Source of the DNA: an uncultured Gammaproteobacteria bacterium
Lineage (GTDB): Bacteria > Patescibacteriota > Patescibacteriia > Veblenbacterales > UBA10138
Reading direction: 5' to 3'
DNA length: 64,000 nt
NCBI GenBank assembly: GCA_964348825.1
Contig: CAYGDX010000001.1
Location: 90,909-154,908, forward strand
In this document: in pieces, positions 1-64,000 of the stretch
Layout: each line of letters begins with the position of its first letter
Numbering within the stretch: position 1 is the stretch's first letter
Position numbers and translations under genes: made by a program
The notes under the pieces: model-generated
What the model was told of the DNA's origin: nothing
Database searches by the model: none
The model's input: only the letters and a program-made list of their open reading frames with translations

Positions 1-266
<266 letters not shown>

Positions 267-274
267 GGTAGAAA

Positions 275-1597
275 ATGAAAAACTCTCTTAATCCATCAGT
301 TGGTGATCGCGTAGTGATTATCGGCGGTGGTGCCACTGGAGCTTTATGCTCCGTCACTCTTGCGGAAGCAGGATGTCAGGTGATTGCCCTGGAGAAAAAA
401 GCAATGGGCAATGGATCTTCCAGTCGATCAGCGGCATGCATCAGAGCTCAATTTGATGTAGAAGAAACTGCGGTCGGTATGGCATATAGTGAAGATTTTT
501 ATGAACATTTTCACGATATTATGCATACTCCACCAGAGGATCGTTGTTGGATGATCCGTCGCAATGGGTATTTATTTTTATATGAGAACCCAACTGTTTA
601 TAATGATGGATCTAAAAAAGAAGAAGTAGTAAAATCATGGTCAACAGCTCAAGAAAAAGCGTTAATGCATCAAGAGATTGGTTTGCCGGTAGAAGTATTA
701 AAACCAGATGAGATTAAAAAACGTTGGCCATATTTGGTTACGGATAATTTAATTGGTGCAACATGGTGTCCTAACGATGGATTTTTAAACCATGATCAAA
801 TTTATCGGCTTGGTTTTCGTCGGGCTTTGGAACTCGGTGCGGTGCTTCAGCAAAATACCGAAGTTTTGGGTGCACGTTTTACAAATGGTAAAATAGCGGC
901 ACTTCAAACCACGACTGGCGAAATCGAGTGTGATTGGGTGGTTAATGCCGCCGGAGCTTGGGCACCACGTGTCAGTCGATCATTAGGTGGAATTGATTTG
1001 CGAATATCTCCGCTTAAAAGATATCTTTGGTTTTTGGAGACCCATAACCCTGAAGTGGTGTTACCAAATAAATGGGGAGATTTACCAATGACTATTTATG
1101 GTATGGGCGGTGGTCGCGGTGCTTACTCACGTCCGGAGAATAATAACACTTTAATGTTAGGTTGGGCGCATGAAACTGCACCTGAACCTAATTTCGTTGA
1201 TACTGATCAAGATTTGCTTGAGCCCGAGTTTGCTGATAGAACAGGAGAACGTGCTATTGCCTTAATGAATCAAGTCAATGATTTTTCTCCGGCGTTAGCA
1301 GGATCTGGTTGGCCCAAGCATATCACTTGTGGGTATTATGAAACTACACCGGATCACAATCCTATGATTGGTATTGATGACAATCTTTCGAATCTTGTTC
1401 ACGCCGCTGGTTTTTCTGGGCACGGTTTAATGCACGCCCCGATTACCGCTTTATTGGTGCGTGAAATTATTCAAGGGTTAGGAAAGACCAAACAGGTGTT
1501 TCTTCCGGCGCCTTTTGAAAAATACACAATGTCCTTACAAGCTTTTGCTCCCAATCGTCAAATTGATCTGGCGCATACAGAGGGTAGAGTTATTTAG
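275..1597 (+). CDS. FAD-dependent oxidoreductase (DAO / glycine-sarcosine oxidase-like family)
   Basis: N-terminal Rossmann dinucleotide-binding motif VVIIGGGATGALCSVTLAEAG. 440 aa, similar overall to D-amino-acid oxidase family enzymes. Confidence 0.55.
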   Translation: MKNSLNPSVGDRVVIIGGGATGALCSVTLAEAGCQVIALEKKAMGNGSSSRSAACIRAQFDVEETAVGMAYSEDFYEHFHDIMHTPPEDRCWMIRRNGYLFLYENPTVYNDGSKKEEVVKSWSTAQEKALMHQEIGLPVEVLKPDEIKKRWPYLVTDNLIGATWCPNDGFLNHDQIYRLGFRRALELGAVLQQNTEVLGARFTNGKIAALQTTTGEIECDWVVNAAGAWAPRVSRSLGGIDLRISPLKRYLWFLETHNPEVVLPNKWGDLPMTIYGMGGGRGAYSRPENNNTLMLGWAHETAPEPNFVDTDQDLLEPEFADRTGERAIALMNQVNDFSPALAGSGWPKHITCGYYETTPDHNPMIGIDDNLSNLVHAAGFSGHGLMHAPITALLVREIIQGLGKTKQVFLPAPFEKYTMSLQAFAPNRQIDLAHTEGRVI

Positions 1598-1624
1598 GAT
1601 TGATAACAAAAAAATATTACACCT

Positions 1625-1672
1625 AAGCCAAGTGAACTTGATATAAATATCAAGAACGCTTGGCTTTTTTTA
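1625..1672 (+). terminator. Rho-independent terminator-like hairpin plus T-run after oxidoreductase gene
   Basis: aagccaag...cttggctt stem followed by ttttttt. Confidence 0.45.
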
Positions 1673-1724
1673 AATTTTTGATATAATAAATCATATCGCT
1701 TTATTTGTTTAGAGTTCGCTTTCT

Positions 1725-2984
1725 ATGGAAAAATTTGATTCAATTTTACAAAAAACTAAAGAAGCATCGTTGGATGTCCAATTGTTAAGCAACAAAGTTA
1801 AAAATAGTATTTTGCGTGATTTATGTAGCGCGCTTATTTTTTCAACTAAAAAAATTCTACAAGCTAATGCTCGTGATTTTTCGCGTTTGTCTACTTCTTA
1901 TCCGCATGCTGATCGGCTTAAATTAACTGCGGAAAGAATTAAAGGAATGGTAGATAGTATTAAAGCAGTAGAAAAATTACCTGATCCAATTGGCAGAGTA
2001 ATTGACCAACGTGTTCTTAAAAATGGATTGAAAATTGAACGACGAACCGTGCCTTTAGGTGTTATAGGAATCATTTACGAAGCGCGGCCAAATGTGACAG
2101 TGGAAATTTTTAGTTTAACTATTAAATCAGGCAATGTAGTGGTACTTAAGGGTGGGCGCGATGCGTATGAAACTAATAAGGTTTTGGTTAATTTAATTCA
2201 TCAAGTGCTACGTAAACATGGTATTAATAAATCAGCCGTTACTATGCTTGATCCATTTCGGCTTAATTTAACAGACAAACTTTTAAAAGCTAATCAGTAT
2301 TTAGATATTATTATTCCTCGCGGTAGTTATGAATTAATTAAATATGTTAGACAAAATTCTACCCTACCATTAATTGAAACTGGCGCGGGTGTTTGCCATA
2401 TTTACGTAGAAAGTTCAGCCAAACTTGATTGGGCAGTTCGCACTGTGCTTAACGCTAAAACAAGACGGGTTAGCGTTTGCAATGCTTTAGATACTTTAGT
2501 AATTGATAATAAAGTGGCTGACAAATTTTTTAAGATTATCAGTCCAAAATTAGCTGAAGCAGGTGTTAAGATTTATGCTGACCAAACAAGTTATAAAATA
2601 CTTCATAGAAAATATCCAATTAATTTGTTGTATCACGCTAAATCATCAGATTATGGTAGGGAATTTCTTAGTTTGGCTATGAGTGTAAAAGTGGTAAATA
2701 ATGCAAATGAAGGGTTGGCTCATATTCAAAATTATACTTCCCATCATTCAGAAGGAATTATTACATCAAATAAAAAAATTGCTACCAAATTTCAACAAAC
2801 AATTGATGCGGCGGCGGTTTATGTTAATACTTCTATTGCTTTTACTGATGGTTATGAGTTTGGTTTGGGTGGAGAAATTGGTATTAGCACACAAAAACTT
2901 CACGCTCGTGGGCCAATGGCTTTACAAGAGCTTACTACTTACAAATGGTTAATACAAAGCCAAGGCGCAGTTCGACCTAGGTAG
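1725..2984 (+). CDS. proA: Gamma-glutamyl phosphate reductase (glutamate-5-semialdehyde dehydrogenase)
   Basis: 419 aa; aldehyde dehydrogenase-type ProA motifs (RRTVPLGVIGIIYEARPNVTVE, VCNALDTLVI, HSEGIIT). Confidence 0.85.
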   Translation: MEKFDSILQKTKEASLDVQLLSNKVKNSILRDLCSALIFSTKKILQANARDFSRLSTSYPHADRLKLTAERIKGMVDSIKAVEKLPDPIGRVIDQRVLKNGLKIERRTVPLGVIGIIYEARPNVTVEIFSLTIKSGNVVVLKGGRDAYETNKVLVNLIHQVLRKHGINKSAVTMLDPFRLNLTDKLLKANQYLDIIIPRGSYELIKYVRQNSTLPLIETGAGVCHIYVESSAKLDWAVRTVLNAKTRRVSVCNALDTLVIDNKVADKFFKIISPKLAEAGVKIYADQTSYKILHRKYPINLLYHAKSSDYGREFLSLAMSVKVVNNANEGLAHIQNYTSHHSEGIITSNKKIATKFQQTIDAAAVYVNTSIAFTDGYEFGLGGEIGISTQKLHARGPMALQELTTYKWLIQSQGAVRPR

Positions 2985-3052
2985 TTTTTATAATATTTAA
3001 TGTAATATTTATCATAGAATAGTTTATGGTTTTTTTGTTGTAGAATGGTTAT

Positions 3053-3568
3053 ATGAAGAAACTCATTGTATTTGTTTGTAATGGTAATATCCATCGTTCC
3101 GTTATAGCCGCTTCATCTTTGGGAAAAATTCTTAAAGAGCACAAACTGGATTCGAAGTTTTTGGTTACTTCTTATGGATTACAAGGAACAAAAGGAACGC
3201 GCTTGCCAAAACACAAACGTCTTTCAGAATATCCAAAGGAGTGGAAAGCTACAAAGCCAATTTTAGAGGAGTTTGGCATTGATATAAGCAAACACAGTTT
3301 CCACAAAATTTCGGCTCATATAATGAAAAGGGCGAGTGTTGTTATTGCCATGGATAACAAAGTTTATTTGGGAGCAAAAAATTCTTTAGTGAGGCAATTT
3401 TCTAGTCAAGTATACAAGGTTCATTGTTTTTCTGAACTTACAACAGGTCGTAAGACAATTAAAGATCTTTTGGGTATTGGCGATAAGAAATTGCACAGAA
3501 AAGTCATTGCAAGTATTTATTTTACACTAAATAAAAAATATAATAATATTTTAAGTTGGGTAAAATAA
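3053..3568 (+). CDS. Low-molecular-weight protein-tyrosine phosphatase / ArsC-like fold
   Basis: N-terminal P-loop VFVCNGNIHRS (C-X5-R-S), typical of LMW-PTPs. Confidence 0.55.
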   Translation: MKKLIVFVCNGNIHRSVIAASSLGKILKEHKLDSKFLVTSYGLQGTKGTRLPKHKRLSEYPKEWKATKPILEEFGIDISKHSFHKISAHIMKRASVVIAMDNKVYLGAKNSLVRQFSSQVYKVHCFSELTTGRKTIKDLLGIGDKKLHRKVIASIYFTLNKKYNNILSWVK

Positions 3569-3809
3569 TTGTGTAAGAAAATAATAATTTCTTCGTTAAA
3601 TAAATTAGCAGTAGATTTTAAAATCCGAATATCTAATACTGAAATCCGAAAAAGATGGAGTTTTGTATTTTGGGCTTAGAATTTTGGATTTATTTAGGAT
3701 TTAGAAATTAGAAATTAGGATTTTTTTGGATTCCCGCCTCCGCGGGAATGACAATTACTAAAACTATTAGCTATTTGCCATTTACTATTGGCTAAATTAT
3801 AATATCCTC

Positions 3810-4076
3810 ATGCCTCTTGAATTAAGTGAATCAACCCAAGTACGTATGATGCTGGATGAAAACCAGCGTTTACTTGAAGAAATAAAGAAAAATACCGAAC
3901 GCACGCGGAAATATATTCTGTGGAGTCAGATTTTTTTGGTAGTTAGAATGCTTATAATAATTTTGCCATTGGTTGCCGGATTTATATTCCTCCGCCCATT
4001 TTTTAAAGAAGCGGGTAGTGCGTATGAAGATATAATCGGCAGTGGCGCGCTGGAAGTGCTGAAGAGTTTAAAGTAA
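3810..4076 (+). CDS. Hypothetical small membrane protein
   Basis: 88-aa ORF with one hydrophobic helix (IFLVVRMLIIILPLVAGFIFL). No homolog recognised. Confidence 0.3.
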   Translation: MPLELSESTQVRMMLDENQRLLEEIKKNTERTRKYILWSQIFLVVRMLIIILPLVAGFIFLRPFFKEAGSAYEDIIGSGALEVLKSLK

Positions 4077-4187
4077 GGGTGTAGCGTGTAGGGGGTAGGG
4101 TGTAGTATGCTTGCCCCGTGATCGTCATCAGACGATTTTACGGGGTCATTGCGAGGAGCGAGTAAGGCGAGCGACAAAGCAATCTCT
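4074..4187. repeat. Composite MITE-like repeat: G-rich gggtgtag segment + ccccgt..acgggg hairpin + gtcattgcgag..agcaatc (family A)
   Basis: Same modules recur at 23397-23448, 26011-26100, 26221-26262, 26535-26622, 38466-38545, 52855-52900, 53806-53980. Confidence 0.6.
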
Positions 4188-4356
4188 CAAAAGTTTCAAT
4201 GACCAAGTTTAAAGTTCAAATAAATATTCAAAAGTTTCTAAAATTTTAAAATGTTGGAACTTTATTGGAACTTGGAAATTTGAACTTGGGATTTAAACAA
4301 TTTAGACATTTTTAGAAATTAGAGCTTAGAAATTAGTCATTTTTAATCTTTATTTT

Positions 4357-5610
4357 ATGTTTAACCATTCTTCCAAACCCCATTTTTTTATCATCTTTAT
4401 CGTCATCATCAGTTTATTCGCCGGCGCATTGGGCGGCGCGGGCGCGGTTATTTGGGGCGCAGGTTTCCTTAATCTACCAAGCAATCAAAATTCATCAATC
4501 ATAAATAATTTACGTCCCTCATCAGTCAAAATTCAAGAAGAGTCAGCTACAACTTCGGTGGTGAGCAAAGTTTCACCCTCAGTCGTTAGCATTATCATCT
4601 CCAAAGATGTGGCCAAGCTTTATAATTCCACCGGCCCCAATACGCCGTTTGATGGTTTTTTTGGACAGGGCTCACCGTTTAATTTCTTTTTTGGCAATCA
4701 AATACCGCAACCAGCCCCGCGTAAAGTTCCACAAGGCAAACAAACTATTGGCGGCGGTACTGGTTTTGTAATTGATAGCGCCAAAGGTTTGATTTTAACT
4801 AACCGTCATGTGGTAGATGATACCGAGGCCGATTACACCGTGCTCACCAACGATGGCAAAAAATACGAGGCCAAGGTTTTAATTCGTGATTCTGGTAATG
4901 ATTTGGCAATTGTGCAAATAAAAGACGCCAAACTTCCGGCTTTAGAATTTGGTGATAGCGATAAAATACAAATCGGCCAAACTGTAATTGCTATTGGCAA
5001 TGCTTTAGGTGAATATCGTAACACTGTTACTAAAGGTGTAATTTCGGGCACCGCGCGCAATGTAGTAGCGGGTGATAGCCAAGGATCAAGCGAAAGTTTA
5101 GAAGGAGTTTTTCAAACTGACGCCGCTATTAATCCGGGAAATTCCGGCGGGCCGCTGGTAAATTTATCTGGCCAAGTGATTGGTATTAATACCGCGGTGA
5201 ACCGTGAAGGTCAACTCATTGGCTTTGCTATTCCATCAAACGAAGCCAAACGTTTAGTTGATAATTATCAAAAATACGGCAAAGTGGTACGGCCGTATTT
5301 AGGTATTCGTTATGTTTTAGTTACACCAGAAATGGCGCGGGCTAATGATTTGCCAGTGGATTATGGTGCTTTAGTAGTTCGCGGGCAAAATGATAATACT
5401 TTAGCGGTAGTGCCAGGGTCGCCAGCTGATAAGGCGGGCTTAGTAGAAAATGATATAGTGCTTGAAGCCGATGGTAAAAAAATTAGCACGGAGCAATCAC
5501 TAGTTAAAATTCTCTCGCGTTATAAACCAGGTGATACAGTCAAGCTTAAAATTTATCACAAAGGTGAGCAGAAAGATGTTGCCGTGAAGCTAGGGGAGTT
5601 TAAAGAATAA
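4357..5610 (+). CDS. htrA: HtrA/DegP-family periplasmic serine protease with C-terminal PDZ domain
   Basis: N-terminal membrane anchor. Trypsin-like catalytic motifs (TNRHVV, GNSGGPLVN) and a C-terminal PDZ region. Confidence 0.8.
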   Translation: MFNHSSKPHFFIIFIVIISLFAGALGGAGAVIWGAGFLNLPSNQNSSIINNLRPSSVKIQEESATTSVVSKVSPSVVSIIISKDVAKLYNSTGPNTPFDGFFGQGSPFNFFFGNQIPQPAPRKVPQGKQTIGGGTGFVIDSAKGLILTNRHVVDDTEADYTVLTNDGKKYEAKVLIRDSGNDLAIVQIKDAKLPALEFGDSDKIQIGQTVIAIGNALGEYRNTVTKGVISGTARNVVAGDSQGSSESLEGVFQTDAAINPGNSGGPLVNLSGQVIGINTAVNREGQLIGFAIPSNEAKRLVDNYQKYGKVVRPYLGIRYVLVTPEMARANDLPVDYGALVVRGQNDNTLAVVPGSPADKAGLVENDIVLEADGKKISTEQSLVKILSRYKPGDTVKLKIYHKGEQKDVAVKLGEFKE

Positions 5611-5614
5611 AACA

Positions 5615-5646
5615 AAAACTCCGACGTTCATCGTCGGAGTTTTTAA
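5615..5646 (+). terminator. Rho-independent terminator after htrA
   Basis: aaaaactccgacg-ttca-tcgtcggagttttt hairpin with flanking A/T runs. A second hairpin (cctcccctcaataggggagg) follows. Confidence 0.6.
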
Positions 5647-5840
5647 ATCCTAAAAAATTCCTCCCCTCAATAGGGGAGGTTAGGTGGGGTAATAAATAAA
5701 GCAGCCTGCAAAGGCTGTTTTTAAATTTCTAATCTCTAATAACTAATTTCTAAAAATGACTAAAATTTTAAAAATTAATTTATTGAAAATTGATTTAAAA
5801 TTGTAAATTTAAAATTAAACACTAAATACTACACCCTAAC

Positions 5841-6449
5841 CTACTTCCTAACCACTTTCGCCACTACAATTTCACTGGCCGTTATATCTTGCCCAGCAAC
5901 TTCCGCATTAGTTGTAATAGTTACAGTTTGTCCTACTTGCAAAGCACTAGCAGTAATTTTTTTAGTTAAAGTTGTAATTTTAGGTGCACCACCGGCGCTT
6001 GGAATAACCACAGTAGTGGTGCGTTCAGTAATTTTAGTTTGGGGAGTATAGTTAATAGTAAAATTTCCGGCTCGCAAAGTAGTTGGTGCGCCATTTTTAC
6101 TCGCACTCTGCATTTGCAAAACAAAAGATGATTTAGTTGCGCTCGTAATCGTTCCGCTTAAAGTGTAAGTAATTGGTGGGGTGATTGCCCCGTTATCATT
6201 TATTGGCGCTATCGGTTCAGTGTCAACTGACTTCGAACTATCAACTTCTAACTTTAAACTACCATCTATTAACTCTTGGCTATCGACTAATGACTCATCA
6301 TTGCTATTTGCTATTAGCGATTTGCTAGTAGCCACTTGCCACGCCTTTCCATAACCCAAATTATAACTAACAGCCGAACTTGCGCCCGCCAAAATTAAAG
6401 CCAGTATTATTACCAACCCAATTCCACGGGAGTTAAGAATAATGTCCAT
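5841..6449 (-). CDS. Hypothetical secreted/membrane-anchored protein, Thr/Ser-rich
   Basis: N-terminal signal/anchor (IGLVIILALILAGASSAVS), low-complexity T/S-rich body. The only minus-strand gene in the first 11 kb. Confidence 0.4.
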   Translation of the reverse strand: MDIILNSRGIGLVIILALILAGASSAVSYNLGYGKAWQVATSKSLIANSNDESLVDSQELIDGSLKLEVDSSKSVDTEPIAPINDNGAITPPITYTLSGTITSATKSSFVLQMQSASKNGAPTTLRAGNFTINYTPQTKITERTTTVVIPSAGGAPKITTLTKKITASALQVGQTVTITTNAEVAGQDITASEIVVAKVVRK

Positions 6450-6888
6450 ATGTTTAAAATCCTAATTCCTAATCCGCCCGCTGGCGGACTAAATTCTAAA
6501 TAAATCTTAAAATGTCGAAATCCAAATGATTAAATTTTTTGTGATTTGGATCTTTTGGATAAATAAACTACCCCCTACACGCTACACCCTTAATTAATCA
6601 TACAATAAATTACCCAAAAGTTACAATTTTTACCAAACAAATTCCTCCTTTGTAAAAGGAGGTGACGAAGCCCAAGCGAGGCGGAGGATTTACAAAAGAA
6701 GAAAATTATACACAGCTTGTTGCAATGCTATGTTCTTGGTATAATAAAAGTAGTAATTCACCTATAAGTAAGTTCAAATTTCCAATGACCAATAAAGTTC
6801 CAACATTTTAAAATTTTAGAAATTTTTGAATATTTATTTGAACTTTGAACTTGGGATTTGGAACTTTATAACCAAATATTAGATTTTT

Positions 6889-8412
6889 ATGAATAGTAGG
6901 AGGATTAAACAATCTAAGATAAAAAAATTCTCGCCACGAGCCCGTTTGTATTTATCCGCCGTGCTTGCCCTACCTTTTATAATTGGGGGAATGTTACTCG
7001 CGCAGGCAGAATGGTTGGATCCACCGGGTGATCCACCGCCAGTGGGAGCTAATTTACCAGGCGCAGTTTTATTACAAACAGTTGATGTTCAAGTCGGCGG
7101 TATAAAGATTAGTGGCCCAGCTTTTATTGAAGATGGAAATTTAACACTTGGTAAAACTGTGGCTGCTGCTTGGGTTGGAAAAAAAATAACGGCTGGACAA
7201 GGTGATTTTACAACCACCTTAGGAGACGCGGTTTTAGGTTTAACCACTACTCCCGGCAGTGCTGCTATAAAAGGTATAGGTATTGGTAATCCAACTGCTA
7301 ATCCGGCAGATCCGACCGCCACTTGGGCTGGATATTTTGATGGCACAGTTTTTGCTAAAGATGTTTGTGTGGGTGCTAATGCAAATTCATGTCAATCTCT
7401 CGGTTCTGGCTCCGGCTCAAGCGGTGATTTGTGGGAAGAGGTTACCGCTGGTGGTAATAATATTAGAAAGAAGAAAGCTGGTGTGGTGGTAGTTGGTACT
7501 AGTAATAGTACTATCCCAGCCACATTATCAAGTGATATTACAGATAATTTGAAATTATTTTTAACTGGTGATAGTAATAGAGCGCCACGAGTTTATTTAA
7601 CTAGTGATACCAATAACAATCCAGAAATTGATTTGCAATTAAGTGCGGCCGATAAAGACCATTGGGGCATTTTTGCCGATAAAACTTCCCGAAATTTAAA
7701 TTTGTGGGCTAAAGACAAAGCTACTGCCGTAGATGGTGGTAACAGGTTTTCTTTTACCAGTGATGGGGTGATGATTTTTGGTGGTTGGCCAGCACCAACT
7801 TATGGTGTAACAGTTATAAAAACAGGTTCAGCCGCAAATATTGGAGTAGTTACCAGTTCAGAATTAGGAATAAATTGTGGTAATACTTGTTCGGGGGCAA
7901 ATTTTCCTAATTATTCTGTAACTTTAGTGGCTAATGAAAATGGTAATAAATTTAATAAATGGACCAATGGCACTGGCCCGGCCTTATTTTGTAGCACGGG
8001 TATTAATAGTACTAATCCAAGTTGCTCCTTTACTTTATCTGATAATGCAACAGTCAAAGCTGATTTTTCATTGATTTATAAAATTACCTTATTTAAATCG
8101 GGCAATAATTTTGATAATGTAATATCTAGTCCATCTGGTATAAATTGTGGTGCTACTTGTGAGTCAACTTATAATGCTGATACCCTAGTTACTTTAACAG
8201 CTAAGCCCGATGTTGGCTGCTCTAATAAATGTGGTTCAGGTGGCTTGCGTCCACCTCGAGATTTTTGTAAATGGATAGGTTGTCCAGTAGGTAGTTATAC
8301 AATGAATACAAAATCTTGTACTGTTACGGTAGATCAGGCTCTTAATATTACAGCTGAATTTATGGCCCAAGGTGGGCTTTGTTTACCGCCGGATGTTGGG
8401 GGGGGAACTTAA
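6889..8412 (+). CDS. Secreted protein with InlB B-repeat-like (divergent bacterial repeat) domains
   Basis: N-terminal signal/TM. Two repeats of the pattern G-INCG-x-C-x(n)-VTL-A-P-x-G-x-F-x-W-x-G-C (SSELGINCGNTCSG..., SPSGINCGATCEST...). Confidence 0.5.
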   Translation: MNSRRIKQSKIKKFSPRARLYLSAVLALPFIIGGMLLAQAEWLDPPGDPPPVGANLPGAVLLQTVDVQVGGIKISGPAFIEDGNLTLGKTVAAAWVGKKITAGQGDFTTTLGDAVLGLTTTPGSAAIKGIGIGNPTANPADPTATWAGYFDGTVFAKDVCVGANANSCQSLGSGSGSSGDLWEEVTAGGNNIRKKKAGVVVVGTSNSTIPATLSSDITDNLKLFLTGDSNRAPRVYLTSDTNNNPEIDLQLSAADKDHWGIFADKTSRNLNLWAKDKATAVDGGNRFSFTSDGVMIFGGWPAPTYGVTVIKTGSAANIGVVTSSELGINCGNTCSGANFPNYSVTLVANENGNKFNKWTNGTGPALFCSTGINSTNPSCSFTLSDNATVKADFSLIYKITLFKSGNNFDNVISSPSGINCGATCESTYNADTLVTLTAKPDVGCSNKCGSGGLRPPRDFCKWIGCPVGSYTMNTKSCTVTVDQALNITAEFMAQGGLCLPPDVGGGT

Positions 8413-8417
8413 AAATA

Positions 8418-10939
8418 TGATGTATTATAAGTTTATTAAAAAATATTACAAAATATTAAACAAATTTATAAATTTTAAATTTATTACAATTTTTCGTTTT
8501 GTTAAAAAATTACCATTACAAAATTTATTATCTTCACCCCGTCAGTTATTAATTAATTTATCTGTTATTTTGCCAATGGTATTTTTAACAGCTTTTATTT
8601 TGAATAATATAACAAACGGAACAATTGGGTTGTCATCGGTAGTAAATTCTTTTGAAAATAATTTTTTAAATTTGAGCGGTAATTTTATAAATGAGGCCAG
8701 TGCCCAACAGCCATGCCCACGCCCAGGACTTTCAACTACTGGTGAGGGGAGGATTTATTTTGATAAAACTTGTGAGAATAAGTTTATGGTTAGTGAGAAT
8801 GGTGGAGAGTGGAAACCAGTTTCTTTGTGGCAGGGTAGTGGCGGAAGTATTTATCCGATTAATGAAGCTACAACAAATGTTGGTATTGGAACAACTAATC
8901 CAACAAAAAAATTAGAAGTGGCTGGTGGTACTAAGTTTAATCCAAGTAGTTTGGGCATTATTGGTTCAGGTTCTTCAACTGATTATTCGGGTAGGAATTT
9001 TTTATTCGTGAACGTTTCTACCCAACAAAGCAACAACCTAGCCTCTTTAGTGTTAGAAAACGTTGATCAATTAGGTATTTGGAGTAATAAAGGGGGTGGA
9101 CATTGGGGTGATTTAGTTTTAAATAATTTAATGACAGCTAGTTCTTTGTATTCACAGTATTTTTATCAGTGTACTGACCCAATAAATAAAACTGGTTGTA
9201 GTTCAATAGGTGGTAATGGTTGGTGGCAAGTAATGGAAAATGCTTCGACTTCCAGAATACAAAATCTACCCGCTTATCCAGATGTGAGTATATATAATAG
9301 TTTGTATGTCAACGGTTCTTTAAATTTAACAGCTACAAATAGTACTAGTGGTTGGAATGCTTTTGTTGATGCCAGTGATTATGAATATTCAACTGCTTTA
9401 GTTGACTCAAGCGCCACGCTAGATGGTAGTCATGTTGTGTTTGTTGGAAAGAATAATAACATTTCAAATCCCAAGAGAGCTTACGCACTTTATGTTCACA
9501 ATACACCACCGGTTACAGTAGATACTATGGATATTTCTGACACTACGATTACTAATGATTTTCAAAGTGTATTAATTACTAATGATAGTACTATTTTTGC
9601 CACCACTTCTGCAACAGCATCTGCCGATGTGATTAGATTCACTAGTAAACCAGTTAATAATTTTGGTGGCTGGAGTAGAGTTTATGATAATGCGCGTGGT
9701 CCCGGTTTGTTGAGTTTTGGTAGTGATAACACACCACGACCAATGTGGGGTTATAACTACGTTAAAACAGTTAATTCAAAATCTTATTCACATCATATGA
9801 TTTTTGTTGGTTCAACCGTTACTACTGGTAATGGCAAGTTGAATCTTTTTGTTTATTGTTTTGATAAAAATATTGATACAGATTGCGGCAAAGATTATAA
9901 CATTGATATATTTCAAAATAGGTCTAGCGCATCTTTACCTATGTCAACTCGCGCCATTACTGGAATAGTGAATTCTAATAATAATTCCGCTACCGTATAT
10001 TTAGCTGGTGAAAGCAATAGTACTACTGTTATTACAACTGCTGCTTTTACAGATTATGATACATCACCCACTTATAGATCAATTACCATAGGTAATAACT
10101 TTGATGTAAATCCATATAGTATTTGGGTGAATAAAGATGAAGATTATCTTGTAGTTGCCGGAGCAGCCCGCACTGGTAAAAATTATAATGTAGCAGTTGG
10201 CAGGAAGTCTGGTGTTACTTGGAGCTGGAATGGAGTAACTCTTGGCGACAGAGACACTATTATTAAAAAAATTTGGGCTAACACTGACGTTAGTACTGGA
10301 GTTACAACTATATATTTAAGTGGTGCAAAAAATGTAACAAGCAATACAGATGGTTATCCAACTTTATATACTCTAACTAAAACTTCCGATATTCCTTCGG
10401 TTGTAAAAATTAAAAAAAATGTTTGTACGGCTGGTGATCCTTCTAAATTTGAGGTTAGTTGTACTAATGATAATGAGTGTAATACTGCTGGCCAGTCTGA
10501 TGGTAAATGTGCTGATATTGGTCCAATTTGTTTAGATAAGTCAGCCACCGCCAAAAGGCCATCCTTTACCTGTTCTAATAGTTATCGCGTAGGGTCGTAC
10601 TCTATTAACACTTCGCCCTCCAAAACATACGTTTATGCTGGAGTTACTGGAGACCAATTATATGTTGCCGGTGATGTAACTTCAGCTGGCATGCTTTCGG
10701 TTCGTGGCTCAGCAGAAATTAATGGCAATATAAGAGTAGATAATAATCGATGGGAGGGTAGTAATGCCTCTCCGGCTAATGTTTATCCTGATGATTCACC
10801 TTCTCAAGAATCAGTCGGATCTGCCCAAATGTCTGGAACAGACGCTGTTTGTCCAAAAGGTGAGTATATGGTGGGTGTCAAGCCGGTTTATTCTGGAGGA
10901 AATTATTTAATTTCTAAGATTTATTGCGCTAGATTATAG
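8418..10939 (+). CDS. Large secreted hypothetical protein (about 840 aa), Cys-rich C-terminus
   Basis: Listed ORF starts at 8372 overlapping the upstream gene; Met at 8418 preferred. N-terminal hydrophobic segment, Asn/Ser/Thr-rich, C-terminal CxxC-rich segment. Confidence 0.45.
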
Positions 10940-10950
10940 TTGGTAAATAT

Positions 10951-10990
10951 AAAAAAGCCGATGAGTTAAAATACATCGGCTTTGTTTTTT
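10951..10990. terminator. Bidirectional rho-independent terminator between convergent genes
   Basis: aaaaaagccgatg-[loop]-catcggctttgtttttt: hairpin flanked by A-run and T-run. Confidence 0.6.
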
Positions 10991-11005
10991 GAAAAAACAA
11001 GGTTA

Positions 11006-12649
11006 CTATTTTAAAAGTAACATTTTTTTTGTTATTGATACTTCTATCGTGTGCAACCGATAGAAGTAAATACCAGAATTAAGGTGTGAAGCATCAAAAG
11101 TCACTTCATGGCTACCTGACTCCATGACTTTATTGACTAACTCCGCTATTTCTTCACCAAGTATATTATAAACTTTCAAAGTTACCAACTTCGAACTGTT
11201 TACTTCGAACTTAATACTCGTTGAAGGATTAAACGGATTCGGATAATTCTGCAACAATTTCATTTGACTTGGGATTTCGGATTTCGGATTTCGAATTTCC
11301 ATTTCTGGTGGAGGCGGTGGCATTTCACTGCTATGCACAATTCGAATTTGTGTACCCGGAATTATATCATAGAGCGACATTGTAAATTCACCAGTTTGTT
11401 CCACTTTTACCCAATACCCTTGTCCGGGATACAGCGTATCAACATTCTTATACCCATTCTCATAAGCGTAGAACGATGAGGTTACAATTCCCGGTGGATT
11501 ACTGGTGATGTAATTAGTCGGCATTTTTCCAGTGAGTGATCCAATCATATTCCACCCTTCTTGCACTTGAATAGTGGTGGAAGTTGAACTGTCGCCGGTA
11601 ATGCTTACATATTGTGTATTCGCAAATTTTAACCAGTACCCCTTGCCAACTTCTAACGTCTCCATAGAGTGGTAGCCATCATTATAACCAAATGCTTGTG
11701 ATATCGCTGTTGGAAATACATTTGCCACACTCGCATCGGTTACGTTTTTAGGTAGCGATACAATATTCCATCGCTTGTTAAAGCGATAGGCTACTTCTGG
11801 CAGAATATACACGCCAAAATTAAGTGTTGGATACAAAGTATCGCCGATTGTGACATATGAAGTATCAACTTCAGGATATGTTTGTGTCCAGCCATTTATT
11901 TTTTCGGCATATATTTTGTAAGTACCGCGCGGTATATTTTGGAAAATATAATTTCCAGATGAATCAGTAGTGGTTGAATCAAGTGTTGTATCTTTAATAT
12001 ATACCTTCCAATCCGCTGTTGGTTGCTCATCGTTATCATGGGTAGTATTTTGATTTTCATCTATAAATATATTTCCAGCCAAACTGCCAATTTCCCCGCC
12101 TAAGTAAAAGGTGTCTGGGTTGACTACTTTTCCATAGTTAGAAAAATCATCCAAATAAAAGGTATAATTTCCCACTAAAGTAGTAAATAAATAATTGATA
12201 ACCAAACTTACTGAATCAAATTGGTGAAGTATATCTGATCCTTCGTAGCTTTTTTTGATATAAGTCCAGTTTGTACCGGCATTTACTGGTGTTAAATTTC
12301 CAACTTGTATAGTAGTATCATTGTGATGTATTAATATGTACAAAACAGGATATATATTATTAGCGACGGTTCCCTTTTCCCAATAATTAAACCAAGTATC
12401 AAATTCGACTAATTGCGTAAATTTACGTCCGTAAATCACACTATCAGTTTGACTATCAGCTGTGGTGGTTATGCAAACTGAATTAGTGGAATTATGTCCA
12501 GTATTGGTAATGTAAATACTATCTGAGGCCATTGTAGAATATTGGCGCACCCATTTATCTTGCTCGGCTTTTGTTTCCGTTGGTAAAGCCAATGGCATGA
12601 TTGCGATTATGAAAATCGCCATTGTTAATATGTTTGTGAAGTTTTTCAT
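11006..12649 (-). CDS. Secreted protein with carboxypeptidase-regulatory-like (prealbumin-fold) domain and T9SS-type C-terminal sorting domain
   Basis: Signal peptide MKNFTNILTMAIFIIAIMPLALPTETKA. SGNYIFQNIPRGTYKIY beta-sandwich motif. C-terminus LQNYPNPFNPSTSIKFEV...LKVYNILGEEIAELVN...GSHEVTFDASHLNSGIYFYRL...TKKMLLLK matches the Por secretion C-terminal domain consensus. Contains an in-frame aaatccgaaatccgaaat repeat coding EIRNPKSEI. Confidence 0.7.
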   Translation of the reverse strand: MKNFTNILTMAIFIIAIMPLALPTETKAEQDKWVRQYSTMASDSIYITNTGHNSTNSVCITTTADSQTDSVIYGRKFTQLVEFDTWFNYWEKGTVANNIYPVLYILIHHNDTTIQVGNLTPVNAGTNWTYIKKSYEGSDILHQFDSVSLVINYLFTTLVGNYTFYLDDFSNYGKVVNPDTFYLGGEIGSLAGNIFIDENQNTTHDNDEQPTADWKVYIKDTTLDSTTTDSSGNYIFQNIPRGTYKIYAEKINGWTQTYPEVDTSYVTIGDTLYPTLNFGVYILPEVAYRFNKRWNIVSLPKNVTDASVANVFPTAISQAFGYNDGYHSMETLEVGKGYWLKFANTQYVSITGDSSTSTTIQVQEGWNMIGSLTGKMPTNYITSNPPGIVTSSFYAYENGYKNVDTLYPGQGYWVKVEQTGEFTMSLYDIIPGTQIRIVHSSEMPPPPPEMEIRNPKSEIPSQMKLLQNYPNPFNPSTSIKFEVNSSKLVTLKVYNILGEEIAELVNKVMESGSHEVTFDASHLNSGIYFYRLHTIEVSITKKMLLLK

Positions 12650-13220
12650 TGTGAAATTCCTTTGTTAATTAATGATTGAATAGTAATAATTTTGTGTATG
12701 CTTTTCCACTAGCCATGCCTTTTGGGTGTGGGTAGAGGATTGAATCGAAACTTGTTGTGCCTCGGGCGCTGTGAGTACCACGCTGGCAATGATTATAATT
12801 TGCAAAATGTTAAAGAACACTAATTTCTCCTTTTTGTTTTTATGATAAATATTTGTGTTCCCCGTAAAGCTCGCTTGCGCTCGCCACGGGGCACTGTTAA
12901 TTTTTTCTAGAATCTATTTTAGAATCTAGGACACAAAAGATGTATAAATATCATCTCCTGTCTTCTTTATTCTAAAATTTTAATTTAAGTTATTTGTTAA
13001 CAAATGCTTACTATCCTTTAATTTAAGTATACCTTATTTAACAATACATACTACCACATTTGTCAATTTCTGTCAAGAGTAGTGTTTTTGTGTATTTTTA
13101 TGCCAATTTTCGTGGTGTAAAATTGATCGAATTGTATTATTTTGATCTGATTGCTATAAAAAAGCCGTAGAAGTGGAGTTGTGTTAGTAAAAAATATGTT
13201 TTATAATATCATTATAATTC

Positions 13221-13258
13221 ATTATCTAATTATGTCCGGCCGGACATAATTAGATAAT
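13221..13258. repeat. Perfect 38-bp palindrome attatctaattatgtccgg|ccggacataattagataat, left copy
   Basis: Identical palindrome recurs at 13820-13855, so the pair brackets ORF 13274-13816. Confidence 0.8.
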
Positions 13259-13273
13259 AGAGATTAGTTTAAT

Positions 13274-13816
13274 ATGTTAAAACGAACTAAAACAATTAGT
13301 CAGATCATTTTGACCGCGCTTTATGGTAGCGGTTTGGCAATGGTTGAATTTCATAATTTTATCAATGATTTTAGGCGTTGGGGTTATCATTATGAAAGCA
13401 ATCGCGAATGGCAAAATTATTTAAAATACATAAAGAACAAAAAGAAGTCGTATCGCTTATTGTATAATCTAAAAAGAAGCAAATATATTAAAATCAATAA
13501 GACAGGCGATAAGATTATAGTAAGCTTAACTAATAAGGGTAAAATGGCAGCGCTTAAAAATAGTTTATTACAAACTAAAAAGATGTCAGATAAATATACC
13601 GTAGTGATTTTTGATATTCCCGAAACAGCGCGCTTAGCCAGGGTATTATTTAGAAAACTCTTAAAAGAAGCTAGCTTTAAAAAATTACAACAAAGTGTGT
13701 GGATATCGAATTGTGACGCTCGTGATATCATGATTAAATTTATTAAAGAACAAAAAATAGATAAGTGGGTGAATGTATTTTATGCTACCAATTTGTTCAA
13801 GAAGTCGAATTTATAA
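13274..13816 (+). CDS. Hypothetical protein: N-terminal winged-helix-like region + C-terminal Cas2/VapD-like domain
   Basis: C-terminal KYTVVIFDIPETARLARVLFRKLLKEASFKKLQQSVWIS resembles the Cas2 N-terminal strand-helix-strand (xxVVxYDIxx, RRxKVxKxL, RVQxSVF). N-terminal half is basic and wHTH-like. No cas1 or CRISPR array nearby. Confidence 0.35.
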   Translation: MLKRTKTISQIILTALYGSGLAMVEFHNFINDFRRWGYHYESNREWQNYLKYIKNKKKSYRLLYNLKRSKYIKINKTGDKIIVSLTNKGKMAALKNSLLQTKKMSDKYTVVIFDIPETARLARVLFRKLLKEASFKKLQQSVWISNCDARDIMIKFIKEQKIDKWVNVFYATNLFKKSNL

Positions 13817-13819
13817 TCG

Positions 13820-13855
13820 TTATCTAATTATGTCCGGCCGGACATAATTAGATAA
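13820..13855. repeat. Perfect 36-bp palindrome ttatctaattatgtccgg|ccggacataattagataa, right copy
   Basis: Starts 4 bp after the stop codon of the 13274-13816 ORF; identical to the copy at 13221-13258. Confidence 0.8.
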
Positions 13856-14024
13856 TAGTTAATTTTTTGATTTAAGTTGTTTTGGTTAAATATTGTGGAG
13901 TTATTGGTAGATATTAGTAAATTAATATGTATTCTATATAGCATATGTATAGAAGTTTGTTTTTAGATTGTTTAATTATGTAATTATTGTCGTGATTGGG
14001 AAAAAATGTTATAATTAATTTGAT

Positions 14025-15674
14025 ATGAGAGAACTTTGGAGGGGAAAAAGGTATTGGTTTCAATTTTTTTGCCTTAGTTTAATAATTGGGGTAGGATTTT
14101 TGTTTTTTAATAATGTTTTTGATAATTTTGGGCAACAAATTGGCCAAAAAATTTCTGAATTCAATTTTTTTAAACCAGTCTTAGCACAAAATGCGGGAGT
14201 TTTTAAAGTTAAAGGCTGGGCGTGGAGCGGTACAACTGGCTGGATTTCGTTAAGTTGTGCTAATACTAATAATTGTTCTGGAGTTGGCGGATCAAGCTAT
14301 GATTTAGAAGTAAATAGTAATACTAAAAAAATTAGTGGTTTTGCTTGGTCAAGTAATTTAGGTTGGATTTGCTTTGGTAGTTCTTGTGATGGTAATTCAC
14401 CAGACGGTTTAATATCAGTAGCAAATTATTTATGTGAAGATACAGATGGCGATTGTTCAGCAGATAATTACAAAGCACCGATGATAGGTTGGGCTAAAAT
14501 AGTTAATTTAGGTAATAAGGGTTGGATATCGTTGAGTTGTAAAAATAAAATTAGTCCCGTAGATATCATTAATCATTGTTTGGAGCCCCTTCCTAACTAT
14601 GGCGTTGTAGTTAATTTTGAAGATGGTATTTTAGGCGCAAAAACTAATGCAACTTCAGATACTAATTGGGCTTGGCAATATGCTGGCGGTGGTGCAGGTA
14701 ATGCTTATGGTACAGGTTGGATACAATTTAATCCTGACACGGAAATTTTAGCACCATATTTACAAGCCCGAGGTGGCGATGTTTTTGCCAGAAAATTCAC
14801 TAGTTTTCTCCCACCACCAAAAGGTAAATATAATGCTCAGTATTTGATTCAGTCGCAAACAGGAATTAGTCGTTTTCGGGCTTGTATTGATGCTGGTGGT
14901 AATGCGATAGAAGGTTGTCGTTTTGGCACTTATAGTGCCTTGACGGTACCAGGAATAAAGCCAGTACAAGATACTATCAATAACCCTTATTCTTTTAAAT
15001 TAGGTCGCTTTGATTTTCATAACTTAGTAACACCAATAAATGGCACAAGTAATCGTAACCGTTATGGTCATTTATTAGTAAATACTCCGCCAGCGAATTT
15101 GAATATTTTATTAGATGATAAAATTTTAGAAAATAAAGTAATAAAAGTTAACGGTGACACTACAATAGGAGACATTACTCTTAACAATGGTGATACTATT
15201 GTTAAGAGTGGTGCTGGTACAATTGTTATTCAAGGTGATTTAAATATTAATGGTAATATAAATTATCAAAATATTTCAGGCAGTTTAGATTCAAAACAAT
15301 TGGCTTCGGTAGTTTGGATTGTGCTTGGCGATGTTAATATTGCACCCAATGTAACAGATGTGGCGGGTAATTTTATTATTTTAGGTAAAAGAGATATTGC
15401 AATTTGTGGAGGTGTTAACTTAGTTGGTGATCAGATACCACAAACATGTGGTTTATTTAATACCTGTAGTCCAATTGGTGATAGTTGTAAGGATTTTTCA
15501 TTAAGCATTACCGGTAGTGTATTTGCCCGACAGTTTTTGTTGAATCGCACTTATGTTGATAGAACTACCAGAGAACCATCGGAAAAGTTTACAGCCGATG
15601 GGCGAATGCAGTTGAATCCACCGCCCGGTTTTGCTGATTTTGCCAAAGGATTGCCGACGTTTAGTCGACAATAA
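14025..15674 (+). CDS. Hypothetical membrane-anchored/secreted protein with GW-rich repeats
   Basis: N-terminal TM (YWFQFFCLSLIIGVGFLFF). Repeated G-W-x-W-S-x(n)-GWI-x-x-S-C motifs. No known domain recognised. Confidence 0.4.
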   Translation: MRELWRGKRYWFQFFCLSLIIGVGFLFFNNVFDNFGQQIGQKISEFNFFKPVLAQNAGVFKVKGWAWSGTTGWISLSCANTNNCSGVGGSSYDLEVNSNTKKISGFAWSSNLGWICFGSSCDGNSPDGLISVANYLCEDTDGDCSADNYKAPMIGWAKIVNLGNKGWISLSCKNKISPVDIINHCLEPLPNYGVVVNFEDGILGAKTNATSDTNWAWQYAGGGAGNAYGTGWIQFNPDTEILAPYLQARGGDVFARKFTSFLPPPKGKYNAQYLIQSQTGISRFRACIDAGGNAIEGCRFGTYSALTVPGIKPVQDTINNPYSFKLGRFDFHNLVTPINGTSNRNRYGHLLVNTPPANLNILLDDKILENKVIKVNGDTTIGDITLNNGDTIVKSGAGTIVIQGDLNINGNINYQNISGSLDSKQLASVVWIVLGDVNIAPNVTDVAGNFIILGKRDIAICGGVNLVGDQIPQTCGLFNTCSPIGDSCKDFSLSITGSVFARQFLLNRTYVDRTTREPSEKFTADGRMQLNPPPGFADFAKGLPTFSRQ

Positions 15675-15759
15675 GGTTTTACTTTAGTAATTAATGTATT
15701 AATGGTATAATAAATTGAGAATGACTGATTTTTCAAAAATCCGAAATTTATTTATTAAA

Positions 15760-15838
15760 CACTAGAACATTTAAACATTAGAACATTATTAATAAAAAAC
15801 TTTTTGTTCTTATGATCTAGTGATCTAATGTTCTAGTG
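15760..15838. repeat. Palindromic cactagaac / gttctaatgtt element (family D)
   Basis: cactagaacatttaaacattagaac...gttcttatgatctagtgatctaatgttctagtg. Related copies at 17944-18030, 21878-21912, 22270-22307, 27845-27925, 34888-34975, 43570-43632, 58048-58100, in both orientations. Confidence 0.65.
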
Positions 15839-15860
15839 ATAATTCCTTACTTCAACCATC

Positions 15861-16925
15861 GTGTCTTTTTTTTCTAAAACTCGTTCTTATTTAGGCGTTG
15901 ATTTAGGTACTGCTTCCATTAAAATTGTGGAGCTGGAAAATCGTGCCGGCACACCTACACTTCTTACCTATGGCTTTGCCGAATTGCCAGTGGATGAAAT
16001 TAAATTTGATGTACACGAAACCGTAGCACGTACGGCTAAAACTGTAGCTAAAATTTGTGCCGAGTCGCACACTAAATCACGTAAAGTGATAGCGGCTTTG
16101 CCAACTTTTTCGGTTTTTAGTTCGGTAATTACACTGCCAGTAATGAATGAAAAAGAAGTTGGGCAAGCACTGACTTATGAAGCCAAAAAAATTATTCCTT
16201 TGCCGATTGAAGAAATGGTGCTCGATTGGAAAATTTTAAAAGATAAGGTAGGTGCGCCGGCTAGTAATAAAAAAGATAAAACTATGCGCGTGCTTCTCAC
16301 TGCCGCACCGCGCACTTTGGTAAAAAAATATCAAGATATTTTTCAAGCTGCCAACCTAGAATTACTATCGCTTGAAACCGAGGCCTTTGCGCTGGAGCGA
16401 TCACTGCTTGGTTCTGATCCGGCAGTAACATTACTACTTGATGTTGGCGCGCTCACTACTGATTTAGTAATTGTGGAAGATCATGTGCCAATTTTAAATC
16501 GCAGTATTGATGTGGGTGGAGTAACCGCTACTAAAGCCATTGCCCAGAGTTTGAATGTGAATGAACATCGGGCTGAACAATTCAAGCGCGATGTGGGTAT
16601 GATTTCGGGCGGGGCGGGCAGTGGTGGCGTGGGTAAAGTAATTGAAAATACTTTTTCACCAATCATTAATGAAATAAAATATGCGCTTTCACTTTACCGC
16701 GTGGAAAGCACTTCACCGCTTGAAAAAATAATTTTAACCGGAGGTTCAGCTTGGCTACCAAATTTATCTGATTATTTGGCTACACTTTTTCAAGTAAAAG
16801 TGATTATTGGTGATCCGTGGGCGGCGGTATCATACCCCACTGATATAAAAGGTGTACTACAAGAATTAGGTCCGCGTTTTGGTACGGCAGTAGGTTTAGC
16901 AATGCGGGAGATTAAGAGTAGCTAA
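15861..16925 (+). CDS. pilM: Type IV pilus assembly protein PilM (actin-like ATPase fold)
   Basis: GTG start. SYLGVDLGTASIKIVELE N-terminus and overall actin/FtsA-like PilM architecture. Confidence 0.8.
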   Translation: MSFFSKTRSYLGVDLGTASIKIVELENRAGTPTLLTYGFAELPVDEIKFDVHETVARTAKTVAKICAESHTKSRKVIAALPTFSVFSSVITLPVMNEKEVGQALTYEAKKIIPLPIEEMVLDWKILKDKVGAPASNKKDKTMRVLLTAAPRTLVKKYQDIFQAANLELLSLETEAFALERSLLGSDPAVTLLLDVGALTTDLVIVEDHVPILNRSIDVGGVTATKAIAQSLNVNEHRAEQFKRDVGMISGGAGSGGVGKVIENTFSPIINEIKYALSLYRVESTSPLEKIILTGGSAWLPNLSDYLATLFQVKVIIGDPWAAVSYPTDIKGVLQELGPRFGTAVGLAMREIKSS

Positions 16926-17011
16926 GTTTAAATTCTAATATCGAATATCGAAATTCGAAAAAATTTAAAATTAATTTAGGATTTCGGATTTAGTGCTTCG
17001 GATTTTAAACT

Positions 17012-17935
17012 ATGGATCCCAATTTATTACCTAATGAATTACGTGTGGGCGAAAAGGAAGAATTGTCACATCCGCCCCAACCAACATCGGTAAAGCCAGA
17101 TGCGATTTTATCATCTAAAGAGAAAGACAGGGTAATTGAGCTTGATATAAATGTAGGTTTGTGGTCAAAAATTAAATCTTGGTTTAATAAAGACGAAGTA
17201 CTAACTAGTGCGGATGACAAATCAGCGCTTGAAAAAGGTGAGGTTGATTTTGGTAAAACTTCGGCTGGTAAAATTTTAGGGATTCCTACCCATCATGGCG
17301 TACCACTTGGTGTAGTGCTCGATGTAAATTTATTGCCGGTTGAATCGCGCCCAATTGAAGAAGCCAAGCGTTATGGTGTGCATTTTTTAGCCGTGGCCGG
17401 AGCAGCTATTTTAGTAGTGATTATTGGTTATGCAATTTTACTAAGTTTAAAATCAGCTAAAGAAGCAGAATATGCCGATTTACAACGTGAAGCAGAAATT
17501 TTAACCACCGATATTACTGGTTTTAATGTCAAGCTTAATGAATTAAAATTAACTGGCCGGCGTATGAAGGTAATTACTGAAATTCTGAGTATGCGTAGCG
17601 ATTGGTTGAAGTTTTTTGATACCTTGGAAGGGTTGATAATGCCTAATGTAAGTTTCACTTCGCTATCGCTTCAATCATCAGGTAATTTTGTACTCGGGGC
17701 CGAAGGTAAAACTGTGAGTGATTTGGCTAAACAATTTTTGGTTTTTCAAGAGGGTAAAGATATTTGGGCGGAAGTGGAAATGGCCGGTGTGAGTTTGGGT
17801 AGTGGATTAGTTGAGGAAGATAGTGGATTAAGTTCTAGTGCTTCCGATTCTACGGCCAGTACAACTTTTGAATTAAAATTAAAACCAGGTTGGCTTCAGG
17901 CAGGAGAGAAAGCGATTGGTAAGAGTGAAGAGTAA
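17012..17935 (+). CDS. pilN: PilN-like type IV pilus inner-membrane assembly protein
   Basis: Position after pilM, single TM helix (FLAVAGAAILVVIIGYAILL) followed by a coiled-coil periplasmic region. Confidence 0.5.
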   Translation: MDPNLLPNELRVGEKEELSHPPQPTSVKPDAILSSKEKDRVIELDINVGLWSKIKSWFNKDEVLTSADDKSALEKGEVDFGKTSAGKILGIPTHHGVPLGVVLDVNLLPVESRPIEEAKRYGVHFLAVAGAAILVVIIGYAILLSLKSAKEAEYADLQREAEILTTDITGFNVKLNELKLTGRRMKVITEILSMRSDWLKFFDTLEGLIMPNVSFTSLSLQSSGNFVLGAEGKTVSDLAKQFLVFQEGKDIWAEVEMAGVSLGSGLVEEDSGLSSSASDSTASTTFELKLKPGWLQAGEKAIGKSEE

Positions 17936-18055
17936 GAGTTTTTCACTAGAACATTAGATCACTAGATCATAAGAACAAAAAGTTTTTTATTAATAATGTT
18001 CTAATGTTTAAATGTTCTAGTGTTCTAATGAATAAGATTTAGAATTTTAATTACT

Positions 18056-18655
18056 ATGCCTCCAGTTAAATCAAAAAATCAAGTAAGCAAATGGGAGCGT
18101 GCTTTGGAAAAATATTTTCTGTGGCTGGCGCTTGGTTTGTCGATATTAATTATTATTTTAGGGGTGTGGTTTTTGTGGCGTCCGGTTTATAATGAGTGGC
18201 AAGGCGGAGTAGATTTAAATAAAGAAAGAAATGAATTACAAGTGGCGCGAGCACGCTTCGAGGTTTTAAAAAAATTATTTACTGATTGGGAAAATCTAAA
18301 GGTGAAACCTGCGGGGCGTGATTTGCCTTTGATTTTACCAAGTGAGGCCGAGGTGCCTAATTTATTGGTTCAGCTTGAAGCCATAGCGCGCGATACTGGT
18401 TTTAAATTACAAGGTATTGCGGTGAGTGAAGCGAGTGGTAAGGGAACATCTCGTAAAGGTGAATCAGGTGCTACTACAATTTCCGGTGCGCGACCAATTA
18501 AAATCACACTTAGTTTAGATGGCGCTACGTACCCCAAAGTTAAAACATTGCTTAAGGCCTTGGATCAGGCTTGGCGTTTAATTCAGGTAGATAGTTTTAC
18601 GGTGGGGCGCGATAGTGCTTTGAGTTTAGAATTAACTGCTTATTATTTCCCTTAA
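18056..18655 (+). CDS. pilO: PilO-like type IV pilus assembly protein
   Basis: Single N-terminal TM (FLWLALGLSILIIILGVWFLW), coiled-coil plus C-terminal alpha/beta region. Synteny pilM-N-O. Confidence 0.5.
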   Translation: MPPVKSKNQVSKWERALEKYFLWLALGLSILIIILGVWFLWRPVYNEWQGGVDLNKERNELQVARARFEVLKKLFTDWENLKVKPAGRDLPLILPSEAEVPNLLVQLEAIARDTGFKLQGIAVSEASGKGTSRKGESGATTISGARPIKITLSLDGATYPKVKTLLKALDQAWRLIQVDSFTVGRDSALSLELTAYYFP

Positions 18656-18658
18656 ATT

Positions 18659-19000
18659 ATGTTAGTAGCTAAAAGTTTGCCAATTGGAAAAACCTTAACT
18701 ATGATTAGTGTGGTAGTTGTAGCGTTAGGTACAATTTTGTATTTGGTGTATACTAATTTTATAGATACTTCATCGGCACCGGTAAGTGATACACCAGTAA
18801 CTACTGGTGTATCAACACTTGAAATTAGCGCGGCTGAGGCCAAGTTTAAATTACCTAGTGGACAAGTTTTGGATAAAAATTTCTTTACCCTGCCGGCAGT
18901 TGAGGAATTATTTAATTTTGGTGATTTGCCAGTAACTGCTACACCTGTGAAGCGAGATGATCCTTTCGCCCCCTTGCCAAGTACAAATAAACGGCGGTAA
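18659..19000 (+). CDS. Hypothetical membrane protein (possible PilP analogue)
   Basis: 113 aa with N-terminal TM. Position after pilO. No sequence motif recognised. Confidence 0.3.
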   Translation: MLVAKSLPIGKTLTMISVVVVALGTILYLVYTNFIDTSSAPVSDTPVTTGVSTLEISAAEAKFKLPSGQVLDKNFFTLPAVEELFNFGDLPVTATPVKRDDPFAPLPSTNKRR

Positions 19001-19047
19001 AATAGAAATAGTTTAAAAATAACTTTTTAATTAAATAAATAAAATTT

Positions 19048-19599
19048 ATGAGTATGCGTTTTTCTAAAATAAATGGCTTTACCCTCGTAGAGCTTTTAGT
19101 CGTAATTGCCATTATTGGTATTTTGTCATCACTTTCAGTGGTGTCGTTAAACTCTGCTCGTGGCCGCGCGCGCGATGCTCAACGTTATAATGATTTAAGG
19201 CAATTATTTACCGCGATGACGCTTTATTATGATACTCAAGTATCTACTCCGCAATATCCCAGTATGAGCGGTTCTGAAGAGGATAAATGGACTAGTGATA
19301 ATGATACTGCGAGTTGGTGGAATGGTATAGCAGGGCCTAATAGATTTTTCCCTACAGTTTTGAAAGATCCTGGGATTGGCAATACATCTGCTTATTCGTA
19401 TGCTGTGCAAGCCGAAACAAGTGCTGGTAAGGGGGATCTGCGACAACATTATTGTGTTTATACAAAATTAGAAGGCGCAGATAATTATTTAATTGTAACC
19501 GAGAGTGGTTTAAAATCTAAAGAGGGAACCCCCGAATTTACAGATAATTCAACAGTTTGCGATTGTACACCAGGTTTATGTGCAGAAGCTGGTTCGTAA
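19048..19599 (+). CDS. Type IV pilin (class III signal peptide, N-methylation motif)
   Basis: NGFTLVELLVVIAIIGIL...ARDAQRYNDLRQ prepilin leader and conserved N-terminal helix. C-terminal Cys pair. Confidence 0.8.
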   Translation: MSMRFSKINGFTLVELLVVIAIIGILSSLSVVSLNSARGRARDAQRYNDLRQLFTAMTLYYDTQVSTPQYPSMSGSEEDKWTSDNDTASWWNGIAGPNRFFPTVLKDPGIGNTSAYSYAVQAETSAGKGDLRQHYCVYTKLEGADNYLIVTESGLKSKEGTPEFTDNSTVCDCTPGLCAEAGS

Positions 19600-19641
19600 T
19601 TTTTTAGAATTTTGATATTAGGATTTAGAATTTAATTCAGT

Positions 19642-20052
19642 ATGCCCAAAAAGCAACCCAGTGGCATAATTCTTCTTATAGTAATAGTTGGGGTGGCGGT
19701 TTTATTGGCCGCCACTTTTGTTTTAATTACTGTCGGACGTAAACAGAATTTGACCAAACGTGAGGCAATTCGTTTAGAAAACTTACGCTTGATTTCTCAA
19801 GCGCAGGAATTTTATTTTGACCGCTTCCAAAAATATGGCTCGTTTGAGGAGTTGATTAAGGCTCGTTTATTAGATGAAATTCCGCGTGACAACAAGAATG
19901 AAAAAGGTTATAATTTATATCGCAGTACTAAAGAGGATGAGTGGTGTGTGTGGTTAGAAATGGAGCAGCAAAATCCGCCGTATTTAAGCCTTGGCTCGCA
20001 CGGTCAAAAAAAATTAATAATACCGCCGATTGATTTAGAAACATGTAAGTAA
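19642..20052 (+). CDS. Pilin-like protein lacking canonical prepilin cleavage motif
   Basis: N-terminal TM plus KREAIRLENLRLISQAQEFYF, resembling the pilin N-terminal helix region. No G-F-T-L-[IV]-E motif. Confidence 0.3.
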   Translation: MPKKQPSGIILLIVIVGVAVLLAATFVLITVGRKQNLTKREAIRLENLRLISQAQEFYFDRFQKYGSFEELIKARLLDEIPRDNKNEKGYNLYRSTKEDEWCVWLEMEQQNPPYLSLGSHGQKKLIIPPIDLETCK

Positions 20053-20119
20053 AATCCGAATATCGAAATCAGAAATACAAAAACTTTGAACTATTGACTA
20101 ATAACTTTGAACTTAGTGT

Positions 20120-21874
20120 ATGGCTGACGAAGCAATCATGGCAAAATCAGGTAACACCGGTGATATTGGTGATTTTTTAGTTACCCAAAATATTTTAACC
20201 GTGGCGCGTTTAGCTGAATATAGAAAAATTGCACAAGCTGAACAGCGAGGCATTGAGGAAGTTTTAATGGAGCGTGCGGCGCTTACCCCTGAAGCACTAC
20301 TTAAAGCTAAAAGTGCTTTTTATGGATTACCAGCAGTTGATTTAACCCAACAAGCCGTGACTGAAATGGTGCTACGCTTAGTGCCACTTGAACTCGCCCA
20401 ATACTATCAATTAGTACCTTTCCGGCGTGACAACAACGACGTGTGGATTGCTTTGGTACATCCAGAAAATTATAAATCAATGGAAGCAGTTGATGTTTTA
20501 GGACGTCAGCACGGCTGGAAACCAAAATATGCGATTACCACTTCCACTTCGTTACTTAAAGTGCTTCGTCAATATAGTTCGCTTACTTCCGAAGTCGGTG
20601 AGGCCTTAAAAATGGCGGAAGATGACGATCAATCAGCCCTAAGGCAAGATGAAAATGTACAAGAATTTGAAGAAGTTTTAAAAGCCGCACCGGTGGCGAA
20701 AATGGTGGCCTCAATTCTCCGGCACGCGGTAGAAGGTGGTGCTTCGGATATTCATATTGAACCAGGCGATGCCGATAGTCGCGTGCGTTTTCGAGTTGAC
20801 GGCATTCTTCGTACCTCACTTACCTTACCGAAATATATTCACTCGGCGGTTATATCGCGTATTAAAGTACTAGCTAATTTAAAAATCGATGAAACCCGAC
20901 AACCGCAAGATGGTCGTATTCGTTTACGAGTGGTGGATAAAGTAATTGATTTTCGTATTTCCACTATGCCAGTAATTGGTAATGAAAAAGTGGTGATGCG
21001 TATTTTGGATCCAACGACCGGCGTGCGTACTTTTGAGGGTTTGGGTTTTACTGGTCAAAAATTACGCATCCTAAAAGAAGCAATTCAAAAACCGCATGGC
21101 ATGTTCTTAGTTACTGGGCCAACGGGTAGTGGTAAAACAACCACGCTTTACGCCGTGCTCAATATTTTAAATCGCGAAGAAGTAAATATTATTACACTAG
21201 AAGATCCAGTGGAATATTTTATGGGTGGTGTGAACCAATCGCAAGTGAACCCGGAAGTGGGTTATACTTTTGCCAATGGTCTTAGATCAATTCTTCGGCA
21301 AGACCCCGATATTATTATGGTTGGTGAAATTCGTGACTCGGAAACTGCGGAGCTTGCGATTCATGCTTCGCTCACTGGTCACATACTACTTTCAACTCTC
21401 CACACCAATGATGCGCCGGCCGCAATTTTGCGTTTAACCGATATGCACATTGAACCGTTTTTAATTGCCTCCACTGTGAATGTAATAATTGGTCAACGTT
21501 TGGTCAGAAAATTATGTGAAAGTTGCCGCAAACCCAGCACTCTGCCGCCAGAAATGCTTAAGAAAATTCAAGAATCGTTTGCTGGAATGGGCGCGGGAGC
21601 GAAAGAAGAAGTTCCAGCTGAACCGTGGACAACTTATGAAGCGGGTTCCTGCTCACACTGTGAAAATTCTGGTTACAGGGGTCGGGTGGCGATTACAGAA
21701 ATACTAGCCAATACGCCGGAATTGCAAAAAATAATTGCCGATGGCGCCAAGCCCCACGAACTAAAAGCTGAATTTGTACGCCAAGGTAGTACTAGTTTGA
21801 TGCAAGATGGATATTTGAAAGTGCTTACAGGTATGACATCGCTCGAGGAAGTGCTCACTGCGGCGCAGGACTAA
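20120..21874 (+). CDS. pilB: Type IV pilus assembly (extension) ATPase PilB / GspE family
   Basis: Walker A GPTGSGKTT, Walker B DPDIIMVGEIRD, His box GHILLSTLHTNDA, tetracysteine CESC...CSHC. 584 aa with N-terminal GspE-N domain. Confidence 0.9.
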   Translation: MADEAIMAKSGNTGDIGDFLVTQNILTVARLAEYRKIAQAEQRGIEEVLMERAALTPEALLKAKSAFYGLPAVDLTQQAVTEMVLRLVPLELAQYYQLVPFRRDNNDVWIALVHPENYKSMEAVDVLGRQHGWKPKYAITTSTSLLKVLRQYSSLTSEVGEALKMAEDDDQSALRQDENVQEFEEVLKAAPVAKMVASILRHAVEGGASDIHIEPGDADSRVRFRVDGILRTSLTLPKYIHSAVISRIKVLANLKIDETRQPQDGRIRLRVVDKVIDFRISTMPVIGNEKVVMRILDPTTGVRTFEGLGFTGQKLRILKEAIQKPHGMFLVTGPTGSGKTTTLYAVLNILNREEVNIITLEDPVEYFMGGVNQSQVNPEVGYTFANGLRSILRQDPDIIMVGEIRDSETAELAIHASLTGHILLSTLHTNDAPAAILRLTDMHIEPFLIASTVNVIIGQRLVRKLCESCRKPSTLPPEMLKKIQESFAGMGAGAKEEVPAEPWTTYEAGSCSHCENSGYRGRVAITEILANTPELQKIIADGAKPHELKAEFVRQGSTSLMQDGYLKVLTGMTSLEEVLTAAQD

Positions 21875-21912
21875 ATAATCATAATAACATTAGATCACTA
21901 GAACATTAGAAC

Positions 21913-22272
21913 ATGAGTCAAGAATTCAGAGAGCAGTTAAAAAAGAAAATGGACGAATATGTAAAATTAGTTTATCGCGTGACTAAAAATTATCCCCGCG
22001 ACGAGTTATATGGAGTAACTTCACAATTAAGAAGATCAACCCTATCCGTGATATTAAATTATTTAGAGGGTTATGCCAGGCGCCGAATTCCAACTTGCTA
22101 TCATTTTTGGGAAATATCTTATGGTTCGTTACAAGAAAGTAGATATTTATTAGATTTATCATTAAATGAAAATTATTTATTAATTGAAAATCACAAAACA
22201 TTAAGTGTTTTAGCTGATGAAATTAGTGCTATGCTCTGGCAATCCTTGAAGAATTTAGAAAAATACAAATAG
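21913..22272 (+). CDS. Four-helix-bundle protein (23S rRNA intervening-sequence protein family)
   Basis: SQLRRSTLSVILNYLEGYARRR matches the 'four helix bundle protein' family signature. Bracketed on both sides by family D repeats. Confidence 0.7.
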   Translation: MSQEFREQLKKKMDEYVKLVYRVTKNYPRDELYGVTSQLRRSTLSVILNYLEGYARRRIPTCYHFWEISYGSLQESRYLLDLSLNENYLLIENHKTLSVLADEISAMLWQSLKNLEKYK

Positions 22273-22307
22273 TTAATGTTTAAGTGTTCTAATGTTTTAA
22301 TGTTCAA

Positions 22308-23390
22308 GTGTTTATGTCCACCACCGACTCCTTAACCATCAATCGCTTGCTCACTGAAGCCGCAGAAAGGCAGGTATCTGACCTTCATTTTACTGTTGGT
22401 GCAAATCCAGCCGCGAGGCGTGACGGCAAGCTTGAAACATTAAACGCCGAGCCACCCGTCACCGAAGAATTTATGAAAGGGTTGGTCGAATTTTTTATTC
22501 CGGAGAATAAGAGAGCTCGTTTTGCCAGCGCGCAAACTTTAACCTTAACTTATAATTTTGGCACACGCGCTCGTTTTCGGGTGCACGGAAGCTACCAAAA
22601 GGGTTATCCAGCTTTAGATTTACATTATGTACCATGGCAAGCGCCCGACGTTACAACTATGGGTTTGCCTAAAATTTTACTTAATTCTATAAAAGAAAAA
22701 GAGGGATTGATTCTTTTGAGTGGTTTGCAGGGGTCAGGCCGTAGTGCTACGCTCGCGGCGCTACTTGATAATATTAATCATACACAAGCTAAACATATTG
22801 TAACGATTGAAGATCCAGTGGAGTATTTACTGACCAACGATAAATCATTTATCAAACAAAAAGATGTCGGTGATGATATTCCAAGTGTGGAAGATGCTTT
22901 GGGTGGCCTTAAAGATGAAGATGTAGATGTGCTAGCGATTGATGTACCGCTTAATATGGCGGCTTGGCGCGAAATTTTTACACGGGCGCGGAGCGGCACT
23001 TTAGTTTTTGTGGCGATGGAAGCCGATACTTCAGTGCGGGCGCTAGAATCACTTATTTTAAGTTGGCCGGGTGCTGAAGCTGATAGTTTAAAACAATTAT
23101 TAAGCGAAACACTTCTCATTGCTACTTCACAGCGCTTAGTGCCACGCGTTGGCGGTGGTAAGGTAATGGTAGTAGAATGTTTACTTGGTAATACGCCGGT
23201 TAAATCATTAATTCGCGATGGTAAGATTTTACAACTCCAAAATGTACTGGAATTATCGCGTGAAGATGGTATGGTGTCACTCGAAAAAAGATTGTCTGAT
23301 TTAGTAAAAACTGGAGAAATTACACAAGAAGATGCAGTAGCTCACGCTGTGAACAAAGAGGTGATTGGGTCGATGTTGCGGGTGAAGTAA
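22308..23390 (+). CDS. pilT: PilT-like retraction-ATPase homolog with degenerate catalytic motifs
   Basis: PilT-length GspE-family core. Walker A is GLQGSGRSAT (Lys to Arg, Pro to Gln). Walker B region DEDVDVLAIDVP lacks the catalytic Glu. His-box GTLVFVAMEA lacks the His. Confidence 0.7.
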   Translation: MFMSTTDSLTINRLLTEAAERQVSDLHFTVGANPAARRDGKLETLNAEPPVTEEFMKGLVEFFIPENKRARFASAQTLTLTYNFGTRARFRVHGSYQKGYPALDLHYVPWQAPDVTTMGLPKILLNSIKEKEGLILLSGLQGSGRSATLAALLDNINHTQAKHIVTIEDPVEYLLTNDKSFIKQKDVGDDIPSVEDALGGLKDEDVDVLAIDVPLNMAAWREIFTRARSGTLVFVAMEADTSVRALESLILSWPGAEADSLKQLLSETLLIATSQRLVPRVGGGKVMVVECLLGNTPVKSLIRDGKILQLQNVLELSREDGMVSLEKRLSDLVKTGEITQEDAVAHAVNKEVIGSMLRVK

Positions 23391-23641
23391 TTTTTAGGGT
23401 GTAGCGTGTAGGGTGTAGTTCGTCATTGCGAGCTTCAGCGAAGCAATCCCTAGTAAATCCCCAAATCCCAATCCCTAAGATTGAATTTTAAATTATAAAT
23501 TTTAAGTCAATTTTTAATTAAAACATTTAGTTTTTGATTAAAAACCCGTAAAGGTCTCGTGGAGACCCACGCGTTTCTTTACGAGATTTAAAATTAAAAA
23601 TTTAGTTATTTTTAGAAATTAGATATTAGAAATTTTCGTTC

Positions 23642-24850
23642 ATGTCCTTATTCTCCTACGAAGCCAAAGATCTCGAAGGCCGTGCCTTAAAAGGCATGGT
23701 TGATGCGGCATCGCATGCCGCTGCCGTGGAAATTTTAACCGACAAAGGCCTTACCCCAATTACAGTCGAAGAAAAAAAGGTGAGTCGTTTGCAATTTTTA
23801 TTTGGCAATCAAATTTCGCGCATTAAGATCAAAGATATTGTAGTATTGTCGCGTCAGCTTTCGGTGATGGCTTCTGCCACTGTACCAATTGTGCAAGCAC
23901 TTAGAATTTTAGAAAAACAAACCGCCAATCCTAAACTTAAAGTAATAATTTCCGAAATTGCCGATGAAGTAGAAGGTGGTGCCAAATTTTCCTCTACGCT
24001 GGCCAAATATCCCGATGTGTTTTCCGACTTTTATATCAATATGGTGGCGAGCGGTGAAACCTCAGGTAAGCTCGATGAAGTGCTGAATTATTTAGCAGAT
24101 GAACAAGAAAAAAATTACGATATGATTAGTAAAATTCGCGGGGCGATGATTTATCCGGCTTTTATTTTGGGTGGGTTACTTTTAGTTGGCGCGGTGATGA
24201 TGATTTTCGTGGTGCCGAAACTCACTTCAATTTTAGTGGAATCAGGCGTGGCCCTGCCACTTTCTACACGAATCCTAATTGGCTTTAGTAATTTTTTAAG
24301 AAATTTTTGGTGGTTATTTTTAATAATGCTGGTGGGCGGGGGAATTGGTTTTCGTTATGGTGTAAAAACTCCAAAAGGAAGGCACTTGTGGCATTTAATT
24401 CAGCTTAAAATTCCGGTGGTTGGCACAATTTATCAAAATATTTATTTAGTGCGCTTTACTCGTTCAATGTACACGCTAATTGTTGGTGGTGTGCCTTTAA
24501 CTCGCAGTTTAGCCATCGTTTCCGATGTGGTGGGTAATGCTGTATTTAAACAAATTATTGATGAAACAATTAAAGAGGTAGAAGATGGCAATTCCATTGC
24601 CACTGTGTTTTCACAAACCAAAGTAATTCCTTCAATGGTATCACAAATGATGATTGTGGGTGAAAAAACTGGGCGACTCGAGGAAGTATTTAAACGTTTA
24701 TCCGACTTTTATACTCGCGAAGCTAATAATTTAGTGGCCAATTTAGTAACCTTGCTTGAGCCAATGGTGATGCTTGTAATGGGTGTATCAGTGGGGTTTA
24801 TGGTTTCGGCGATACTGTTGCCTATGTATAGGTTGTCCTCCGGCGCTTAG
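23642..24850 (+). CDS. pilC: Type IV pilus inner-membrane platform protein PilC (GspF family)
   Basis: 402 aa, two GspF-type repeats with three TM segments. Typical PilC topology and motifs. Confidence 0.85.
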   Translation: MSLFSYEAKDLEGRALKGMVDAASHAAAVEILTDKGLTPITVEEKKVSRLQFLFGNQISRIKIKDIVVLSRQLSVMASATVPIVQALRILEKQTANPKLKVIISEIADEVEGGAKFSSTLAKYPDVFSDFYINMVASGETSGKLDEVLNYLADEQEKNYDMISKIRGAMIYPAFILGGLLLVGAVMMIFVVPKLTSILVESGVALPLSTRILIGFSNFLRNFWWLFLIMLVGGGIGFRYGVKTPKGRHLWHLIQLKIPVVGTIYQNIYLVRFTRSMYTLIVGGVPLTRSLAIVSDVVGNAVFKQIIDETIKEVEDGNSIATVFSQTKVIPSMVSQMMIVGEKTGRLEEVFKRLSDFYTREANNLVANLVTLLEPMVMLVMGVSVGFMVSAILLPMYRLSSGA

Positions 24851-24894
24851 AGTAAAATCCTAAATCCTAAACCCTAAATTCTAAACAATATCAA

Positions 24895-25263
24895 ATGACA
24901 GAAAATCAAAATTCAAAACAGTATAATTTAGAAGATAGGACACTTTGTTTTGCTAAAGAAATTGGTATTTATGTTAATAAATTGCCGTTTACAGTGCCTA
25001 ATAAGGAATACGGTAAGCAGTTAGTGCGTTCCGCGAGTTCGGTAGGCGCAAATTATCTTGAAGCTAATGAAGCATTAAGCAAAAAAGATTTTTTAATGCG
25101 GATTAAAATTTCTCGTAAAGAAGCTAAAGAAACTCGCTTTTGGCTACAATTAACCGAGCCATTACCAGAAATGAATAGCGCTAGAGATAAATTTATTCAA
25201 GAAATTACTGAATTAATGAAGATTTTTGGAGCAATTATAGAAAAATCTAAACCTAATGTTTAA
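24895..25263 (+). CDS. Four-helix-bundle protein (second copy)
   Basis: VRSASSVGANYLEANEALSKKDFLMRIKISRKEAKETRFWLQL matches the same family as 21913-22272. Confidence 0.7.
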   Translation: MTENQNSKQYNLEDRTLCFAKEIGIYVNKLPFTVPNKEYGKQLVRSASSVGANYLEANEALSKKDFLMRIKISRKEAKETRFWLQLTEPLPEMNSARDKFIQEITELMKIFGAIIEKSKPNV

Positions 25264-25382
25264 TGTTTTATAATTTTGGATTTGTTTAGTATTTAGATAT
25301 TAGAATTTAGGATTTAAATAAAACGCCATTGTGTACTTATTTGCCTAGTGTTATAATTATATCGTCAAATAGAATATTATAA

Positions 25383-25922
25383 ATGAAAGGGGGTGAGACA
25401 ATGAACATTCGTAAAGGCTTTACGTTGATAGAATTATTGGTGGTGATTGCCATCATAGGCGTCTTGTCCACCCTAGCGGTGGTGTCGTTTCAAGGGGCAA
25501 GAGGAAAGGCAAGAGATGCTCAACGTTTAAGTGCGGTAAAAGCTCTTCAACAAGGCTTGGAATTTTATTATAATGATAATGATAGTAGTTATCCTCTAGC
25601 GCATACCACTGCTATTAAATTATCTAATGATACTGCTAAGACGAATTGTCTTGACAGTAATGGATTTAAGGATGGAAGTACAACAACACCATGTGTGGAT
25701 CCTATATATTTAAAGACCATAAATGATGATCCATCACCAGGAGTTTTGTGGTATTATCTGAGTAATGGAAGTGATACTATACCAGCAACTAAATATGCTA
25801 TAGCTGTTAAGATGGAAGGCAATACTAATCCATATAAAGTGGGGTGGAATTGTATGCTTAATGATGGATCCTTAGGTGTAGTAACAGAAACTAATGATGT
25901 GCCAGCTTGTACAATACCATAA
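25383..25922 (+). CDS. Type IV pilin (major pilin candidate)
   Basis: KGFTLIELLVVIAIIGVLSTLAVVSFQGARGKARDAQR prepilin leader/helix. Own rho-independent terminator downstream. Confidence 0.8.
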   Translation: MKGGETMNIRKGFTLIELLVVIAIIGVLSTLAVVSFQGARGKARDAQRLSAVKALQQGLEFYYNDNDSSYPLAHTTAIKLSNDTAKTNCLDSNGFKDGSTTTPCVDPIYLKTINDDPSPGVLWYYLSNGSDTIPATKYAIAVKMEGNTNPYKVGWNCMLNDGSLGVVTETNDVPACTIP

Positions 25923-25940
25923 TAATTTTTAAAACATTTA

Positions 25941-25979
25941 ACCCTCTTCCGTCCACACGGGGGAGGGTTTTTGTTTTTA
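25941..25979 (+). terminator. Rho-independent terminator after pilin gene
   Basis: aaccctc-ttccgtccacacgggg-gagggtt followed by tttttgttttt. Confidence 0.65.
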
Positions 25980-26274
25980 TGGTATGATTAGTGATAGATT
26001 GGGTGTTAATGAGCAGTTGTCATTGCGAGTGAGTCATCAGACGAGCGACGATTTGTCCGCCGTAGCTTTAGCGAAGGTGGAAGCAATCTATCAAAATCAC
26101 TAATAACTAATTCCTAATTTCTAAAAATTCCCAAGACCCAAATCCCAAAATTTAGACATTAGTCATTAGATATTTTTAGAAATTAGATATTAGACATTAG
26201 AAATTTATTTTTTAGAGATTGCCACGCCCTCGCTCTTTTCGCTCGGGCTCGCAATGACATAACACTCTTACTCT

Positions 26275-27102
26275 ATGCTCTTACTAATCTTCATCTTCGG
26301 CCTCTGTCTCGGCAGTTTTTTAAACGTCCTCATTCTCCGCCTAAAAGACGACAAGTCAATTCTCGGTCGTTCGCAGTGTCCAAAGTGTTTAAGGCAACTT
26401 AAATGGTTTGAAAATATTCCACTACTTTCTTTTATTTTTTTACGCGCGAAATGTGCTTCGTGTAATCAACCAATCTCTTGGCAATATCCTTTAGTAGAAT
26501 TTACGAGCGGGGTTTTGTGGGTTACATCCTACTTTGTCATTGCGAGCCAAGCGAAGCAATCCCTCGTTTTAGCAACAGAGATTGCCACGTCGTCCGCTTC
26601 GAGCGTCCTCCTCGCAATGACACAAAACGATTGGCTGGCTATGTTTACTTTTGGTGTATTCGTAACCATTTTACTCATTCTTTTTGTTTTTGACTTTCGT
26701 TGGTACATTTTACCTGATCAAATTACCATTCCTGCCATCGTTATCACCATAATTTTACAATTACTACTCGGCGTTTCCATTATTAATTTACTTATCGCAG
26801 GATTATCTGGTGCGGCTTGGTTTGGCGCGCAATATTTTGTATCAAAAGGTAAATGGGTGGGTGATGGTGATATTCGCCTTGGCGCTTTAATTGGTTTAAT
26901 GCTTGGCACTTGGCAGTTACTTTTAACCACTTTTTTTATCGCTTATATTGGTGGCGCCATTATTGCCGTTATTTTATTGTTACTAGGCAAAGTAAAACGT
27001 GGGGCGAAACTGCCAATGGGAGCGTTTTTGACAACAGCAACGATAATTGGGCTGATGTATGGTAAAATAATATGGGAATGGTATATAGGATTAATATGGT
27101 GA
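26275..27102 (+). CDS. pilD: Prepilin peptidase PilD (A24 family) carrying an in-frame repeat insertion
   Basis: N-terminal CxxC-x21-CxxC zinc domain (CPKC...CASC), A24 core with GDGDIRLG Asp motif. Residues VIASQAKQSLVLATEIATSSASSVLLAMTQN are encoded by a family A repeat. Confidence 0.8.
   Translation: MLLLIFIFGLCLGSFLNVLILRLKDDKSILGRSQCPKCLRQLKWFENIPLLSFIFLRAKCASCNQPISWQYPLVEFTSGVLWVTSYFVIASQAKQSLVLATEIATSSASSVLLAMTQNDWLAMFTFGVFVTILLILFVFDFRWYILPDQITIPAIVITIILQLLLGVSIINLLIAGLSGAAWFGAQYFVSKGKWVGDGDIRLGALIGLMLGTWQLLLTTFFIAYIGGAIIAVILLLLGKVKRGAKLPMGAFLTTATIIGLMYGKIIWEWYIGLIW
26535..26622. repeat. Family A repeat (tgtcattgcgag..agcaatc..ctcgcaatgaca) inserted in-frame within pilD
   Basis: Same inverted-repeat module as intergenic copies (e.g. 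4146-4185, 53824-53929). Reading frame of pilD is uninterrupted. Confidence 0.75.
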
Positions 27103-27242
27103 TTGAATCACTAATCACTAATTCCTAATATCTAAAAATCACCAAGATCCAAACCTCAATCCCAAAATTTAGTCATTAGACATTAGTCATTTTTAGAAAT
27201 TAGAGATTAGTTATTAGACATTATATAAGTTAGTACATAATC

Positions 27243-27842
27243 ATGTTTAGTTTAAATTGTCAAAAACATAGCGCTGGATTCACTTTGTTAGAGCTAACTA
27301 TATCCATTGGCATTTTTATGATGATTGGCGGAATGGTAATGGTGAATTTTCGTGCTGGGCAATATTCTGATGAACTTCAAGCCGGTGCCAAAGCAGTGGA
27401 GAATGCCGTACGTGAAGCCCAAGCCGCGGCCATTGGCGGGCAGGAGGTGTGTGTTAATGCTGATAGCAGTAAATTCGCACCCTTAGGTGGATTTGGATTG
27501 AATATCGCGGCTGATAATACTGCACTGTGGTTTGGGGATTGTGATTATGGAACTGATTCTGATAATGATCCACCACGTAATTATGTATATAGTCCTGACC
27601 CTAATATTGATGTGATTGTGCAAAATATTGATTTGGGATCTAATATTAAGATAAATACAAAAACTCCAGCAGATGGCGATATAATGAATTTAGTTTTTAG
27701 TTCTGGCAGTGAGGTTGCTAAAATAAATGGTAGTAATCCAACCACAGTAAATCAGGTAGTAGTAACTTTAGAACACAAAAAAACAGCGAAGAGAAAAACA
27801 GTAGTAATTAATTTATTAAGCGGGCAAGTGTTTATTGAGTGA
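27243..27842 (+). CDS. Minor pilin / pseudopilin (GspH/FimT-like)
   Basis: SAGFTLLELTISIGIFMMIGGMV prepilin-type N-terminus. Confidence 0.6.
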   Translation: MFSLNCQKHSAGFTLLELTISIGIFMMIGGMVMVNFRAGQYSDELQAGAKAVENAVREAQAAAIGGQEVCVNADSSKFAPLGGFGLNIAADNTALWFGDCDYGTDSDNDPPRNYVYSPDPNIDVIVQNIDLGSNIKINTKTPADGDIMNLVFSSGSEVAKINGSNPTTVNQVVVTLEHKKTAKRKTVVINLLSGQVFIE

Positions 27843-27962
27843 TGATTTTTATTAGAACATTAAATCATTAGAACATAAAAACAAAATTGATAAAATGTTT
27901 CAGTGTTCTAGTGTTTTAATGAATATACTTCGGATTTAAAAACAACTAGTAGGTATTTTATT

Positions 27963-28664
27963 ATGTATAATTCTAAGAACCATCCTTCCGGCCAAGGTCT
28001 TCTCGAGGCGACTCTCGCCATCGGCATTATTATGGTGGGTCTTGGGGCTCTTATGGCTATGACTTTGCAAAGTACCCAAGCCACTACAGTAAGTAGTCAG
28101 CAATTAGTGGGGCAGAATTTAGCGCGTGAGGCTATTGAAGTGGCGCGTAATATTCGGGATAGTAATTGGTTGGCGATTGGTAACAGCGCACCAACCGGTG
28201 TGACGTGGGATAAGGATTTAGTGCCAACTGGTAATAATCAAGCGGCAGTAATTGTTTTTTTACCGCCGGATGCTGGTGCTGCAACTTTTGAAATTAAATT
28301 TATTACCTTTGTTGGCGCTAACGCTTCATCACGAAAAGAGGAGGACATTGATGCTTTGGATGAACCAAAAATACATATGTATCGCGGTACAGTCGGTGAA
28401 GGTTATTTATGGCGACAGAGTGACGTAGGGTTGGGCGCAAATTATACAGATACTAATTTTCGTCGCATTTTAGCTCTTGATCCGGTTTGTCAGCCCGAGA
28501 CGGGTGACGCTTATGTTAATGTCGCTAAAGCAGATTGTAATGGGACTGATACTAAAATCGGCATCCGAGCCGAAGCGCGCGTTTCCTGGCCTCGTAGCGG
28601 ACTTTTGGGCGGTTCGGGTAGAAGTAGCGTGAGTATGGTGGAGTACTTATATAACTGGAAATAG
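27963..28664 (+). CDS. Minor pilin-like protein (PilV/PilW-like)
   Basis: GQGLLEATLAIGIIMVGLGALMAM hydrophobic N-terminal helix with a G-x-x-L-E prepilin-like motif. Confidence 0.5.
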   Translation: MYNSKNHPSGQGLLEATLAIGIIMVGLGALMAMTLQSTQATTVSSQQLVGQNLAREAIEVARNIRDSNWLAIGNSAPTGVTWDKDLVPTGNNQAAVIVFLPPDAGAATFEIKFITFVGANASSRKEEDIDALDEPKIHMYRGTVGEGYLWRQSDVGLGANYTDTNFRRILALDPVCQPETGDAYVNVAKADCNGTDTKIGIRAEARVSWPRSGLLGGSGRSSVSMVEYLYNWK

Positions 28665-28839
28665 TTTAACGAGTAAGTATTATTGTCATTCTGAGCCACA
28701 GTGAAGAATCTTTAAATTTTGAAAATTTCCAATGACCAAGTTCCAATTTCCAATAAATTTTCAATGATTTAAAATTTTCAAACATTGGAACTTTATTGGG
28801 ATTTTGAACTTTGAACTTGGGATTTAAACAACTTAGATT

Positions 28840-29424
28840 ATGCTTCATCTAAATCACAAAAAATATAGCACTGGATTTACTCTAATGGAAATCGTCATAG
28901 TTCTCGCTCTATTTGCTCTTGCCAGCATATTGATTGCCGGGATTTTTGTGAATATGCAAACTACTCAGCGGCGGGTACGGGATAATCAGGAATTAATTAC
29001 CGATGCGCGTTATCTATTAGAAGTAATCGCGCGTGAAGTGCGCTCGGATTTTATTGATTATAGTGGATTAGTGAGTGGCAAATTATCATTAAAATCGGCC
29101 AGTGGAGTTGATATAGTAATAGAGCATAAAACAGGAGATGGTTGTACAGCACCTGCAAAATGTGTCGTTGATATTAGTCGTGATGGAAATGCCGCTCAAT
29201 TGAATTCTAAAAATTTAGCAGTTGAACATTTGCAATTTTACGTTTCACCATTAACTGACCCGTTTCCCACAGGTACTCCCGGTGTAATCCAAACCACACC
29301 CGATCAACAACCAAGAGTCACAATTGTCCTAAAAGTTAGCAATGAGCCAAAAAAACCTCGTGCCGCTGAACGCAAGGCAATTTATTTACAAACCACTGTT
29401 TCGGCGAGAGCGTATGTTAGATAA
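28840..29424 (+). CDS. Minor pilin / pseudopilin
   Basis: STGFTLMEIVIVLALFALASILIAGIF prepilin N-terminus. Confidence 0.6.
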   Translation: MLHLNHKKYSTGFTLMEIVIVLALFALASILIAGIFVNMQTTQRRVRDNQELITDARYLLEVIAREVRSDFIDYSGLVSGKLSLKSASGVDIVIEHKTGDGCTAPAKCVVDISRDGNAAQLNSKNLAVEHLQFYVSPLTDPFPTGTPGVIQTTPDQQPRVTIVLKVSNEPKKPRAAERKAIYLQTTVSARAYVR

Positions 29425-29562
29425 TTTAAAAATAAAAAATCAAAATGCAAAATGACAGATTAAAATTTAAAATAAATTATAACTTACTAATATCTAAAGA
29501 AAAATTACTACCCAATAATTTTTTCATTTTACATTGTCATTTTTATTTTTGATTTTTACATT

Positions 29563-30429
29563 TTGATTTATAAGATGTTCAAATTTTCAATTTTCAATTC
29601 CAATACTTTTTTTCCTCGCGGTAATGTACTTTTACTCGCCCTCCTTATGCTTGCCGGAGGTATGGTGGGCACTTTGGCTTTGACCTCAATTGTTACCAGC
29701 CAACTTCGCCAGTCGCGCGTGATTGATGCGGGTATGATTGCGCACTACGAAGCCGAATCGGCTTTGGAAGAAGGTTTGTATAGTGCTCGTAAATTAGAAG
29801 AGATTGATATTGCAAGCGCTCCAGATTGTTCAGCTAATGCAACAACTGGTGATTTGGGTTGTACTACAGTAAATTTTAGGCAGGAATTTGCGGGATCAGC
29901 GGATGTTTTGGTGTCATCTCTAAAAACCGACGAAACATTTGAATTAGATGTTAGTGAATCATCAATTATTGGTTTGACTTTAGAATGGTATCCAGCTCAC
30001 GATTATAATTTTGGACCACAATTAGCTATTACTTATGTTAATAATGAAAATGGTGTACCAACAATAACTCGCCCGGTGAATGGAGTATCTGGAGCGCCAT
30101 TCAATTGTGTTTCTAGTGACCCAGATACAATTTGTGAAAATCCATCATCCGCCTTAGACTTAGAAAATAATACCGAAAAAGTTCGTTTTCGTGCTCTATC
30201 TCCACAAAGTGTGGCAGCGTTAGATGGTGGTGATATAAAAAATTTAAAAATTAGACCAGTTTGTTTGGCGGGTGTTAGCCCATGTGTATTTAATAAGTAT
30301 GTTAAATTAAAAACCCGTGGTAAAAAAGGTGATGTGGGTTATACTGTGCAAGTTAGCATACCTACTTCCGTACCAGCTTATGGTATTGCTGATTATGTAT
30401 TATTCTCGGAGCAGGAAGTTAAGAAGTGA
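29563..30429 (+). CDS. PilX-like minor pilin
   Basis: RGNVLLLALLMLAGGMVGTLALTSIVTSQLRQS resembles the PilX N-terminal domain. Confidence 0.4.
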   Translation: MIYKMFKFSIFNSNTFFPRGNVLLLALLMLAGGMVGTLALTSIVTSQLRQSRVIDAGMIAHYEAESALEEGLYSARKLEEIDIASAPDCSANATTGDLGCTTVNFRQEFAGSADVLVSSLKTDETFELDVSESSIIGLTLEWYPAHDYNFGPQLAITYVNNENGVPTITRPVNGVSGAPFNCVSSDPDTICENPSSALDLENNTEKVRFRALSPQSVAALDGGDIKNLKIRPVCLAGVSPCVFNKYVKLKTRGKKGDVGYTVQVSIPTSVPAYGIADYVLFSEQEVKK

Positions 30430-30430
30430 A

Positions 30431-32671
<2,241 letters not shown>

Positions 32672-32682
32672 GTTAAGATAAG

Positions 32683-32841
32683 TGTGTCATTCCCGTGAAT
32701 CCGCCATCCGTCAACTGGTCGGAGGCGGAGGGAATCCAGAGACAAGTTGTTTCGAACCTAGAAGCTAGAATATAGAATCTAGATAAGTGCAGTCCAAATT
32801 ATAACTTCTAACTTTTATATTCTAAATTCTGGACACTTTGG
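32683..32841. repeat. Composite repeat, second copy flanking ligA
   Basis: gtgtcattcccgtgaatccgccatccgtcaactggtcggaggcggagggaatcc ... ctagaagctagaatatagaatctagataagtgcag ... ggacactttgg; matches 30431-30659. Confidence 0.65.
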
Positions 32842-32877
32842 ATTTCATTTTTTCACTTTTTACGCTACAATATCTCT

Positions 32878-33165
32878 ATGTCAGTTGAACAAATTAATGT
32901 GGAAAAACTCGCTCATTTAGCGCGGTTAGAGCTAAATACAAAGGAAAAAAGTACTCTGACGGATGACCTGCAGAGTATTTTGCAGTATGTGGCGCGGGTG
33001 CAGGAAGTTAAGGTTAAAGGTAAGTCACAAGCGGCAGGAGTAAATTATGAGCAAACCACGCGGGCCGATGAAGTAAAAACATGGGGCGAGGGTAGTGAAT
33101 TAGTTAAACAAGCACCCGAGAATGAAAATAATATGGTAGTAGTGCCGGGGGTGTTTGGGGAGTAG
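32878..33165 (+). CDS. gatC: Glutamyl/aspartyl-tRNA amidotransferase subunit C
   Basis: 95 aa; VEKLAHLARLELNTKEKSTLTDDLQSILQYV typical GatC. Confidence 0.75.
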   Translation: MSVEQINVEKLAHLARLELNTKEKSTLTDDLQSILQYVARVQEVKVKGKSQAAGVNYEQTTRADEVKTWGEGSELVKQAPENENNMVVVPGVFGE

Positions 33166-33392
33166 TTAAGTAAGAGTAAGAGCTTAGAGCTGTGCCCCGT
33201 ACTGTTTCCACTGAAGTGGAATCTAGTACGTGGGTAAGAGTGGCTTGCCCCGCGTAGTTTTAACGAAGTGGGGTCATTCCCGCGGAGGCGGGAATCCAGG
33301 AACAAAAAATCCTAAATAAATCTAAAATCTTAAATTCAAAATTTTTAAACATTTAGTTATTTGGATTTGATTTGACATTTAGATTTTGAAAT

Positions 33393-34877
33393 TTGAAATT
33401 AAATACTATGTCTTTAACCCAATACAATTTATCTGAATTAAGTCAGAAGATACAATCTCAAGAACTTACAGCCCGCGAAGTCGTGGCCGATTATTTAAAA
33501 AAATCAACGGCTGATTTTACGTCTAAAAAATCTTTAGGAGTTTATTTAACTTTGGCCTCAGAGCAAGCATTAGCTCGGGCCTCCGAAATTGATAAAAAAA
33601 TTACTGCAGGCGAAAATGCGGGAGAACTCGCCGGCGTGCCAATTGCAGTAAAAGATATAATTGTAACTCGCGGTATAAACACCACTGCTGGTTCTAAAAT
33701 TTTAAAAAATTATGTACCGCCCTATTCGGCTACAGTAGTGGAAAAATTAGAAAGTGTCGGCGCGATTGTAATTGGTAAAACTAATTGCGACGAATTTGCC
33801 ATGGGTGCTTCAGGTGAGAATTCGGGGTTTCATCCCACTCATAATCCGTGGGATGTGCTCCGCGTACCCGGTGGTTCATCAAGTGGTAGTGCCGCGGCGG
33901 TAGCGGCAGGGTTTGCCCCAGCGGCGCTCGGCACTGATACTGGTGGCTCAATTCGTCAGCCCGCAGCTTTTTGCGGTGTAGTTGGTTTTAAACCAACTTA
34001 TGGCCGCGTGTCGCGTTTTGGATTGATGGCCATGACGTCGTCGCTTGATCAAGCTGGGCCCTTTGCGCGTACAGTAGCTGATGCATCATTGTTACTTAAA
34101 ATTATGTCAGGTGTCGATAAGCGCGATGCTACTAGCGTTAACACTTCCGTGCCTGATTATCCAGCTTTATTAAATAAAGATATTAAAAAAATAAAAATCG
34201 GTGTGCCTAAAGAATTTTTTGGCGAAGGTCTTGTGCCTGAGGTAAAAAAAGTGGTTGAAGAGGCGATTGATAAATTAGCCGAACTTGGCGCAGAAATTAT
34301 ACCAGTTAGTTTACCGAGTATGCCTTATGCCCTCGCCGCTTATTATATTTTATGTCCAGCCGAAGTAAGTACAAATTTAGCGCGCTTTGATGGTTTGAAG
34401 TATGGAGAAAGTTTAAGAGATAAAGATTTATTTACTACTTTAGCTAAAACGCGCGGGGAATTATTTGGTCGCGAAGTAAAGCGTCGCATAATGCTGGGTA
34501 CCTTTGTTTTATCGGCTGGTTATTATGATGCTTATTATAAATCAGCCCTCGCCGCACGTGAAGCAATTAAGAGTGATTTTAATCGTGTATTTAAAGAAGT
34601 AGATATACTAGCTACGCCAACTACACCAACTACGGCTTTTGAGCTGGGGAGTAAAAATCAAGATCCGCTCGCTATGTATTTGGCTGATGTTTATACTGTG
34701 CCCGTAAATATCGCAGGGTTACCAGCTATTTCCGTGCCATGTGGATTATCAGCCGGACTCCCAGTTGGTTTACAGTTGATTGGTAATATGTGGCAGGAAG
34801 AGAAGATTTTGCAAATGGCGTATAATTATGAACAAGCAACGGAGTGGAGTAAATTAAGGCCAAAAATAAAATCTTAA
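33393..34877 (+). CDS. gatA: Glutamyl/aspartyl-tRNA amidotransferase subunit A
   Basis: Amidase signature GGSSSGSAAAVAAG...GTDTGGSIRQPAAFCG. Alternative start at 33408 (MSLTQ). Confidence 0.9.
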   Translation: MKLNTMSLTQYNLSELSQKIQSQELTAREVVADYLKKSTADFTSKKSLGVYLTLASEQALARASEIDKKITAGENAGELAGVPIAVKDIIVTRGINTTAGSKILKNYVPPYSATVVEKLESVGAIVIGKTNCDEFAMGASGENSGFHPTHNPWDVLRVPGGSSSGSAAAVAAGFAPAALGTDTGGSIRQPAAFCGVVGFKPTYGRVSRFGLMAMTSSLDQAGPFARTVADASLLLKIMSGVDKRDATSVNTSVPDYPALLNKDIKKIKIGVPKEFFGEGLVPEVKKVVEEAIDKLAELGAEIIPVSLPSMPYALAAYYILCPAEVSTNLARFDGLKYGESLRDKDLFTTLAKTRGELFGREVKRRIMLGTFVLSAGYYDAYYKSALAAREAIKSDFNRVFKEVDILATPTTPTTAFELGSKNQDPLAMYLADVYTVPVNIAGLPAISVPCGLSAGLPVGLQLIGNMWQEEKILQMAYNYEQATEWSKLRPKIKS

Positions 34878-34997
34878 ATCTTATTCATTGGAAAACTAGA
34901 ACATTTAAACATTAGAACATTTTAATAAAAAACTTTTTGTTCTTATGTTCTAGTGATTTAATGTTCTAGTGAAAATTATTACTCTTACTAAATAACC

Positions 34998-35570
34998 ATG
35001 GAAACCATACTCGCTCTCATAGTTCAATACGGTTACCCCTTACTTTTTTTAGGTGTGGTGGTGGAAGGTGAAATTTTCCCACTGGCCGCGGGCTTTGCGG
35101 CTTCCTTGGGATTGCTCGAAATGTGGTTAGTAATTTTAATAACCTTTGTTGGTGCAGTGATTGGCGATATAATTTGGTTTTGGGTGGCGCGTAAGTGGGG
35201 TCGAGCTTGTTTACTACGTTGGGGCCGGGTTTTATGGATTACCCGTAAACGTTTAAGTTGGCTAGAAGAACATTTTGCTGAGAATGGTAAAAAAACTTTA
35301 TTTGTTACTAAATTTATTTACAGTTTTGGTCACGCTTCTATAATTGTGGCGGGTATTGCGCAAATGAGTTGGCGTGAATTTCTTAAAGTAGATGTACCAG
35401 TCAGTTTGCTGTGGGCGATTTTATTTAGCTTGCTGGGTTATGTATTTGGCGCCAGTTTCTCGGTGCTGCAGCATGCATTACGCGATGTAACGCTCGCCGC
35501 TGGAATTGTTGTGGCAGTAATCGTTGGGCTTAATATTTATATTCGAAGAAAATTGAAGAAGAAAGTATAG
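34998..35570 (+). CDS. DedA/TVP38 family membrane protein
   Basis: VVEGEIFPLAAGFAAS motif and multiple TM helices typical of DedA. Confidence 0.65.
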   Translation: METILALIVQYGYPLLFLGVVVEGEIFPLAAGFAASLGLLEMWLVILITFVGAVIGDIIWFWVARKWGRACLLRWGRVLWITRKRLSWLEEHFAENGKKTLFVTKFIYSFGHASIIVAGIAQMSWREFLKVDVPVSLLWAILFSLLGYVFGASFSVLQHALRDVTLAAGIVVAVIVGLNIYIRRKLKKKV

Positions 35571-35793
35571 ATTTAAAATCCTAAATCCGAATATCTAAAT
35601 CCTAAATAAATCCCAATGATTAAAAGCCAAAATTGAATTTTAAATTATAGATTTTAAATCAATTTTTAATGACTTAATTTTAAAACATTTAAATATTTAT
35701 TAATTTAATCATTGAATAAAAATTTAAAATTAAAAATTTTAGTTATTTTTTAGAAATTAGATATTAGAGATTAGAAATTTTGAAAATTGCTTT

Positions 35794-36534
35794 ATGTTTA
35801 AAACCAAAGACAACAACATAAATATTAGTAAGAATAAATCATGGTTCCATCATTGGTGGTTTTGGCTTATCATTCTCATCATTTTCTGGTTTGGTGTGCC
35901 AATATTATTTAATTGGTTGTGGCCGGGCCAAATTATGGGTACTGGCTTTACGGTGCGTCCGGGGCAAAGTGAAGTTAAAAATCAAGGATTGGTACAAGTG
36001 GAAACTACTGATGATCCTAGCTTAGGTCCAGCCGATGCTCCGGTAGTAATTGTAGAATTTAGTGATTTTGAATGTCCGTATTGTCGCGCGGCTGCGCCGA
36101 TTATTCGCGCCGTGGTTAAAAATAATTATGAAGCAGTGCGTTTAATTTATCGCGATTATCCGGTAGTTGAAATTCATCCGCAATCTATTCCAGCCGCTCA
36201 AGCGGCAAATTGTGCTGCTGAGCAAAAAAAATTCTGGGAGTACCATGATTTATTATTTGTCAATCAAGAAAAATTAGGTGAACCACTTTATAACGAATTA
36301 GCCGTAAAATTAAAATTAGATATGGTTACTTTCGCGTCTTGCCTTAATAATAAAAGTGTTTTAATGGAAATGAAAGATGATTTAGAAGCAGGATTTAAGG
36401 CTGGTGTACGCGGTACGCCCACTTGGTTTGTGAATGGTCGTAAAATTGAAGGGGTGATAAGTAAAAATGATTGGCAAAAAATTATCCAAGCGGCGATAAA
36501 AGAGAAGTTTAGTAAGAGTAACAGTGGAGAGTAA
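35794..36534 (+). CDS. DsbA-family thiol:disulfide oxidoreductase, membrane-anchored (paralog 1)
   Basis: N-terminal TM. Thioredoxin active site FECPYC in a DsbA-like fold. Confidence 0.7.
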   Translation: MFKTKDNNINISKNKSWFHHWWFWLIILIIFWFGVPILFNWLWPGQIMGTGFTVRPGQSEVKNQGLVQVETTDDPSLGPADAPVVIVEFSDFECPYCRAAAPIIRAVVKNNYEAVRLIYRDYPVVEIHPQSIPAAQAANCAAEQKKFWEYHDLLFVNQEKLGEPLYNELAVKLKLDMVTFASCLNNKSVLMEMKDDLEAGFKAGVRGTPTWFVNGRKIEGVISKNDWQKIIQAAIKEKFSKSNSGE

Positions 36535-36590
36535 GAGTTTTTTAAAAATCCGAAATTCGAATATCTAAATCCTAAATAAATTCCAAAAGT

Positions 36591-36760
36591 CGTGCGGCCT
36601 CGTCGTAGGGTTTGTACAGAGCGCAAGGCAAACGAGCGTCCGGTTCGGGCGTGCTGTGGTAGTTGTGCATAGCCCGAACCAGCTCGTTTGGCGAGCACTG
36701 TTCAAACCCGAAGACACAGGCCGCGATTCTTGGTTACTTCTATTAAAGAAGTAACAAAAT
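36591..36760 (+). repeat. Structured about-170-nt element (family C), forward orientation; possible small ncRNA or cruciform-forming MITE
   Basis: Long stem caaacgagcgtccggttcgggc...gcccgaaccagctcgtttg plus terminal hairpin ggttacttct-attaa-agaagtaacc. Related copies at 37667-37853 (reverse), 39899-40170 (with about 100-nt hairpin insertion), 52622-52850 (diverged). Confidence 0.5.
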
Positions 36761-36855
36761 AAATCATTAATTAAATTTTAGAAATTTTGTTATATTTATT
36801 TCCCATGTTATACTTAAAATACTTTATTTAACCATTTATTATTTTTTATTACATT

Positions 36856-37632
36856 ATGTCTGAACTTTACAATAAGCCAAGTTTGTTTGCCGGTGCTTCA
36901 CCAAAGTTTACATTTATTATGGGTTTGGTAACAGGTGTAGCGGCAGTGAGTTTAATTGGTTTTGTGCTCATCGCTACTTCGGCTACTCCAGGATTATTAG
37001 CTAAGTTAGGTAACAATCTAGCAGTTAATCCATCACCACAAGCGGGTGCGCCTAATGCGCCGGGCGGAGAGGTGCCTCCACCACCACTTGGAAAACAAGA
37101 TGTTAAAGTAAAATCATCAGATTATATTCGGGGGAGCAAAAATGCGCCAGTTACTGTAATTACATATTCCGATTTAGAATGTCCATTTTGTAAAAGATTT
37201 CATCCTGGTGTGCTTAAGTTAATGAATGATTATAAAGGTAAGGTACGTTTAATTTATCGTCATTTTCCATTATCATTCCATGCTAATGCCCAAAAAGAGG
37301 CCGAAGCTTCGGAATGTGTAGGCAAGTTGGGTGGGGCTGACAAGTATTGGAGTTTTATTGATAAAATTTTTGAGCGCACTACCACCAATGGTACTGGTTT
37401 TGCTTTAGATAAACTTGGGCCACTAGCAAAAGAAGTAGGTGTGGATCAAGCCAAATTTCAGAAATGTTTAGATGATTCCGAATTTGCCGCCAAAGTGCAA
37501 ACCGATTTGCAAGAAGGTGCGGGTTTTGGCGTGGGTGGTACACCAACTACATTTGTAAATGGTACACCGGTGGAAGGCGCCGTGCCGTTTGAGCAATTGA
37601 AAGCCGTGGTGGATCAAGAGTTAGCAAAATAA
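36856..37632 (+). CDS. DsbA-family thiol:disulfide oxidoreductase (paralog 2)
   Basis: N-terminal TM, active site LECPFC. Confidence 0.7.
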   Translation: MSELYNKPSLFAGASPKFTFIMGLVTGVAAVSLIGFVLIATSATPGLLAKLGNNLAVNPSPQAGAPNAPGGEVPPPPLGKQDVKVKSSDYIRGSKNAPVTVITYSDLECPFCKRFHPGVLKLMNDYKGKVRLIYRHFPLSFHANAQKEAEASECVGKLGGADKYWSFIDKIFERTTTNGTGFALDKLGPLAKEVGVDQAKFQKCLDDSEFAAKVQTDLQEGAGFGVGGTPTTFVNGTPVEGAVPFEQLKAVVDQELAK

Positions 37633-37666
37633 TATAGAATTAAAATTAGTTTATTTGTTTTTTTGT

Positions 37667-37853
37667 CACTTCTCTAGGAGAAGTAACCAAGAGTCGCAAC
37701 CTTTGTCTCCAAGTCAGGCAGTACTCGTCAAACTCGCTGGTCAGGCCTATGCACATCGACCACAAACACGGCCTGACCGGACGCTCGTTTAACTTCCCTG
37801 CCTACCGGCAGGCAGGCGCTCTGCACTGACTTTACGACGAGGTTGCACAACGG
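37667..37853 (-). repeat. Family C structured element, inverted orientation, with compensatory stem changes
   Basis: Reverse-complement alignment to 36591-36760. Stem ggttcgggc/gcccgaacc is replaced by ggtcaggcc/ggcctgacc (covariation). Extra hairpin cctgcctaccggcaggcagg. Confidence 0.5.
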
Positions 37854-37876
37854 TTAATTTTTCATTTTGATTTTTT

Positions 37877-38476
37877 ATGAATAAGAAAAATTTAATTATT
37901 GCTCTAGTTGTGATAGTAGTAGTTTTGGTTGGTTTGTGGCAATGGAGTCGGCAAGATGCACCTTCATACCCGGAAGTTAATTCGCCGCGGCCATTTTTAG
38001 GGTTAGCAGATTCTAAAGTGGTGGTAGAAGAATTTTCTGATTTCCAATGTCCAGCTTGTAAAGCGGCTCAACCAATAGTTAAGGATTTGATTGAAACTTT
38101 GGGTGGTCGTATAAAATTTAGTTATCGCCATTTCCCTTTACTTACTATTCACACGCAGGCCTTCCGCGCCGCGCTCGCTTCCGAATGTGCTAATGATCAA
38201 GGTAAATTTTGGGAATACCACGATATTTTATTTGAGAAACAGCCAGCATTTTCACCCGAGGATTTAAAGGCCTATGCTGGTCAGCTTGGACTTAAAACGG
38301 ATGATTTTGCGGCTTGTCTTGATTCCCGCGCTAAAAATAAAGTGGTGCGTGAGGAAATGAAAGAAGGTGACAAAAGAAATGTAAACGGCACCCCAACTTT
38401 TTTCTTGAATGGTGAGAAAGTAGAGGATTGGAGTAAACTTAAGGAATTGATTCAGGCGAAGCTAGTCGGCGGTTAG
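37877..38476 (+). CDS. DsbA-family thiol:disulfide oxidoreductase (paralog 3)
   Basis: N-terminal TM, active site FQCPAC. Confidence 0.7.
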   Translation: MNKKNLIIALVVIVVVLVGLWQWSRQDAPSYPEVNSPRPFLGLADSKVVVEEFSDFQCPACKAAQPIVKDLIETLGGRIKFSYRHFPLLTIHTQAFRAALASECANDQGKFWEYHDILFEKQPAFSPEDLKAYAGQLGLKTDDFAACLDSRAKNKVVREEMKEGDKRNVNGTPTFFLNGEKVEDWSKLKELIQAKLVGG

Positions 38477-38680
38477 GTGGTAGCATGTAGCTTGTAGTGG
38501 TTGTCATTGCGAGAAGCGAGTTAAACGAGCGACAAAGCAATCACTTAAAATCACTAATAACTAATTCCTAATATCTAATAATGACTAATGACTAAAATAA
38601 AAAAATTAGACATTCGTCCGCCAGCTGGCGGATTGGGATTTTTTAGAAATTAGATATTAGAGATTAGTCATTCTAAAATA

Positions 38681-39496
38681 ATGTTTACCTTACTCCATAA
38701 CACCATTCCTAGTGCCATCGCTGTAACCATCGGTCCCGTGCCAATTCGTTGGTACGGGATTATGTTAACCATCGCGGTTTTCGCGGGTTATTTTTTAGCG
38801 CGACATTATTTTGGTAAAGCGGGACACAACAAAGCCAAATTTGATAATTTATTTTTGCCGCTAGTGTTAATTGGTTTGCTGGGCGCGCGCCTCACTAATG
38901 TTTTTTTGTTTGAATGGTGGTACTTTAAAAATCACTTATCAGAAATTTTTAATATTTGGCAAGGCGGGTTAGCTTTCCACGGCGCAATTATTTTTGGTGG
39001 AGTTTATTTGTGGCAGTGGTGTAAAAAGCAAAGCATAAATTTTTTATCACTCCTTGATATTTTAGCGCCAGCACTCACAGTGGGACAGGCGATTGGTCGA
39101 TTTGGGAATTATTTTAATCAAGAGCTTTTTGGGTTGCCCACTAATTTGCCGTGGGGAATTCCGATTGCGGAAGATCTCCGCCCCAGCCAATTTAGCATTC
39201 AAGAATATTTTCACCCTACATTTTTATACGAATCAATTGGATTAATAATTTTAACTATTATTTTATTATTACTCGGGCGGCGCACCAAACCAGCTGGTTC
39301 AATTTTTGCTTATTATTTAATTGGTAGTGGGCTATTGCGCTTCGCTTTAGAGTTTATTCGAGTAGATGAACAGTTAATTGTTTGGGGTATTAGGATTGGA
39401 TTACTTATTGGATTTATAACAATCTTAGTTGGTTTGTTTTTGTTATTATATAGAATATATAAGAGTAAAAATGTAAAAATAAAAATCCCTAATTAA
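38681..39496 (+). CDS. lgt: Prolipoprotein diacylglyceryl transferase
   Basis: Lgt signature IRWYGIMLTIAVFAGYFLA and GRFGNYFNQELFG. Multi-TM. Confidence 0.85.
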   Translation: MFTLLHNTIPSAIAVTIGPVPIRWYGIMLTIAVFAGYFLARHYFGKAGHNKAKFDNLFLPLVLIGLLGARLTNVFLFEWWYFKNHLSEIFNIWQGGLAFHGAIIFGGVYLWQWCKKQSINFLSLLDILAPALTVGQAIGRFGNYFNQELFGLPTNLPWGIPIAEDLRPSQFSIQEYFHPTFLYESIGLIILTIILLLLGRRTKPAGSIFAYYLIGSGLLRFALEFIRVDEQLIVWGIRIGLLIGFITILVGLFLLLYRIYKSKNVKIKIPN

Positions 39497-39520
39497 CTTA
39501 GGGATTTTTAGTTTTTCATT

Positions 39521-39565
39521 TGGCGGGCCCGGCCGGATTCGAACCGGTGATCTTCTCCGTGACCC
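39521..39565 (-). repeat. Duplicate of the 3' half of tRNA-Asp (anticodon-stem 3' strand through CCA)
   Basis: Reverse complement tcacGGAGAAGATCACCGGTTCGAATCCGGCCGGGCCCGCCA is identical to the 3' 42 nt of the intact tRNA at 39619-39696. Preceded by hairpin ccccgtagagacacgcttgtcttctacgggg instead of a tRNA 5' half. Confidence 0.6.
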
Positions 39566-39618
39566 CGTAGAAGACAAGCGTGTCTCTACGGGGCACAGCA
39601 GTGAGGTATTTGATTATT

Positions 39619-39696
39619 TGGCGGGCCCGGCCGGATTCGAACCGGTGATCTTCTCCGTGACAGGGAGACGTGTTAACCGGGCTACACCACGGGCCC
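39619..39696 (-). tRNA. tRNA-Asp (anticodon GUC), CCA encoded
   Basis: Reverse complement folds as GGGCCCG-TG-GTGT-AGCCCGGTTA-ACAC-G-TCTCC-CTGTCAC-GGAGA-AGATC-ACCGG-TTCGAAT-CCGGC-CGGGCCC-G-CCA. Perfect 7-bp acceptor stem, U33, A37. One A.C mismatch closing the T-stem. Confidence 0.7.
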
Positions 39697-39739
39697 AGCA
39701 AATAATCAAATTAATTTTGTTTAGGGCTACTGCGCCCCG

Positions 39740-39790
39740 TAGACCAAAAGGTTCTTCGGGGCACCACGGGCCCAGCAAAGGAAAAACAGA
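39740..39790 (-). repeat. Duplicate of tRNA-Asp 5' end interrupted by a ccccg..cgggg hairpin
   Basis: Reverse complement GGGCCCGTGGTG-[ccccgaagaaccttttggtctacgggg cgca]-GTAGCCC matches the first 12 nt of the tRNA. After the hairpin it resumes with D-loop nt GTAGCCC, then diverges. Confidence 0.5.
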
Positions 39791-39898
39791 CGCTTTATTA
39801 ATATAGCAGAAACAATATTTATTTCAAGGGGTATATTAAAAATCCTAAATCCGAAACCCAAACTTCTAAATAAATCAAAAATCCCAATTCCCAAAAGT

Positions 39899-40170
39899 CG
39901 TGTGGCCTCGTCGTAGGGTTTGTACAGAGCGCAAGGCAAACGAGCGTCCGGTTCGGGCGTGCTGTGGTAGTTGTGCACCCGCCTGCCGAAGCTGTTTCCC
40001 CAAGTTAACGTACGATGATTAGTATACTTTAGTTAACTATTAGAAATACTAAAACTAAGTTGGGCTAGCGGCGGGCAGGTAGCCCGAACCAGCTCGTTTG
40101 GCGAGCACTGTTCAAACCCGTAGACAAAGGCCGCGATTCTTGGTTACTTCTACTAAAGAAGTAACAAAAT
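39899..40170 (+). repeat. Family C structured element with about 100-nt hairpin insertion
   Basis: Same 5' (cgtgtggcctcgtcgtagggtttgtacagagcgcaaggcaaacgagcgtccggttcgggcgtgctgtggtagttgtgca) and 3' (agcccgaaccagctcgtttggcgagcactgttcaaacccg...ggttacttctactaaagaagtaac) arms as 36591-36760. Inserted stem-loop cccgcctgccg...cggcgggcaggt. Confidence 0.5.
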
Positions 40171-40174
40171 CGGT

Positions 40175-40203
40175 TTGACAACTTTCGAAATTTCCTGTAT
40201 AAT
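40175..40203 (+). promoter_or_regulatory. Consensus sigma-70-type promoter (TTGACA-17 nt-TATAAT)
   Basis: ttgaca at 40175-40180, 17-nt spacer, tataat at 40198-40203. Immediately abuts the 3' end of the family C element. Confidence 0.6.
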
Positions 40204-40237
40204 AGATATATAAATAATAAAACAAATACAAAAATTT

Positions 40238-40423
40238 ATGCGGCCGGGATTTCAATCCAATTTTCAAGCTAATTCTAAGAAGCGCGTAGGCGCTGGTTCT
40301 AACTATGTTTGTACATGGCGCAAACCAACCAGTACTAACCTTTGGCCGAGAGTTTGGCAGCAAATTCGTCGCGGCGCACTTTGGATTTTATTTGATGAAA
40401 CTTTTACTTCCACCCACCACTAA
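40238..40423 (+). other. Leader region: 61-codon basic Trp-containing ORF or small ncRNA, ending inside a terminator loop
   Basis: No Shine-Dalgarno. ORF stop codon TAA (40421-40423) lies in the loop of the first terminator hairpin. Region bounded by a perfect promoter and tandem terminators. Confidence 0.3.
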
Positions 40424-40470
40424 GGTGTGGTGTTTTTATTTTAAGCCGTAACACACGGCTTAGTTTTGTT
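40415..40470 (+). terminator. Two tandem rho-independent terminators directly upstream of the 923-aa gene start
   Basis: caccac-taaggt-gtggtg followed by tttttatttt, then aagccgt-aacac-acggctt followed by agttttgtttt. The second ends 3 nt before ATG at 40473. Confidence 0.6.
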
Positions 40471-40472
40471 TT

Positions 40473-43244
40473 ATGTCATCAGAAAGCGCATTATCATCGA
40501 TGGATAATAGCAGACAACAAGTAGGCGTAGATACTCAAGGAGTAGATGTTTTTAGTATTACGGATGGGAAAAAAGTTACAATAGATCATGAGTCTCAACG
40601 AATTAGAAATACTCCTGATTATGCTAAATATCGAGAGGACTTGGATGAAATTTTTGACTATTGGAAAAATGATCCAGATGGTAGAGTAAGTTTGTTTTCG
40701 ACGTTCAATAAAAAAACAAATGTAGACGAAGAATTATTATCTTTAGCGGCTACGTACTTTGGTGAAGACAAAGAAGTGTTAAAGGCAGTAGAAGAAGATG
40801 AAGTAGAGCCGAGACAGTCGAGTCAGTTTCATAGTTATTTAGATGGAATCAAAAGAGTCATTTCTAAATTAGACAAGCCCAAATTTGTTTTGGAATTAAT
40901 TCTTGGTAGTAATTATAAATACATTGAGGACGAAGGTGAACCAGAAGAAAAGGAAGTGCACATGTTTGTTGATGCTAAAAATAAGGGCAGTATTATAGAA
41001 CTGGCCATAGCGGATTATTTAACAGGTGTGAATTACAGCCCTGTGTCAGAGGTAGAAAGTGATAATGGTAAAATTATACCTGAACCAGTAGTGTCAAATT
41101 CAGATGATACAACTAAAACTGTAACAAATGAGCAGGTTGACGCTGTCACTTCAACAGTAAAGTCAGATAAAGTTGAAGTAAAAAGCTCTGGAGCTGATAG
41201 TAGCCCATTTAAAGCACCCACCCGCGAAGAAATTTTACAAAATAAACCAAGTGAATTAAAAGATCCCTCAAAGGTAGTTAAAAAAGTCGATGATGATAAG
41301 GATAAGGGTAGTAAAGAAAATAAAAAAACAGAGCCGGCTAAAAACGAGAAAAAAGGTGGAGACGGTGGTGATGGAAAAGAAAATGAAAAATCTCGACTCA
41401 AAGAAGAGATTCAATGGTTTTTGCGTCAGGAAAATCTGAAGGGTTTAACCGTTGAACAAATTGAATGGCAGTTTCTAGAGGGAAATTTGTCTTCGTATTA
41501 TAAAGATAAGGATTATTTAAATTCATTGATGGTTCATAGAAATGTTTGGCGAACTGAAGTGGAATCATTTATTGAAACCATTAAACAAGATAAGTATTTC
41601 TCGGCTAAAAAGTTGATAGAAGAATCAGCTGCCTTTTTGGCGCCGTATTCAACTGAAAAACATCAAGCGGGAGAGTGGATCGTATACGATAAAATAAAAT
41701 ATGATTATGATTTATTACCAAAAGAAGTGGTGGATGAAAAAGAAGTAGCGGAAGGAAAAAAGGGCCAAAAAGATTTTCAAATAAAAGCTTTAGAGCAGAT
41801 TTTTAGTAAAATAGTTTATAGTGGCAAATGGAAAAAAGGTAGTCAGGATCAGCCGGAGTTGAAAGGTTCCGAGTTAGATAAAGATTTAGATGTGCGCTTA
41901 TGTTTGTGGTTATTGGAGCGGGCTGGTTTTAGCACAAACTCAAAAGCTGTTGATGTACCAGAAAGTCTAGTGGATGGCGCAACTTTTGATGCTGGTAGCA
42001 GAAGTGGTTTAAGTATTGATAAAAGTTTTGATTGGAAGTTAGAAGATGGTCAGGCAAAACGCGGAAAAAAACAGTTAGGCGCGATTTTTGATAATCACCA
42101 ACCACAAAATGGTTTGCATACTTCGGCAGCATATCAGCTTAATTTTTTCTTACGTGCAGCCGAAGAAATGGGATTATTTGATAACGAAGATAATGATCAT
42201 ACAAAAAAGAATCAAAGCGAATACATTAAATTAGATAGAAAAGTAGTTGATATGATGGTAAATATGTCGATTGATGAAGACAATGGTCGATTAGTAAAAG
42301 ACATTAAGCAGTTTAACGAGAGTGACAAAAATCTACGTGGTTTAGTTGGTAGAATTAAAACCTCTAAATTTGATGATTTACATGATTTTATTATTACTGT
42401 ATTACAATCTGATAGGAATAAAAGTTTGATAGAAAGAGATAATACTAAGAAAGTATATAACAATATATTGGATTATCCATTATCTGATAAATGGTTAGAA
42501 AAATTTAATTTAATCTGGCCAGATACAAAAAATAAAGGTAAATACACTGGTTGGGCATATCAACAAAAAGGCAATATCGAGCAGACTCACCGGATATTTA
42601 TGGTTGAGGGCAGTAAAGATAAATTAAAGAGTGATGAAGAGTTAGAAAAAGAAGGTTGGTTAGTAAGATTTTCTGATAAGAGTGGTAAAGATTTGCGCTT
42701 TGTAGTAAATATTCCTGGATTTGAGGGAGATTTTTATGGCGGCCACGTAGCGGCTCGAGCGCTTGGTTTTGATGGTATGATAAAATATACTCCAGAAAAG
42801 GCAAGTTTTTTAATTAATGTTTTAAAACCCGAATTATCGCTTAATAAAATTGCCGGAGATATTAAACAAGGTCAAATGGTTCGTGATACATTAGATATTA
42901 AACCTCCTAATGCTCAGGAGCTTAAGACAACATTACGTGAGATGTTAAATACATTATCACCCGGTTTGGCTGATAAGGCGCAAGGTAAGCTCAAAGAGTA
43001 TTTATTATTAGAAGACAAGGTGGAAAATGATTGGCAACAAGTAGATAAAGAATTTGTAAAACAAGAGTTAAAAACTTGGTACGATAAATTACCAGCCAAT
43101 AAAAAGCCAACTGATTTAGAGAGTCAGAATCAGGAATTTGAATGGCTTTTGGAATATAAATTAGTTAGCTTGAAAAGTAAGTTGTATAATGAATATATGG
43201 AATTATATAAAAAAATTAAGGATCTAAAATCTAAAGTTAAATAA
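40473..43244 (+). CDS. Hypothetical large acidic protein (923 aa), no signal peptide, no recognised domain
   Basis: Long uninterrupted ORF, Lys/Glu/Asp-rich with low-complexity KDKGSKENKKTEPAKNEKKGGDGGDGKENEK segment. Confidence 0.5.
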   Translation: MSSESALSSMDNSRQQVGVDTQGVDVFSITDGKKVTIDHESQRIRNTPDYAKYREDLDEIFDYWKNDPDGRVSLFSTFNKKTNVDEELLSLAATYFGEDKEVLKAVEEDEVEPRQSSQFHSYLDGIKRVISKLDKPKFVLELILGSNYKYIEDEGEPEEKEVHMFVDAKNKGSIIELAIADYLTGVNYSPVSEVESDNGKIIPEPVVSNSDDTTKTVTNEQVDAVTSTVKSDKVEVKSSGADSSPFKAPTREEILQNKPSELKDPSKVVKKVDDDKDKGSKENKKTEPAKNEKKGGDGGDGKENEKSRLKEEIQWFLRQENLKGLTVEQIEWQFLEGNLSSYYKDKDYLNSLMVHRNVWRTEVESFIETIKQDKYFSAKKLIEESAAFLAPYSTEKHQAGEWIVYDKIKYDYDLLPKEVVDEKEVAEGKKGQKDFQIKALEQIFSKIVYSGKWKKGSQDQPELKGSELDKDLDVRLCLWLLERAGFSTNSKAVDVPESLVDGATFDAGSRSGLSIDKSFDWKLEDGQAKRGKKQLGAIFDNHQPQNGLHTSAAYQLNFFLRAAEEMGLFDNEDNDHTKKNQSEYIKLDRKVVDMMVNMSIDEDNGRLVKDIKQFNESDKNLRGLVGRIKTSKFDDLHDFIITVLQSDRNKSLIERDNTKKVYNNILDYPLSDKWLEKFNLIWPDTKNKGKYTGWAYQQKGNIEQTHRIFMVEGSKDKLKSDEELEKEGWLVRFSDKSGKDLRFVVNIPGFEGDFYGGHVAARALGFDGMIKYTPEKASFLINVLKPELSLNKIAGDIKQGQMVRDTLDIKPPNAQELKTTLREMLNTLSPGLADKAQGKLKEYLLLEDKVENDWQQVDKEFVKQELKTWYDKLPANKKPTDLESQNQEFEWLLEYKLVSLKSKLYNEYMELYKKIKDLKSKVK

Positions 43245-43245
43245 T

Positions 43246-43572
43246 ATGGATAAAGCTAATGAGTTGTTTGACAATTATTTAAACCAAGTATTAGATAAAT
43301 CCTCTGGTGGTGTTTTGTCTTCCGAGCAAATTACGGCTTTAAGGCAGGAGTTAAGTGGTGTACTAGAAGAAAAATTATATTTAACTTCACTCAATGCTTT
43401 AAATGAGGCAGATACTGCTGCTTATGCGGAATTTATACAAACGGCCGATGATGTTTCGCTTCCCGCACAAATAGAATTTTTTAGTAAACATATTCCCGAG
43501 TATCAAACATTTTTAAAACAGGTTTTAGATGGGGCAGTGGAGGAGTTTGTGAAGTTGAGCGTGTCAAAATAA
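43246..43572 (+). CDS. Small acidic hypothetical protein (108 aa), chaperone-like
   Basis: Start 2 nt after the upstream stop (translational coupling). Acidic helical protein. Confidence 0.4.
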   Translation: MDKANELFDNYLNQVLDKSSGGVLSSEQITALRQELSGVLEEKLYLTSLNALNEADTAAYAEFIQTADDVSLPAQIEFFSKHIPEYQTFLKQVLDGAVEEFVKLSVSK

Positions 43573-43635
43573 CATTAGATCGCTAAATCATTAAAACAAA
43601 AAATTGATTTAATGTTCTAATGTTTAAGTGTTCTA

Positions 43636-43821
43636 ATGAAAGTTGTTAAACATATGACTGACGAAGAAAAAATAAAAAAAATTGAAAGTATTTACGCTGA
43701 TTTTGAACGTAAGTTAGCGCGTCATCGTACACACGTACAGCAGGTAGTGCATAGTACTTTACAGCAAATTGATAAAGAAAAAGCCAACACCATTTTAGAA
43801 TCATTTAAACAAAGCAAATAA
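43636..43821 (+). CDS. Small hypothetical protein (61 aa)
   Basis: ORF between family D and family B repeats. Helical, charged. Confidence 0.25.
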   Translation: MKVVKHMTDEEKIKKIESIYADFERKLARHRTHVQQVVHSTLQQIDKEKANTILESFKQSK

Positions 43822-43959
43822 ATTTGAGCATGTAGTTTATTGTAGGTGTCATTCCCGCGTAGGCGGGAATCCAGAAACAAATTACCTTGAATTGGTATTA
43901 AAAAATTATTAATATATTTTATAGATCCCTGATCAGGTCGGGGATGACAGTAAATTTTT

Positions 43960-46900
43960 ATGTCTGAAACCCCCAAACCATCACCAACTGAAAATCAAAC
44001 TAAGGTTGAGCTTAAATCTCATCCAGAACTTCGCCGCGATGTGTTAAAAGAAAAAGGTGTGGGAGTCTCGAAATTACTTGATAGTATTTATGATAAGGTG
44101 AAAGGTGGGTTAACTGGATTTAAGGATTTGATGACTGAATATACAAGCTTACTTGAAAAAGATAAAGCAGATACTTCTGTTACTCAACAAACAGCTATTG
44201 ACGAAGCTGAAACGGAAATTAAGAGAGTGCAGCGGCAAGTGGAAGAAGATAAAAAGGAATTGCAATATAAATTAGCAGAAATTGCTGAAGTGAGGGATAA
44301 CTTCAATAAAGTTGTTTGGAGGGAAGAGTTAAGACGTGACCCGATATTGAATGACGAATATGGTGTTAAATTTAGTCGAATTTTAAGCGCTGACGAAGAA
44401 AAAGTTATTGATCAAGTTTTAGACGATCAGAGATTAGAAATTGGAAAAAAGGCCGAAACAACTAGTAGGTTTAAAAAAATTCCGATTAATGAAAATGCGG
44501 AACGTAGTGATTATGTTGCTAATTATATTGCCAATGGTTTGTTGCGTCCAGAATATATAGAAGAAAGAAAGAGAGTTTATAAAAAGAAAGGACTGCCAGT
44601 TGAAGGTGTAAAAGTTGAGCCAGTTGTTGATCCTGTACCACAAATTATAGCCGAACCCGCAGCACCAGATGTCGTTATTACGCCAGTTGAACCAGAGGTT
44701 ATTTTAAATACCGAATCTGTTGCGCCAGTAGTTAATCCAACTGGCCCTGAAGTCGTGTCAGTTATTCCGACTGCTGAAGTAGAGCCGGTTGTTTTGTCAG
44801 AGGGGGAAGAAACAAAAAAAGTGAATGAATATTTAGAAAAGATTAATAGAGGTGGAATTTTAACTCCTGAAGAGCAAATATACTTAAATGAATTTACAAG
44901 AAAGCAGGAAGAAAGAGATCAAGCTGGTCGCGCACCAATTATTTCCACCGAAACTCCACCAGCTACCACAGAAGCCACTCCAAAAAAATGGGGTAAGGTT
45001 GAGGTGGCTAAATTAATGAATGAATTGAAGTTAAAAGATTTACCAGAATTAAAATATGATTGGCAAGTTAAATCTAATCAAGTGGAGGTGTTAGATGATA
45101 ATGGTAGTGTCAAGCGTGATAAAAAAGGTAATGCCATCACTGAATCATTTAACGAATTTACAGTAAATCTTAAATCTGAAAGTAAGGATGAACTTGCTAA
45201 CTTGTTAGATAAAAAAAATATACCAGAAGAAATAAAGAGTGATATTCTAAAAAATTTAATACAGACGATTGAAGATAGAATGTCTAAAAGTTTAGATGGG
45301 CAAGCTAAATTAGAAGAAGCCAAATCATTAAAATATCACAAGAAGCAAATTGGTTTGCAGTTCGGATTGCAATTAGCATTGAGTGGTGGGATTGCTATGA
45401 CACGTTGGCTATCTGGCGTCGCGGAAGCGGCTAGTCATGCTATTGGCAATGTAGCGCGAGTCGGTGGTTTTAGTGTTATGGGCGCAGGTGCTGGTGGCGG
45501 TCGGTTTTTGATTAACCGTGGATTGATGCCAGAATTAAATAGTTTAATATTAGGTAAAGAGAATGAATCATCTTTGCATAAAGCGGGTGTAGAAGTGGTG
45601 AATAAATTTTTTACCACTGATACAGTTAAAACTTTAGGTAAACAGGTTTTGAGTGAATTATTGGCTGAAAAATTAAAAGGTCATGTGGCTTTAACGTCAG
45701 AAACTAATATTGATACTATAAAAAGTTTATTAAAAGAGCATTGTGGATCGGCTTTTGAAAATGAAGCTCAAATAGAATCTTTTAGTCGGGAACTGGCTGC
45801 CATTGAACAGATTAAACAAGGTAATCAAAAACAGTTGGCTAAGTACATGGAGAGGTTGAAATTAAACGGTTTTTTAAATAGCGCTACTAAATCAGCTATC
45901 GCTGGTGGTACCATGGCCGCAGTAATGGCTTGGGTGCCTGGGTTAGGACAAGTTTGGGGTGGCGCCTTTGGTGCATTCACAATGGGTGGGCAAATTAAAT
46001 CAGCTTTGCGGCGCATGGGTATTGAAGAGCGTTATCAAATAATGCGTGAACAGATTTTAGGATTAGAGCAGAATAGAAGTGTAACCAAAAAGATTTTAAA
46101 AAAAGTAAGTTTTGGTTGGGGTGAAAAAAAGATTGCTGGTGCTGGTAATATTATGACTGAGGTTAATGGTCAAAAACGGGCCAACGAGGTGATGGCTTAT
46201 TTAGTTAGCGGTTTATTGGTGAATGATCCATTGCTTCAAGCACGCGCTGAAAGTTTAATTCAGCAAGCGGCCGAGCAGGGTATTATGCCTGAGCAAGCGG
46301 TGGTTGAAGCTAGAGTAAAAGCTTTAGAAAAAAAGTTAAAAATAGAACGTGCTACTGAAAATGTGGCTTATGCCGTAGGTACAGCAGTTGGCGCGGCAAC
46401 AAGTTGGGCGGCCATGGCGGCTAGTGAATTATTTAAAGGTGGGTCTGGCAGTAAGGTAGTAGTAGAAGCTGGCACTAGTAAGGGTTCACAAAATGCAGGT
46501 GAATTAAATACCGAAACTCATAATATAAATAAAGGGCCAGGAGTTCAAGCTGAACATCCGCCAATCGCCATCAAAATTGAAGGAAATATTGATACCGTGA
46601 GTGAAGCTGTTGATAAAGCTTTGCATGGCGCACCAACTACTACTCAAGATAATTTTGTTCACAAAGAATTAGGTGATGATGTTGCTATTACTGATTCTAA
46701 TCGTCACGGTTTGGTTGTTCAAGCAGTGCGTGAATTTAGTATCCGTAATATAAAAATGGGCGATGGTAATGACTTACTAAATCGTATTCATAATGGCGAT
46801 ACCGTGTTGCTTAAAAGTGATGGTGCAGTAGAAGTTAAAGGTACTTCTGGCATTAATCCAGAAGCTGTGGCCGAAAGTACTCTTCGTAAATCAGCGGCTG

Positions 46901-48936
46901 AACTTCACACTGAAACACAAACTGTTGAGGTAGAAAATAATCCACTTAAAAATGCAATTTGGCAAGAAGGATTAGTAGATGGTAAGTCAGTTAAATTTAC
47001 CGAGTTACCATTTGATTATAAAACTCACGATTTAAATGCTTATGCGCAAACCGATTCAGATACTTGGAATGAAGCGCGAAATTTACCTGATACAATTGAA
47101 CTTCACGATCGCGCCGGTAACGTAATTGATTATTGTCCGGTAGACCCTAGTGATACACGTAGTTTGAGCGAAGTATTGGCGGAAGCTAATAAGAGTTTTG
47201 GTACAGTTGATTCTCGTCTTCACGAAATTACCGAGGCCATGCCAAAATCTGGTTATTTTATGTCGGCCGGATCTAGGACTGAAATTGCTAGTTGGGCAAA
47301 AGTAGATATTCATAGTGGCGCACCGCTTTCCGAAACACAAATACATGATTTAAATCATTTAGATAATATTGTTGGTAATCACGCCACTGAATATTTAGGT
47401 AATTCAGCTTTTAAGTCGTTCTTAAGTTCTAATTTTGAAAATTTAAATGCTTCACGCGCTTGGGCTGATTTTCAAGCGGTAAAGTCATTACACGGTCAAG
47501 GGTTTGGGAATGTGGATATAAAAAGTGTTGATTTTATAAACAAAACTGCGGGCTGGGTGCGGATTGGCGAAAATAATTCCGGTAGTGGTTTTATGGCGCA
47601 AGTGGAAAATGGTGCGCTTCATACTTCATTGAAATCACCACTCACCGGCTCATCGATTGAAGTTTCCTTACCCAAAGATAAGGTGTTTAATTTTGAGATG
47701 GTGAACCGAGGCGTGAATCAAGCGATTGAGCAACAATCAGCGGAAATGAATGTAAAAAGTAATTTAGAAAGTATGGTAGGAAGCTCAGAGGCGAATGAAA
47801 TTTTGAAATTACCAGCTGGTTCAAATATAGAGCAGGAAATTTTGGATATTGCTAAAAATAAAGTTTTGTTTGTCACTGTGTCCGATGGCAACGGCCCTGA
47901 AGCAGTGAAATATTTAAATGGTTTAACTGATTTAACTAAAGGTGAGGGAACGCTTGCAGAACAATTAAGCAAAGCGGTGGTGCAAGGCAGGGTAGCGAGT
48001 GCAGTAGAATCAGTCAAATCAACTCCCGAGGTTGTTTATAAATCAACTGGAGATTTTAAAACTGAAGCTGGGTTTAAATCTGGAGTGGTAGTACCGCAAG
48101 ACGAAATAAACCCAAGTCGCCAAAATCCAGAAGAAGTGATAAAGCAAGCCCAAGTTGATATTGATAAACAAACTATAAATGCTATGAAAGGTGAGGGTAA
48201 ATATGCGTATGAGCCAAAGCCAGTAGAATTAAAATCTCAAACGCATCAAGATATAATAAGGGAAGAAGTTAAGCAAGATGTTAATTTAGCTGAGCAGGCT
48301 GGGGCTGGGGGCACAGCTGATGTTGCTGAACACGCCAGTGATGTATTTAACGAGCTAGATAATACTCAAGCCGCTTATGAGGCGCTTCACGATACTTCAC
48401 TTTCCGCAGCTGATAAATTCGCTGTCTTGATGTCGCTTAAATTAACTGATGGCGGTCGGCCGTATATGTTTGAAGGTGGCACTGAAGGTATTAGCTTAAA
48501 AGATGGTAAATATTTGTATTATGATCATGGCACAGCCCATGAATTAACACCGGATAATATAAATAAAATTGCTAGTGGCGAAATAGAACAAACTACTCAG
48601 GTTGATGCTGAAAAAACTTCAGTGGTTGAACAAGTAGAAACACCAATAGATAATGTTTCTACAGAGTTGAAAGATATTTTAGGGGATCACCTAAAAGGTA
48701 TTACACCTGATAACGTGTCTGATTATTCGGCCTTCTTTAATGGTTCGGCTGATCAAGCTAAATTAGCTTTTGATCATTTAGGTGAAGTAATTCGTGGTGG
48801 TGGTGATATAAAGAGTCAGGTACTTGCTTCACCAGAATTAACTTCTGCCACTAAAATAATTTTACAAGTGGAAGGTGGTGCCTTGGGTAATCCAGCAGCT
48901 AAAGAATTGTATAAAGATTTGTTTAGTAATAAATAA
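43960..48936 (+). CDS. Giant hypothetical protein (1658 aa) with internal glycine-zipper hydrophobic segments; tape-measure-like architecture
   Basis: Coiled-coil N-terminal third. Central Gly/Ala-rich hydrophobic segments (IGLQFGLQLALSGGIAMT..., AIAGGTMAAVMAWVPGLGQVWGGAFGAFTMGG, VAYAVGTAVGAATSWAAMAA). Long acidic C-terminal half. No signal peptide, no catalytic motif recognised. Confidence 0.5.
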   Translation: MSETPKPSPTENQTKVELKSHPELRRDVLKEKGVGVSKLLDSIYDKVKGGLTGFKDLMTEYTSLLEKDKADTSVTQQTAIDEAETEIKRVQRQVEEDKKELQYKLAEIAEVRDNFNKVVWREELRRDPILNDEYGVKFSRILSADEEKVIDQVLDDQRLEIGKKAETTSRFKKIPINENAERSDYVANYIANGLLRPEYIEERKRVYKKKGLPVEGVKVEPVVDPVPQIIAEPAAPDVVITPVEPEVILNTESVAPVVNPTGPEVVSVIPTAEVEPVVLSEGEETKKVNEYLEKINRGGILTPEEQIYLNEFTRKQEERDQAGRAPIISTETPPATTEATPKKWGKVEVAKLMNELKLKDLPELKYDWQVKSNQVEVLDDNGSVKRDKKGNAITESFNEFTVNLKSESKDELANLLDKKNIPEEIKSDILKNLIQTIEDRMSKSLDGQAKLEEAKSLKYHKKQIGLQFGLQLALSGGIAMTRWLSGVAEAASHAIGNVARVGGFSVMGAGAGGGRFLINRGLMPELNSLILGKENESSLHKAGVEVVNKFFTTDTVKTLGKQVLSELLAEKLKGHVALTSETNIDTIKSLLKEHCGSAFENEAQIESFSRELAAIEQIKQGNQKQLAKYMERLKLNGFLNSATKSAIAGGTMAAVMAWVPGLGQVWGGAFGAFTMGGQIKSALRRMGIEERYQIMREQILGLEQNRSVTKKILKKVSFGWGEKKIAGAGNIMTEVNGQKRANEVMAYLVSGLLVNDPLLQARAESLIQQAAEQGIMPEQAVVEARVKALEKKLKIERATENVAYAVGTAVGAATSWAAMAASELFKGGSGSKVVVEAGTSKGSQNAGELNTETHNINKGPGVQAEHPPIAIKIEGNIDTVSEAVDKALHGAPTTTQDNFVHKELGDDVAITDSNRHGLVVQAVREFSIRNIKMGDGNDLLNRIHNGDTVLLKSDGAVEVKGTSGINPEAVAESTLRKSAAELHTETQTVEVENNPLKNAIWQEGLVDGKSVKFTELPFDYKTHDLNAYAQTDSDTWNEARNLPDTIELHDRAGNVIDYCPVDPSDTRSLSEVLAEANKSFGTVDSRLHEITEAMPKSGYFMSAGSRTEIASWAKVDIHSGAPLSETQIHDLNHLDNIVGNHATEYLGNSAFKSFLSSNFENLNASRAWADFQAVKSLHGQGFGNVDIKSVDFINKTAGWVRIGENNSGSGFMAQVENGALHTSLKSPLTGSSIEVSLPKDKVFNFEMVNRGVNQAIEQQSAEMNVKSNLESMVGSSEANEILKLPAGSNIEQEILDIAKNKVLFVTVSDGNGPEAVKYLNGLTDLTKGEGTLAEQLSKAVVQGRVASAVESVKSTPEVVYKSTGDFKTEAGFKSGVVVPQDEINPSRQNPEEVIKQAQVDIDKQTINAMKGEGKYAYEPKPVELKSQTHQDIIREEVKQDVNLAEQAGAGGTADVAEHASDVFNELDNTQAAYEALHDTSLSAADKFAVLMSLKLTDGGRPYMFEGGTEGISLKDGKYLYYDHGTAHELTPDNINKIASGEIEQTTQVDAEKTSVVEQVETPIDNVSTELKDILGDHLKGITPDNVSDYSAFFNGSADQAKLAFDHLGEVIRGGGDIKSQVLASPELTSATKIILQVEGGALGNPAAKELYKDLFSNK

Positions 48937-48945
48937 TTTTCTATT

Positions 48946-49890
48946 ATGCTCGAGCGAGGAATGTCACCCGAAGATATTAATTTTACTGCACCAGCGGAAG
49001 AACAACCAAATAATTCAGATAAAAAATTTTCTCGTCGTGATTTTACTAAATTGTTAGGTTTGGGTTTGGCAGGGCTAGTAGCGGAAAAAGCTTTAAGTCC
49101 GCTAGCGCGTGCCGCGGAAATGGTATCTAGCGAAAGTAGTGGAGCAGAAGTTGAAGCTGAAATGTTGACGCCGGTAGAACAGCGTGAAGTAGAAAGTAAA
49201 GTGCAATCTGAAATAAATAAAGCTCGCGAACTGATTCTTAACCAAGATTACAGTTCTTTTTTGGGTAATAAATTTTTAGTGGCGGCTTTGTATTATTCAG
49301 ATAATTTTATGAATAATGAGTTAACGTCAGAAAAAATTAAAAATGATCCACCACGTCAAATAATTGCCGGCCTCAAAACATATATTACACCAGATGTAAA
49401 AAAGCAATATGTAGCCATGCTTAAATTATGGTCACGTAATATAGAATTTAAAGATCCTGTTAAACCACTCGAGCGAATGGATTTTGGACGTGGTACCAAT
49501 CATAGCGATGCGGTGGATTTATTTATTGCTGAAGGGTCAGATATAAAATCAGTTTATAGTGGCATAGTAGTACACGCCGAAGGTGGTTTTAGGTCGCGTG
49601 ATCCTTTGTCAGTTAGTTCTCGCAAAGGTGGTAATACGGCAATAGTTTTTAATGCCGAGAAGAATGAATTTTATCGTTATTGTCATATGGAAAAAGTATT
49701 AGTGGAGCCGGGTGAAAGAATAAAGGCGGGAGCTTTGGTGGGTAAAGTTGGACACACAGGTTTGAATGCGGGTAAACGTGGGCATGGTGAACATTTGCAT
49801 TTTGAAATAAATAAATTTGATCCTAGAGATGGTTCAACTATTGCCTTGCCCGCTCCCGAAATAAAAACTCGTTTACGAGCGATTGAATAA
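48946..49890 (+). CDS. M23-family (LytM/lysostaphin-like) metallopeptidase with twin-arginine-type signal peptide
   Basis: N-terminal SRRDFTKLLGLGLAGLVA (Tat-like S-R-R-x-F-x-K). C-terminal M23 motifs HxxxD-like region and YCHMEKVLVEPGERIKAGALVGKVGHTG...HLHFEI. Confidence 0.7.
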   Translation: MLERGMSPEDINFTAPAEEQPNNSDKKFSRRDFTKLLGLGLAGLVAEKALSPLARAAEMVSSESSGAEVEAEMLTPVEQREVESKVQSEINKARELILNQDYSSFLGNKFLVAALYYSDNFMNNELTSEKIKNDPPRQIIAGLKTYITPDVKKQYVAMLKLWSRNIEFKDPVKPLERMDFGRGTNHSDAVDLFIAEGSDIKSVYSGIVVHAEGGFRSRDPLSVSSRKGGNTAIVFNAEKNEFYRYCHMEKVLVEPGERIKAGALVGKVGHTGLNAGKRGHGEHLHFEINKFDPRDGSTIALPAPEIKTRLRAIE

Positions 49891-49942
49891 AATCCTCCGC
49901 CTCTCGATTTGACTCGAGGCACCTCCTTTAAAAAAGGAGGAA

Positions 49943-49990
49943 TAAAAAAAACAAGCCAATCTGAAGTTTTGAAGTTCAGAATTGGCTTGA
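49943..49990 (-). terminator. Rho-independent terminator for minus-strand gene 50016-50753 (also closes the plus-strand M23 gene)
   Basis: On minus strand: caagccaattctgaa-cttcaaaac-ttcagattggcttg followed by ttttttttt. A further hairpin cctccttt-aaaaa-aggagg lies on the plus side. Confidence 0.55.
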
Positions 49991-50015
49991 ATATTACAGT
50001 TGTGGAATTCCCAAT

Positions 50016-50753
50016 TTATTGGGATTTTTTACAACCTTTATACCGGCAATGTTCTCCGGTACATTCTTTTTGGTGTCGCTCAGAGGCAGCGGCACAAATT
50101 TTCTCATATGCGGTACGTTGTACCTCATTGAAATCGTCTGTGTCCACTTCATCTGAAAATGCTTCAGATGCTACAACAATCTCCAAATTGCTAATTCGGT
50201 CACTGTTGCCATCAGTCTTGTTGTTAAGACCGATAATTACATCTTCGGCGTTGCTTAATCTGATTGCGTGTTTGTCAACGCGTTCGGTTAAGCTTGCCAA
50301 GTCGGTGGCATATTCGTCGGAAAGTGATAACCCTTCGTTGACGAGCGAGTCAATTCTCGCTTGTAATTTAGCAAATACGCCGTTTTTGAATCCCGGCATA
50401 TTGACCCAACGTTTGTCACCCATCTTCCTTAATGTATCTAACAGTTTGGCATAGGCCGCACTGTCAAGATTGATTGTGACGGACGGTGCTGTTGTTGGGG
50501 GGCAAGGGCTTGTACGTGCTCCAGTTCCGCCAGCTTTCAATGCGGCGAGTTCTTTTTCAAGAGCATCGAGGCGTTTTTCGAGTTTTTCGCGGTTGTGACG
50601 CATTGTGCCGAGAAATGCCGCGGTGGTGTCAGAATCAAGCGATGAATTGACAACGTGTGTGCCGTCTTTGCATAAAACCTGCGCGGACGTGGTATTGAAG
50701 TTGAAGATCATCGCGAAAGCGACGAGTAATGTAATGAATAATAAGTTTTTCAA
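50016..50753 (-). CDS. Secreted coiled-coil protein with Cys-rich C-terminus
   Basis: Signal peptide MKNLLFITLLVAFAMIFNFNTTSAQ. Coiled-coil EKLEKRLDALEKELAALK. C-terminal CTGEHCRYKGC. Local GC content visibly higher than the flanks. Confidence 0.5.
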   Translation of the reverse strand: MKNLLFITLLVAFAMIFNFNTTSAQVLCKDGTHVVNSSLDSDTTAAFLGTMRHNREKLEKRLDALEKELAALKAGGTGARTSPCPPTTAPSVTINLDSAAYAKLLDTLRKMGDKRWVNMPGFKNGVFAKLQARIDSLVNEGLSLSDEYATDLASLTERVDKHAIRLSNAEDVIIGLNNKTDGNSDRISNLEIVVASEAFSDEVDTDDFNEVQRTAYEKICAAASERHQKECTGEHCRYKGCKKSQ

Positions 50754-50833
50754 AGTGTGTTCCTTTATAATAATTGATTTGGATTAAAATTTTGAATTAA
50801 AGTTATGATCAGTATAATAGAATTTAATTTTTG

Positions 50834-51802
50834 TTAATCTTCAGGTGGGCCGTCGGTATTGTGACCCTTGACTGGCGCTGGCTTTGGCTTCGGAGGATCG
50901 GGTTGTGGTACAACCTCTTCCTCTTCTTCATTCCCAACGTTTTCGTCAACGGGTTGATCAACTGTCGGCGCCGGTAACTGCTCGGGGAGATTATTAATTT
51001 GCTCTTGCAAGTCGTTGACTTGCTGTTGCAAAGCTTTATAGTCACTTTGCGATGCTTTACCCGTGCCGGAAAATCCACCAACGGAAATGATAGCAATTAA
51101 TACGATAAAAAGAGCAGAGAATAAGATGACCCCGAGTCGTTGCCAGAAGACTGGTTTTGCAGCTAATTTAGCAGCGTCTTCTGCTGACTTTTCTGCAAGT
51201 TTTTTCCACCCTTCTGCATCATCTGCGCTTTGCTTTGCAGCACCTGCAGAATTTGCTGATTCGCCAGCAGAAGTGTACGCATTGTTTGCGTGCGTTTCTG
51301 CGTCACCTGCGAGTTTCCGAACATTTTTTTCAGCCGTCTGGGAAAATTCCGTAAACGTTTCTTTTTCGGTTCTCACTAACGATTTAATACCATTAGTTCC
51401 TTCCTCAAAAAGACGTTCCAAACTTTCTTTGGCGCTCTGATTGGTATTTTCAAGGGCGGATTTTTGTTCGTCAAGATAATTTTTGACTTTTAAAATCGTC
51501 GCGAACGTTGTATCCGTCATTAATAAATCAGCGATGGATACATCTTTCTCGTACAGCTTCAACTGTTCGTCGAAGCTTAGAACCGAGACGAAGTTTACAA
51601 TTTCATTAGCCGCTACAGCACGATAGGCGTTGATGGCATGAGCCTGCGCGTCCGCCTGTGTTGAATCAGGAGGCGCTGTTTGCATGAATTCGTTTTCAGC
51701 TTGATTGAAAACTTGTTCAAACTCATCCTGTTTTTCCGGAAGAAGAATCGCGACAATCCGTCGCAAAACTTCAATGGTGATTGAATATAGATAATTTTTC
51801 AA
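50834..51802 (-). CDS. Membrane protein: cytoplasmic helical domain, one TM, Pro/Glu-rich extracytoplasmic tail ending HNTDGPPED
   Basis: TM VILFSALFIVLIAIISVGGF. Tail ...EEEEVVPQPDPPKPKPAPVKGHNTDGPPED shares its terminal motif with the next gene. Confidence 0.5.
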   Translation of the reverse strand: MKNYLYSITIEVLRRIVAILLPEKQDEFEQVFNQAENEFMQTAPPDSTQADAQAHAINAYRAVAANEIVNFVSVLSFDEQLKLYEKDVSIADLLMTDTTFATILKVKNYLDEQKSALENTNQSAKESLERLFEEGTNGIKSLVRTEKETFTEFSQTAEKNVRKLAGDAETHANNAYTSAGESANSAGAAKQSADDAEGWKKLAEKSAEDAAKLAAKPVFWQRLGVILFSALFIVLIAIISVGGFSGTGKASQSDYKALQQQVNDLQEQINNLPEQLPAPTVDQPVDENVGNEEEEEVVPQPDPPKPKPAPVKGHNTDGPPED

Positions 51803-51878
51803 AGTGTGATTCCTTTATAATATGTTACGAAATTTTTGAATTAGTTAAAACAGAATAATGAAATGAATTGAAATTTTG

Positions 51879-52241
51879 TTAATCTTCCGGTTCACCTTTT
51901 GGATTGTGAGTTCCGGAATTTCCGCTTCCACCCACCGCCGGCGCTGATTGCTCAGTGCTTTGGGGAGTGGTTGACGGATTTTTTACGGTTTTTTGTAAGC
52001 CGAAGTAAATGGCTAAACCGAGAACAATGACGGCGAGGATGATCAGAGCAGGTATTAACCATGCTGGTGACTTCTTTGTCGTTGGTTGGTTTTGTTGGCC
52101 AACCAGTTGTCCATTTCCGCCGAGGTCAATGTTTAAGGTTTGCTCTTCAATGATTGCTGTCAATTTAATTTTGACATTACCACCTAAGCGTCCTTTAATT
52201 AACTCGTCGATCGGAACGATTAATTCTTTAGTGTTGTTCAT
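51879..52241 (-). CDS. Small membrane protein with C-terminal tail ending HNPKGEPED
   Basis: TM WLIPALIILAVIVLGLAIYFGL. C-terminus GSGNSGTHNPKGEPED parallels the HNTDGPPED of the 50834-51802 product. Confidence 0.45.
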   Translation of the reverse strand: MNNTKELIVPIDELIKGRLGGNVKIKLTAIIEEQTLNIDLGGNGQLVGQQNQPTTKKSPAWLIPALIILAVIVLGLAIYFGLQKTVKNPSTTPQSTEQSAPAVGGSGNSGTHNPKGEPED

Positions 52242-52621
52242 ACGAATTTTCCTTTCGTTCGTATGTGTTCTATTACTTTCAGGGATCGGTAACCTGCCGA
52301 TTCTGTGTAGCTAGAACGTGTTTTTGAATATTTCACGGACATGGAAATTTCCCAAGCCGTGGCACGAATTAGAACCTGAACTCAAAGTAGGTTAAACCCT
52401 TGCTGCGCAGGCAAGGTCTTTGAGACAGGTTCATTTATATAAAATTGTTAAGTTGCGTTCATTACAGTAAGTGCACCCCACGCATCTTTAACATATCATG
52501 ATAGCGCATCTAGCAAATTCTGTCAAGACCTGTGGAATGAAAAAGTGAGTTTTTGGGCTAATATTAGATAAATTAATTCCCAAGACCCAAGCCCCAAATC
52601 CCAAAAACATTAGATTAATTA

Positions 52622-52850
52622 GGGTTTGTCGTTGTGCCGCCCTGTCGTAGGGTTTGTAGACATCATTTAATTTTAGTGACTTAAAAAAGTAACGCCGCAG
52701 TGAGACCCTCAGAACTTGCGTGTTGTGGTCGCTCTGCATAGCAAGTTCGTTTGGTCGAACCGGCGTTACCACTCGGGCGTGCCAGGGATGGGGTTGTTAG
52801 GGGTAAGGGACGGGCTTCGCCTAACTCCGAGTCCCTACCCCTAACGAAAT
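52622..52850. repeat. Diverged family C-related structured element
   Basis: Shares cctgtcgtagggtttgta and gttcgtttggtcgaaccggcg blocks with 36591-36760. Followed by a family A fragment at 52855-52900. Confidence 0.4.
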
Positions 52851-53066
52851 TAATAAGAGATTGCTTCGCTCGTCTGATGACTCACTCGCAATGACATTTA
52901 TGTTTGTATTATACCCCTCGGCTTGGCTCGGGGTTATCCGCTTTTTACAATAAATAAATTCTAGAAAGCGGATAAAAAAACAGAGTTGGAAAATTGAGGA
53001 TTAAATTAATTTTAATCCAGAAAATTCCAACTCTATAGATTATTCGTCGATGACTTATAGTGCCAT

Positions 53067-53717
53067 CTACTTTAAATCCGGACTAAAGGTAAGCCCAAAT
53101 ACGAAAGCAAAGTTGATTATACGTTCCTCCGTGTTGTTTATAAAATTAACATTTGTTACCCCACTCGCCCCTGCGCCAACTTTTACATTGAGTAATCCTA
53201 ACTTTTCAAATCTATGTGTGATAGCGAAAGCTACGTTTGGAGTTACTGTTTTCTTTTGGTTTTTATCCGTGCGATCATAAGCAAAGACCGCGCCGAATGA
53301 AATTTCTGTCCATAGATTTTTCTTTACCTTTGAAGGTGAGAAAATTAATTCAGCACCAAAGCCCCAAGGGTAATATCCACCAGCGTCATCGTTTTCATAA
53401 TAGCCAACAATGTTGCCAAATGCAGTTAATTTGCCAGCCCAGTTTTGAATTGGCCAAGAAAGTCCGATACTAGGTGCCGCTAAGTTAAGTGGTGCGCGTC
53501 CAGTGCCAAGTATGGTTACGCCGGAGAATCCAACCCATAAGCGGCCGCCATTGAAAGTAGTGGATTTTGGTTTTGCAACTTCGTTATCGTTGCAACAGTC
53601 ACAACAATCCGTATGATTATAATTGTGGCTGTGTTTTGGTTTGGAGCATTCTTGCGCCAAGCTGATTTGTGGAAGTGATAATAAAATCACAGCCACGAGT
53701 ATGTATGCGTATTTCAT
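53067..53717 (-). CDS. Putative outer-membrane beta-barrel protein (OmpA/OmpW-like fold), signal peptide
   Basis: Signal peptide MKYAYILVAVILLSLPQISLAQE. Alternating hydrophobic beta-strand patterns (AFAITHRF, INFAFVFGLTF). Cys cluster CCDCC near N-terminus. Confidence 0.45.
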   Translation of the reverse strand: MKYAYILVAVILLSLPQISLAQECSKPKHSHNYNHTDCCDCCNDNEVAKPKSTTFNGGRLWVGFSGVTILGTGRAPLNLAAPSIGLSWPIQNWAGKLTAFGNIVGYYENDDAGGYYPWGFGAELIFSPSKVKKNLWTEISFGAVFAYDRTDKNQKKTVTPNVAFAITHRFEKLGLLNVKVGAGASGVTNVNFINNTEERIINFAFVFGLTFSPDLK

Positions 53718-53805
53718 TGTAAAGGTTCCTTATGTTGTTATATTGTTTGTTTTGAATGAATTTTGATGTTATTTAATTTCATCTTACCTTACCTCTTTTA
53801 CCTAG

Positions 53806-53980
53806 AGTTTGTCAAGCCCGTGTGTCATTGCGAGCGAGTCCAAAGACGAGCGCGGCAATCTCACGTTTAAAGAAAATTCACCAGAGATTGCTTCGTCCTC
53901 CGACTGCGGTCTACGTCCTCGCAATGACAGTGGGTGTGTTATAGCAATCATTATTATTTGCTCTTGGGCTTGACAAAGAG
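53806..53980. repeat. Family A repeat bounded by terminal inverted repeats tttgtcaagccc / gggcttgacaaa
   Basis: gtgtcattgcgagcgag...ctcgcaatgacag core (53823-53930) nested inside a 12-bp perfect IR pair at 53809-53820 and 53966-53977. Confidence 0.6.
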
Positions 53981-54055
53981 TAAAATATGGAGTAGAATAA
54001 AGAGTTATAAAATATAGAGAAAAATAATCAAAAAACAAAAAAAGGAAAATTTACA

Positions 54056-54316
54056 ATGAGAAAATCGCTCGTTCTAATATTAACAATATTTGCAATAATT
54101 GGGATTATGTCATTAGGTTTAATTTTTTTAACCCTTCTCGGATTAGCTTTAACTCATGATCAGTCGGATTTCATAAGTTTTAGTAAATTTGTGTGGGGAA
54201 ACAAAGAATTAATTGTCGCTTGTTTAAGCGGGCTGATACCTTTATTGTTTCCTAAAATTAGAAATGAAATTGATTCACATCCGATTGGAGATTATTTGCT
54301 CAAAAATATTGGGTGA
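54056..54316 (+). CDS. Hypothetical small membrane protein (2 TM)
   Basis: 86-aa ORF with two hydrophobic helices. Confidence 0.3.
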   Translation: MRKSLVLILTIFAIIGIMSLGLIFLTLLGLALTHDQSDFISFSKFVWGNKELIVACLSGLIPLLFPKIRNEIDSHPIGDYLLKNIG

Positions 54317-54489
54317 GTAGCTCAAATGTATTTTATTTTGGAGCCACTATAATATCAGTGGCTTCTTTTTTTATTAACAAGTACAATGTAATTAGATTGA
54401 AATTTACCCCACCTAGCCTCCCCTAGAAAGGGGAGGAATTAGAAATACATTCTTAATTCGTGATTCGTTATTCTAGATTCTGTAACACT

Positions 54490-54936
54490 ATGTCCACCTT
54501 AGCTCAAAACAAACGCGCGCTATATGATTATCAAATCCTGGAGAAATTTCAGGCAGGATTAGTGCTGACTGGTGCTGAGGTAAAATCGACCAAAGGTGGG
54601 CGAGCGAATTTGCAAGGAAGTTATGTGTTGCCACGCGGTAATGAGTTGTGGTTGACTGGCGCATCAATTGCGGCTTATCCACCAGCGGCACGGGAGCAAA
54701 TTTCTTACGACCCAAATCGTGACCGCAAATTATTACTCAAGGCGCAAGAAATATCTTATTTGATAGGTAAGTTGAAGGAAAAGGGCTTGACAGTAGTACC
54801 AATTTCTATTTATACTGCGCATAGATTAGTGAAAGTTGAATTAGGGGTGGCGAAAGGTAAAAAGACGCATGATAAACGCAAGGTTATTAAACAGCGACAG
54901 CTAGATAGAGAAGTGAGGGGTTCTTTAAAATACTAG
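54490..54936 (+). CDS. smpB: SsrA-binding protein SmpB
   Basis: NKRALYDYQILEKFQAGLVLTGAEVKS...NRDRKLLL...AKGKKTHDKR matches SmpB throughout. Listed ORF starts at 54460; Met at 54490 fits SmpB N-terminus. Confidence 0.85.
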   Translation: MSTLAQNKRALYDYQILEKFQAGLVLTGAEVKSTKGGRANLQGSYVLPRGNELWLTGASIAAYPPAAREQISYDPNRDRKLLLKAQEISYLIGKLKEKGLTVVPISIYTAHRLVKVELGVAKGKKTHDKRKVIKQRQLDREVRGSLKY

Positions 54937-55026
54937 AGTAGACATTCACTAAGAAATCCGAAGCACGAATATCGAAATTCGAAAATTTTTTAGGATTTCG
55001 GATTTAGAATTTAGGATTTTGTCTTA

Positions 55027-55408
55027 GGGGGTGTTTACAATTTGCTAGTTCATTAAAATTATTTTCGGCAGGTGGTAGTGAGATCTACCTAAAAAGCTCA
55101 ACCTACAAATGCCAATTCATTTGTCGCTAAAATGAAGAATGCTTTTGCATCTTTATCTTTAGCACCAGTTATGGCCTAAAATCCATAACCGTTTGTTTAG
55201 CCAATGCTCAATAAGTTAAACAAGCGTCATTCATTGAGCTGTGATATGCTATAGTTGATACTTATGTAGCAGTCAAGAACTTTAAGTGTCGGCATTTTAG
55301 AATTTTGTGCGGTTTTTATCTAAAATTTCCTACTTAAATCACACTGAACCTGGAGCCGAAGGTAGTAGTTTGAATTACACACGGGTGCAATTCCCGTCAT
55401 CTCCACCA
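55027..55408 (+). ncRNA. ssrA: Putative tmRNA (ssrA), about 380 nt
   Basis: Directly downstream of smpB. 3' end cgggtgcaattcccg (T-arm-like) + catCTCCACCA (tRNA-Ala-like acceptor 3' strand, discriminator A, CCA). 5' GGGGGTG can pair with CATCTCC including a G3:U70-type wobble. Internal candidate tag ORF gcc aat tca ttt gtc gct aaa atg aag aat gct ttt gca tct tta tct tta gca cca gtt atg gcc TAA (ANSFVAKMKNAFASLSLAPVMA*). Confidence 0.45.
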
Positions 55409-55562
55409 CGTAAAAATCGAGCTATCAAGCGAGATTTTTACGTGCCCCGTGGCACGAACCAAGGTGAGTGCTTTACGGGGCTTCCTTTAGGTAGTAGCTC
55501 GATTCACGTGGCACAGCCTCGTAAAGTCTGAAGACCGCGAGGCAGGCCATCACAACTTTTGT

Positions 55563-55823
55563 ATGGGATTTACAGTTTATATTTTAGAAGAAATAGAAAG
55601 TAAAAAATGGTATATTGGTTATAGTACTAATTTACAACAAAGAATTAAGGATCATAATTCTCATAAAAATATTTCAACTAAATTTGGTAAATGGCGTTTA
55701 ATCTATGCCGAATATTATTTGCATAAGTTGGACGCTTTAGGTAGAGAAAAATTTTTAAAAAGTGGAAGCGGGCATCGTTTCCTTAAAAAACAACTTTATC
55801 ATTATCTAAACTACCTTGCGTAA
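55563..55823 (+). CDS. GIY-YIG nuclease-domain protein (small stand-alone, UPF0213-like)
   Basis: FTVYILEEIESKKWYIGYSTNLQQRIKDHN carries the GIY...YIG...R...H/N motif. Confidence 0.7.
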   Translation: MGFTVYILEEIESKKWYIGYSTNLQQRIKDHNSHKNISTKFGKWRLIYAEYYLHKLDALGREKFLKSGSGHRFLKKQLYHYLNYLA

Positions 55824-56394
55824 TTTTTATCGTCCCCGTTATCGGGTGAATCAATATATTAGAATCCCTGAAGTTCAGTTAATAGATGAAACAGGGAAAC
55901 CATGTGGCATTGTGCCAACAGTGGAAGCTTTGCGCCGTGCACAAGAAGTCGGGCTTGATTTAGTGGAAGTAAACCCAACTGAGCGTCCTTCGCTTTGCAA
56001 AATAATGGACTGGGGACAATTTCAGTACAAGCAGAAAAAAATGTTGCAGGCCCAAAAAGTTAAAGCCCACAAAGTAGCGCTTAAAGGTATTCGGTTAAGC
56101 TTAAAAATTGGTGAACACGATCGGCAAGTGCGAATAGATCAATCAAAAAAGTTTTTGGATGAAGGGCATCACGTGCGACTGGAAATGATTTTGCGTGGGC
56201 GTGAAAAGGGTCGCGGTGATTTAGCCCGTGAAATTATGCAAAAATTTGTAGCGGATTTAGGTGAAGGCATTCAAGTGGAAAGCCCATTAGCCCGCCAAGG
56301 CGGTAATGTTAGTATGCAGGTGGTAAAGAAGGTGGGGACGAAGGCAAAAGAGGAAAAGAAAGAGGAAAGTGAGTTAAAAATGACTAATAACTAA
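55816..56394 (+). CDS. infC: Translation initiation factor IF-3
   Basis: IRIPEVQLIDETGKPCGIVPTVEALRRAQEVGLDLVEVNPTERPSLCKIMDWGQFQYKQKK matches IF-3 N- and C-domains. Non-ATG start is likely (listed TTG at 55816 overlaps upstream ORF; an in-frame ATT at 55858 is a candidate), as is typical for infC. Confidence 0.85.
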   Translation: MRNFYRPRYRVNQYIRIPEVQLIDETGKPCGIVPTVEALRRAQEVGLDLVEVNPTERPSLCKIMDWGQFQYKQKKMLQAQKVKAHKVALKGIRLSLKIGEHDRQVRIDQSKKFLDEGHHVRLEMILRGREKGRGDLAREIMQKFVADLGEGIQVESPLARQGGNVSMQVVKKVGTKAKEEKKEESELKMTNN

Positions 56395-56606
56395 TGCCTA
56401 ATTTCTAAAAAATCCTAAATTTTAATGTCTAATTCCCAAATAAATTTTAAAATCCTAATACCCAAAAACTAAAACTTTTAGGATTTACGATTTGGGATTT
56501 ATTTAGGATTTCGGATTTAGGGCTTAGGATTTTAATAATTCCCTTGACTATATTGCTTAAATTCTGTATTATTTGATAGCTATTAAATTGTCTATTTTTC
56601 ATACCT

Positions 56607-56801
56607 ATGAAAGTTAAAACTCACAAAGCTACTGTAAAAAGGTTTCACGTAACATCAGGTCGCAAGTTGATGAAGCGTACTGCTGGTCAGAATCATTTTA
56701 ATTCTCGTGAACCAGGCGGCGTAACACGCGCTAAGCGTCGCGACGTGGAAATTGCTAAAGTAAATGTACCAGCGTTACGCAAATTAATCCCGGGCTCTTA
56801 A
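56607..56801 (+). CDS. rpmI: 50S ribosomal protein L35
   Basis: 64 aa, MKVKTHKATVKRFHVTSGRKLMKR... basic. Position between infC and rplT. Confidence 0.8.
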   Translation: MKVKTHKATVKRFHVTSGRKLMKRTAGQNHFNSREPGGVTRAKRRDVEIAKVNVPALRKLIPGS

Positions 56802-56845
56802 TTAGTTTTAGGATTTCGGATTTAGAATTTAGGATTTATTATTTT

Positions 56846-57589
56846 ATGTGGTATTTAGTTGGTATTTTTATATTAGTTGCCTTATCGGGTCTTCGCCAAG
56901 TGGATCAATATGAGAGAGGCGTAAAATTCACCATGGGTCGTTTTACTAAAATGGTCAACCCAGGTTGGCGGATTGTTTGGCCAATTTTTCAATCAATGCG
57001 TAAAATTGATTTGCGTTTAAAAGCGGTAGATGTGCCAACGCAAGATGCTATTACCAAAGATAATGTTTCGGCTAAAATAAATGCCGTAATTTATTATAAA
57101 GTAATTGACGCTTCGAAATCGGTACTCGAAGTGGAAGATGTTTATTTCGCGGTGCTACAACTGGCGCAAACTACCATGCGTAATATTGTGGGTGAAGTAA
57201 CCTTGGATGAGCTTTTGAGTCAACGCGTTACTATTTCTGATAAAATTGAAAAAATTGTTGATGAAGCAACTTTGACTTGGGGGGTAGAAGTAACTTCAGT
57301 GGAACTCAAAGATATAAATTTACCAGTGGATATGATTCGCACCATTGCTAAGCAAGCTGAAGCGGAACGTGAGAAGCGCGCGGTAATTATTAATTCCGAA
57401 GGTGAAGTAGCGGCGGCGGAAAATTTAGCGAAAGCCGCTGGTATTTTAGCTGGTTCACAAGGCGCTTTACATCTTCGAACTTTAAATTCAATTAACGACA
57501 TTTCTTCTGATCAATCTAATACTGTTGTTTTTGCAGTGCCACTCGAAGTGCTTAAGGCGTTTGAGGGGTTTAAGAAGAATCAATCATAA
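56846..57589 (+). CDS. SPFH/Band-7 (stomatin/prohibitin-like) domain membrane protein
   Basis: N-terminal TM then QYERGVKFTMGRF...VDVPTQDAITKDNVSAKINAVIYYKV SPFH core. Confidence 0.75.
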   Translation: MWYLVGIFILVALSGLRQVDQYERGVKFTMGRFTKMVNPGWRIVWPIFQSMRKIDLRLKAVDVPTQDAITKDNVSAKINAVIYYKVIDASKSVLEVEDVYFAVLQLAQTTMRNIVGEVTLDELLSQRVTISDKIEKIVDEATLTWGVEVTSVELKDINLPVDMIRTIAKQAEAEREKRAVIINSEGEVAAAENLAKAAGILAGSQGALHLRTLNSINDISSDQSNTVVFAVPLEVLKAFEGFKKNQS

Positions 57590-57702
57590 TTTTTAGCCAC
57601 TAGCAATTAGTTCCTAGCCACTAGAAAGTAAATTAGGAACTATTGGCGAGGAACTAGTTGCTAACACTTAGAACTAATAACTAACGACTAATAACTAAAT
57701 TT

Positions 57703-58050
57703 ATGGCCAGAGTTAAACGCGGCGTGATGCACGCCAAACGAAGAAAAAATTTATTAAAGCAAACCAAGGGGTTTCGTTGGGGTCGCAAAAGTAAGATTGG
57801 TTTAGCTAAGGTGGCGGCTCGTAAAGCTGGGGTGCATGCTTTTGCGCATCGCAGGGATCGCAAGGGTGATTTTCGCCGTTTGTGGCAAATTAGAATTAAT
57901 GCCGCTGTGCGCGAGTATGGTTTGAGCTATAGTAAATTTATGGATTTGTTAAAGAAAAATAAGATTGAACTTGATCGCAAAATTCTTTCGCAACTCGCTA
58001 ATGATTATCCAAAAGTTTTTGCGAAGTTGGTGGAGGCGGTGAAGAAGTAA
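57703..58050 (+). CDS. rplT: 50S ribosomal protein L20
   Basis: MARVKRGVMHAKRRKNLLKQTKGFRWGRK... matches L20. Confidence 0.9.
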   Translation: MARVKRGVMHAKRRKNLLKQTKGFRWGRKSKIGLAKVAARKAGVHAFAHRRDRKGDFRRLWQIRINAAVREYGLSYSKFMDLLKKNKIELDRKILSQLANDYPKVFAKLVEAVKK

Positions 58051-58149
58051 TTATTCATTAGAGTATTAGAACACTTAAACACTAGAGCATTCGGCGCTAG
58101 TGTTTTTTATTTTGCTAAAATCGAAAAAACCAGTATAATTAAGAGCGTT

Positions 58150-59874
58150 ATGTTATCTCTTAAACTACAAAATGAACTATATAAATTAGCCCGCGAACAC
58201 TATCAATTAAAGCCAATTGAAGTGGAAGTGGTGCCGACGCGTGATATGGCGCACGGTGATTTTACGAGCAATGTAGCAATGAAAGTAGCTTCACGCTGGG
58301 GGGTAACACCGCGCGTGGCCGGTGAAACATTACTGCAAGCTCTTAATGCTTCAAAAGTTATTACTAAGTACTGCGCCAAAGTTGAAATCGCGGGCGCGGG
58401 TTTTATTAATTTTTATTTAAAACCGGAAATTTTATTATCTATTCTATCAGAGCTAACTAAAAGAGAAAATTTATTTAAGGCACAAAAAATTATTGTGGAA
58501 TATTCTTCGCCTAATATTGCGAAGCCGATGCACATTGGGCATATTCGTTCCACGATTATTGGCGAAGCGGTAGCGAATTTGTATGAGCAGTTGGGCGCGA
58601 AAGTTATCCGCCTAAATCATTTAGGTGATTGGGGTACACAATTTGGAAAATTAATCGCCGCTTATAAAATGTGGGGTTCGAAATCCGCCGTGCATAAAAA
58701 TCCAATTGATGAATTATTAAAACTTTACGTACGTTTTCATGAGGAGATGAAAACAAATTTAGAGCTTGAAAAGCAAGGGCAAGATGAATTTAGAAAATTA
58801 GAACAAGGTGATAAAACAAATCGCAGTTTGTGGAATTGGTTTAAAAAAGAGTCACTTAGGGAATTTGATAAAATGTACAAACGATTAGGTATAAAATTCA
58901 CAGCGCTCACTGGCGAAAGTTTTTATGAAGCTAAACTCACTCCCTTGGTGCGGGAATTATTAAAACGAAAAATTGCTAAACAAAATGCCGACGGCTCAAT
59001 TGTGGTTCATTTGGAAAAAGAATCACTGCCGCCGTGTTTAATGCAAAAATCCGATGGGGCTTCACTTTATGCCACGCGTGATGTGGCCACGATCAATTAT
59101 CGAGTACAGCATTATAAACCAGCACAAATATTTTATGTGGTAGGTAATGAACAGTCACTTCATTTTGAGCAAGTGTATGCTGTGGCGCGTCGTTTAGGTT
59201 ATGTTGGTAGTACGCAGTTAGAGCATCTTAAATTTGGTACTATTTTGGGTGATGATGGCCATAAATTTGCCACTCGCGAAGGCCGATTGATTAAATTAGA
59301 TGAAGTACTGGCTGAGGCAGTTACACGGGCGCGAGCGATTATTGAGGTAAAAAATTCTAAACTGCCTACCAAAATTAAAGAGCAAGTAGCCGAAGCGGTT
59401 GGCGTGGGAGCTTTAAAATATAATGATTTGTCGCAAAATCGCCAAACCGATATTACGTTTAGTTGGGATAAAATGCTGAGTTTGAGTGGTAACAGTTCGC
59501 CGTATTTACAATATAGTTATGTAAGGTTGCAGAGTATTCTTAGAAAAGGGGGTAGGGTGAAGGGTGTGGGAAGTAGAGTTAAATTTGATAAAAATATTCT
59601 AAATAATTTAACAGCGAGTGATTTGAATGTGCTTAGAATATTAATTCGCTATCCTGAAGCAATTATGCAGGCGGCGCGGGAGAATGGCCCGCATCTTTTG
59701 GCACAATATTTATATGACCTAGCTAATGCGATTAATTCTTTTTACCAAAATTCGCCAGTGCTTCAGGCACGCGAACCATTAAAAAGTTTTCGTTTGGGTT
59801 TAATTAAAAATGTGGCAGATGTTTTAGCGCAAGGGTTAGGGATTTTGGGGATAAAAGTGGTGGAACGAATGTAG
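58150..59874 (+). CDS. argS: Arginyl-tRNA synthetase
   Basis: HIGH motif (PMHIGHIRST), class I Rossmann core, C-terminal DALR-type anticodon-binding region. An in-frame G-rich repeat segment at 59546-59580 encodes GGRVKGVGSRV. Confidence 0.9.
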   Translation: MLSLKLQNELYKLAREHYQLKPIEVEVVPTRDMAHGDFTSNVAMKVASRWGVTPRVAGETLLQALNASKVITKYCAKVEIAGAGFINFYLKPEILLSILSELTKRENLFKAQKIIVEYSSPNIAKPMHIGHIRSTIIGEAVANLYEQLGAKVIRLNHLGDWGTQFGKLIAAYKMWGSKSAVHKNPIDELLKLYVRFHEEMKTNLELEKQGQDEFRKLEQGDKTNRSLWNWFKKESLREFDKMYKRLGIKFTALTGESFYEAKLTPLVRELLKRKIAKQNADGSIVVHLEKESLPPCLMQKSDGASLYATRDVATINYRVQHYKPAQIFYVVGNEQSLHFEQVYAVARRLGYVGSTQLEHLKFGTILGDDGHKFATREGRLIKLDEVLAEAVTRARAIIEVKNSKLPTKIKEQVAEAVGVGALKYNDLSQNRQTDITFSWDKMLSLSGNSSPYLQYSYVRLQSILRKGGRVKGVGSRVKFDKNILNNLTASDLNVLRILIRYPEAIMQAARENGPHLLAQYLYDLANAINSFYQNSPVLQAREPLKSFRLGLIKNVADVLAQGLGILGIKVVERM

Positions 59875-60012
59875 GGTTTAATGTCAAATTACAAATGTCA
59901 AATATCAAATCAAATCCAAATGTTTAAAATCCAAAATTTTGTCATTTAATCGTTAAATCATTTGACATTGATTTGTCATTTGGATTTTAAAATTTGAAAT
60001 TAAAATTTATTT

Positions 60013-62925
60013 ATGATCAATTTTCCTGAATTAGAAGAAAAAATATTAAAGTTCTGGGAGGAGAACGATATATTTGCTAAAACCATAGAGCAGGGGCGAA
60101 AAAATAATTTGCCGCGATTTGTTTTTTGGGAAGGGCCGCCAACTGCCAATGGGAAGCCAGGGCTTCACCATGTGCTCGCTCGTGCTTTTAAAGATTTAAT
60201 TCCGCGTTATAAAACCATGCGGGGATTTTTGGTGGAAAGAAAAGCGGGTTGGGATACACAAGGATTGCCAGTGGAGTTACAAGTAGAAAAGGCCTTGGGA
60301 TTTAAAGGTAAACCAGATATTGAAAAATACGGCGTAGCGGAATTCAATGCGAAGTGTAAAGAAGACGTGTGGAAATACAAAGCTGATTGGGAAAAATTAA
60401 CCAAGCGGATTGGTTTTTGGGTAGATTTAGAAAAGCCATATATAACTTACGAAAATTATTATATTGAAAGTTTGTGGTGGATTTTGAAAAAAGTTTGGGA
60501 GGCAGAATTGCTTTATAAAGATTATAAAGTGTTGCCGCATTGCCCACGGTGTGGTACGGCCCTTTCCAGTCACGAAGTAGCACAGGGATATAAATCTGTC
60601 ACAGACGTGGCCGTGACAGTTAAGTTCAAAGTTCAAAGCCCAAAGTTCAAAGATACGTTTATTCTTTCTTGGACGACGACGCCGTGGACGTTGCCGGGGA
60701 ATGTGGCGCTCGCTGTAGGTGCGGATGTTACTTATTTAAAAGTTAAATTAAGTAATGAGTATTTTATTTTAGCTAAAGACCGATTAGGAATTTTATCTGA
60801 TCAAGAATTTAAAATAGAAGAGGAAATAAAAGGCCAAGATTTGGTTGGTTTAGAATATGAGCCATTGTTTGATATTAAGCCTTTGCAAAATGATAAATCA
60901 CATCGGGTATACGCGGCGGATTTTGTAACTACAACTGATGGTACAGGTGTAGTGCATACGGCTGTGATGTATGGTGAAGATGATTTTAATTTAGGCACGA
61001 CTGTGGGGTTGCCAAAATATCACACCGTAGATGAAGCTGGTAAGTTTACCCAAGACGTGCCGCAGTGGGCAGGTAAATTTGTGAAAAATAAAGAAGTTGA
61101 ACAAGGAATTATTGATGATTTAAAAACGCGTGGGTTGCTACTTAAAGATGAACTGTATACTCATGATTATCCATTTTGTTGGCGCTGTAGCACGCCGCTT
61201 TTGTATTATGCTAAACCATCTTGGTTTATTAAAATGTCGGCTTTACGTGAAGATTTAAAGTTGGCTAATGAAAAAATAAATTGGTATCCAGAGCATATTA
61301 GAAATGGACGTTTTGGTGAATGGCTTGAAAATGTTAAAGATTGGGCAATTTCGAGAGAAAGATATTGGGGAACGCCACTGCCACTGTGGGTGTGTCAAAT
61401 GTGTAATAAAGTTGCTTGTGTAGGAAGTTTAATTGAATTAGCAGAACTAGTAAAAAATCCGAAATCCGACCCGCCCGCCGACGAGGCAGGAATCCGAAAT
61501 CCGAAATTTGATTTGCACCGTCCGTTTATTGATGAAATTGTTTTGCCATGTTCGTGCGGTGGGGAAATGTGTCGTACGCCGGAAGTGGCCGATTGTTGGT
61601 TTGATTCAGGGAGTATGCCACTCGCGCAGTGGGGCTATCCGCACTTGGCCACTAGTTCCTCGGAGCTAGCCACTAGTTTTCCAGCGGATTATATTGCCGA
61701 AGCAATTGATCAAACACGCGGTTGGTTTTATGTCTTACTTGCGGTGTCAACATTGCTTAAAAAATCTGGTGTCATAAAAGAAATTGATCAAGATAAGATT
61801 ACTCCGCCGTATAAAAATGTTATTTGTTTGGGGCACATCAATGACAAACAGGGTCAAAAAATGTCTAAATCAAAAGGCAATATTGTGGATCCGTGGGAAG
61901 TGATAAATAAATATGGCGTAGATGCTTTGCGTTTTCATCTCTACACCAATAATCAACCAGGCGAGCCGAAAAATTTTGATATTAAGTCGGTTGACGAAGT
62001 AGTGAAAAAAACATTTTTGATTTTGATGAATGTGGTGACGTTTTATGAATTGTATAATTTTCAGGGTGTAGGGAATAGGGTGAAGGGTGTAGGGCAGAAT
62101 GTGATGGATAGGTGGATTTTGGCACTTTTACAAGATGTTGCAAATAAAGTCAGCGCGCATTTGGATAAGTATGAAATTACTGAAGCAGGGCGTTTGCTCG
62201 CTGATTTCGTAACTGATTTATCTACTTGGTATGTACGGCGTAGTCGCGATCGGTTTAAAGCCGGCGGTGAAGAATTAAGCCAAGCGGTACAAACTTTGGG
62301 GTATGTTTTGGGTGAACTCTCAAAACTATTGGCGCCCTTTGCGCCATTTACAGCTGAAGAAATTTACAAGAAAATTGGTGGCAAAGAAGAATCGGTGCAT
62401 TTAGCCAATTGGCCGGAGGTTAAAGATTTGTCAGCTGAACAAAATCAATTTTTAAGCGAGATGGCAAAATTAAAACAAGTGGTAGAAATAGCTTTGGCCA
62501 AGCGCGCTGAAGCGCAAATTAAAATTCGTCAACCACTTCGTTCGCTCAAAGTATCTGGCTTAGATTTGTCTCCGGAGTTAAAGCAAGTATTGGCAGATGA
62601 GGTAAACGTGATGGAGGTTAAATTAAGTGAAGGTGAGTTTGATGTGGAATTGGATACTGAATTAGATGACGAACTTAAAGCGCTTGGTACTTTGCGTGAT
62701 TTTACGCGCGAAGTAAATGCTTTGCGTAAAAAACTTGGATTTACAATTAAAGATTCAGCTGAGCTTGCAGTATTTAGTCCGATAGAGTTTCAGGAGTTAC
62801 TGCAAAAATATAATGATGAAATTTTAAAATCAACTTTAACTAATAAAATTAAATTGACCGATGTAGTTCAAGACCACGAGTTTGAAATTGGTGATATAAA
62901 AATTAGCATTGGATTAATAAAATAA
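60013..62925 (+). CDS. ileS: Isoleucyl-tRNA synthetase
   Basis: HIGH-type PGLHHV, WDTQGLPVE, YPFCWRCSTPLLYYAKPSWFI, KMSKSKGN. In-frame repeat-derived segments at 61456-61510 (NPKSDPPADEAGIRNPKF) and 62064-62096 (GVGNRVKGVGQNV). Confidence 0.9.
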   Translation: MINFPELEEKILKFWEENDIFAKTIEQGRKNNLPRFVFWEGPPTANGKPGLHHVLARAFKDLIPRYKTMRGFLVERKAGWDTQGLPVELQVEKALGFKGKPDIEKYGVAEFNAKCKEDVWKYKADWEKLTKRIGFWVDLEKPYITYENYYIESLWWILKKVWEAELLYKDYKVLPHCPRCGTALSSHEVAQGYKSVTDVAVTVKFKVQSPKFKDTFILSWTTTPWTLPGNVALAVGADVTYLKVKLSNEYFILAKDRLGILSDQEFKIEEEIKGQDLVGLEYEPLFDIKPLQNDKSHRVYAADFVTTTDGTGVVHTAVMYGEDDFNLGTTVGLPKYHTVDEAGKFTQDVPQWAGKFVKNKEVEQGIIDDLKTRGLLLKDELYTHDYPFCWRCSTPLLYYAKPSWFIKMSALREDLKLANEKINWYPEHIRNGRFGEWLENVKDWAISRERYWGTPLPLWVCQMCNKVACVGSLIELAELVKNPKSDPPADEAGIRNPKFDLHRPFIDEIVLPCSCGGEMCRTPEVADCWFDSGSMPLAQWGYPHLATSSSELATSFPADYIAEAIDQTRGWFYVLLAVSTLLKKSGVIKEIDQDKITPPYKNVICLGHINDKQGQKMSKSKGNIVDPWEVINKYGVDALRFHLYTNNQPGEPKNFDIKSVDEVVKKTFLILMNVVTFYELYNFQGVGNRVKGVGQNVMDRWILALLQDVANKVSAHLDKYEITEAGRLLADFVTDLSTWYVRRSRDRFKAGGEELSQAVQTLGYVLGELSKLLAPFAPFTAEEIYKKIGGKEESVHLANWPEVKDLSAEQNQFLSEMAKLKQVVEIALAKRAEAQIKIRQPLRSLKVSGLDLSPELKQVLADEVNVMEVKLSEGEFDVELDTELDDELKALGTLRDFTREVNALRKKLGFTIKDSAELAVFSPIEFQELLQKYNDEILKSTLTNKIKLTDVVQDHEFEIGDIKISIGLIK

Positions 62926-62934
62926 CTTACTCGT

Positions 62935-63055
62935 TTGGTGTCATTCCCGTGAAAACGGGGATCTAGGAATTTAAAAAATCATTTATTATTGGATTCCCGC
63001 CTCCCTCCTTCGTTTATTAAAACTTCGGCAGCACAAGTCGCGGGAATGACAGAAA
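62935..63055. repeat. Family B repeat pair (gtcattcccg-hairpin-ggggatc ... ggattcccgc-hairpin-gcgggaatgac)
   Basis: Same gtcattccc / gggaatcc termini as copies at 3725-3755, 30490-30560, 32683-32740, 33268-33300, 43845-43940. Confidence 0.6.
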
Positions 63056-63085
63056 GAGGTTAAGTGTTTAAGTATTATAAATAAT

Positions 63086-64000
63086 ATGTCAGAACAAATT
63101 GATCAAAAAGAATTAGATGTAATAATAATTGGTACGGGGCCAGCTGGTGGGCAGTGTGCTAGAGAGCTTGCAAAATTAGGCAGGCGAGTAGTATTGCTTG
63201 AGCGTTCGCAAGAGATTGGACAACCTAATTACTCAACCGCTGGCACGCCCAAAGAAACAGTGGAAGAATTTGATTTGCCAGTTAGTGTTTTATCTGCTTC
63301 TTGGAATAGAATATATTTTGAATCAACTAATGCTAAAGCTGAATGGGTATTTCCTGACACGCGTGGTTATGTATTTAATTTTGCGGATTTAAAAAAATTT
63401 TTAGCTGAAGATGCGGCTCGCCATAGTGCCGATATTATGGTAGGAGCAGCAGCAACGGATTTAATTGAGGAAAATGGTAAATATGTTGGCGTAAAATATA
63501 AAGGAATTTTTGGTGAAGGTGAAGTACGAGCGCCACTAATAGTTGATGCGACTGGGCATTGGGGCTTTGTTAATTCTAAGCTTAATCTAAATAAGCCACC
63601 GACTAATGATTTAATCAGTGCTATGGAATTACAAATGTCGGGTATGCCAACGACTTTAAAAAATACTATGGCTTTTTATTTTGGTAGTGTAGCGCCACAA
63701 GGTTATGCTTGGGTTTTTCCAATGGAGCAAAATTGTGCTGCTAAAATAGGCATTGGTTCTTATGGACAATTGCCAGCAGGAGTTGAATTAAAAGTATTAC
63801 TTAAAAATTTTTTAAAAAAATTTCAAACTACTGAACACTTAGAACCAACTGAAATTCATGGTGGCGGTGGTTATATTTCACCGGGTATTAAAGATCATGT
63901 AGTTAAAAATATAGTTATGATCGGTGATGCGGCTTATCAGGTTAATGCTTTGGCTTATGAAGGTATTCGTCATGCTTTGCGTTCAGGACGACTTGCGGCT
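63086..64000 (+). CDS. FAD-dependent oxidoreductase, geranylgeranyl reductase family (3' partial, runs off window end)
   Basis: ATG at 63086. VIIIGTGPAGGQCARELAKLGRRVVLLER Rossmann FAD motif. Open frame continues to position 64000. Confidence 0.55.
   Translation, partial: MSEQIDQKELDVIIIGTGPAGGQCARELAKLGRRVVLLERSQEIGQPNYSTAGTPKETVEEFDLPVSVLSASWNRIYFESTNAKAEWVFPDTRGYVFNFADLKKFLAEDAARHSADIMVGAAATDLIEENGKYVGVKYKGIFGEGEVRAPLIVDATGHWGFVNSKLNLNKPPTNDLISAMELQMSGMPTTLKNTMAFYFGSVAPQGYAWVFPMEQNCAAKIGIGSYGQLPAGVELKVLLKNFLKKFQTTEHLEPTEIHGGGGYISPGIKDHVVKNIVMIGDAAYQVNALAYEGIRHALRSGRLAA

Follow-up and report, generated by a model that had tools for sequence, protein, structure and literature searches.

Glycine zippers are common to tape-measure proteins and mediate membrane translocation in the T6SS effector Tde1 (PMC10240207). 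The block of genes described here recalls both. Its 1658-aa giant protein (p1658) is very long and largely helical and has hydrophobic segments of the glycine-zipper type; it is preceded by small acidic ORFs and accompanied by a peptidoglycan hydrolase, encoded here by an M23 gene of its own. This likeness to a tape-measure protein with its chaperones is generic, not diagnostic. As in Tde1, repeated small-xxx-small motifs occur in uncharged Gly/Ala-rich stretches, but there is no homology, the segments lie in the middle of the giant, the block is not linked to a T6SS or any other secretion system, and membrane activity of p1658 is predicted only. M23 (LytM-type) endopeptidases, such as LytM, lysostaphin, Csd/Pgp3 and ShyA, have the same M23 domain, HxH motif and Y-x-H histidine as the 314-aa protein at the end of the block. 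DUF5663 (PF18908) is a family with no described function, of which no mention was found in the literature searched. Its linkage to a giant-protein gene, reported here, provides added context but no explanation; the five-gene module matches no described system.

The window (the whole 64,000-nt stretch of DNA analysed, about 37% GC) is ordinary Patescibacteria chromosome, and the block lies within it between Lgt/tRNA-Asp and SmpB/ArgRS, a position that is conserved. All five ORFs of the original prediction are present where it placed them, on the plus strand: the genes for an acidic 923-aa protein (p923, 40473..43244, pI 5.3), an acidic 108-aa protein (p108, 43246..43572, pI 4.3), which starts 1 nt past the p923 stop, a basic, helical 61-aa protein (p61, 43636..43821), the giant (43960..48936, pI 5.2) and, starting 9 nt beyond it, the 314-aa M23 peptidase (48946..49890). 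The p923 and p1658 ORFs are so long at this GC content that they are not due to chance, and each has homologues elsewhere, as expected of real genes. Upstream, outside the coordinates first proposed, is a sixth element of the block and fifth member of the conserved module, an ORF encoding a very basic 61-aa protein (40238..40423, plus strand).

A promoter-like site, TTGACA-17-TATAAT (40175..40203, plus strand), matches at 12/12 positions, is the only such match within 39.4–54.5 kb and is the probable start of the operon; the same hexamers with the same spacer lie upstream of the orthologous block in two related loci (L001 and L002). Between the basic 61-aa gene and the p923 gene are two plus-strand terminator-like hairpins with T-runs (40415..40463; individually 40415–40432 and 40441–40463), both kept in L001 and L002, for which we infer a possible role as a partial terminator or attenuator. 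Another terminator-like hairpin with a T-run (50009..50024, plus strand) probably marks the operon end. The genes do form one co-oriented, tightly spaced block, as predicted, and the complete promoter match, the gaps of 1 and 9 nt and the terminal hairpin suggest that they are probably an operon.

Homology and synteny show that the block is no random ORFan; it is a cellular module that has been conserved, as a lineage-specific operon on Patescibacteria chromosomes. Relatives are labelled Falkowbacteria, Kerfeldbacteria, Parcubacteria or 'Patescibacteria group'. The conserved core comprises five genes, encoding a very basic protein of approximately 60 aa, an acidic soluble protein of 600–1000 aa (the p923 family), an acidic DUF5663 protein of approximately 105 aa, a helical protein of approximately 55 aa and a mostly helical giant of 1200–1900 aa (the p1658 family). 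The DUF5663 gene is directly upstream of the p1658-like gene in 10 of 14 loci, usually with the ORF for the short helical protein between them, and a p923-like gene is found upstream of the giant in six. The locus is syntenic between housekeeping genes even where the flanks of the genomes are only 52–62% identical. In L001 the order GatA-VTT-3xDsbA-Lgt-61-970-DUF5663-58-giant repeats that of the window; in L004 a p923-like gene, DUF5663 and the giant are followed by SmpB-IF3-ArgRS, like the window; and L010 has Lgt, a small ORF, a 1036-aa p923-like gene, a 107-aa gene and the giant. Homologues of p923 occur in L001, L002, L004, L010 and L015, and also fused within the L012 giant. In one lineage a p923-like core and a p1658-like protein form a single 1937-aa polypeptide (P0040), with the p923 core at aa 447–1034 (E 4.9e-24), then Gly-rich segments and the conserved domain of the giants at aa 1560–1685. 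The motif KFSRxLSAxE, near the N-terminus in p1658, is at the C-terminus of the upstream proteins in L010 and L004, which points to probable shuffling between module proteins. Envelope-related genes recur nearby (Lgt, LspA, DsbA, OmpA-like, YceG, Wzz/Wzy, FtsK and MraZ/RsmH), although in genomes so small and densely packed the recurrence may be fortuitous.

From N- to C-terminus, p1658 consists of a variable, highly charged region (aa 1–200; about 20% D+E and 18% K+R), for which the original prediction proposed a coiled coil, a Pro/Val-rich linker (aa ~215–280), a small alpha/beta unit (aa 343–460), a helical region with three Gly/Ala-rich segments, a 120-aa conserved domain, a helical domain (aa 1041–1197) and a lineage-specific C-terminus. 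Searches of 1.84 billion representative proteins gave 41 relatives at E<=1e-3. Of the family, 36 members were aligned, p1658 included; they contain no Pfam domain and no recognizable extracellular domain, for example Ig-like, SLH or LysM. The predicted Gly/Ala-zipper segments were found as three uncharged, Gly/Ala-rich segments, at aa 463–512 (45346..45495), aa 641–673 (45880..45978; a GxxxG-type zipper with a 35-residue uncharged run) and aa 801–824 (46360..46431), all on the plus strand, and the peptide AIAGGTMAAVMAWVPGLGQVWGGAFGAFTMGG is present. The corresponding alignment columns of 37 relatives are poor in charged residues, with about 45% Gly/Ala/Ser, and the three-segment pattern is conserved in position. 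In p1658 the Kyte–Doolittle hydrophobicity of the segments is just 1.0–1.26, under that of a classical transmembrane helix, segment 1 includes charged residues and AlphaFold models all three at low confidence. In contrast, the segments of close relatives linked to DUF5663 reach 1.7–1.8, with uncharged runs of 20–29 residues, typical of membrane helices.

The 120-aa domain that defines the family (aa 865–985; 46552..46914, plus strand) has the consensus I.GK.DT.SEA...TQDNFIH...NR..L...AVRKLS..N...NLVYEGN.V.L..DGSWEV and is predicted to be beta-alpha-alpha-alpha-beta-beta-alpha (pLDDT 87–96), with no PDB sequence or profile match. About a third of the proteins with this domain have no uncharged run of more than 17 residues, so the domain is not tied to membranes. 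On these alignments, the Gly/Ala/Ser-rich segments and the 120-aa domain are features of the p1658 family as such. The AlphaFold model of p1658 as a whole was usable, and fold searches with it gave only long-helix noise; that of p923 was not (pLDDT 34).

Like p1658, p923 is acidic and Cys-poor. It is predicted to be soluble, with no signal peptide or hydrophobic segment; its N-terminal 200 aa are conserved, and a core (aa ~440–830) is common to relatives. Both proteins diverge much faster than the flanking housekeeping genes, and the divergence is mosaic: where two genomes have 83–97% identity in the proteins of their flanks, identity is 16–48% in aa 200–800 of p923 and about 25% in aa 1–200 of p1658. 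Neither has a match in Pfam, PHROG, NCBIfam, PDB, phage, plasmid or IMG/VR entries.

The small proteins, p108 and the two of 61 aa, likewise lack signal peptides and hydrophobic segments. The match of p108 to PF18908 is marginal (24.0 bits against a cutoff of 23.7); orthologues in related loci also reach the family gathering score, and a local profile reinforces the assignment. The chaperone-like role originally proposed for p108 stays putative. No PDB relative of p108 was found, and DUF5663 is the sole Pfam assignment among p923, p108, the small proteins and the giant. Homologues of p61, of 54–58 aa, occupy the same position in L001, L002, L008 and L015, and ORFs of similar size are present in L009 and L013. 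The genes are uncharacterized, as predicted: DUF5663 apart, no described protein family or system was matched.

The 314-aa protein was expected to be an M23 peptidase with a Tat-like leader, and both expectations hold. It scores 57.7 bits against Pfam PF01551 (Peptidase_M23; cutoff 28.7) and has PDB M23 matches, and its translation reads S29-R-R-D-F-T-K35 (SRRDFTK, nt 49030–49050), then LLGLGLAGLVA, then ARA|AE, in fit with the consensus (S/T)RRxFLK. This suggests export by a Tat pathway; no Tat gene is among the window ORFs scanned, the window being 64 kb from a contig at least 469 kb long, and some CPR genomes are reported to have Tat systems (PMC9166423). The HxH motif is H283-L-H285 and the conserved histidine of Y-x-H is H247. 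The first metal motif, H186-S-D-A-V-D191, is HxxxxD, one residue longer than HxxxD, and phmmer instead aligned the HSGTD of an M23 target with A195-EGS-D199; catalytic competence is therefore uncertain. The protein thus differs from LytM-type enzymes in its first motif and its Tat-type leader, and its gene is outside the conserved module. Among 15 related loci no M23 homologue was found, and none of those with a sequenced downstream side has one beside the giant gene, so the predicted order of giant and then peptidoglycan hydrolase applies to this genome only, and on present comparisons the M23 gene is a genome-specific neighbour.

The best explanation, although a tentative one, is that the block is a Patescibacteria operon for a membrane-anchored envelope complex, most likely concerned with envelope organization or remodelling or with surface contact. 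The products of the five genes would form one complex, with the giant anchored in the cell's own cytoplasmic membrane through its glycine-zipper segments. The p923 partner and the N-terminal region of the giant would be in the cytoplasm, because signal peptides are lacking and, in the fused form, the p923-like core precedes the hydrophobic segments. Adaptor or assembly functions may fall to DUF5663 and the small proteins. Beyond the third segment the conserved domain and C-terminus of the giant would reach the wall side, to which, in this genome, the separately exported M23 endopeptidase may be recruited. The topology of the giant is a guess from sequence. No informative homology points to any activity, however, and the weak hydrophobicity of the p1658 segments, the charges in segment 1, the low model confidence, the relatives that have the 120-aa domain but no long uncharged run, the lack of recognizable extracellular domains in the family and the restriction of the M23 adjacency to one genome all count against such a complex. 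Nevertheless, the block remains a reasonable candidate for the undescribed envelope or cell-interaction system originally proposed.

An unlikely but credible alternative is a cytoplasmic or peripheral-membrane helical scaffold, cytoskeleton-like or associated with the nucleoid or division, in which the Gly/Ala segments pack helices and do not span the membrane. The missing signal peptides, the modest hydrophobicity of p1658, the relatives with the domain but no long uncharged run and the acidic, Cys-poor composition would all suit a scaffold, as would the FtsK or MraZ/RsmH neighbours in some loci and a very basic 61-aa partner that could bind nucleic acid. It is at odds with the membrane-helix character of the segments in DUF5663-linked relatives and with the conserved position of all three. 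Similarly speculative, and on balance improbable, is that the operon encodes an undescribed, Patescibacteria-specific trans-envelope or host-contact apparatus, in which the choice of partner or host is determined by hypervariable cassettes that recombine, namely the N-terminus of p1658, in a giant embedded in the membrane, and the core of p923, its partner in the cytoplasm.

Doubtful, too, is a contact-dependent translocator or effector, in which the giant and its partners are exported, the glycine zippers insert into a host membrane, as has been proposed for Tde1 and tape-measure proteins, and the M23 enzyme opens the host wall. The precedent of Tde1 and the exported M23 peptidase predicted beside the giant gene here are consistent with this, cultivated Patescibacteria are episymbionts according to the literature consulted, and very fast mosaic divergence would be expected of proteins that determine host specificity or take part in an arms race; it also fits weakly constrained helical scaffolds. 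However, signal peptides are missing from all five conserved proteins, searches revealed no toxin or enzymatic domain, the other loci lack the M23 gene, and neither a secretion ATPase nor a channel is encoded in the operon. No VirB4/VirD4 or EssC-type ATPase, as in type IV monoderm conjugation or type VII secretion, was found by Pfam among the cluster proteins; the sole secretion ATPases in the window are PilB and PilT, of a type IV pilus cluster at 20–23 kb, 10 kb away with housekeeping genes between.

The proposed resemblance to a phage tail or tailocin was not substantiated. Beyond the generic likeness, M23 domains occur inside tape-measure PHROGs, two of which the 314-aa protein matches, through its M23 part only. 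In contrast, p923, p1658 and the small proteins encoded before the giant, the basic 61-aa protein among them, gave no hit in PHROG or NCBIfam or, DUF5663 in p108 apart, in Pfam; tblastn against 50,697 phage records gave no match and IMG/VR no relative. The module proteins have no match in plasmids or BFVD, and no structural similarity to viral proteins was found. When the cluster, the genes around it and unannotated window ORFs were scanned with Pfam and PHROG, only housekeeping, type IV pilus and envelope genes came to light, with no tail tube, sheath, baseplate or integrase and, as the original prediction stated, no capsid, terminase or portal gene. The p108 and p61 ORFs share a frame but are separated by 63 nt that include stop codons, and in relatives, too, the two are separate and non-overlapping, so the G/GT layout of overlapping chaperone ORFs joined by a -1 programmed frameshift is absent. 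Tail modules also lack the extra conserved partners of the block (the p923 family, DUF5663 and the basic 61-aa protein), and chromosomal synteny across divergent genomes is a further difference. From these searches there is no sign that the block is a phage remnant or mobile. That p1658 is a tape-measure protein, with p108 and p61 as its chaperones and the M23 enzyme as a tail-associated lysin, is thus highly improbable and already largely refuted.

Two domain assignments were tried and found no support. The 120-aa domain showed no relation to LysM by hhalign (probability 0.4% against an approximate sequence of the MltD LysM). By eye, the p923 core has D-x-D-L-D, F-D-A-G, F-D-N-H-Q and Y-G-G-H..A in the right order for a DHH/DHHA1 phosphoesterase (NrnA, RecJ or GdpP), but it has no Pfam match at E<=10 and no PDB profile match. 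Against Bacillus subtilis NrnA (sequence validated against 5j21) the hhalign probability is 1.2%, and the sole segment aligned falls just past the DHH position. The motifs are degenerate and the DHH triad is not conserved (DNHQ in the window, absent in L004); the relationship is a lead only.

The conserved part of p61 starts at Met-7 (nt 43654). The upstream basic protein has a pI of 11.4 and the motifs SW[RK] and RG..[WVI][IL][LFI]FD[ED], and orthologous ORFs of 58–61 aa precede the p923-like gene in L001, L002, L010 and L015. The L015 and L010 versions share 23 identical residues, 13 of them specified by different codons, a sign that the ORF encodes a protein.

Comparison of the cluster with 15 related loci (L001-L015) from other genomes and metagenomes reveals a recurring module in their genomic contexts, and the block is not a lone ORFan. 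When p1658 aa 1-1200 was compared exhaustively by HMMER with 1.84 billion representative proteins, 41 relatives were recovered, most of 840-1940 aa, which have in common a domain of about 120 aa at p1658 aa 865-985. Where a source label is given, these are 'hypothetical proteins' of Falkowbacteria, Kerfeldbacteria, Parcubacteria or the 'Patescibacteria group', and none of the 36 aligned family proteins, including the query, contains a Pfam domain. The pattern TQDNF[IV]H[KN] recovered only two genome and three metagenome loci, a sample in which taxonomic breadth is under-represented.

In the window, the five plus-strand ORFs lie exactly where the original prediction placed them, as confirmed from the ORFs and their translations: p923 (40473-43244; 923 aa, pI 5.3), p108 (43246-43572; 108 aa, pI 4.3), p61 (43636-43821; 61 aa, pI 9.6), p1658 (43960-48936; 1658 aa, pI 5.2) and the M23 peptidase gene (48946-49890; 314 aa, pI 6.4), with gaps of 1, 63, 138 and 9 nt between them. 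The three uncharged Gly/Ala-rich segments of p1658 (aa 463-512, 641-673 and 801-824) were also found, and the quoted peptide is part of them. A gene for a DUF5663 protein, the Pfam family of p108, is situated directly upstream of the giant protein in 10 of 14 distinct loci, usually with a 53-61-aa helical ORF between the two, and a p923-family protein is encoded further upstream in the window, L001, L002, L004, L010 and L015. L012 has one protein of 1937 aa that comprises the p923 core (aa 447-1034, E 4.9e-24), followed by Gly-rich segments and then the conserved domain. No other observation argues as strongly as this natural fusion for p923 and p1658 working together. The motif KFSRxLSAxE is near the N-terminus of p1658 in the window and at the C-terminus of an upstream protein in L010 and L004, a relocation which indicates that domain boundaries shift between the genes of the module. 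In L004 the DUF5663 gene is separated from the p1658 homologue by the gene for an extra, unrelated 1554-aa protein (2722-7386), which is devoid of Pfam domains and carries F[ST]RxLSAxE at its C-terminus, the motif found near the p1658 N-terminus.

A further member of the module, overlooked in the original prediction, is a 61-aa protein of pI 11.4 encoded on the plus strand at 40238-40423. Orthologues of 58-61 aa precede the p923-like gene in L001, L002, L010 and L015, with the common motifs SW[RK] and RG..LxFD[ED]. This region could be folded from two sequences into a plausible multi-stem structure. As regards a leader RNA or riboswitch, there was no match in Rfam, and codon-level conservation between distant orthologues favours a protein: of 23 residues identical in L015 and L010, 13 are specified by different codons. 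The region's only perfect TTGACA-17-TATAAT match (40175-40203) is upstream of this ORF, and two terminator-like hairpins (40415-40463) lie between it and the p923 start codon. From these positions, the operon most likely extends from about 40175 to a terminator-like hairpin at 50009.

The proteins of the module diverge far faster than those encoded in the flanking regions. In L001, the closest relative, flanking proteins are 83-97% identical to those of the window, as against 42% for p923 and 75% for p1658; the corresponding values are 53-62%, 31% (over 178 aa) and 26% in L004, and 52-67%, 24% and 29% in L010. Between the window and L001 the divergence is sharply mosaic (window 40473-44560) despite the close relationship: in p923, identity is 74-96% over aa 1-200 and 16-48% over aa 200-800, while in p1658 it is about 25% over aa 1-200 and 80-100% over aa 250-900. 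This pattern suggests cassette-like allelic replacement of particular segments by recombination. What were 'hypothetical proteins' now form a definite module of five genes, for which four properties can be tested: a physical linkage backed by the fusion, glycine-zipper segments that are conserved, a 120-aa domain that defines the family, and fast, sharply mosaic evolution. Large hypothetical proteins are common in Patescibacteria genomes, which tempers any surprise; the module becomes a concrete target through its conserved synteny, its fused form and its mosaic evolution.

The M23 gene appears from the compared loci to be an add-on to the module. Its 314-aa product is a Pfam Peptidase_M23 protein, as predicted, and on direct reading the proposed leader makes a good twin-arginine signal, with SRRDFTK followed by a brief hydrophobic segment and ARA|AE. 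About 28 residues precede the twin-arginine motif; either translation really begins at Met-6 or the n-region is of unusual length. The first metal motif is HxxxxD (H186-SDAV-D191), not HxxxD, and the HxH motif is intact. No homologue of the enzyme was found in the 15 related loci, of which L001 ends within the giant gene and so provides no downstream side. Downstream of the giant in L003, L004, L009, L010, L013, L014 and L015 there are unrelated genes on the opposite strand.

Patescibacteria make up perhaps a quarter of bacterial diversity and seemingly live attached to other cells; to our knowledge, almost nothing is known of their lineage-specific envelope or host-contact proteins. What is shown for the module is its conservation, linkage and fusion, the features of its families and the pattern of its evolution. 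The best-supported reading, although a tentative one, is a complex that is anchored in the membrane and belongs to the cell's own envelope. Uncharged segments of about 45% Gly/Ala/Ser are kept at aligned positions across the p1658 family, with Kyte-Doolittle values of 1.7-1.8 in the DUF5663-linked relatives and 1.0-1.26 in p1658 of the window; the former would fit membrane helices. In the fused L012 form, the p923 core is N-terminal to the Gly-rich segments. As to topology, assembly and role, we infer that p923 and the N-terminal region of the giant would be cytoplasmic, with DUF5663 and the two small proteins as adaptors, and that the portion after the third segment would be on the wall side; in this genome, a putatively Tat-exported M23 enzyme may have been recruited beside that wall-side part. 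A machine of this sort, for the envelope or for contact, would represent a new type of bacterial cell-surface system, and could offer a handle on host specificity in Falkowbacteria, Kerfeldbacteria and Parcubacteria, of which we know of no cultured representatives.

About a third of the proteins with the 120-aa domain lack any long uncharged run. A cytoplasmic helical scaffold, a rival reading, seems unlikely, and if true would still give the first functional context for DUF5663. The glycine-zipper segments could alternatively belong to an exported, host-directed translocator. The conserved module proteins have no signal peptide, and this alternative is considered distinctly unlikely. A tape-measure or tailocin origin, one of the resemblances named in the original prediction, was rejected and is extremely improbable: p923 and p1658 have no match in Pfam, PHROGs, NCBIfam or PDB sequences, tblastn against 50,697 phage records and 72,556 plasmids gave none, scanning IMG/VR with a pattern revealed no relative, and the unannotated ORFs of the window have no phage structural matches. 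This corrects a tempting misreading of the cluster as a cryptic tailocin.

At the level of fold, AlphaFold gave a usable model (pLDDT 68) for p1658 aa 336-1200 from 37 sequences. Confidence is good for aa 343-460, for aa 1041-1197 and for the conserved domain (aa 865-983, pLDDT 87-96), and low for the Gly-rich segments, which are modelled as helices. The p923 model, from three sequences, had a pLDDT of 34. Two identifications suggested by eye found no support: LysM for the 120-aa domain (hhalign 0.4%), and DHH/DHHA1 for the p923 core (hhalign 1.2% against an NrnA sequence that had been validated; no match to Pfam or to PDB profiles). The DUF5663 profile matched nothing significantly in PDB, and in the literature searched the family is mentioned in no paper and no matching system is described. 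No described family or system was matched at the sequence, profile or fold level; the module is new in the sense that it is unclassifiable with present tools, and no novel mode of action is claimed.

By gene content, the window is an ordinary Patescibacteria chromosome. Upstream of the cluster are, in order, a type IV pilus cluster, LigA, GatA, a VTT protein, three DsbA-like proteins, Lgt and tRNA-Asp; downstream, four minus-strand membrane/coiled-coil ORFs are followed by SmpB, tmRNA, IF3, L20, ArgRS and IleRS. The chromosomal position of the module is kept: it follows Lgt in the window, in L001 and in L010, and it precedes SmpB-IF3-ArgRS both in the window and in L004. The three tandem DsbA-like thioredoxin genes and Lgt (35794-39496) recur right before the module in L001 and, in part, in L010. 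SmpB (54460-54936) adjoins the tmRNA (55027-55408; Rfam, 72 bits), which ARAGORN did not report.

A tRNA-linked genomic island was rejected: the minus-strand tRNA-Asp (39619-39696) has its 3' end facing away from the cluster, the copy of its 3' half is farther from the cluster than the tRNA itself, in L001 and L002 the tRNA has the opposite orientation beside the same operon, and the GC content of the cluster is like that of the rest of the window. Partial copies of the tRNA flank it (55-nt 3' half and trailer, 39509-39563; 18-nt 5' end, 39762-39779), as do complementary hairpin arms (39585-39601 and 39727-39743), an arrangement that resembles scarring by site-specific recombination at the tRNA. 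The stretch from the tRNA to the operon promoter contains an imperfect inverted repeat, GC-rich and about 250 nt long (39890-40140; arms about 39928-39945 and 40092-40109). It is missing from the orthologous intergenic region of L001 and L002 and has no match in Rfam; it could be a structured RNA or a small insertion of the MITE type.

The four minus-strand ORFs at 50016-53717, each encoding a signal peptide or single transmembrane segment and a coiled coil, have no homologue in the related loci. One of them (50834-51802) matches tail-fibre PHROGs (E 3e-8, aa 106-227), probably via coiled-coil or low-complexity sequence. The type IV pilus cluster (15861-29424), which stops some 10 kb short of the operon with housekeeping genes between, appears complete, with PilM, the PilB ATPase, a PilT-like second T2SSE-type ATPase, PilC, a prepilin peptidase and at least two N-methyl pilins. 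A 547-aa protein encoded on the minus strand at 11006-12649 has SdrD-B/CarboxypepD_reg-like domains and a C-terminal Por_Secre_tail domain (type IX secretion sorting), the latter unexpected in Patescibacteria, which are thought to be without an outer membrane.

Follow-up and report, generated by a model that had tools for sequence, protein, structure and literature searches.

The region at 49900-53750 of the window (the 64-kb stretch of DNA analysed here) belongs to the MAG of a groundwater Patescibacteria (CPR) bacterium and is probably a vertically inherited, clade-restricted and fast-diversifying cluster of envelope genes. It encodes four proteins, here P1 to P4, each with a signal peptide or one transmembrane (TM) segment, and it is adjoined by other envelope genes. 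The original prediction of a module of surface or membrane proteins was thus borne out; the accompanying proposal, that the module was horizontally acquired, was not.

Gene content, composition and borders

P1 to P4 form the sole run of minus-strand genes in the window, as had been noted from the sequence. The features of the locus are as follows.

49943..50024, no strand assigned: convergent terminator zone of M23 (+) and P1 (-), from direct reading of the sequence and a terminator scan
50016..50753, minus: P1, 245 aa, TTG start; signal peptide MKNLLFITLLVAFAMIFNFNTTSA/Q; 6 Cys
50735..50864, minus: junction module copy 1, with P2 tail codons, stop, promoter-like TTAACA..TATACT, RBS AAAGGAA and P1 TTG start
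50834..51802, minus: P2, 322 aa, TTG start; no signal peptide; TM at about 219-241; tail ...KGHNTDGPPED
51785..51909, minus: junction module copy 2, with P3 tail codons, stop, promoter-like TTAACA-16-CATTAT, RBS and P2 TTG start
51879..52241, minus: P3, 120 aa; one TM at about 63-83; Ser/Thr/Pro/Gly-rich tail; C-terminal end ...GTHNPKGEPED
52242..52526, minus: promoter-like TTGACA-17-TATCAT (52526..52498) and structured P3 5' leader of ~250 nt, from promoter scan and folding
52634..52913, minus: non-coding composite block, made up of the next five features
52913-52908, minus: TATAAT box
52896-52857, minus: half palindromic repeat
52845-52797, minus: hairpin GTTAGGGGTAGGGAC...GTCCCTTACCCCTAAC
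52769-52689, minus: diverged family C hairpin, ending in T-run 52688-52683
52656-52634, minus: orphan family C 3' strand, CAAACCCTACGACAGGGCGGCAC
52982..53034, minus: P4 intrinsic terminator (inverted repeat I4), a 24-bp-arm hairpin then GTTTTTTT on the minus strand; conserved in relatives
53067..53717, minus: P4, 216 aa; signal peptide ...PQISLA/QE; His/Cys-rich stretch KPKHSHNYNHTDCCDCC; then a predicted 8-stranded amphipathic beta-barrel
53823..53929, no strand assigned: full palindromic repeat element TGTCATTGCGAG...CTCGCAATGACA (inverted repeat I2), within the divergent promoter region of P4 and orf86
54056..54316, plus: orf86, a small membrane protein

Compositional distinctness, also part of the original prediction, was confirmed with the 64-kb window as the sole comparison set: GC is 0.421 vs 0.378±0.019 and the highest in the window, tetranucleotide distance peaks here, and codon usage is the most deviant (z of 5-10.5 vs a median of 1.3) and strongly atypical in all four genes. 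GC3 is raised in smpB, IF3 and L20 as well (0.38-0.43), and so may track expression level. A Bacteroidota-type T9SS sorting domain is present in another minus-strand gene of the window.

The surroundings consist of housekeeping and envelope genes (LigA, GatA, three DsbA-like genes, Lgt, smpB, tmRNA, IF3, L35 and L20), with the DsbA-like genes, Lgt, a Tat-signal M23 peptidase and two giant ORFan proteins adjoining the locus. At the M23 border, a hairpin at 49953-49988 is taken as the P1 terminator because a T-run follows it on the minus strand, and a second hairpin at 50009-50024, with a plus-strand T-run, overlaps the P1 stop codon. Independent assemblies cover both borders. Two are short-read assemblies of the same genome, one (L002) 100% identical over 52867-55000 and the other (L001) covering 50812-52914; both break at 52867-52914, inside the non-coding block. 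The third is a long-read contig (L011) that runs through the entire locus in the relative described below. The cluster-mate of IF-3 bears the name 'Patescibacteria group bacterium'.

The border repeats and the neighboring tmRNA had been read as signs of an island. They are indeed present, but the repeats are members of dispersed genome-wide families, not direct repeats flanking an insertion, and the tmRNA (55027-55408) lies beyond smpB with its 3' end pointing away from the locus, which is itself upstream of smpB. Neither an insertion at the tmRNA 3' end nor flanking direct repeats were found at the locus, and no ORF between 49900 and 54450 encodes an integrase, transposase or conjugation protein.

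The family C element at the border is a long-hairpin repeat with strong covariation and no Rfam family. Like ERIC/IRU, REP/REPIN, Correia elements and integron attC, it is multi-copy, intergenic and an imperfect long hairpin, with size variants arising from insertions at a fixed internal site and compensatory changes that preserve the hairpin; unlike in them, conservation is highest in a 21-nt apical loop and in an internal loop rather than at the termini. More distant lineages have it too, in metagenome contigs with one loop-motif match each, and no transposase was seen alongside it.

Conserved position and mosaic divergence

The relative used for comparison, the one other lineage of this clade with sequence, is assembly GCA_964360795.1 (contigs L004 and L006), together with a low-coverage contig (L009) and a long-read contig (L011), all from one population. 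The independent lineages compared are thus two, the window genome and the relative, and conservation of position is shown at this shallow depth. The order p923-big1658-M23-P1-P2-(P3)-P4-smpB-IF3 was seen in L004/L006, in L009 and in L011, the last of which spans the relative's entire locus; between M23 and smpB, position, order and orientation are the same. The relative's locus shows the same enrichment in GC (0.423 vs 0.368 and 0.404 vs 0.376), and the atypical GC and codon usage, common to both, are a stable property of the locus and not the scar of a recent transfer.

A recent, strain-specific genomic island, as originally envisaged, would account for the compositional distinctness, the border repeats and the nearby tmRNA, but it is largely refuted by the same genes, site and GC excess in the relative and, with the genome-wide nature of the repeats, the missing integrase and a site upstream of smpB instead of at the tmRNA 3' end, is very improbable. 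As for horizontal transfer in general, the shared position speaks against it, whereas the GC and codon statistics are indeed atypical.

Divergence from the relative is mosaic, with sharp block boundaries between conserved and divergent segments. The flanking genes show about 85-93% nucleotide identity, and protein identity reaches 98% for smpB, 98% for IF3 and 95% for M23, as against 42% for p923. The non-coding composite block is 89-95% identical, which is the level of the surrounding genome. The blocks that could not be aligned lie at 50556-51273, 51962-52438, 53036-53587 and 54048-54490, in addition to parts of p923 and big1658. At the orf86 site the relative has a non-homologous 109-aa ORF instead, so that the variable zone reaches about 54450, just upstream of smpB.

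Homologues of P1-P4 outside the narrow clade were found neither among 5.8 billion clusters nor among 1.84 billion representatives, and the homology search that had been suggested for the four proteins yielded clade-internal matches only, with no donor. These results bear also on an ancient acquisition, in which the module or a precursor would have been imported from a GC-richer donor into the ancestor of both lineages and would still show foreign codon usage, perhaps renewed by repeated recombinational import of alleles. Such a history is in keeping with the window-high GC, tetranucleotide and codon deviations, with the relative's matching GC excess and with the exchange of DNA that block-wise allele replacement reveals; the fold of P4, typical of diderms and borne by a group regarded as having lost the outer membrane, and the T9SS domain elsewhere in the window also favor it. 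A purely vertical history, by itself, leaves the atypical codon usage of P1-P4 unexplained; divergent alleles brought in repeatedly by recombination might also account for it. Nevertheless, no donor can be named, mobility genes and att sites were not found, the promoters, RBS and TTG starts have a native appearance and are duplicated in situ, and GC3 is raised in smpB, IF3 and L20 too, where it may follow expression level. Ancient acquisition is considered unlikely, although it deserves to be kept in mind.

Products of the locus

P1 is a secreted helical protein with four of its six Cys in the C-terminal ...CAAASERHQKECTGEHCRYKGCKKSQ. Its homologues are confined to this clade, and searches of Pfam, PHROG and NCBIfam gave no match above threshold. 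Overall protein identity to the relative's P1 is 64%, distributed over a variable N-terminal region of ~85 aa and a conserved C-terminal region of ~160 aa; residues 77-150 are near-identical, while the N-terminus could not be aligned. The two junction modules, preceding P1 and P2, respectively, were compared in a four-way alignment including the relative's sequences and are homologous, sharing direct repeats D1, D3, D4 and D14 and showing 74% identity to each other over 138 nt by blastn.

P3 is preceded by a promoter-like site with 11/12 matches in the promoter scan and by a leader with a predicted fold of -67.9 kcal/mol (z = -3.4). In the relative, conservation of the promoter and the first ~45 nt of the leader is 89%, and the remaining leader is not conserved. 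What had been described as a perfect 16-bp inverted repeat in this region proved to be imperfect, with 7+7 bp around a bulge (52372-52432, in the P3 leader), and is missing from the relative. Rfam covariance models matched neither the 5' leader, the inverted repeat nor family C at gathering score, the best being engA at 22.7 vs 46 bits, on the wrong strand.

P2 and P3 are single-TM proteins, probably oriented N-in/C-out, and the motif shared by their C-termini, as originally predicted, was confirmed (...HNTDGPPED and ...HNPKGEPED). In the relative the tails are ...PKDDSGIEG and ...GKVDDSGLE, the latter pair using different codons; in these two genomes, then, the tails agree inside each genome and differ between genomes. 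With two genomes at hand, the match could be the outcome of gene conversion acting on a duplicated 3' segment and need not mean binding to a shared partner. Sorting signals such as LPXTG, PEP-CTERM and GlyGly-CTERM were considered for the tails and rejected, as no residue follows the motif and the TM segment lies 35-80 residues upstream. The relative's P3 has 155 aa and is alignable only near the TM segment and QSTEQSAP.

P2 comprises an N-terminal helical domain, a predicted helix of ~114 residues, the TM segment, a short helix, a Pro-rich linker and the tail, although its AF2 model is of low confidence (pLDDT 56). It has a single homologue, the P2 of the relative (47% identity). Assignment to FtsB/DivIC (PF04977) was rejected, the weak DivIC match at residues 244-272 scoring 17.1 bits vs a gathering cut-off of 28.9. 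P2 resembles the bitopic divisome coiled-coil proteins FtsB, DivIC and FtsL in having a short, leucine-zipper-like extracytoplasmic helix directly after the TM segment, but differs from them in its 215-residue cytoplasmic domain and Pro-rich tail, both absent from those proteins.

Residues 106-227 of P2 match the tail-fibre PHROG 20001 (E 3.3e-8), and the M23 domain matches phage endolysin and tape-measure PHROGs. Phages also encode OMP-like barrels, and the locus might be viewed as a degenerate prophage or lysis-cassette remnant, with M23 as endolysin, P2 and P3 holin- or spanin-like, and P2 containing a tail-fibre-like coiled coil. However, the P2 match spans an Ala/Ser/Asn-rich helical stretch and may be compositional, tblastn of P2 against 50,697 phage records gave no match, and p923, big1658, P1, P3 and P4 have no PHROG matches. 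Further, M23 is on the opposite strand with a Tat-type signal, and among housekeeping surroundings no capsid, terminase or integrase genes were found; a phage origin is hardly credible.

P4 had been predicted to be an OMP-like beta-barrel, and its AlphaFold model, of moderate confidence, agrees: eight long antiparallel amphipathic strands are predicted to form a closed barrel closest to OmpW and NspA. Five family members are known: four database clusters and, on L006, the copy of the relative. No further ones came out of a profile search against 1.84 billion representatives. The signal peptide MKYAYILVAVILLSLPQISLA/QE, identified by hydropathy and inspection, is kept in the five homologues. 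Compared with the relative's copy, identity is 41% overall, with the signal peptide and Cys/His stretch nearly identical and the barrel at about 30%; a second allele type (P0018) was found in the sampling project that yielded this genome's exact contigs. In predicted fold P4 resembles the 8-stranded outer-membrane barrels OmpW, NspA, OmpX/Ail, the OmpA N-domain and PagL. It differs from these in lacking sequence similarity (no Pfam match at E<0.1, no NCBIfam match and no OMP among PDB profile matches at E<10), in its added N-terminal His/Cys-rich (CxxC-type) segment and in lacking a C-terminal beta-signal with a terminal aromatic residue, every member ending in ...(T/I)(F/L/I)SP(D/N/K)L(K). 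It is also unlike known barrels in being made by an organism of a group that, according to PMC10160955, has lost the outer membrane.

Should P4 be a genuine membrane-inserting barrel, the lineage might possess an unrecognised outer lipid layer, or P4 might be exported and inserted in a Gram-negative host's outer membrane, as part of an interface for attachment or feeding. P1-P3 would then be an anchoring complex on the epibiont side, joined through the shared tail peptide, and the block-wise hypervariability would reflect an arms race in which host or phage specificity is at stake. This elaboration is regarded as rather improbable.

Working model and comparison with known systems

For the vertically inherited, fast-diversifying envelope cluster that is preferred here, two minus-strand transcription units may be envisaged. 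P3-P2-P1 would be driven by the sigma-70-like promoter with its long leader and by the duplicated promoter/RBS junction modules, and P4 would form a unit ending at its own terminator. P1 and P4 would be exported by Sec, while P2 and P3 would serve as N-in/C-out membrane anchors. The short extracytoplasmic tails of these two end in the same peptide and may both bind a single extracellular partner, for which P1 or P4 would be the simplest candidate. Although the two lineages are about 90% identical in nucleotides, very divergent alleles would have taken the place of whole blocks in the exposed parts, namely the N-terminus of P1, the tail of P2, most of P3 and the barrel of P4, while promoters, signal peptides and flanks remain conserved. 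Block-wise replacement of exposed parts is the pattern expected from diversifying selection and homologous recombination, which may act here at the surface meeting the host cell or phages.

Little has been established about the way in which CPR/Patescibacteria attach to their hosts and exploit them, and the majority of their surface proteins are ORFans. The locus offers a compact, testable set of parts: two anchors whose shared tail is specific to the genome, a secreted Cys-rich protein as candidate partner, and an OMP-like barrel. All of these diversify while the backbone around them stays conserved, and it is at such sites that one expects host-range or phage-receptor determinants. If a supposed monoderm does make a barrel of the outer-membrane type, this would matter to the debate over CPR envelope architecture. 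Additionally, atypical GC, atypical codon usage and a strand switch are insufficient for calling a recent island in such genomes.

Hypervariable surface loci at fixed chromosomal sites include opa and por of Neisseria and the variable regions between conserved flanks in Bacteroides and Helicobacter. By analogy, the present locus may be likened to such loci in its conserved flanks and regulatory parts, block-wise replacement of exposed segments, secreted or membrane products and atypical composition. It differs from the Neisseria, Bacteroides and Helicobacter loci in having proteins without detectable sequence relatives and no phase-variation repeat, invertase or silent cassette, and further in belonging to an ultra-small CPR bacterium and in encoding two adjacent anchors that have a genome-specific C-terminal peptide in common.

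Composition, position and origin of the locus

The four genes P1 to P4, at 49900-53750, form the sole run of minus-strand genes in the window, and the region they occupy is best seen as an envelope-protein locus that is specific to the clade, stable in position and diversifying rapidly. The surroundings are ordinary CPR core genome, encoding a type IV pilus set, LigA, GatA, three DsbA-like proteins, Lgt, smpB, tmRNA, IF3, L35, L20, ArgRS and IleRS; GC is low in the window (0.38), GC skew is positive throughout, and the plus strand holds nearly all genes. The original prediction that the island is compositionally distinct was borne out by GC, tetranucleotide and codon analyses. GC is indeed raised, if only modestly (0.421, versus a mean of 0.378±0.019 and a maximum of 0.412 for same-size windows elsewhere in the 64-kb window), and the tetranucleotide distance of the island ranks largest within the 64 kb. 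GC3 is 0.37-0.45 in P1-P4 versus 0.306±0.054 in the remaining genes, and, measured against all other genes pooled, the four deviate in synonymous-codon usage by z = 10.5, 8.1, 5.0 and 5.7 (other window genes: median 1.3, at most 8.0). The shift is not due to strand alone: at 5841-6449 there is a minus-strand gene with z = 0.0.

These features had been interpreted as the mark of a horizontally acquired surface-protein module. Through cluster representatives of the flanking M23 peptidase and of smpB one relative was found, the Hainich groundwater MAG GCA_964360795.1. It is the only other lineage available, and its locus lies on two contigs:

Contig L004: p923-DUF5663-big1658-M23, then minus-strand genes of 235, 326 and 155 aa, where the contig ends
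Contig L006: begins in the repeat block; minus-strand genes of 163 and 215 aa, then a 109-aa ORF, smpB and IF3

By tblastn the relative's genes were confirmed as P1 (64% identity), P2 (47%) and P4 (41%), and the P3 counterpart was assigned from position and partial alignment. The same gene order is found in low-coverage contig L009 and in long-read contig L011, the latter uninterrupted from p923 to IF3. These were rejected as extra independent lineages: their P2 and P3 are identical to the GCA_964360795.1 type, the low identities being sequencing errors, and they thus belong to the same population, leaving just two independent lineages. The one other lineage therefore also has the locus at this position, between M23 and smpB, with a matching GC excess (0.423 vs 0.368 and 0.404 vs 0.376). 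Assembly chimerism at the island is unlikely, as both borders are covered by independent contigs and, in the relative, a single long-read contig runs through the entire locus.

Homology searches with P1, P2 and P4 returned matches within the clade and none outside it (word-indexed searches, with a full HMMER profile for P4), and hence no donor is identifiable; no donor homologue, mobility gene or att duplication was found. Neither GTDB species genomes searched with M23 nor JGI metagenomes searched with the P2 alignment gave further relatives, the clade being represented solely by ENA, Logan and NCBI contigs. Together these results effectively refute a recent acquisition. An ancient acquisition, preceding the split of the two lineages, is still conceivable, and the codon bias, which is real, speaks for it. 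The earlier observations were mostly correct, and their reading as horizontal acquisition is unsupported at testable depth.

Transcription units, leader and repeats

The P3-P2-P1 genes follow one another with spacers of 76-80 nt that are mutually homologous (74-78% identity), the homology extending into roughly the final 12 codons of the gene before the spacer and into the RBS and TTG start of the gene after it; a promoter-like TTAACA/TATACT-type pair is present in both. About 825 bp of non-coding, repeat-built DNA separates this unit from that of P4. The elements that delimit the units are:

Between M23 (+) and P1 (-): convergent terminator zone
52526..52498: sigma-70-like promoter upstream of P3, 11/12 matches
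52634-52769, minus strand: diverged copy of the dispersed family C repeat, at the island border
52982-53034: strong P4 terminator, making P4 a separate unit

The P3 leader extends about 250 nt after the promoter and folds more strongly than shuffled sequence (z = -3.4). What had been described there as a 16-bp perfect inverted repeat has arms of 7+7 bp with an AA/A bulge (52372-52387, 52418-52432); the nested 6-bp hairpin is real. The repeat occurs once in the window and has no significant match in Rfam. A role as operator or riboswitch was rejected because the repeat is imperfect and present once, lacks conservation in the relative and matches nothing in Rfam.

The DNA between the units comprises half of a repeat from the TGTCATTGCGAG palindromic family (which has 10 matches across the window vs 0.5 expected), a unique GC-rich hairpin and the diverged family C copy. 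Short-read metagenome assemblies of the window's own genome break inside this repeat block, at 52867-52914. The block at 52438-53036 is not an extra-conserved, dedicated ncRNA gene, since its conservation is at genome level (about 90%) and it is made of dispersed repeat families. Within it, between P4 and P3, the minus strand at 52683-52913 carries a TATAAT box, hairpins over about 215 nt, and a stem with a T-run, all conserved in contigs L006 and L011; this unit, read from 52913 to 52683, could encode an independent sRNA. Contig L011 carries about 1.6 kb of additional sequence (6700-8250) separating the P3 promoter from the family C copies, with frameshifted ORFs resembling a DDE transposase (GLDPDSGSDFI), a mere candidate that gave no Pfam match; the relative's short-read contigs end here.

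Family C consists of a short palindromic hairpin followed by a long hairpin of about 135 nt, with optional inserted sub-hairpins and an invariant 21-nt apical loop (CUAUGCrmArCkACCACAGCAC). Further minus-strand copies in the window lie at about 36590-36760 and about 39900-40175, the latter with an additional hairpin of about 110 nt inserted in the loop, and copies beyond the window are on L006, L012 and L015-L030. The 3' motif was found in one GTDB species only, the Hainich population already named, where at least nine contigs carry it. The loop motif is additionally present on seven JGI metagenome contigs, which come from more distant lineages; no Rfam family matches the element. In an alignment of 13 copies, compensatory double changes occur at 25 of 41 pairs, and 94.4% of cells are paired versus 81.3% in shuffles (0/500 shuffles reach the observed value) and 29-43% when partners are slid. 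G-U intermediates are nearly absent (5 cells vs 68 double changes), a scarcity that hints at, but falls short of proving, a hairpin formed in DNA; the element may be an RNA or an ssDNA hairpin.

Elsewhere in the window, at 39480-39800 (minus strand), tRNA-Asp (39619-39696) stands between an exact 43-nt duplicate of its own 3' half, which follows it (39563-39521), and a copy of a 5' fragment, which precedes it; both partial copies adjoin a CCCCG...CGGGG hairpin. The segment is inverted relative to contig L004, and the duplications may be an att-site or inversion remnant.

Mosaic divergence and matched protein tails

Over alignable flanking and interspersed blocks the relative is about 85-93% identical to the window in nucleotide sequence (tmRNA, 98.7%). 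Set among these are blocks that do not align:

50556-51273: P1 N-terminus and P2 extracytoplasmic part
51962-52438: P3 and most of its leader
53036-53587: P4 barrel
54048-54490: orf86, versus the relative's non-homologous 109-aa ORF

Blocks begin and end abruptly: in P4 the barrel has about 30% identity, versus an almost identical signal peptide and Cys/His stretch, and P1 residues 24-76 are unalignable versus almost identical residues 77-150. Downstream of P4, relatives and contig L013 carry an extra secreted-protein gene of 159-163 aa, ending ...KGED or ...EGED (L006 1193-1684, minus strand; L013 707-1186; L011 5146-5640), that is absent from the window genome, in which a conserved terminator stands almost directly after the P4 stop; in L012 a relative-type P4 allele is followed by a different gene. 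As judged from the alignments, this pattern is the signature of recombinational allele replacement at a probably surface-exposed locus. The giant ORFans p923 (42% identical) and big1658 are likewise unalignable in parts (41131-42900 and 43813-44608), and the hypervariable surface region therefore exceeds the flagged island. These two ORFs, at 40473-48936 (+), have no Pfam or PHROG match; the middle of big1658 is Gly-rich and hydrophobic. Beyond the locus, a small GIY-YIG-domain ORF (55563-55823, +) lies directly downstream of tmRNA in both the window genome and the relative.

As predicted, P2 and P3 each have a single TM helix (219-241 and about 63-83) and end in KGHNTDGPPED and GTHNPKGEPED, endings that are unique in the window. 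P2 lacks a signal peptide and has a helical N-terminal part of about 215 residues; the confidence of its AF2 model (pLDDT 56) is too low for a fold search. The tails are alike within a genome and unlike between the two genomes: HNTDGPPED and HNPKGEPED in the window, PKDDSGIEG and GKVDDSGLE in the relative. Either gene conversion of a duplicated 3' segment or co-selection by a common binding partner would produce such matching, and two genomes do not separate them; in the relative's tails the shared residues are encoded by different codons, and these synonymous differences favour selection at the protein level. Going beyond sequence features, synteny and the divergence pattern, we infer a mechanism in which P2 and P3, taken as N-in/C-out anchors, would present one common peptide on their short external tails to an exported partner, the nearest candidates being P1 or P4. 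The three adjacent DsbA-like genes would fit Cys-rich exported proteins, and the selective agent may be host-cell contact or phage adsorption.

Envelope proteins and the putative barrel

None of P1-P4 falls significantly in a Pfam, PHROGs or NCBIfam family. P1 has the expected signal peptide and also six cysteines. The neighbouring M23 peptidase (48946-49890, +) bears a twin-arginine-type signal (SRRDFTKLLGLGLAGL), a candidate for Tat export. At 11006-12649 (minus strand) is a 547-aa protein that carries at its C-terminus a genuine T9SS type-A sorting domain (TIGR04183, 41.5 bits vs a cut-off of 23), together with SdrD-B/CarboxypepD_reg domains. This sorting signal is typical of Bacteroidota and unexpected in a Patescibacteria genome.

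P4 is, as had been proposed, a beta-strand protein with CCDCC in a His/Cys-rich stretch, a signal peptide and strands of alternating hydrophobicity. It has no match among family sequence profiles (Pfam, NCBIfam, PDB profile search), and its C-terminus lacks a terminal aromatic beta-signal. An AlphaFold model built from a 4-sequence alignment has eight long antiparallel strands (mean pLDDT 63; C-terminal half, 70-85) and, at moderate confidence, qualifies on structure as an 8-stranded OMP-type barrel.

The main points of interest are the uncatalogued structured repeat at the border, the genome-specific matched tails, and an OMP-like barrel in a CPR genome. According to PMC10160955, CPR bacteria have lost the outer membrane, and a membrane-type barrel is therefore unexpected in this genome.

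What the first reader, a model, noticed from the sequence alone, without database searches (positions are those of the whole stretch)
59546..62096. Repeat-derived peptide segments inside argS and ileS; aatccgaaat tandem motif coding IRNPK in two unrelated proteins
The G-rich intergenic module (gggtgtagggtgtag) occurs in-frame in argS (59546-59580, GGRVKGVGSRV) and ileS (62064-62096, GVGNRVKGVGQNV). The AT-rich aaatccgaaatccgaaat module occurs in-frame in ileS (61456-61510, ...GIRNPKF) and, on the opposite strand, in the T9SS-CTD protein gene (about 11265-11300, EIRNPKSEI). Essential aminoacyl-tRNA synthetases therefore tolerate several MITE-derived inserts.
Basis: seen in the sequence. Interest (0 to 1): 0.65.

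Follow-up and report, generated by a model that had tools for sequence, protein, structure and literature searches.

The report
Heptamer repeats translated inside tRNA synthetases
In this tiny-genome (Patescibacteria) bacterium, the 7-base tandem repeats and a small GC-rich hairpin that fill its intergenic DNA also sit in frame in floppy loops of two essential tRNA synthetases and a secreted protein; relatives carry their own 7-base arrays in the same loops, so these are tolerated repeat relics, not classic transposon (MITE) insertions.

Summary
All quoted sequences are at the stated coordinates and far exceed chance (19, 22 and 16 motif matches against 0.65, 0.12 and 1.4 expected).

The modules are degenerate tandem arrays of 7-nt units (GGGTGTA, AAATCCG, AAGTTCA), not MITEs. 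Period 7 is specific: 26 arrays against 0-2 for any other period.

Compared with 40-48 close orthologs, the G-rich segments in argS and ileS cause no net length change; they replace hypervariable linkers of constrained length. Only ileS 61455-61507 is a true insertion: an (AAATCCG)n array split by a 21-nt relic of an intergenic GC hairpin. A fourth array (ileS 60622-60652) overlaps the conserved VKFKV codons.

AlphaFold models place all four synthetase segments in coils or turns.

Because 7 and 3 share no factor, an array encodes the same 7-residue peptide in every frame. Every in-frame TAG of the G-rich unit is mutated (both genes read RVKGVG).

The same loops carry other heptamer arrays in relatives: 18/120 IleRS and 6/120 ArgRS, against 0 in controls.

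Best reading: tolerated, probably non-adaptive repeat colonisation of permissive loops. It is a new variant of a known kind (Rickettsia RPEs, cyanobacterial STRRs).

The parts
58150..59874 (+). argS (ArgRS, 574 aa)
   Evidence: ORF. E = 2e-105 to E. coli ArgRS 4oby. Pfam Arg_tRNA_synt_N/tRNA-synt_1d/DALR_1 in orthologs.
59548..59580 (+). Degenerate G-rich heptamer array in argS (GGGGGTA GGGTGAA GGGTGTG GGAAGTA GAGTT), encoding GGRVKGVGSRV. About 79% identical to a perfect (GGGTGTA)n. The in-frame TAG reads AAG. Also a canonical G-quadruplex (G4) motif.
   Evidence: Lies in the coil aa 467-480 with pLDDT below 50 at 471-476. No net length change against the closest orthologs.
60013..62925 (+). 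ileS (IleRS, 970 aa, type-2-like)
   Evidence: ORF. E = 6e-247 to Priestia megaterium IleRS2 8c8w.
60622..60652 (+). ileS site A: AAGTTCA x4.4 array encoding (V)KFKVQSPKFK(D). The first 12 nt are the conserved K-F-K-V codons.
   Evidence: TRF. Strand end plus beta-hairpin turn aa 203-214. Relatives carry AAGTCAA, AAACCCG or AAAATCA arrays, or none.
61455..61469 (+). ileS site B, left half of the AAATCCG array (2.1 units)
   Evidence: The unit equals the native E-K-S-G codon string GAAAAATCCGG of array-free relatives L006/L007.
61470..61490 (+). ileS site B, 21-nt GC-rich core (CCCGCCCGCCGACGAGGCAGG, encoding ~PPADEAG). A decayed in-frame copy of the intergenic hairpin element; deleting it restores a perfect (AAATCCG)4.4 array.
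   Evidence: Homology to 3728-3752(-), 33272-33297, 43848-43872 and 62991-63003(-). Stem lost: z = 0.11 against -2.64 for the intergenic copy. Coil with pLDDT about 50.
61491..61507 (+). ileS site B, right half of the AAATCCG array (2.4 units, IRNPK)
62061..62105 (+). ileS site C: six degenerate G-rich heptamers (42-45 nt, 76% identical to a perfect array; TRF period 21 x2) encoding Q-GVGNRVKGVGQNV-M. All three in-frame TAG positions are changed (CAG, AAG, ATG). Also a canonical G4 motif.
   Evidence: Exactly fills the coil aa 682-696 between helices 657-681 and 697-718. Same length as 34 of 40 sequences.
11266..11299 (-). AAATCCG-type array (4 units, read on the minus strand) in the T9SS-CTD protein gene 11006-12649(-), encoding EIRNPKSEI in the linker before the Por_Secre_tail domain
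4076..4105 (+). Intergenic G-rich heptamer array, starting directly after a stop codon. Representative of 23395-23418, 30435-30470, 6568-6589(-) and 5822-5853(-).
   Evidence: 25/30 identical to ileS site C.
3728..3752 (-). Intergenic GC hairpin gtcATTCCCGCGGAGGCGGGAATCC followed by AAATCCT heptamers. The composite module homologous to ileS site B.
   Evidence: Fold -16.7 kcal/mol, z = -2.64.
56477..56532 (-). Intergenic AAATCCT/AAATCCG array (8 units). Representative of 16974-16993, 24855-24885, 54989-55019 and 56807-56838.
6837..6867 (-). Intergenic AAGTTCA-type array, 16/16 identical to ileS site A. Also 28803-28818(-) and 4205-4220(+).

Best explanation
The organism is a Patescibacteria (CPR) bacterium. 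Its intergenic DNA is built from short tandem arrays of 7-nt units (STRR-like) and small GC-rich hairpins. The same sequence families occupy a few structurally permissive, hypervariable loops of proteins:
- the ArgRS linker at the entry to the anticodon-binding domain;
- three IleRS loops;
- the pre-CTD linker of a secreted protein.

The arithmetic makes this tolerable. Because 7 and 3 share no factor, three units (21 nt) preserve the frame, and an array encodes the same cyclic 7-residue peptide whatever the frame. Only strand and stop content matter.
- Stop-free units survive as they are: AAATCCG gives KSEIRNP and AAGTTCA gives KFKVQSS.
- The G-rich unit (GGGTGTA gives GVGCRV*) survives only where every in-frame TAG, and every Cys codon, has been mutated.

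How the arrays arrive is inferred, not shown. Arrays appear to start at native proto-units or microhomologies (K-F-K-V = AAGTTCAAAGTT; E-K-S-G = GAAAAATCCGG). They would then grow or be overwritten by slippage and/or short-patch ectopic conversion from the many genomic arrays. The GC hairpin then inserts into an array, as it does in intergenic DNA. Selection on loop length, frame and stops filters the outcome, which would explain replacement without length change at two sites.

The peptides themselves are most likely neutral passengers.
For: Shown:
- Period-7 specificity and intergenic concentration of the arrays.
- Motif excess over shuffles.
- Identity of coding copies to intergenic copies: 16/16, 17/17 and 25/30.
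- The hairpin-plus-heptamer composite is homologous between ileS site B and four intergenic copies, and its stem has decayed in the coding copy.
- Cyclic-peptide and stop logic. In-frame TAGs are replaced at 3 of 3 positions in ileS and 1 of 1 in argS, while 3 of 4 out-of-frame TAGs are kept. Both genes share the exact 15-mer TAGGGTGAAGGGTGT, which no intergenic array has.
- All segments sit in coils, turns or low-pLDDT regions or in an inter-domain linker.
- Ortholog alignments show hypervariable sequence, with equal length at argS and ileS site C and excess length at site B.
- The same loops in relatives carry different heptamer arrays or none, with GC palindromes nested in them. States differ between sister taxa.
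- 18/120 IleRS and 6/120 ArgRS proteins contain heptamer-array-encoded 10-mers, against 0/240 reversed controls. All six ArgRS proteins have a hit in this same linker.
- Native seeds are present in array-free relatives.
Against: - No event has been caught in the act. The closest relative is only about 69% identical, and the one close sister pair (P0023/P0031) differs across a 350-nt divergent tract, so it cannot isolate a local event.
- Relatives have strong ileS arrays but roughly ten-fold fewer intergenic arrays. This weakens 'import from intergenic copies' and favours in-situ origin.
- How a TAG-bearing G-rich array could enter an essential gene without a lethal intermediate is unexplained; short-patch conversion is only an inference.
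- Neutrality of the peptides is assumed, not tested. They are Lys/Arg-rich and sit in tRNA-binding enzymes.
Confidence: 0.7

Rival explanations
1. One reading: the segments are insertions of MITE-like mobile elements that transposed from intergenic sites into the genes.
For: The site B GC core is a 21-nt copy of a dispersed intergenic hairpin family, flanked on both sides by AATCCGA. Related GC palindromes are nested at different ileS loops in relatives and also occur intergenically there.
Against: The heptamer arrays are direct tandem repeats without terminal inverted repeats. Two of the three claimed inserts add no length. Site A overlaps conserved codons. Array units match native flanking codons. 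The flanking AATCCGA is simply the continuing array, not a demonstrable target duplication. No transposase link was found or sought.
Confidence: 0.12
2. The segments are adaptive. Either the basic peptides (RVKGVG, KSEIRNP, KFKVQSS) improve tRNA binding, or the G-rich stretches form mRNA or DNA G-quadruplexes that tune expression of the adjacent argS and ileS genes.
For: Only 4 canonical G4 motifs exist in the 64 kb (0.16 expected), and two are the sense-strand argS and ileS segments. In ileS units 1-5, all 6 changes from the consensus fall outside the G-runs. ArgRS linkers of relatives are also Lys/Arg/Gly-rich.
Against: Neither the peptides nor the G-runs are conserved in any relative at these sites. 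Standard RNA folding shows no structure, although that model cannot represent G4s. The loops are predicted to be disordered. The same repeat families are mostly intergenic.
Confidence: 0.1
3. Coincidence: ordinary low-complexity, Lys/Asn-rich loop sequence in an AT-rich genome that only resembles the repeats.
For: A-rich Lys codons (AAA/AAG) easily give pseudo-periodic strings, and site A is partly conserved codons.
Against: The excess is specific to period 7: 26 arrays against 0-2 at other periods. Shuffles give 0.1-1.4 matches against 16-22 observed. The G-rich arrays are not A-rich at all. Reversed-protein controls give 0 of 240.
Confidence: 0.03
4. Phase-variable contingency loci: gain or loss of single 7-nt units would switch the genes on and off.
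For: The unit length is not a multiple of 3, as in classical contingency repeats.
Against: The genes are single-copy essential synthetases, and the arrays are short (2-6 units) and degenerate. An independent assembly is identical.
Confidence: 0.02

Closest known systems
[quoted passage not shown] 2000, as summarised in PMC10969869)
   Same: Dispersed repeat families found both between genes and in frame inside unrelated housekeeping genes. The insertions are compatible with protein fold and function and encode a family-specific peptide.
   Different: RPEs are palindromic elements of about 100-150 bp restricted to Rickettsia. Here the units are 7-nt tandem arrays (17-45 nt in total) plus one 21-nt hairpin relic, in a CPR bacterium. 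Two of four synthetase sites show replacement with no length gain. The same loops are hit recurrently in many lineages by different units.
Cyanobacterial STRR (short tandemly repeated repetitive) heptanucleotide sequences. They are 7-bp repeats of unknown function that form intergenic hairpins (PMC2670836) and also occur inside the RNase P RNA gene (Vioque 1997, title cited in PMC2858038).
   Same: 7-nt unit, short tandem arrays, many dispersed and mostly intergenic copies, inverted array pairs that can form hairpins, and occasional residence inside a variable part of an essential gene. (GGGTGTA)n arrays identical to the window's occur in many cyanobacteria.
   Different: STRRs were defined in heterocystous cyanobacteria with other units (CCCCAGT, TTGGTCA, CAACAGT; from my memory). 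The known intragenic case is an RNA gene. In-frame translation into protein loops, the stop-codon filter and the CPR host are new here.
Small dispersed repeats (SDR) of Nostoc (Elhai et al. 2008, Genome Res 18:1484; reference seen in PMC3116915; the paper itself could not be read)
   Same: From my recollection only: very small (21-27 nt) mobile hairpin-like elements. The 21-nt GC core nested in the ileS site B array and the GC palindromes in L002/L008 behave similarly.
   Different: No sequence relationship was tested. The SDR paper was not available, so the resemblance is a lead, not a test.
REP/REPIN elements (PMC3116915)
   Same: Short GC-rich palindromes present in many intergenic copies.
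   Different: No RAYT transposase was sought or found, doublet (REPIN) organisation was not examined, and here one copy is translated.

Membership tests
MITE | Terminal inverted repeats bounding the element | tested here: not met
   The heptamer segments are direct tandem repeats. The flanks of the site B core are direct (AATCCGA...AATCCGA), not inverted.
MITE | Insertion adds DNA relative to the empty site, with a target-site duplication | tested here: inconclusive
   Net insertion only at ileS site B. argS and ileS site C show no length gain. The apparent 7-nt duplication at site B cannot be told apart from the array's own periodicity.
MITE | Derived from, or mobilised by, an autonomous IS element or transposase | not tested
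   No transposase search was done in this window.
STRR-type heptanucleotide tandem repeats | 7-nt unit in short tandem arrays | tested here: met
   TRF. Period-7 arrays 26 against 0-2 for other periods.
STRR-type heptanucleotide tandem repeats | Many dispersed copies, predominantly intergenic, able to form hairpins with inverted arrays | tested here: met
   21 of 26 arrays lie in the 19% intergenic DNA. Inverted array pairs are visible, for example 30572-30647. Hairpin formation by array pairs was not folded.
STRR-type heptanucleotide tandem repeats | Host range (heterocystous cyanobacteria) and canonical units | tested here: not met
   The host is Patescibacteria and the units differ. However, the G-rich unit array occurs in many cyanobacteria and other phyla.
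Rickettsia palindromic elements | Palindromic element of about 100-150 bp, family-specific conserved peptide, Rickettsia host | tested here: not met
   Segments are 17-45 nt, tandem rather than palindromic, in a CPR host.
Rickettsia palindromic elements | In-frame residence in unrelated genes at positions compatible with the fold | tested here: met
   This is a resemblance in how it works, not membership.
Phase-variable simple-sequence contingency locus | Length polymorphism in unit steps that switches the reading frame of a dispensable or surface gene | tested here: inconclusive
   The genes are essential aaRS. The only second assembly is identical. No population reads were available.
REP/REPIN (for the GC hairpin only) | Short GC-rich palindrome, multiple intergenic copies | tested here: met
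   At least 4 intergenic copies. Stable fold, z = -2.64.
REP/REPIN (for the GC hairpin only) | Associated RAYT transposase and inverted doublets | not tested
   Not examined.

The most novel reading that the evidence does not exclude
Across Patescibacteria, and perhaps more widely, an ongoing process that generates heptanucleotide arrays repeatedly rewrites the same surface loops of essential enzymes. If so, non-coding tandem repeats are a regular source of new peptide sequence. The arrays would not be mere junk: identical (GGGTGTA)n arrays occur in many phyla and are enriched just downstream of gene ends, which points to an unrecognised conserved mechanism or function, such as a 3'-end element with stops in all three frames or a G-quadruplex element. 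The argS and ileS copies would be by-products of that process, or co-opted from it.
Probability: 0.25. Interest if true: 0.75.

Novelty: new variant of a known kind. Interest (0 to 1): 0.5.

Why it matters
- It extends 'selfish or neutral repeats inside essential genes', so far best known from Rickettsia RPEs, to the CPR radiation and to a different repeat class, 7-nt tandem arrays.
- The arithmetic is unusually transparent: the peptide is independent of frame, 21 nt is frame-neutral, and a visible stop-codon filter operates.
- It identifies recurrent permissive loops in IleRS and ArgRS. This is useful for alignment and phylogeny of CPR marker genes, and for protein engineering.
- For annotators: odd low-complexity peptides such as KSKIKNQ, IRNPKSE or RVKGVG in CPR proteins are repeat relics, not domains.
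- The side observation that identical G-rich heptamer arrays are shared across distant phyla raises an open question about where such arrays come from.

Tried and rejected
- 'HLATSSSELATS' (61640-61680, GCCACTAGTTCC-like) looked repeat-derived. It has the same length and is partly conserved in relatives (HLATSSSQLATS in P0028), and the motif is not above chance (7 against 2.5). It is native sequence.
- The 6-aa IleRS extra 'EIDQDK' (about 61780-61800) is an ordinary indel shared with some relatives and is not heptamer-based.
- The sister pair P0023/P0031 was fetched to catch a clean site A replacement. The genes are 89% identical, but a tract over alignment columns ~590-940 is divergent and probably recombinant, so nothing can be said about the local mechanism.
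- The ArgRS linker DNA of P0144 (L011) and L002 shows only weak period-7 signal and is not claimed.
- I considered whether TTC codon use in K-F-K marks array overwriting. It holds for 3 of 4 array-bearing loci but L009 uses TTT, so it is not used as evidence.
- Literature: no paper on heptamer arrays in CPR was found. The 2025 STR survey does not mention Patescibacteria or heptamers. Elhai 2008 is not held.
- Rfam finds only tmRNA and one tRNA in the window; no known RNA family covers the repeats.
- Standard RNA folding of the G-rich coding segments shows no structure. G4s are outside that model.
Full report
**1. Observation**

The window encodes argS (58150-59874, 574 aa) and ileS (60013-62925, 970 aa).
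- argS 59546-59580: GGRVKGVGSRV.
- ileS 62064-62102: GVGNRVKGVGQNV.
- ileS 61455-61510: KNPKSDPPADEAGIRNPKF.
- Minus-strand gene 11006-12649: EIRNPKSEI at 11266-11299. This protein has a Por_Secre_tail domain at aa 469-543, so the array lies in the linker just before it.

The motifs are far above chance, at 19, 22 and 16 matches against 0.65, 0.12 and 1.37 expected from dinucleotide shuffles. An independent assembly is identical over 3,967 nt, so this is not an assembly artefact.

**2. What the modules are**

All of them have a 7-nt period. TRF lists dozens of period-7 arrays. A self-match scan finds 26 arrays at period 7 and 17 at period 14, but only 0-2 at any other period from 4 to 13. Of the 26, 21 lie in the 19% of the window that is non-coding.

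Intergenic spacers are chains of such arrays interleaved with GC-rich hairpins. The units include GGGTGTA/GCGTGTA, AAATCCT/AAATCCG, TTAGAAA, AAGTTCA, AATGTCA and GAATCTA.

These are therefore STRR-like heptanucleotide arrays, not MITEs. They lack terminal inverted repeats.

**3. Insertion or not?**

The organism is a Patescibacteria (CPR) bacterium. Its closest IleRS and ArgRS orthologs are 60-70% identical. I aligned 40 IleRS and 48 ArgRS sequences.

- **ileS site C (G-rich).** The aligned linker region is 34 aa in 34 of 40 sequences, including the window. The sequence is hypervariable but the length is fixed, so there is no net insertion. This agrees with the equal-length alignment to 8c8w.
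- **argS (G-rich).** The aligned region is 52 aa in the window and 50-55 aa in the 21 closest relatives (45-48 in most of the more distant ones). Again there is no net insertion. The linker is K/G/S/A-rich everywhere.
- **ileS site B (IRNPK).** The aligned region is 47 aa, against 36-42 in 37 of 39 relatives (46 and 51 in two that carry their own inserts). This is a real insertion.
- **ileS site A.** VKFKV is conserved. The array runs from those codons into the following turn, and lengths in relatives range from 29 to 61 aa in the aligned region.
- **'HLATSSSELATS'.** This is conserved native sequence.

**4. Structural position**

The AlphaFold2 model of IleRS (mean pLDDT 78.5) places the segments as follows:
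- site A at a strand end plus the turn 208-214;
- site B in the coil 480-490, with pLDDT about 50;
- site C exactly in the 15-residue coil 682-696 between helices 657-681 and 697-718.

The ArgRS model (mean pLDDT 89) places the segment in the coil 467-480, with pLDDT below 50 at 471-476.

**5. Relationship to intergenic copies**

- Site A is 16/16 identical to the arrays at 6837-6852(-) and 28803-28818(-).
- The AAATCCG arrays are 17/17 identical between ileS and the T9SS gene, and 17/18 identical to intergenic arrays.
- Site C is 25/30 identical to 4076-4105.
- The site B core (61470-61490) is exactly 21 nt. Deleting it restores a perfect (AAATCCG)4.4 array.
- That core is homologous to an intergenic hairpin family, gtcATTCCCGCGGAGGCGGGAATCC, which is itself followed by AAATCCT heptamers (3728-3752(-), about 33272-33297, about 43848-43872, 62991-63003(-)).
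- The intergenic hairpin folds well (-16.7 kcal/mol, z = -2.64), whereas the ileS copy has lost its stem (z = 0.11).

Site B is thus a composite module, with an in-frame relic of a hairpin nested inside a heptamer array.

**6. Why heptamers can be translated**

Because 7 and 3 share no factor, any array yields the same cyclic 7-aa peptide in all three frames:
- AAATCCG gives KSEIRNP.
- AAGTTCA gives KFKVQSS.
- AAAAATC gives KNQKSKI.
- GGGTGTA gives GVGCRV*, with a stop every 7 codons.
- The commonest intergenic units (AAATCCT, TTAGAAA) have stops on both strands.

Coding arrays use only stop-free units and orientations. Set against a perfect array, ileS site C is 34/45 identical. All three in-frame TAG positions are changed (CAG, AAG, ATG), both in-frame TGT (Cys) codons are replaced, and 3 of 4 out-of-frame TAGs are kept. 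argS is 26/33 identical, with its in-frame TAG changed to AAG and both TGT codons replaced.

Both genes read RVKGVG and share the exact 15-mer TAGGGTGAAGGGTGT, which no intergenic array has. This is the signature of derivation from the TAG-bearing array under a coding filter.

**7. Recurrence in relatives**

I fetched syntenic argS-ileS-recO loci from ten relatives.

- **Site A.** Relatives have AAGTCAA x3 plus a GC palindrome (L002), AAACCCG x4 (L003), AAAATCA x5 (L006, L009), or the non-repeat KPGQKIGDFTTDD (L004, L007, L008, L010).
- **Site B.** Relatives have GAATCAT-type units (L001), AAAAATC/AAAAGTC (L002, L005), the same with a nested GC palindrome (L008), degenerate GAATCTA (L003, L004), or no array (L006, L007, L009, L010).
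- **Site C.** L002 has a perfect palindrome insert (GTCGCTCGCC-caaa-GGCGAGCGAC).

On a neighbour-joining tree the states are scattered, and sister taxa differ.

A protein-level scan looked for 10-aa windows equal, with at most 1 mismatch, to the translation of a stop-free heptamer array. It finds hits in 18 of 120 IleRS and 6 of 120 ArgRS, against 0 of 240 reversed controls. The IleRS hits cluster at sites A and B. All six ArgRS proteins have a hit in the same linker (aa 463-491). Units recur across lineages, including AAGTTCA, AAGTCAA, AATGTCA and the reverse orientation of GCGTGTA. These loops are recurrent hotspots across the phylum.

**8. Origin (inference)**

Array-free relatives encode E-K-S-G at site B as GAAAAATCCGG. 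That string contains both AAATCCG (the window's unit) and AAAAATC (the unit in L002, L005 and L008). At site A the native K-F-K-V codons AAGTTCAAAGTT are 1.7 units of the window's array. Relatives have strong ileS arrays despite roughly ten-fold fewer intergenic arrays.

This favours in-situ seeding by native proto-units, or capture guided by microhomology, followed by slippage. The G-rich segments and the GC core have no native counterpart and look imported or converted from ectopic copies. Short-patch conversion filtered by selection would explain the unchanged length and the absence of in-frame stops, but this is not shown.

**9. Comparison with known systems**

- *Rickettsia RPEs.* Functionally the closest precedent: repeat families inserted in frame into housekeeping genes at fold-compatible sites (PMC10969869).
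- *Cyanobacterial STRRs.* Structurally the closest: 7-bp repeats of unknown function forming intergenic hairpins (PMC2670836), also present inside the RNase P RNA gene (Vioque 1997, cited).
- *Nostoc small dispersed repeats and REP/REPINs.* The nested GC hairpins recall these, but for the former this rests on my memory only, since the paper was not available.

The case is a member of neither RPEs nor canonical STRRs; host, size and units all differ. I found no report of heptamer arrays in CPR genomes or of their translation.

**10. Side finding**

The 22-mer GGGTGTAGSGTGTAGGGKGTAG is expected about once by chance in 596 Gb. It occurs in more than 119 stretches from many phyla, including cyanobacteria, Planctomycetota, Gemmatimonadales, Nitrospirota, Bacteroidota and CPR. 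It is often found directly after a stop codon and followed by other heptamer arrays. Of 115 testable arrays, 26% start within 40 nt downstream of a long same-strand ORF, against 4% for random positions.

The argS and ileS segments are also two of only four canonical G4 motifs in the window, where 0.16 are expected. This keeps a functional reading open, at low probability.

**11. Verdict**

They are not MITEs, two of the three are not net insertions, and one array overlaps conserved codons.
- Novelty: a new variant of a known kind.
- Interest is moderate (0.5). The arithmetic is neat and the hotspots recur phylum-wide, but the concept has precedent and no function is indicated.

Noticed in passing
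Loci L012-L130 (genome contigs); window 4076-4105, 23395-23418, 30435-30470: The exact 22-mer GGGTGTAGSGTGTAGGGKGTAG occurs in more than 119 stretches from very distant phyla: many cyanobacteria, Planctomycetota, Gemmatimonadales, Nitrospirota, Bacteroidota, Methylomirabilota and CPR. It often sits right after a stop codon and is followed by other heptamer arrays. 26% of arrays lie within 40 nt downstream of a long same-strand ORF, against 4% for random positions. L088 (another Patescibacteria) carries the identical imperfect 29-mer of window 4077-4105.
   Followed up: partly
window 59548-59570(+), 62064-62094(+), 52775-52814(+), 52579-52602(-): Only four canonical G-quadruplex motifs exist in the 64 kb (0.16 expected from shuffles). 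Two are the sense-strand argS and ileS array segments. The intergenic G-rich arrays (alternating GGG/GCG) do not meet the strict motif.
   Followed up: partly
window 4312-4336, 23612-23634, 26176-26205, 35750-35779, 38643-38667: TTAGAAA/TTAGATA heptamer arrays end about 8-70 nt (mostly 8-21 nt) upstream of start codons (4357, 23642, 26275, 35794, 38681). AAATCCT arrays follow stop codons (24855, 35576). G-rich arrays start within 6 nt of stops. This suggests an ordered, strand-specific intergenic architecture.
   Followed up: no
window 15755-15840, 17943-18030, 21886-21914, 22274-22314, 43608-43638: A second repeat class with period 8 (TAATGTTC / AACATTAG and TCACTAGA units) flanks several genes, often as inverted pairs.
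   Followed up: no
window 52315-53066: A gene-free stretch of about 750 nt holding a CCCAAGA heptamer array (52579-52605), a long GC-rich inverted repeat (GTTAGGGGTAAGGGAC...GTCCCTACCCCTAAC, about 52797-52845) and a cattgcgag-type hairpin. There is no Rfam match.
   Followed up: no
window 54989-55019 and 55027-55408; 56379-56838: The tmRNA gene (Rfam RF00023, 72 bits) begins 8 nt after a TTTAGGA heptamer array. The spacer 56379-56838 is almost entirely arrays plus two 25-nt tandem repeats (56416-56466, 56557-56612).
   Followed up: no
window 4140-4190, 23425-23450, 52860-52895: Another GC-rich hairpin family (gtcattgcgag...cgaagcaatc) recurs in spacers. It would translate to peptides like VIASEAKQS, which I recall (from memory) seeing as spurious ORFs in metagenomes.
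   Followed up: no
L009 9924-12896 vs L010 7850-10858 (ileS of P0023 and P0031): Two ileS genes that are 89% identical contain a tract of about 350 nt (alignment columns ~590-940, start of the editing domain) with only about 20-55% identity. This suggests recombination that also swapped the site A state (array against non-repeat).
   Followed up: partly
L002 10718-10800, 12293-12316, 15173; L008 2056-2085: In relatives, GC-rich palindromes (CCGCCCAAGGCGGATCCGCC..., GTCGCTCGCCcaaaGGCGAGCGAC) are translated inside ileS at three different loops, giving up to 25 extra residues (PPKADPPPSARHLAEPRLWRGVLAE). One copy lies inside the recO reading frame, and copies also occur intergenically (L002 4785, 5214, 13204).
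   Followed up: partly
Proteins P0041, P0047, P0114: Some Patescibacteria IleRS homologs are about 1,150 aa long and carry an extra PF00300 (histidine phosphatase) domain, an apparent gene fusion.
   Followed up: no
window 61780-61800 (IleRS aa ~590-596): A 6-aa insertion (EIDQDK) is shared with a phylogenetically scattered subset of relatives (P0004, P0016, P0021, P0026, P0011). It is not heptamer-based.
   Followed up: no
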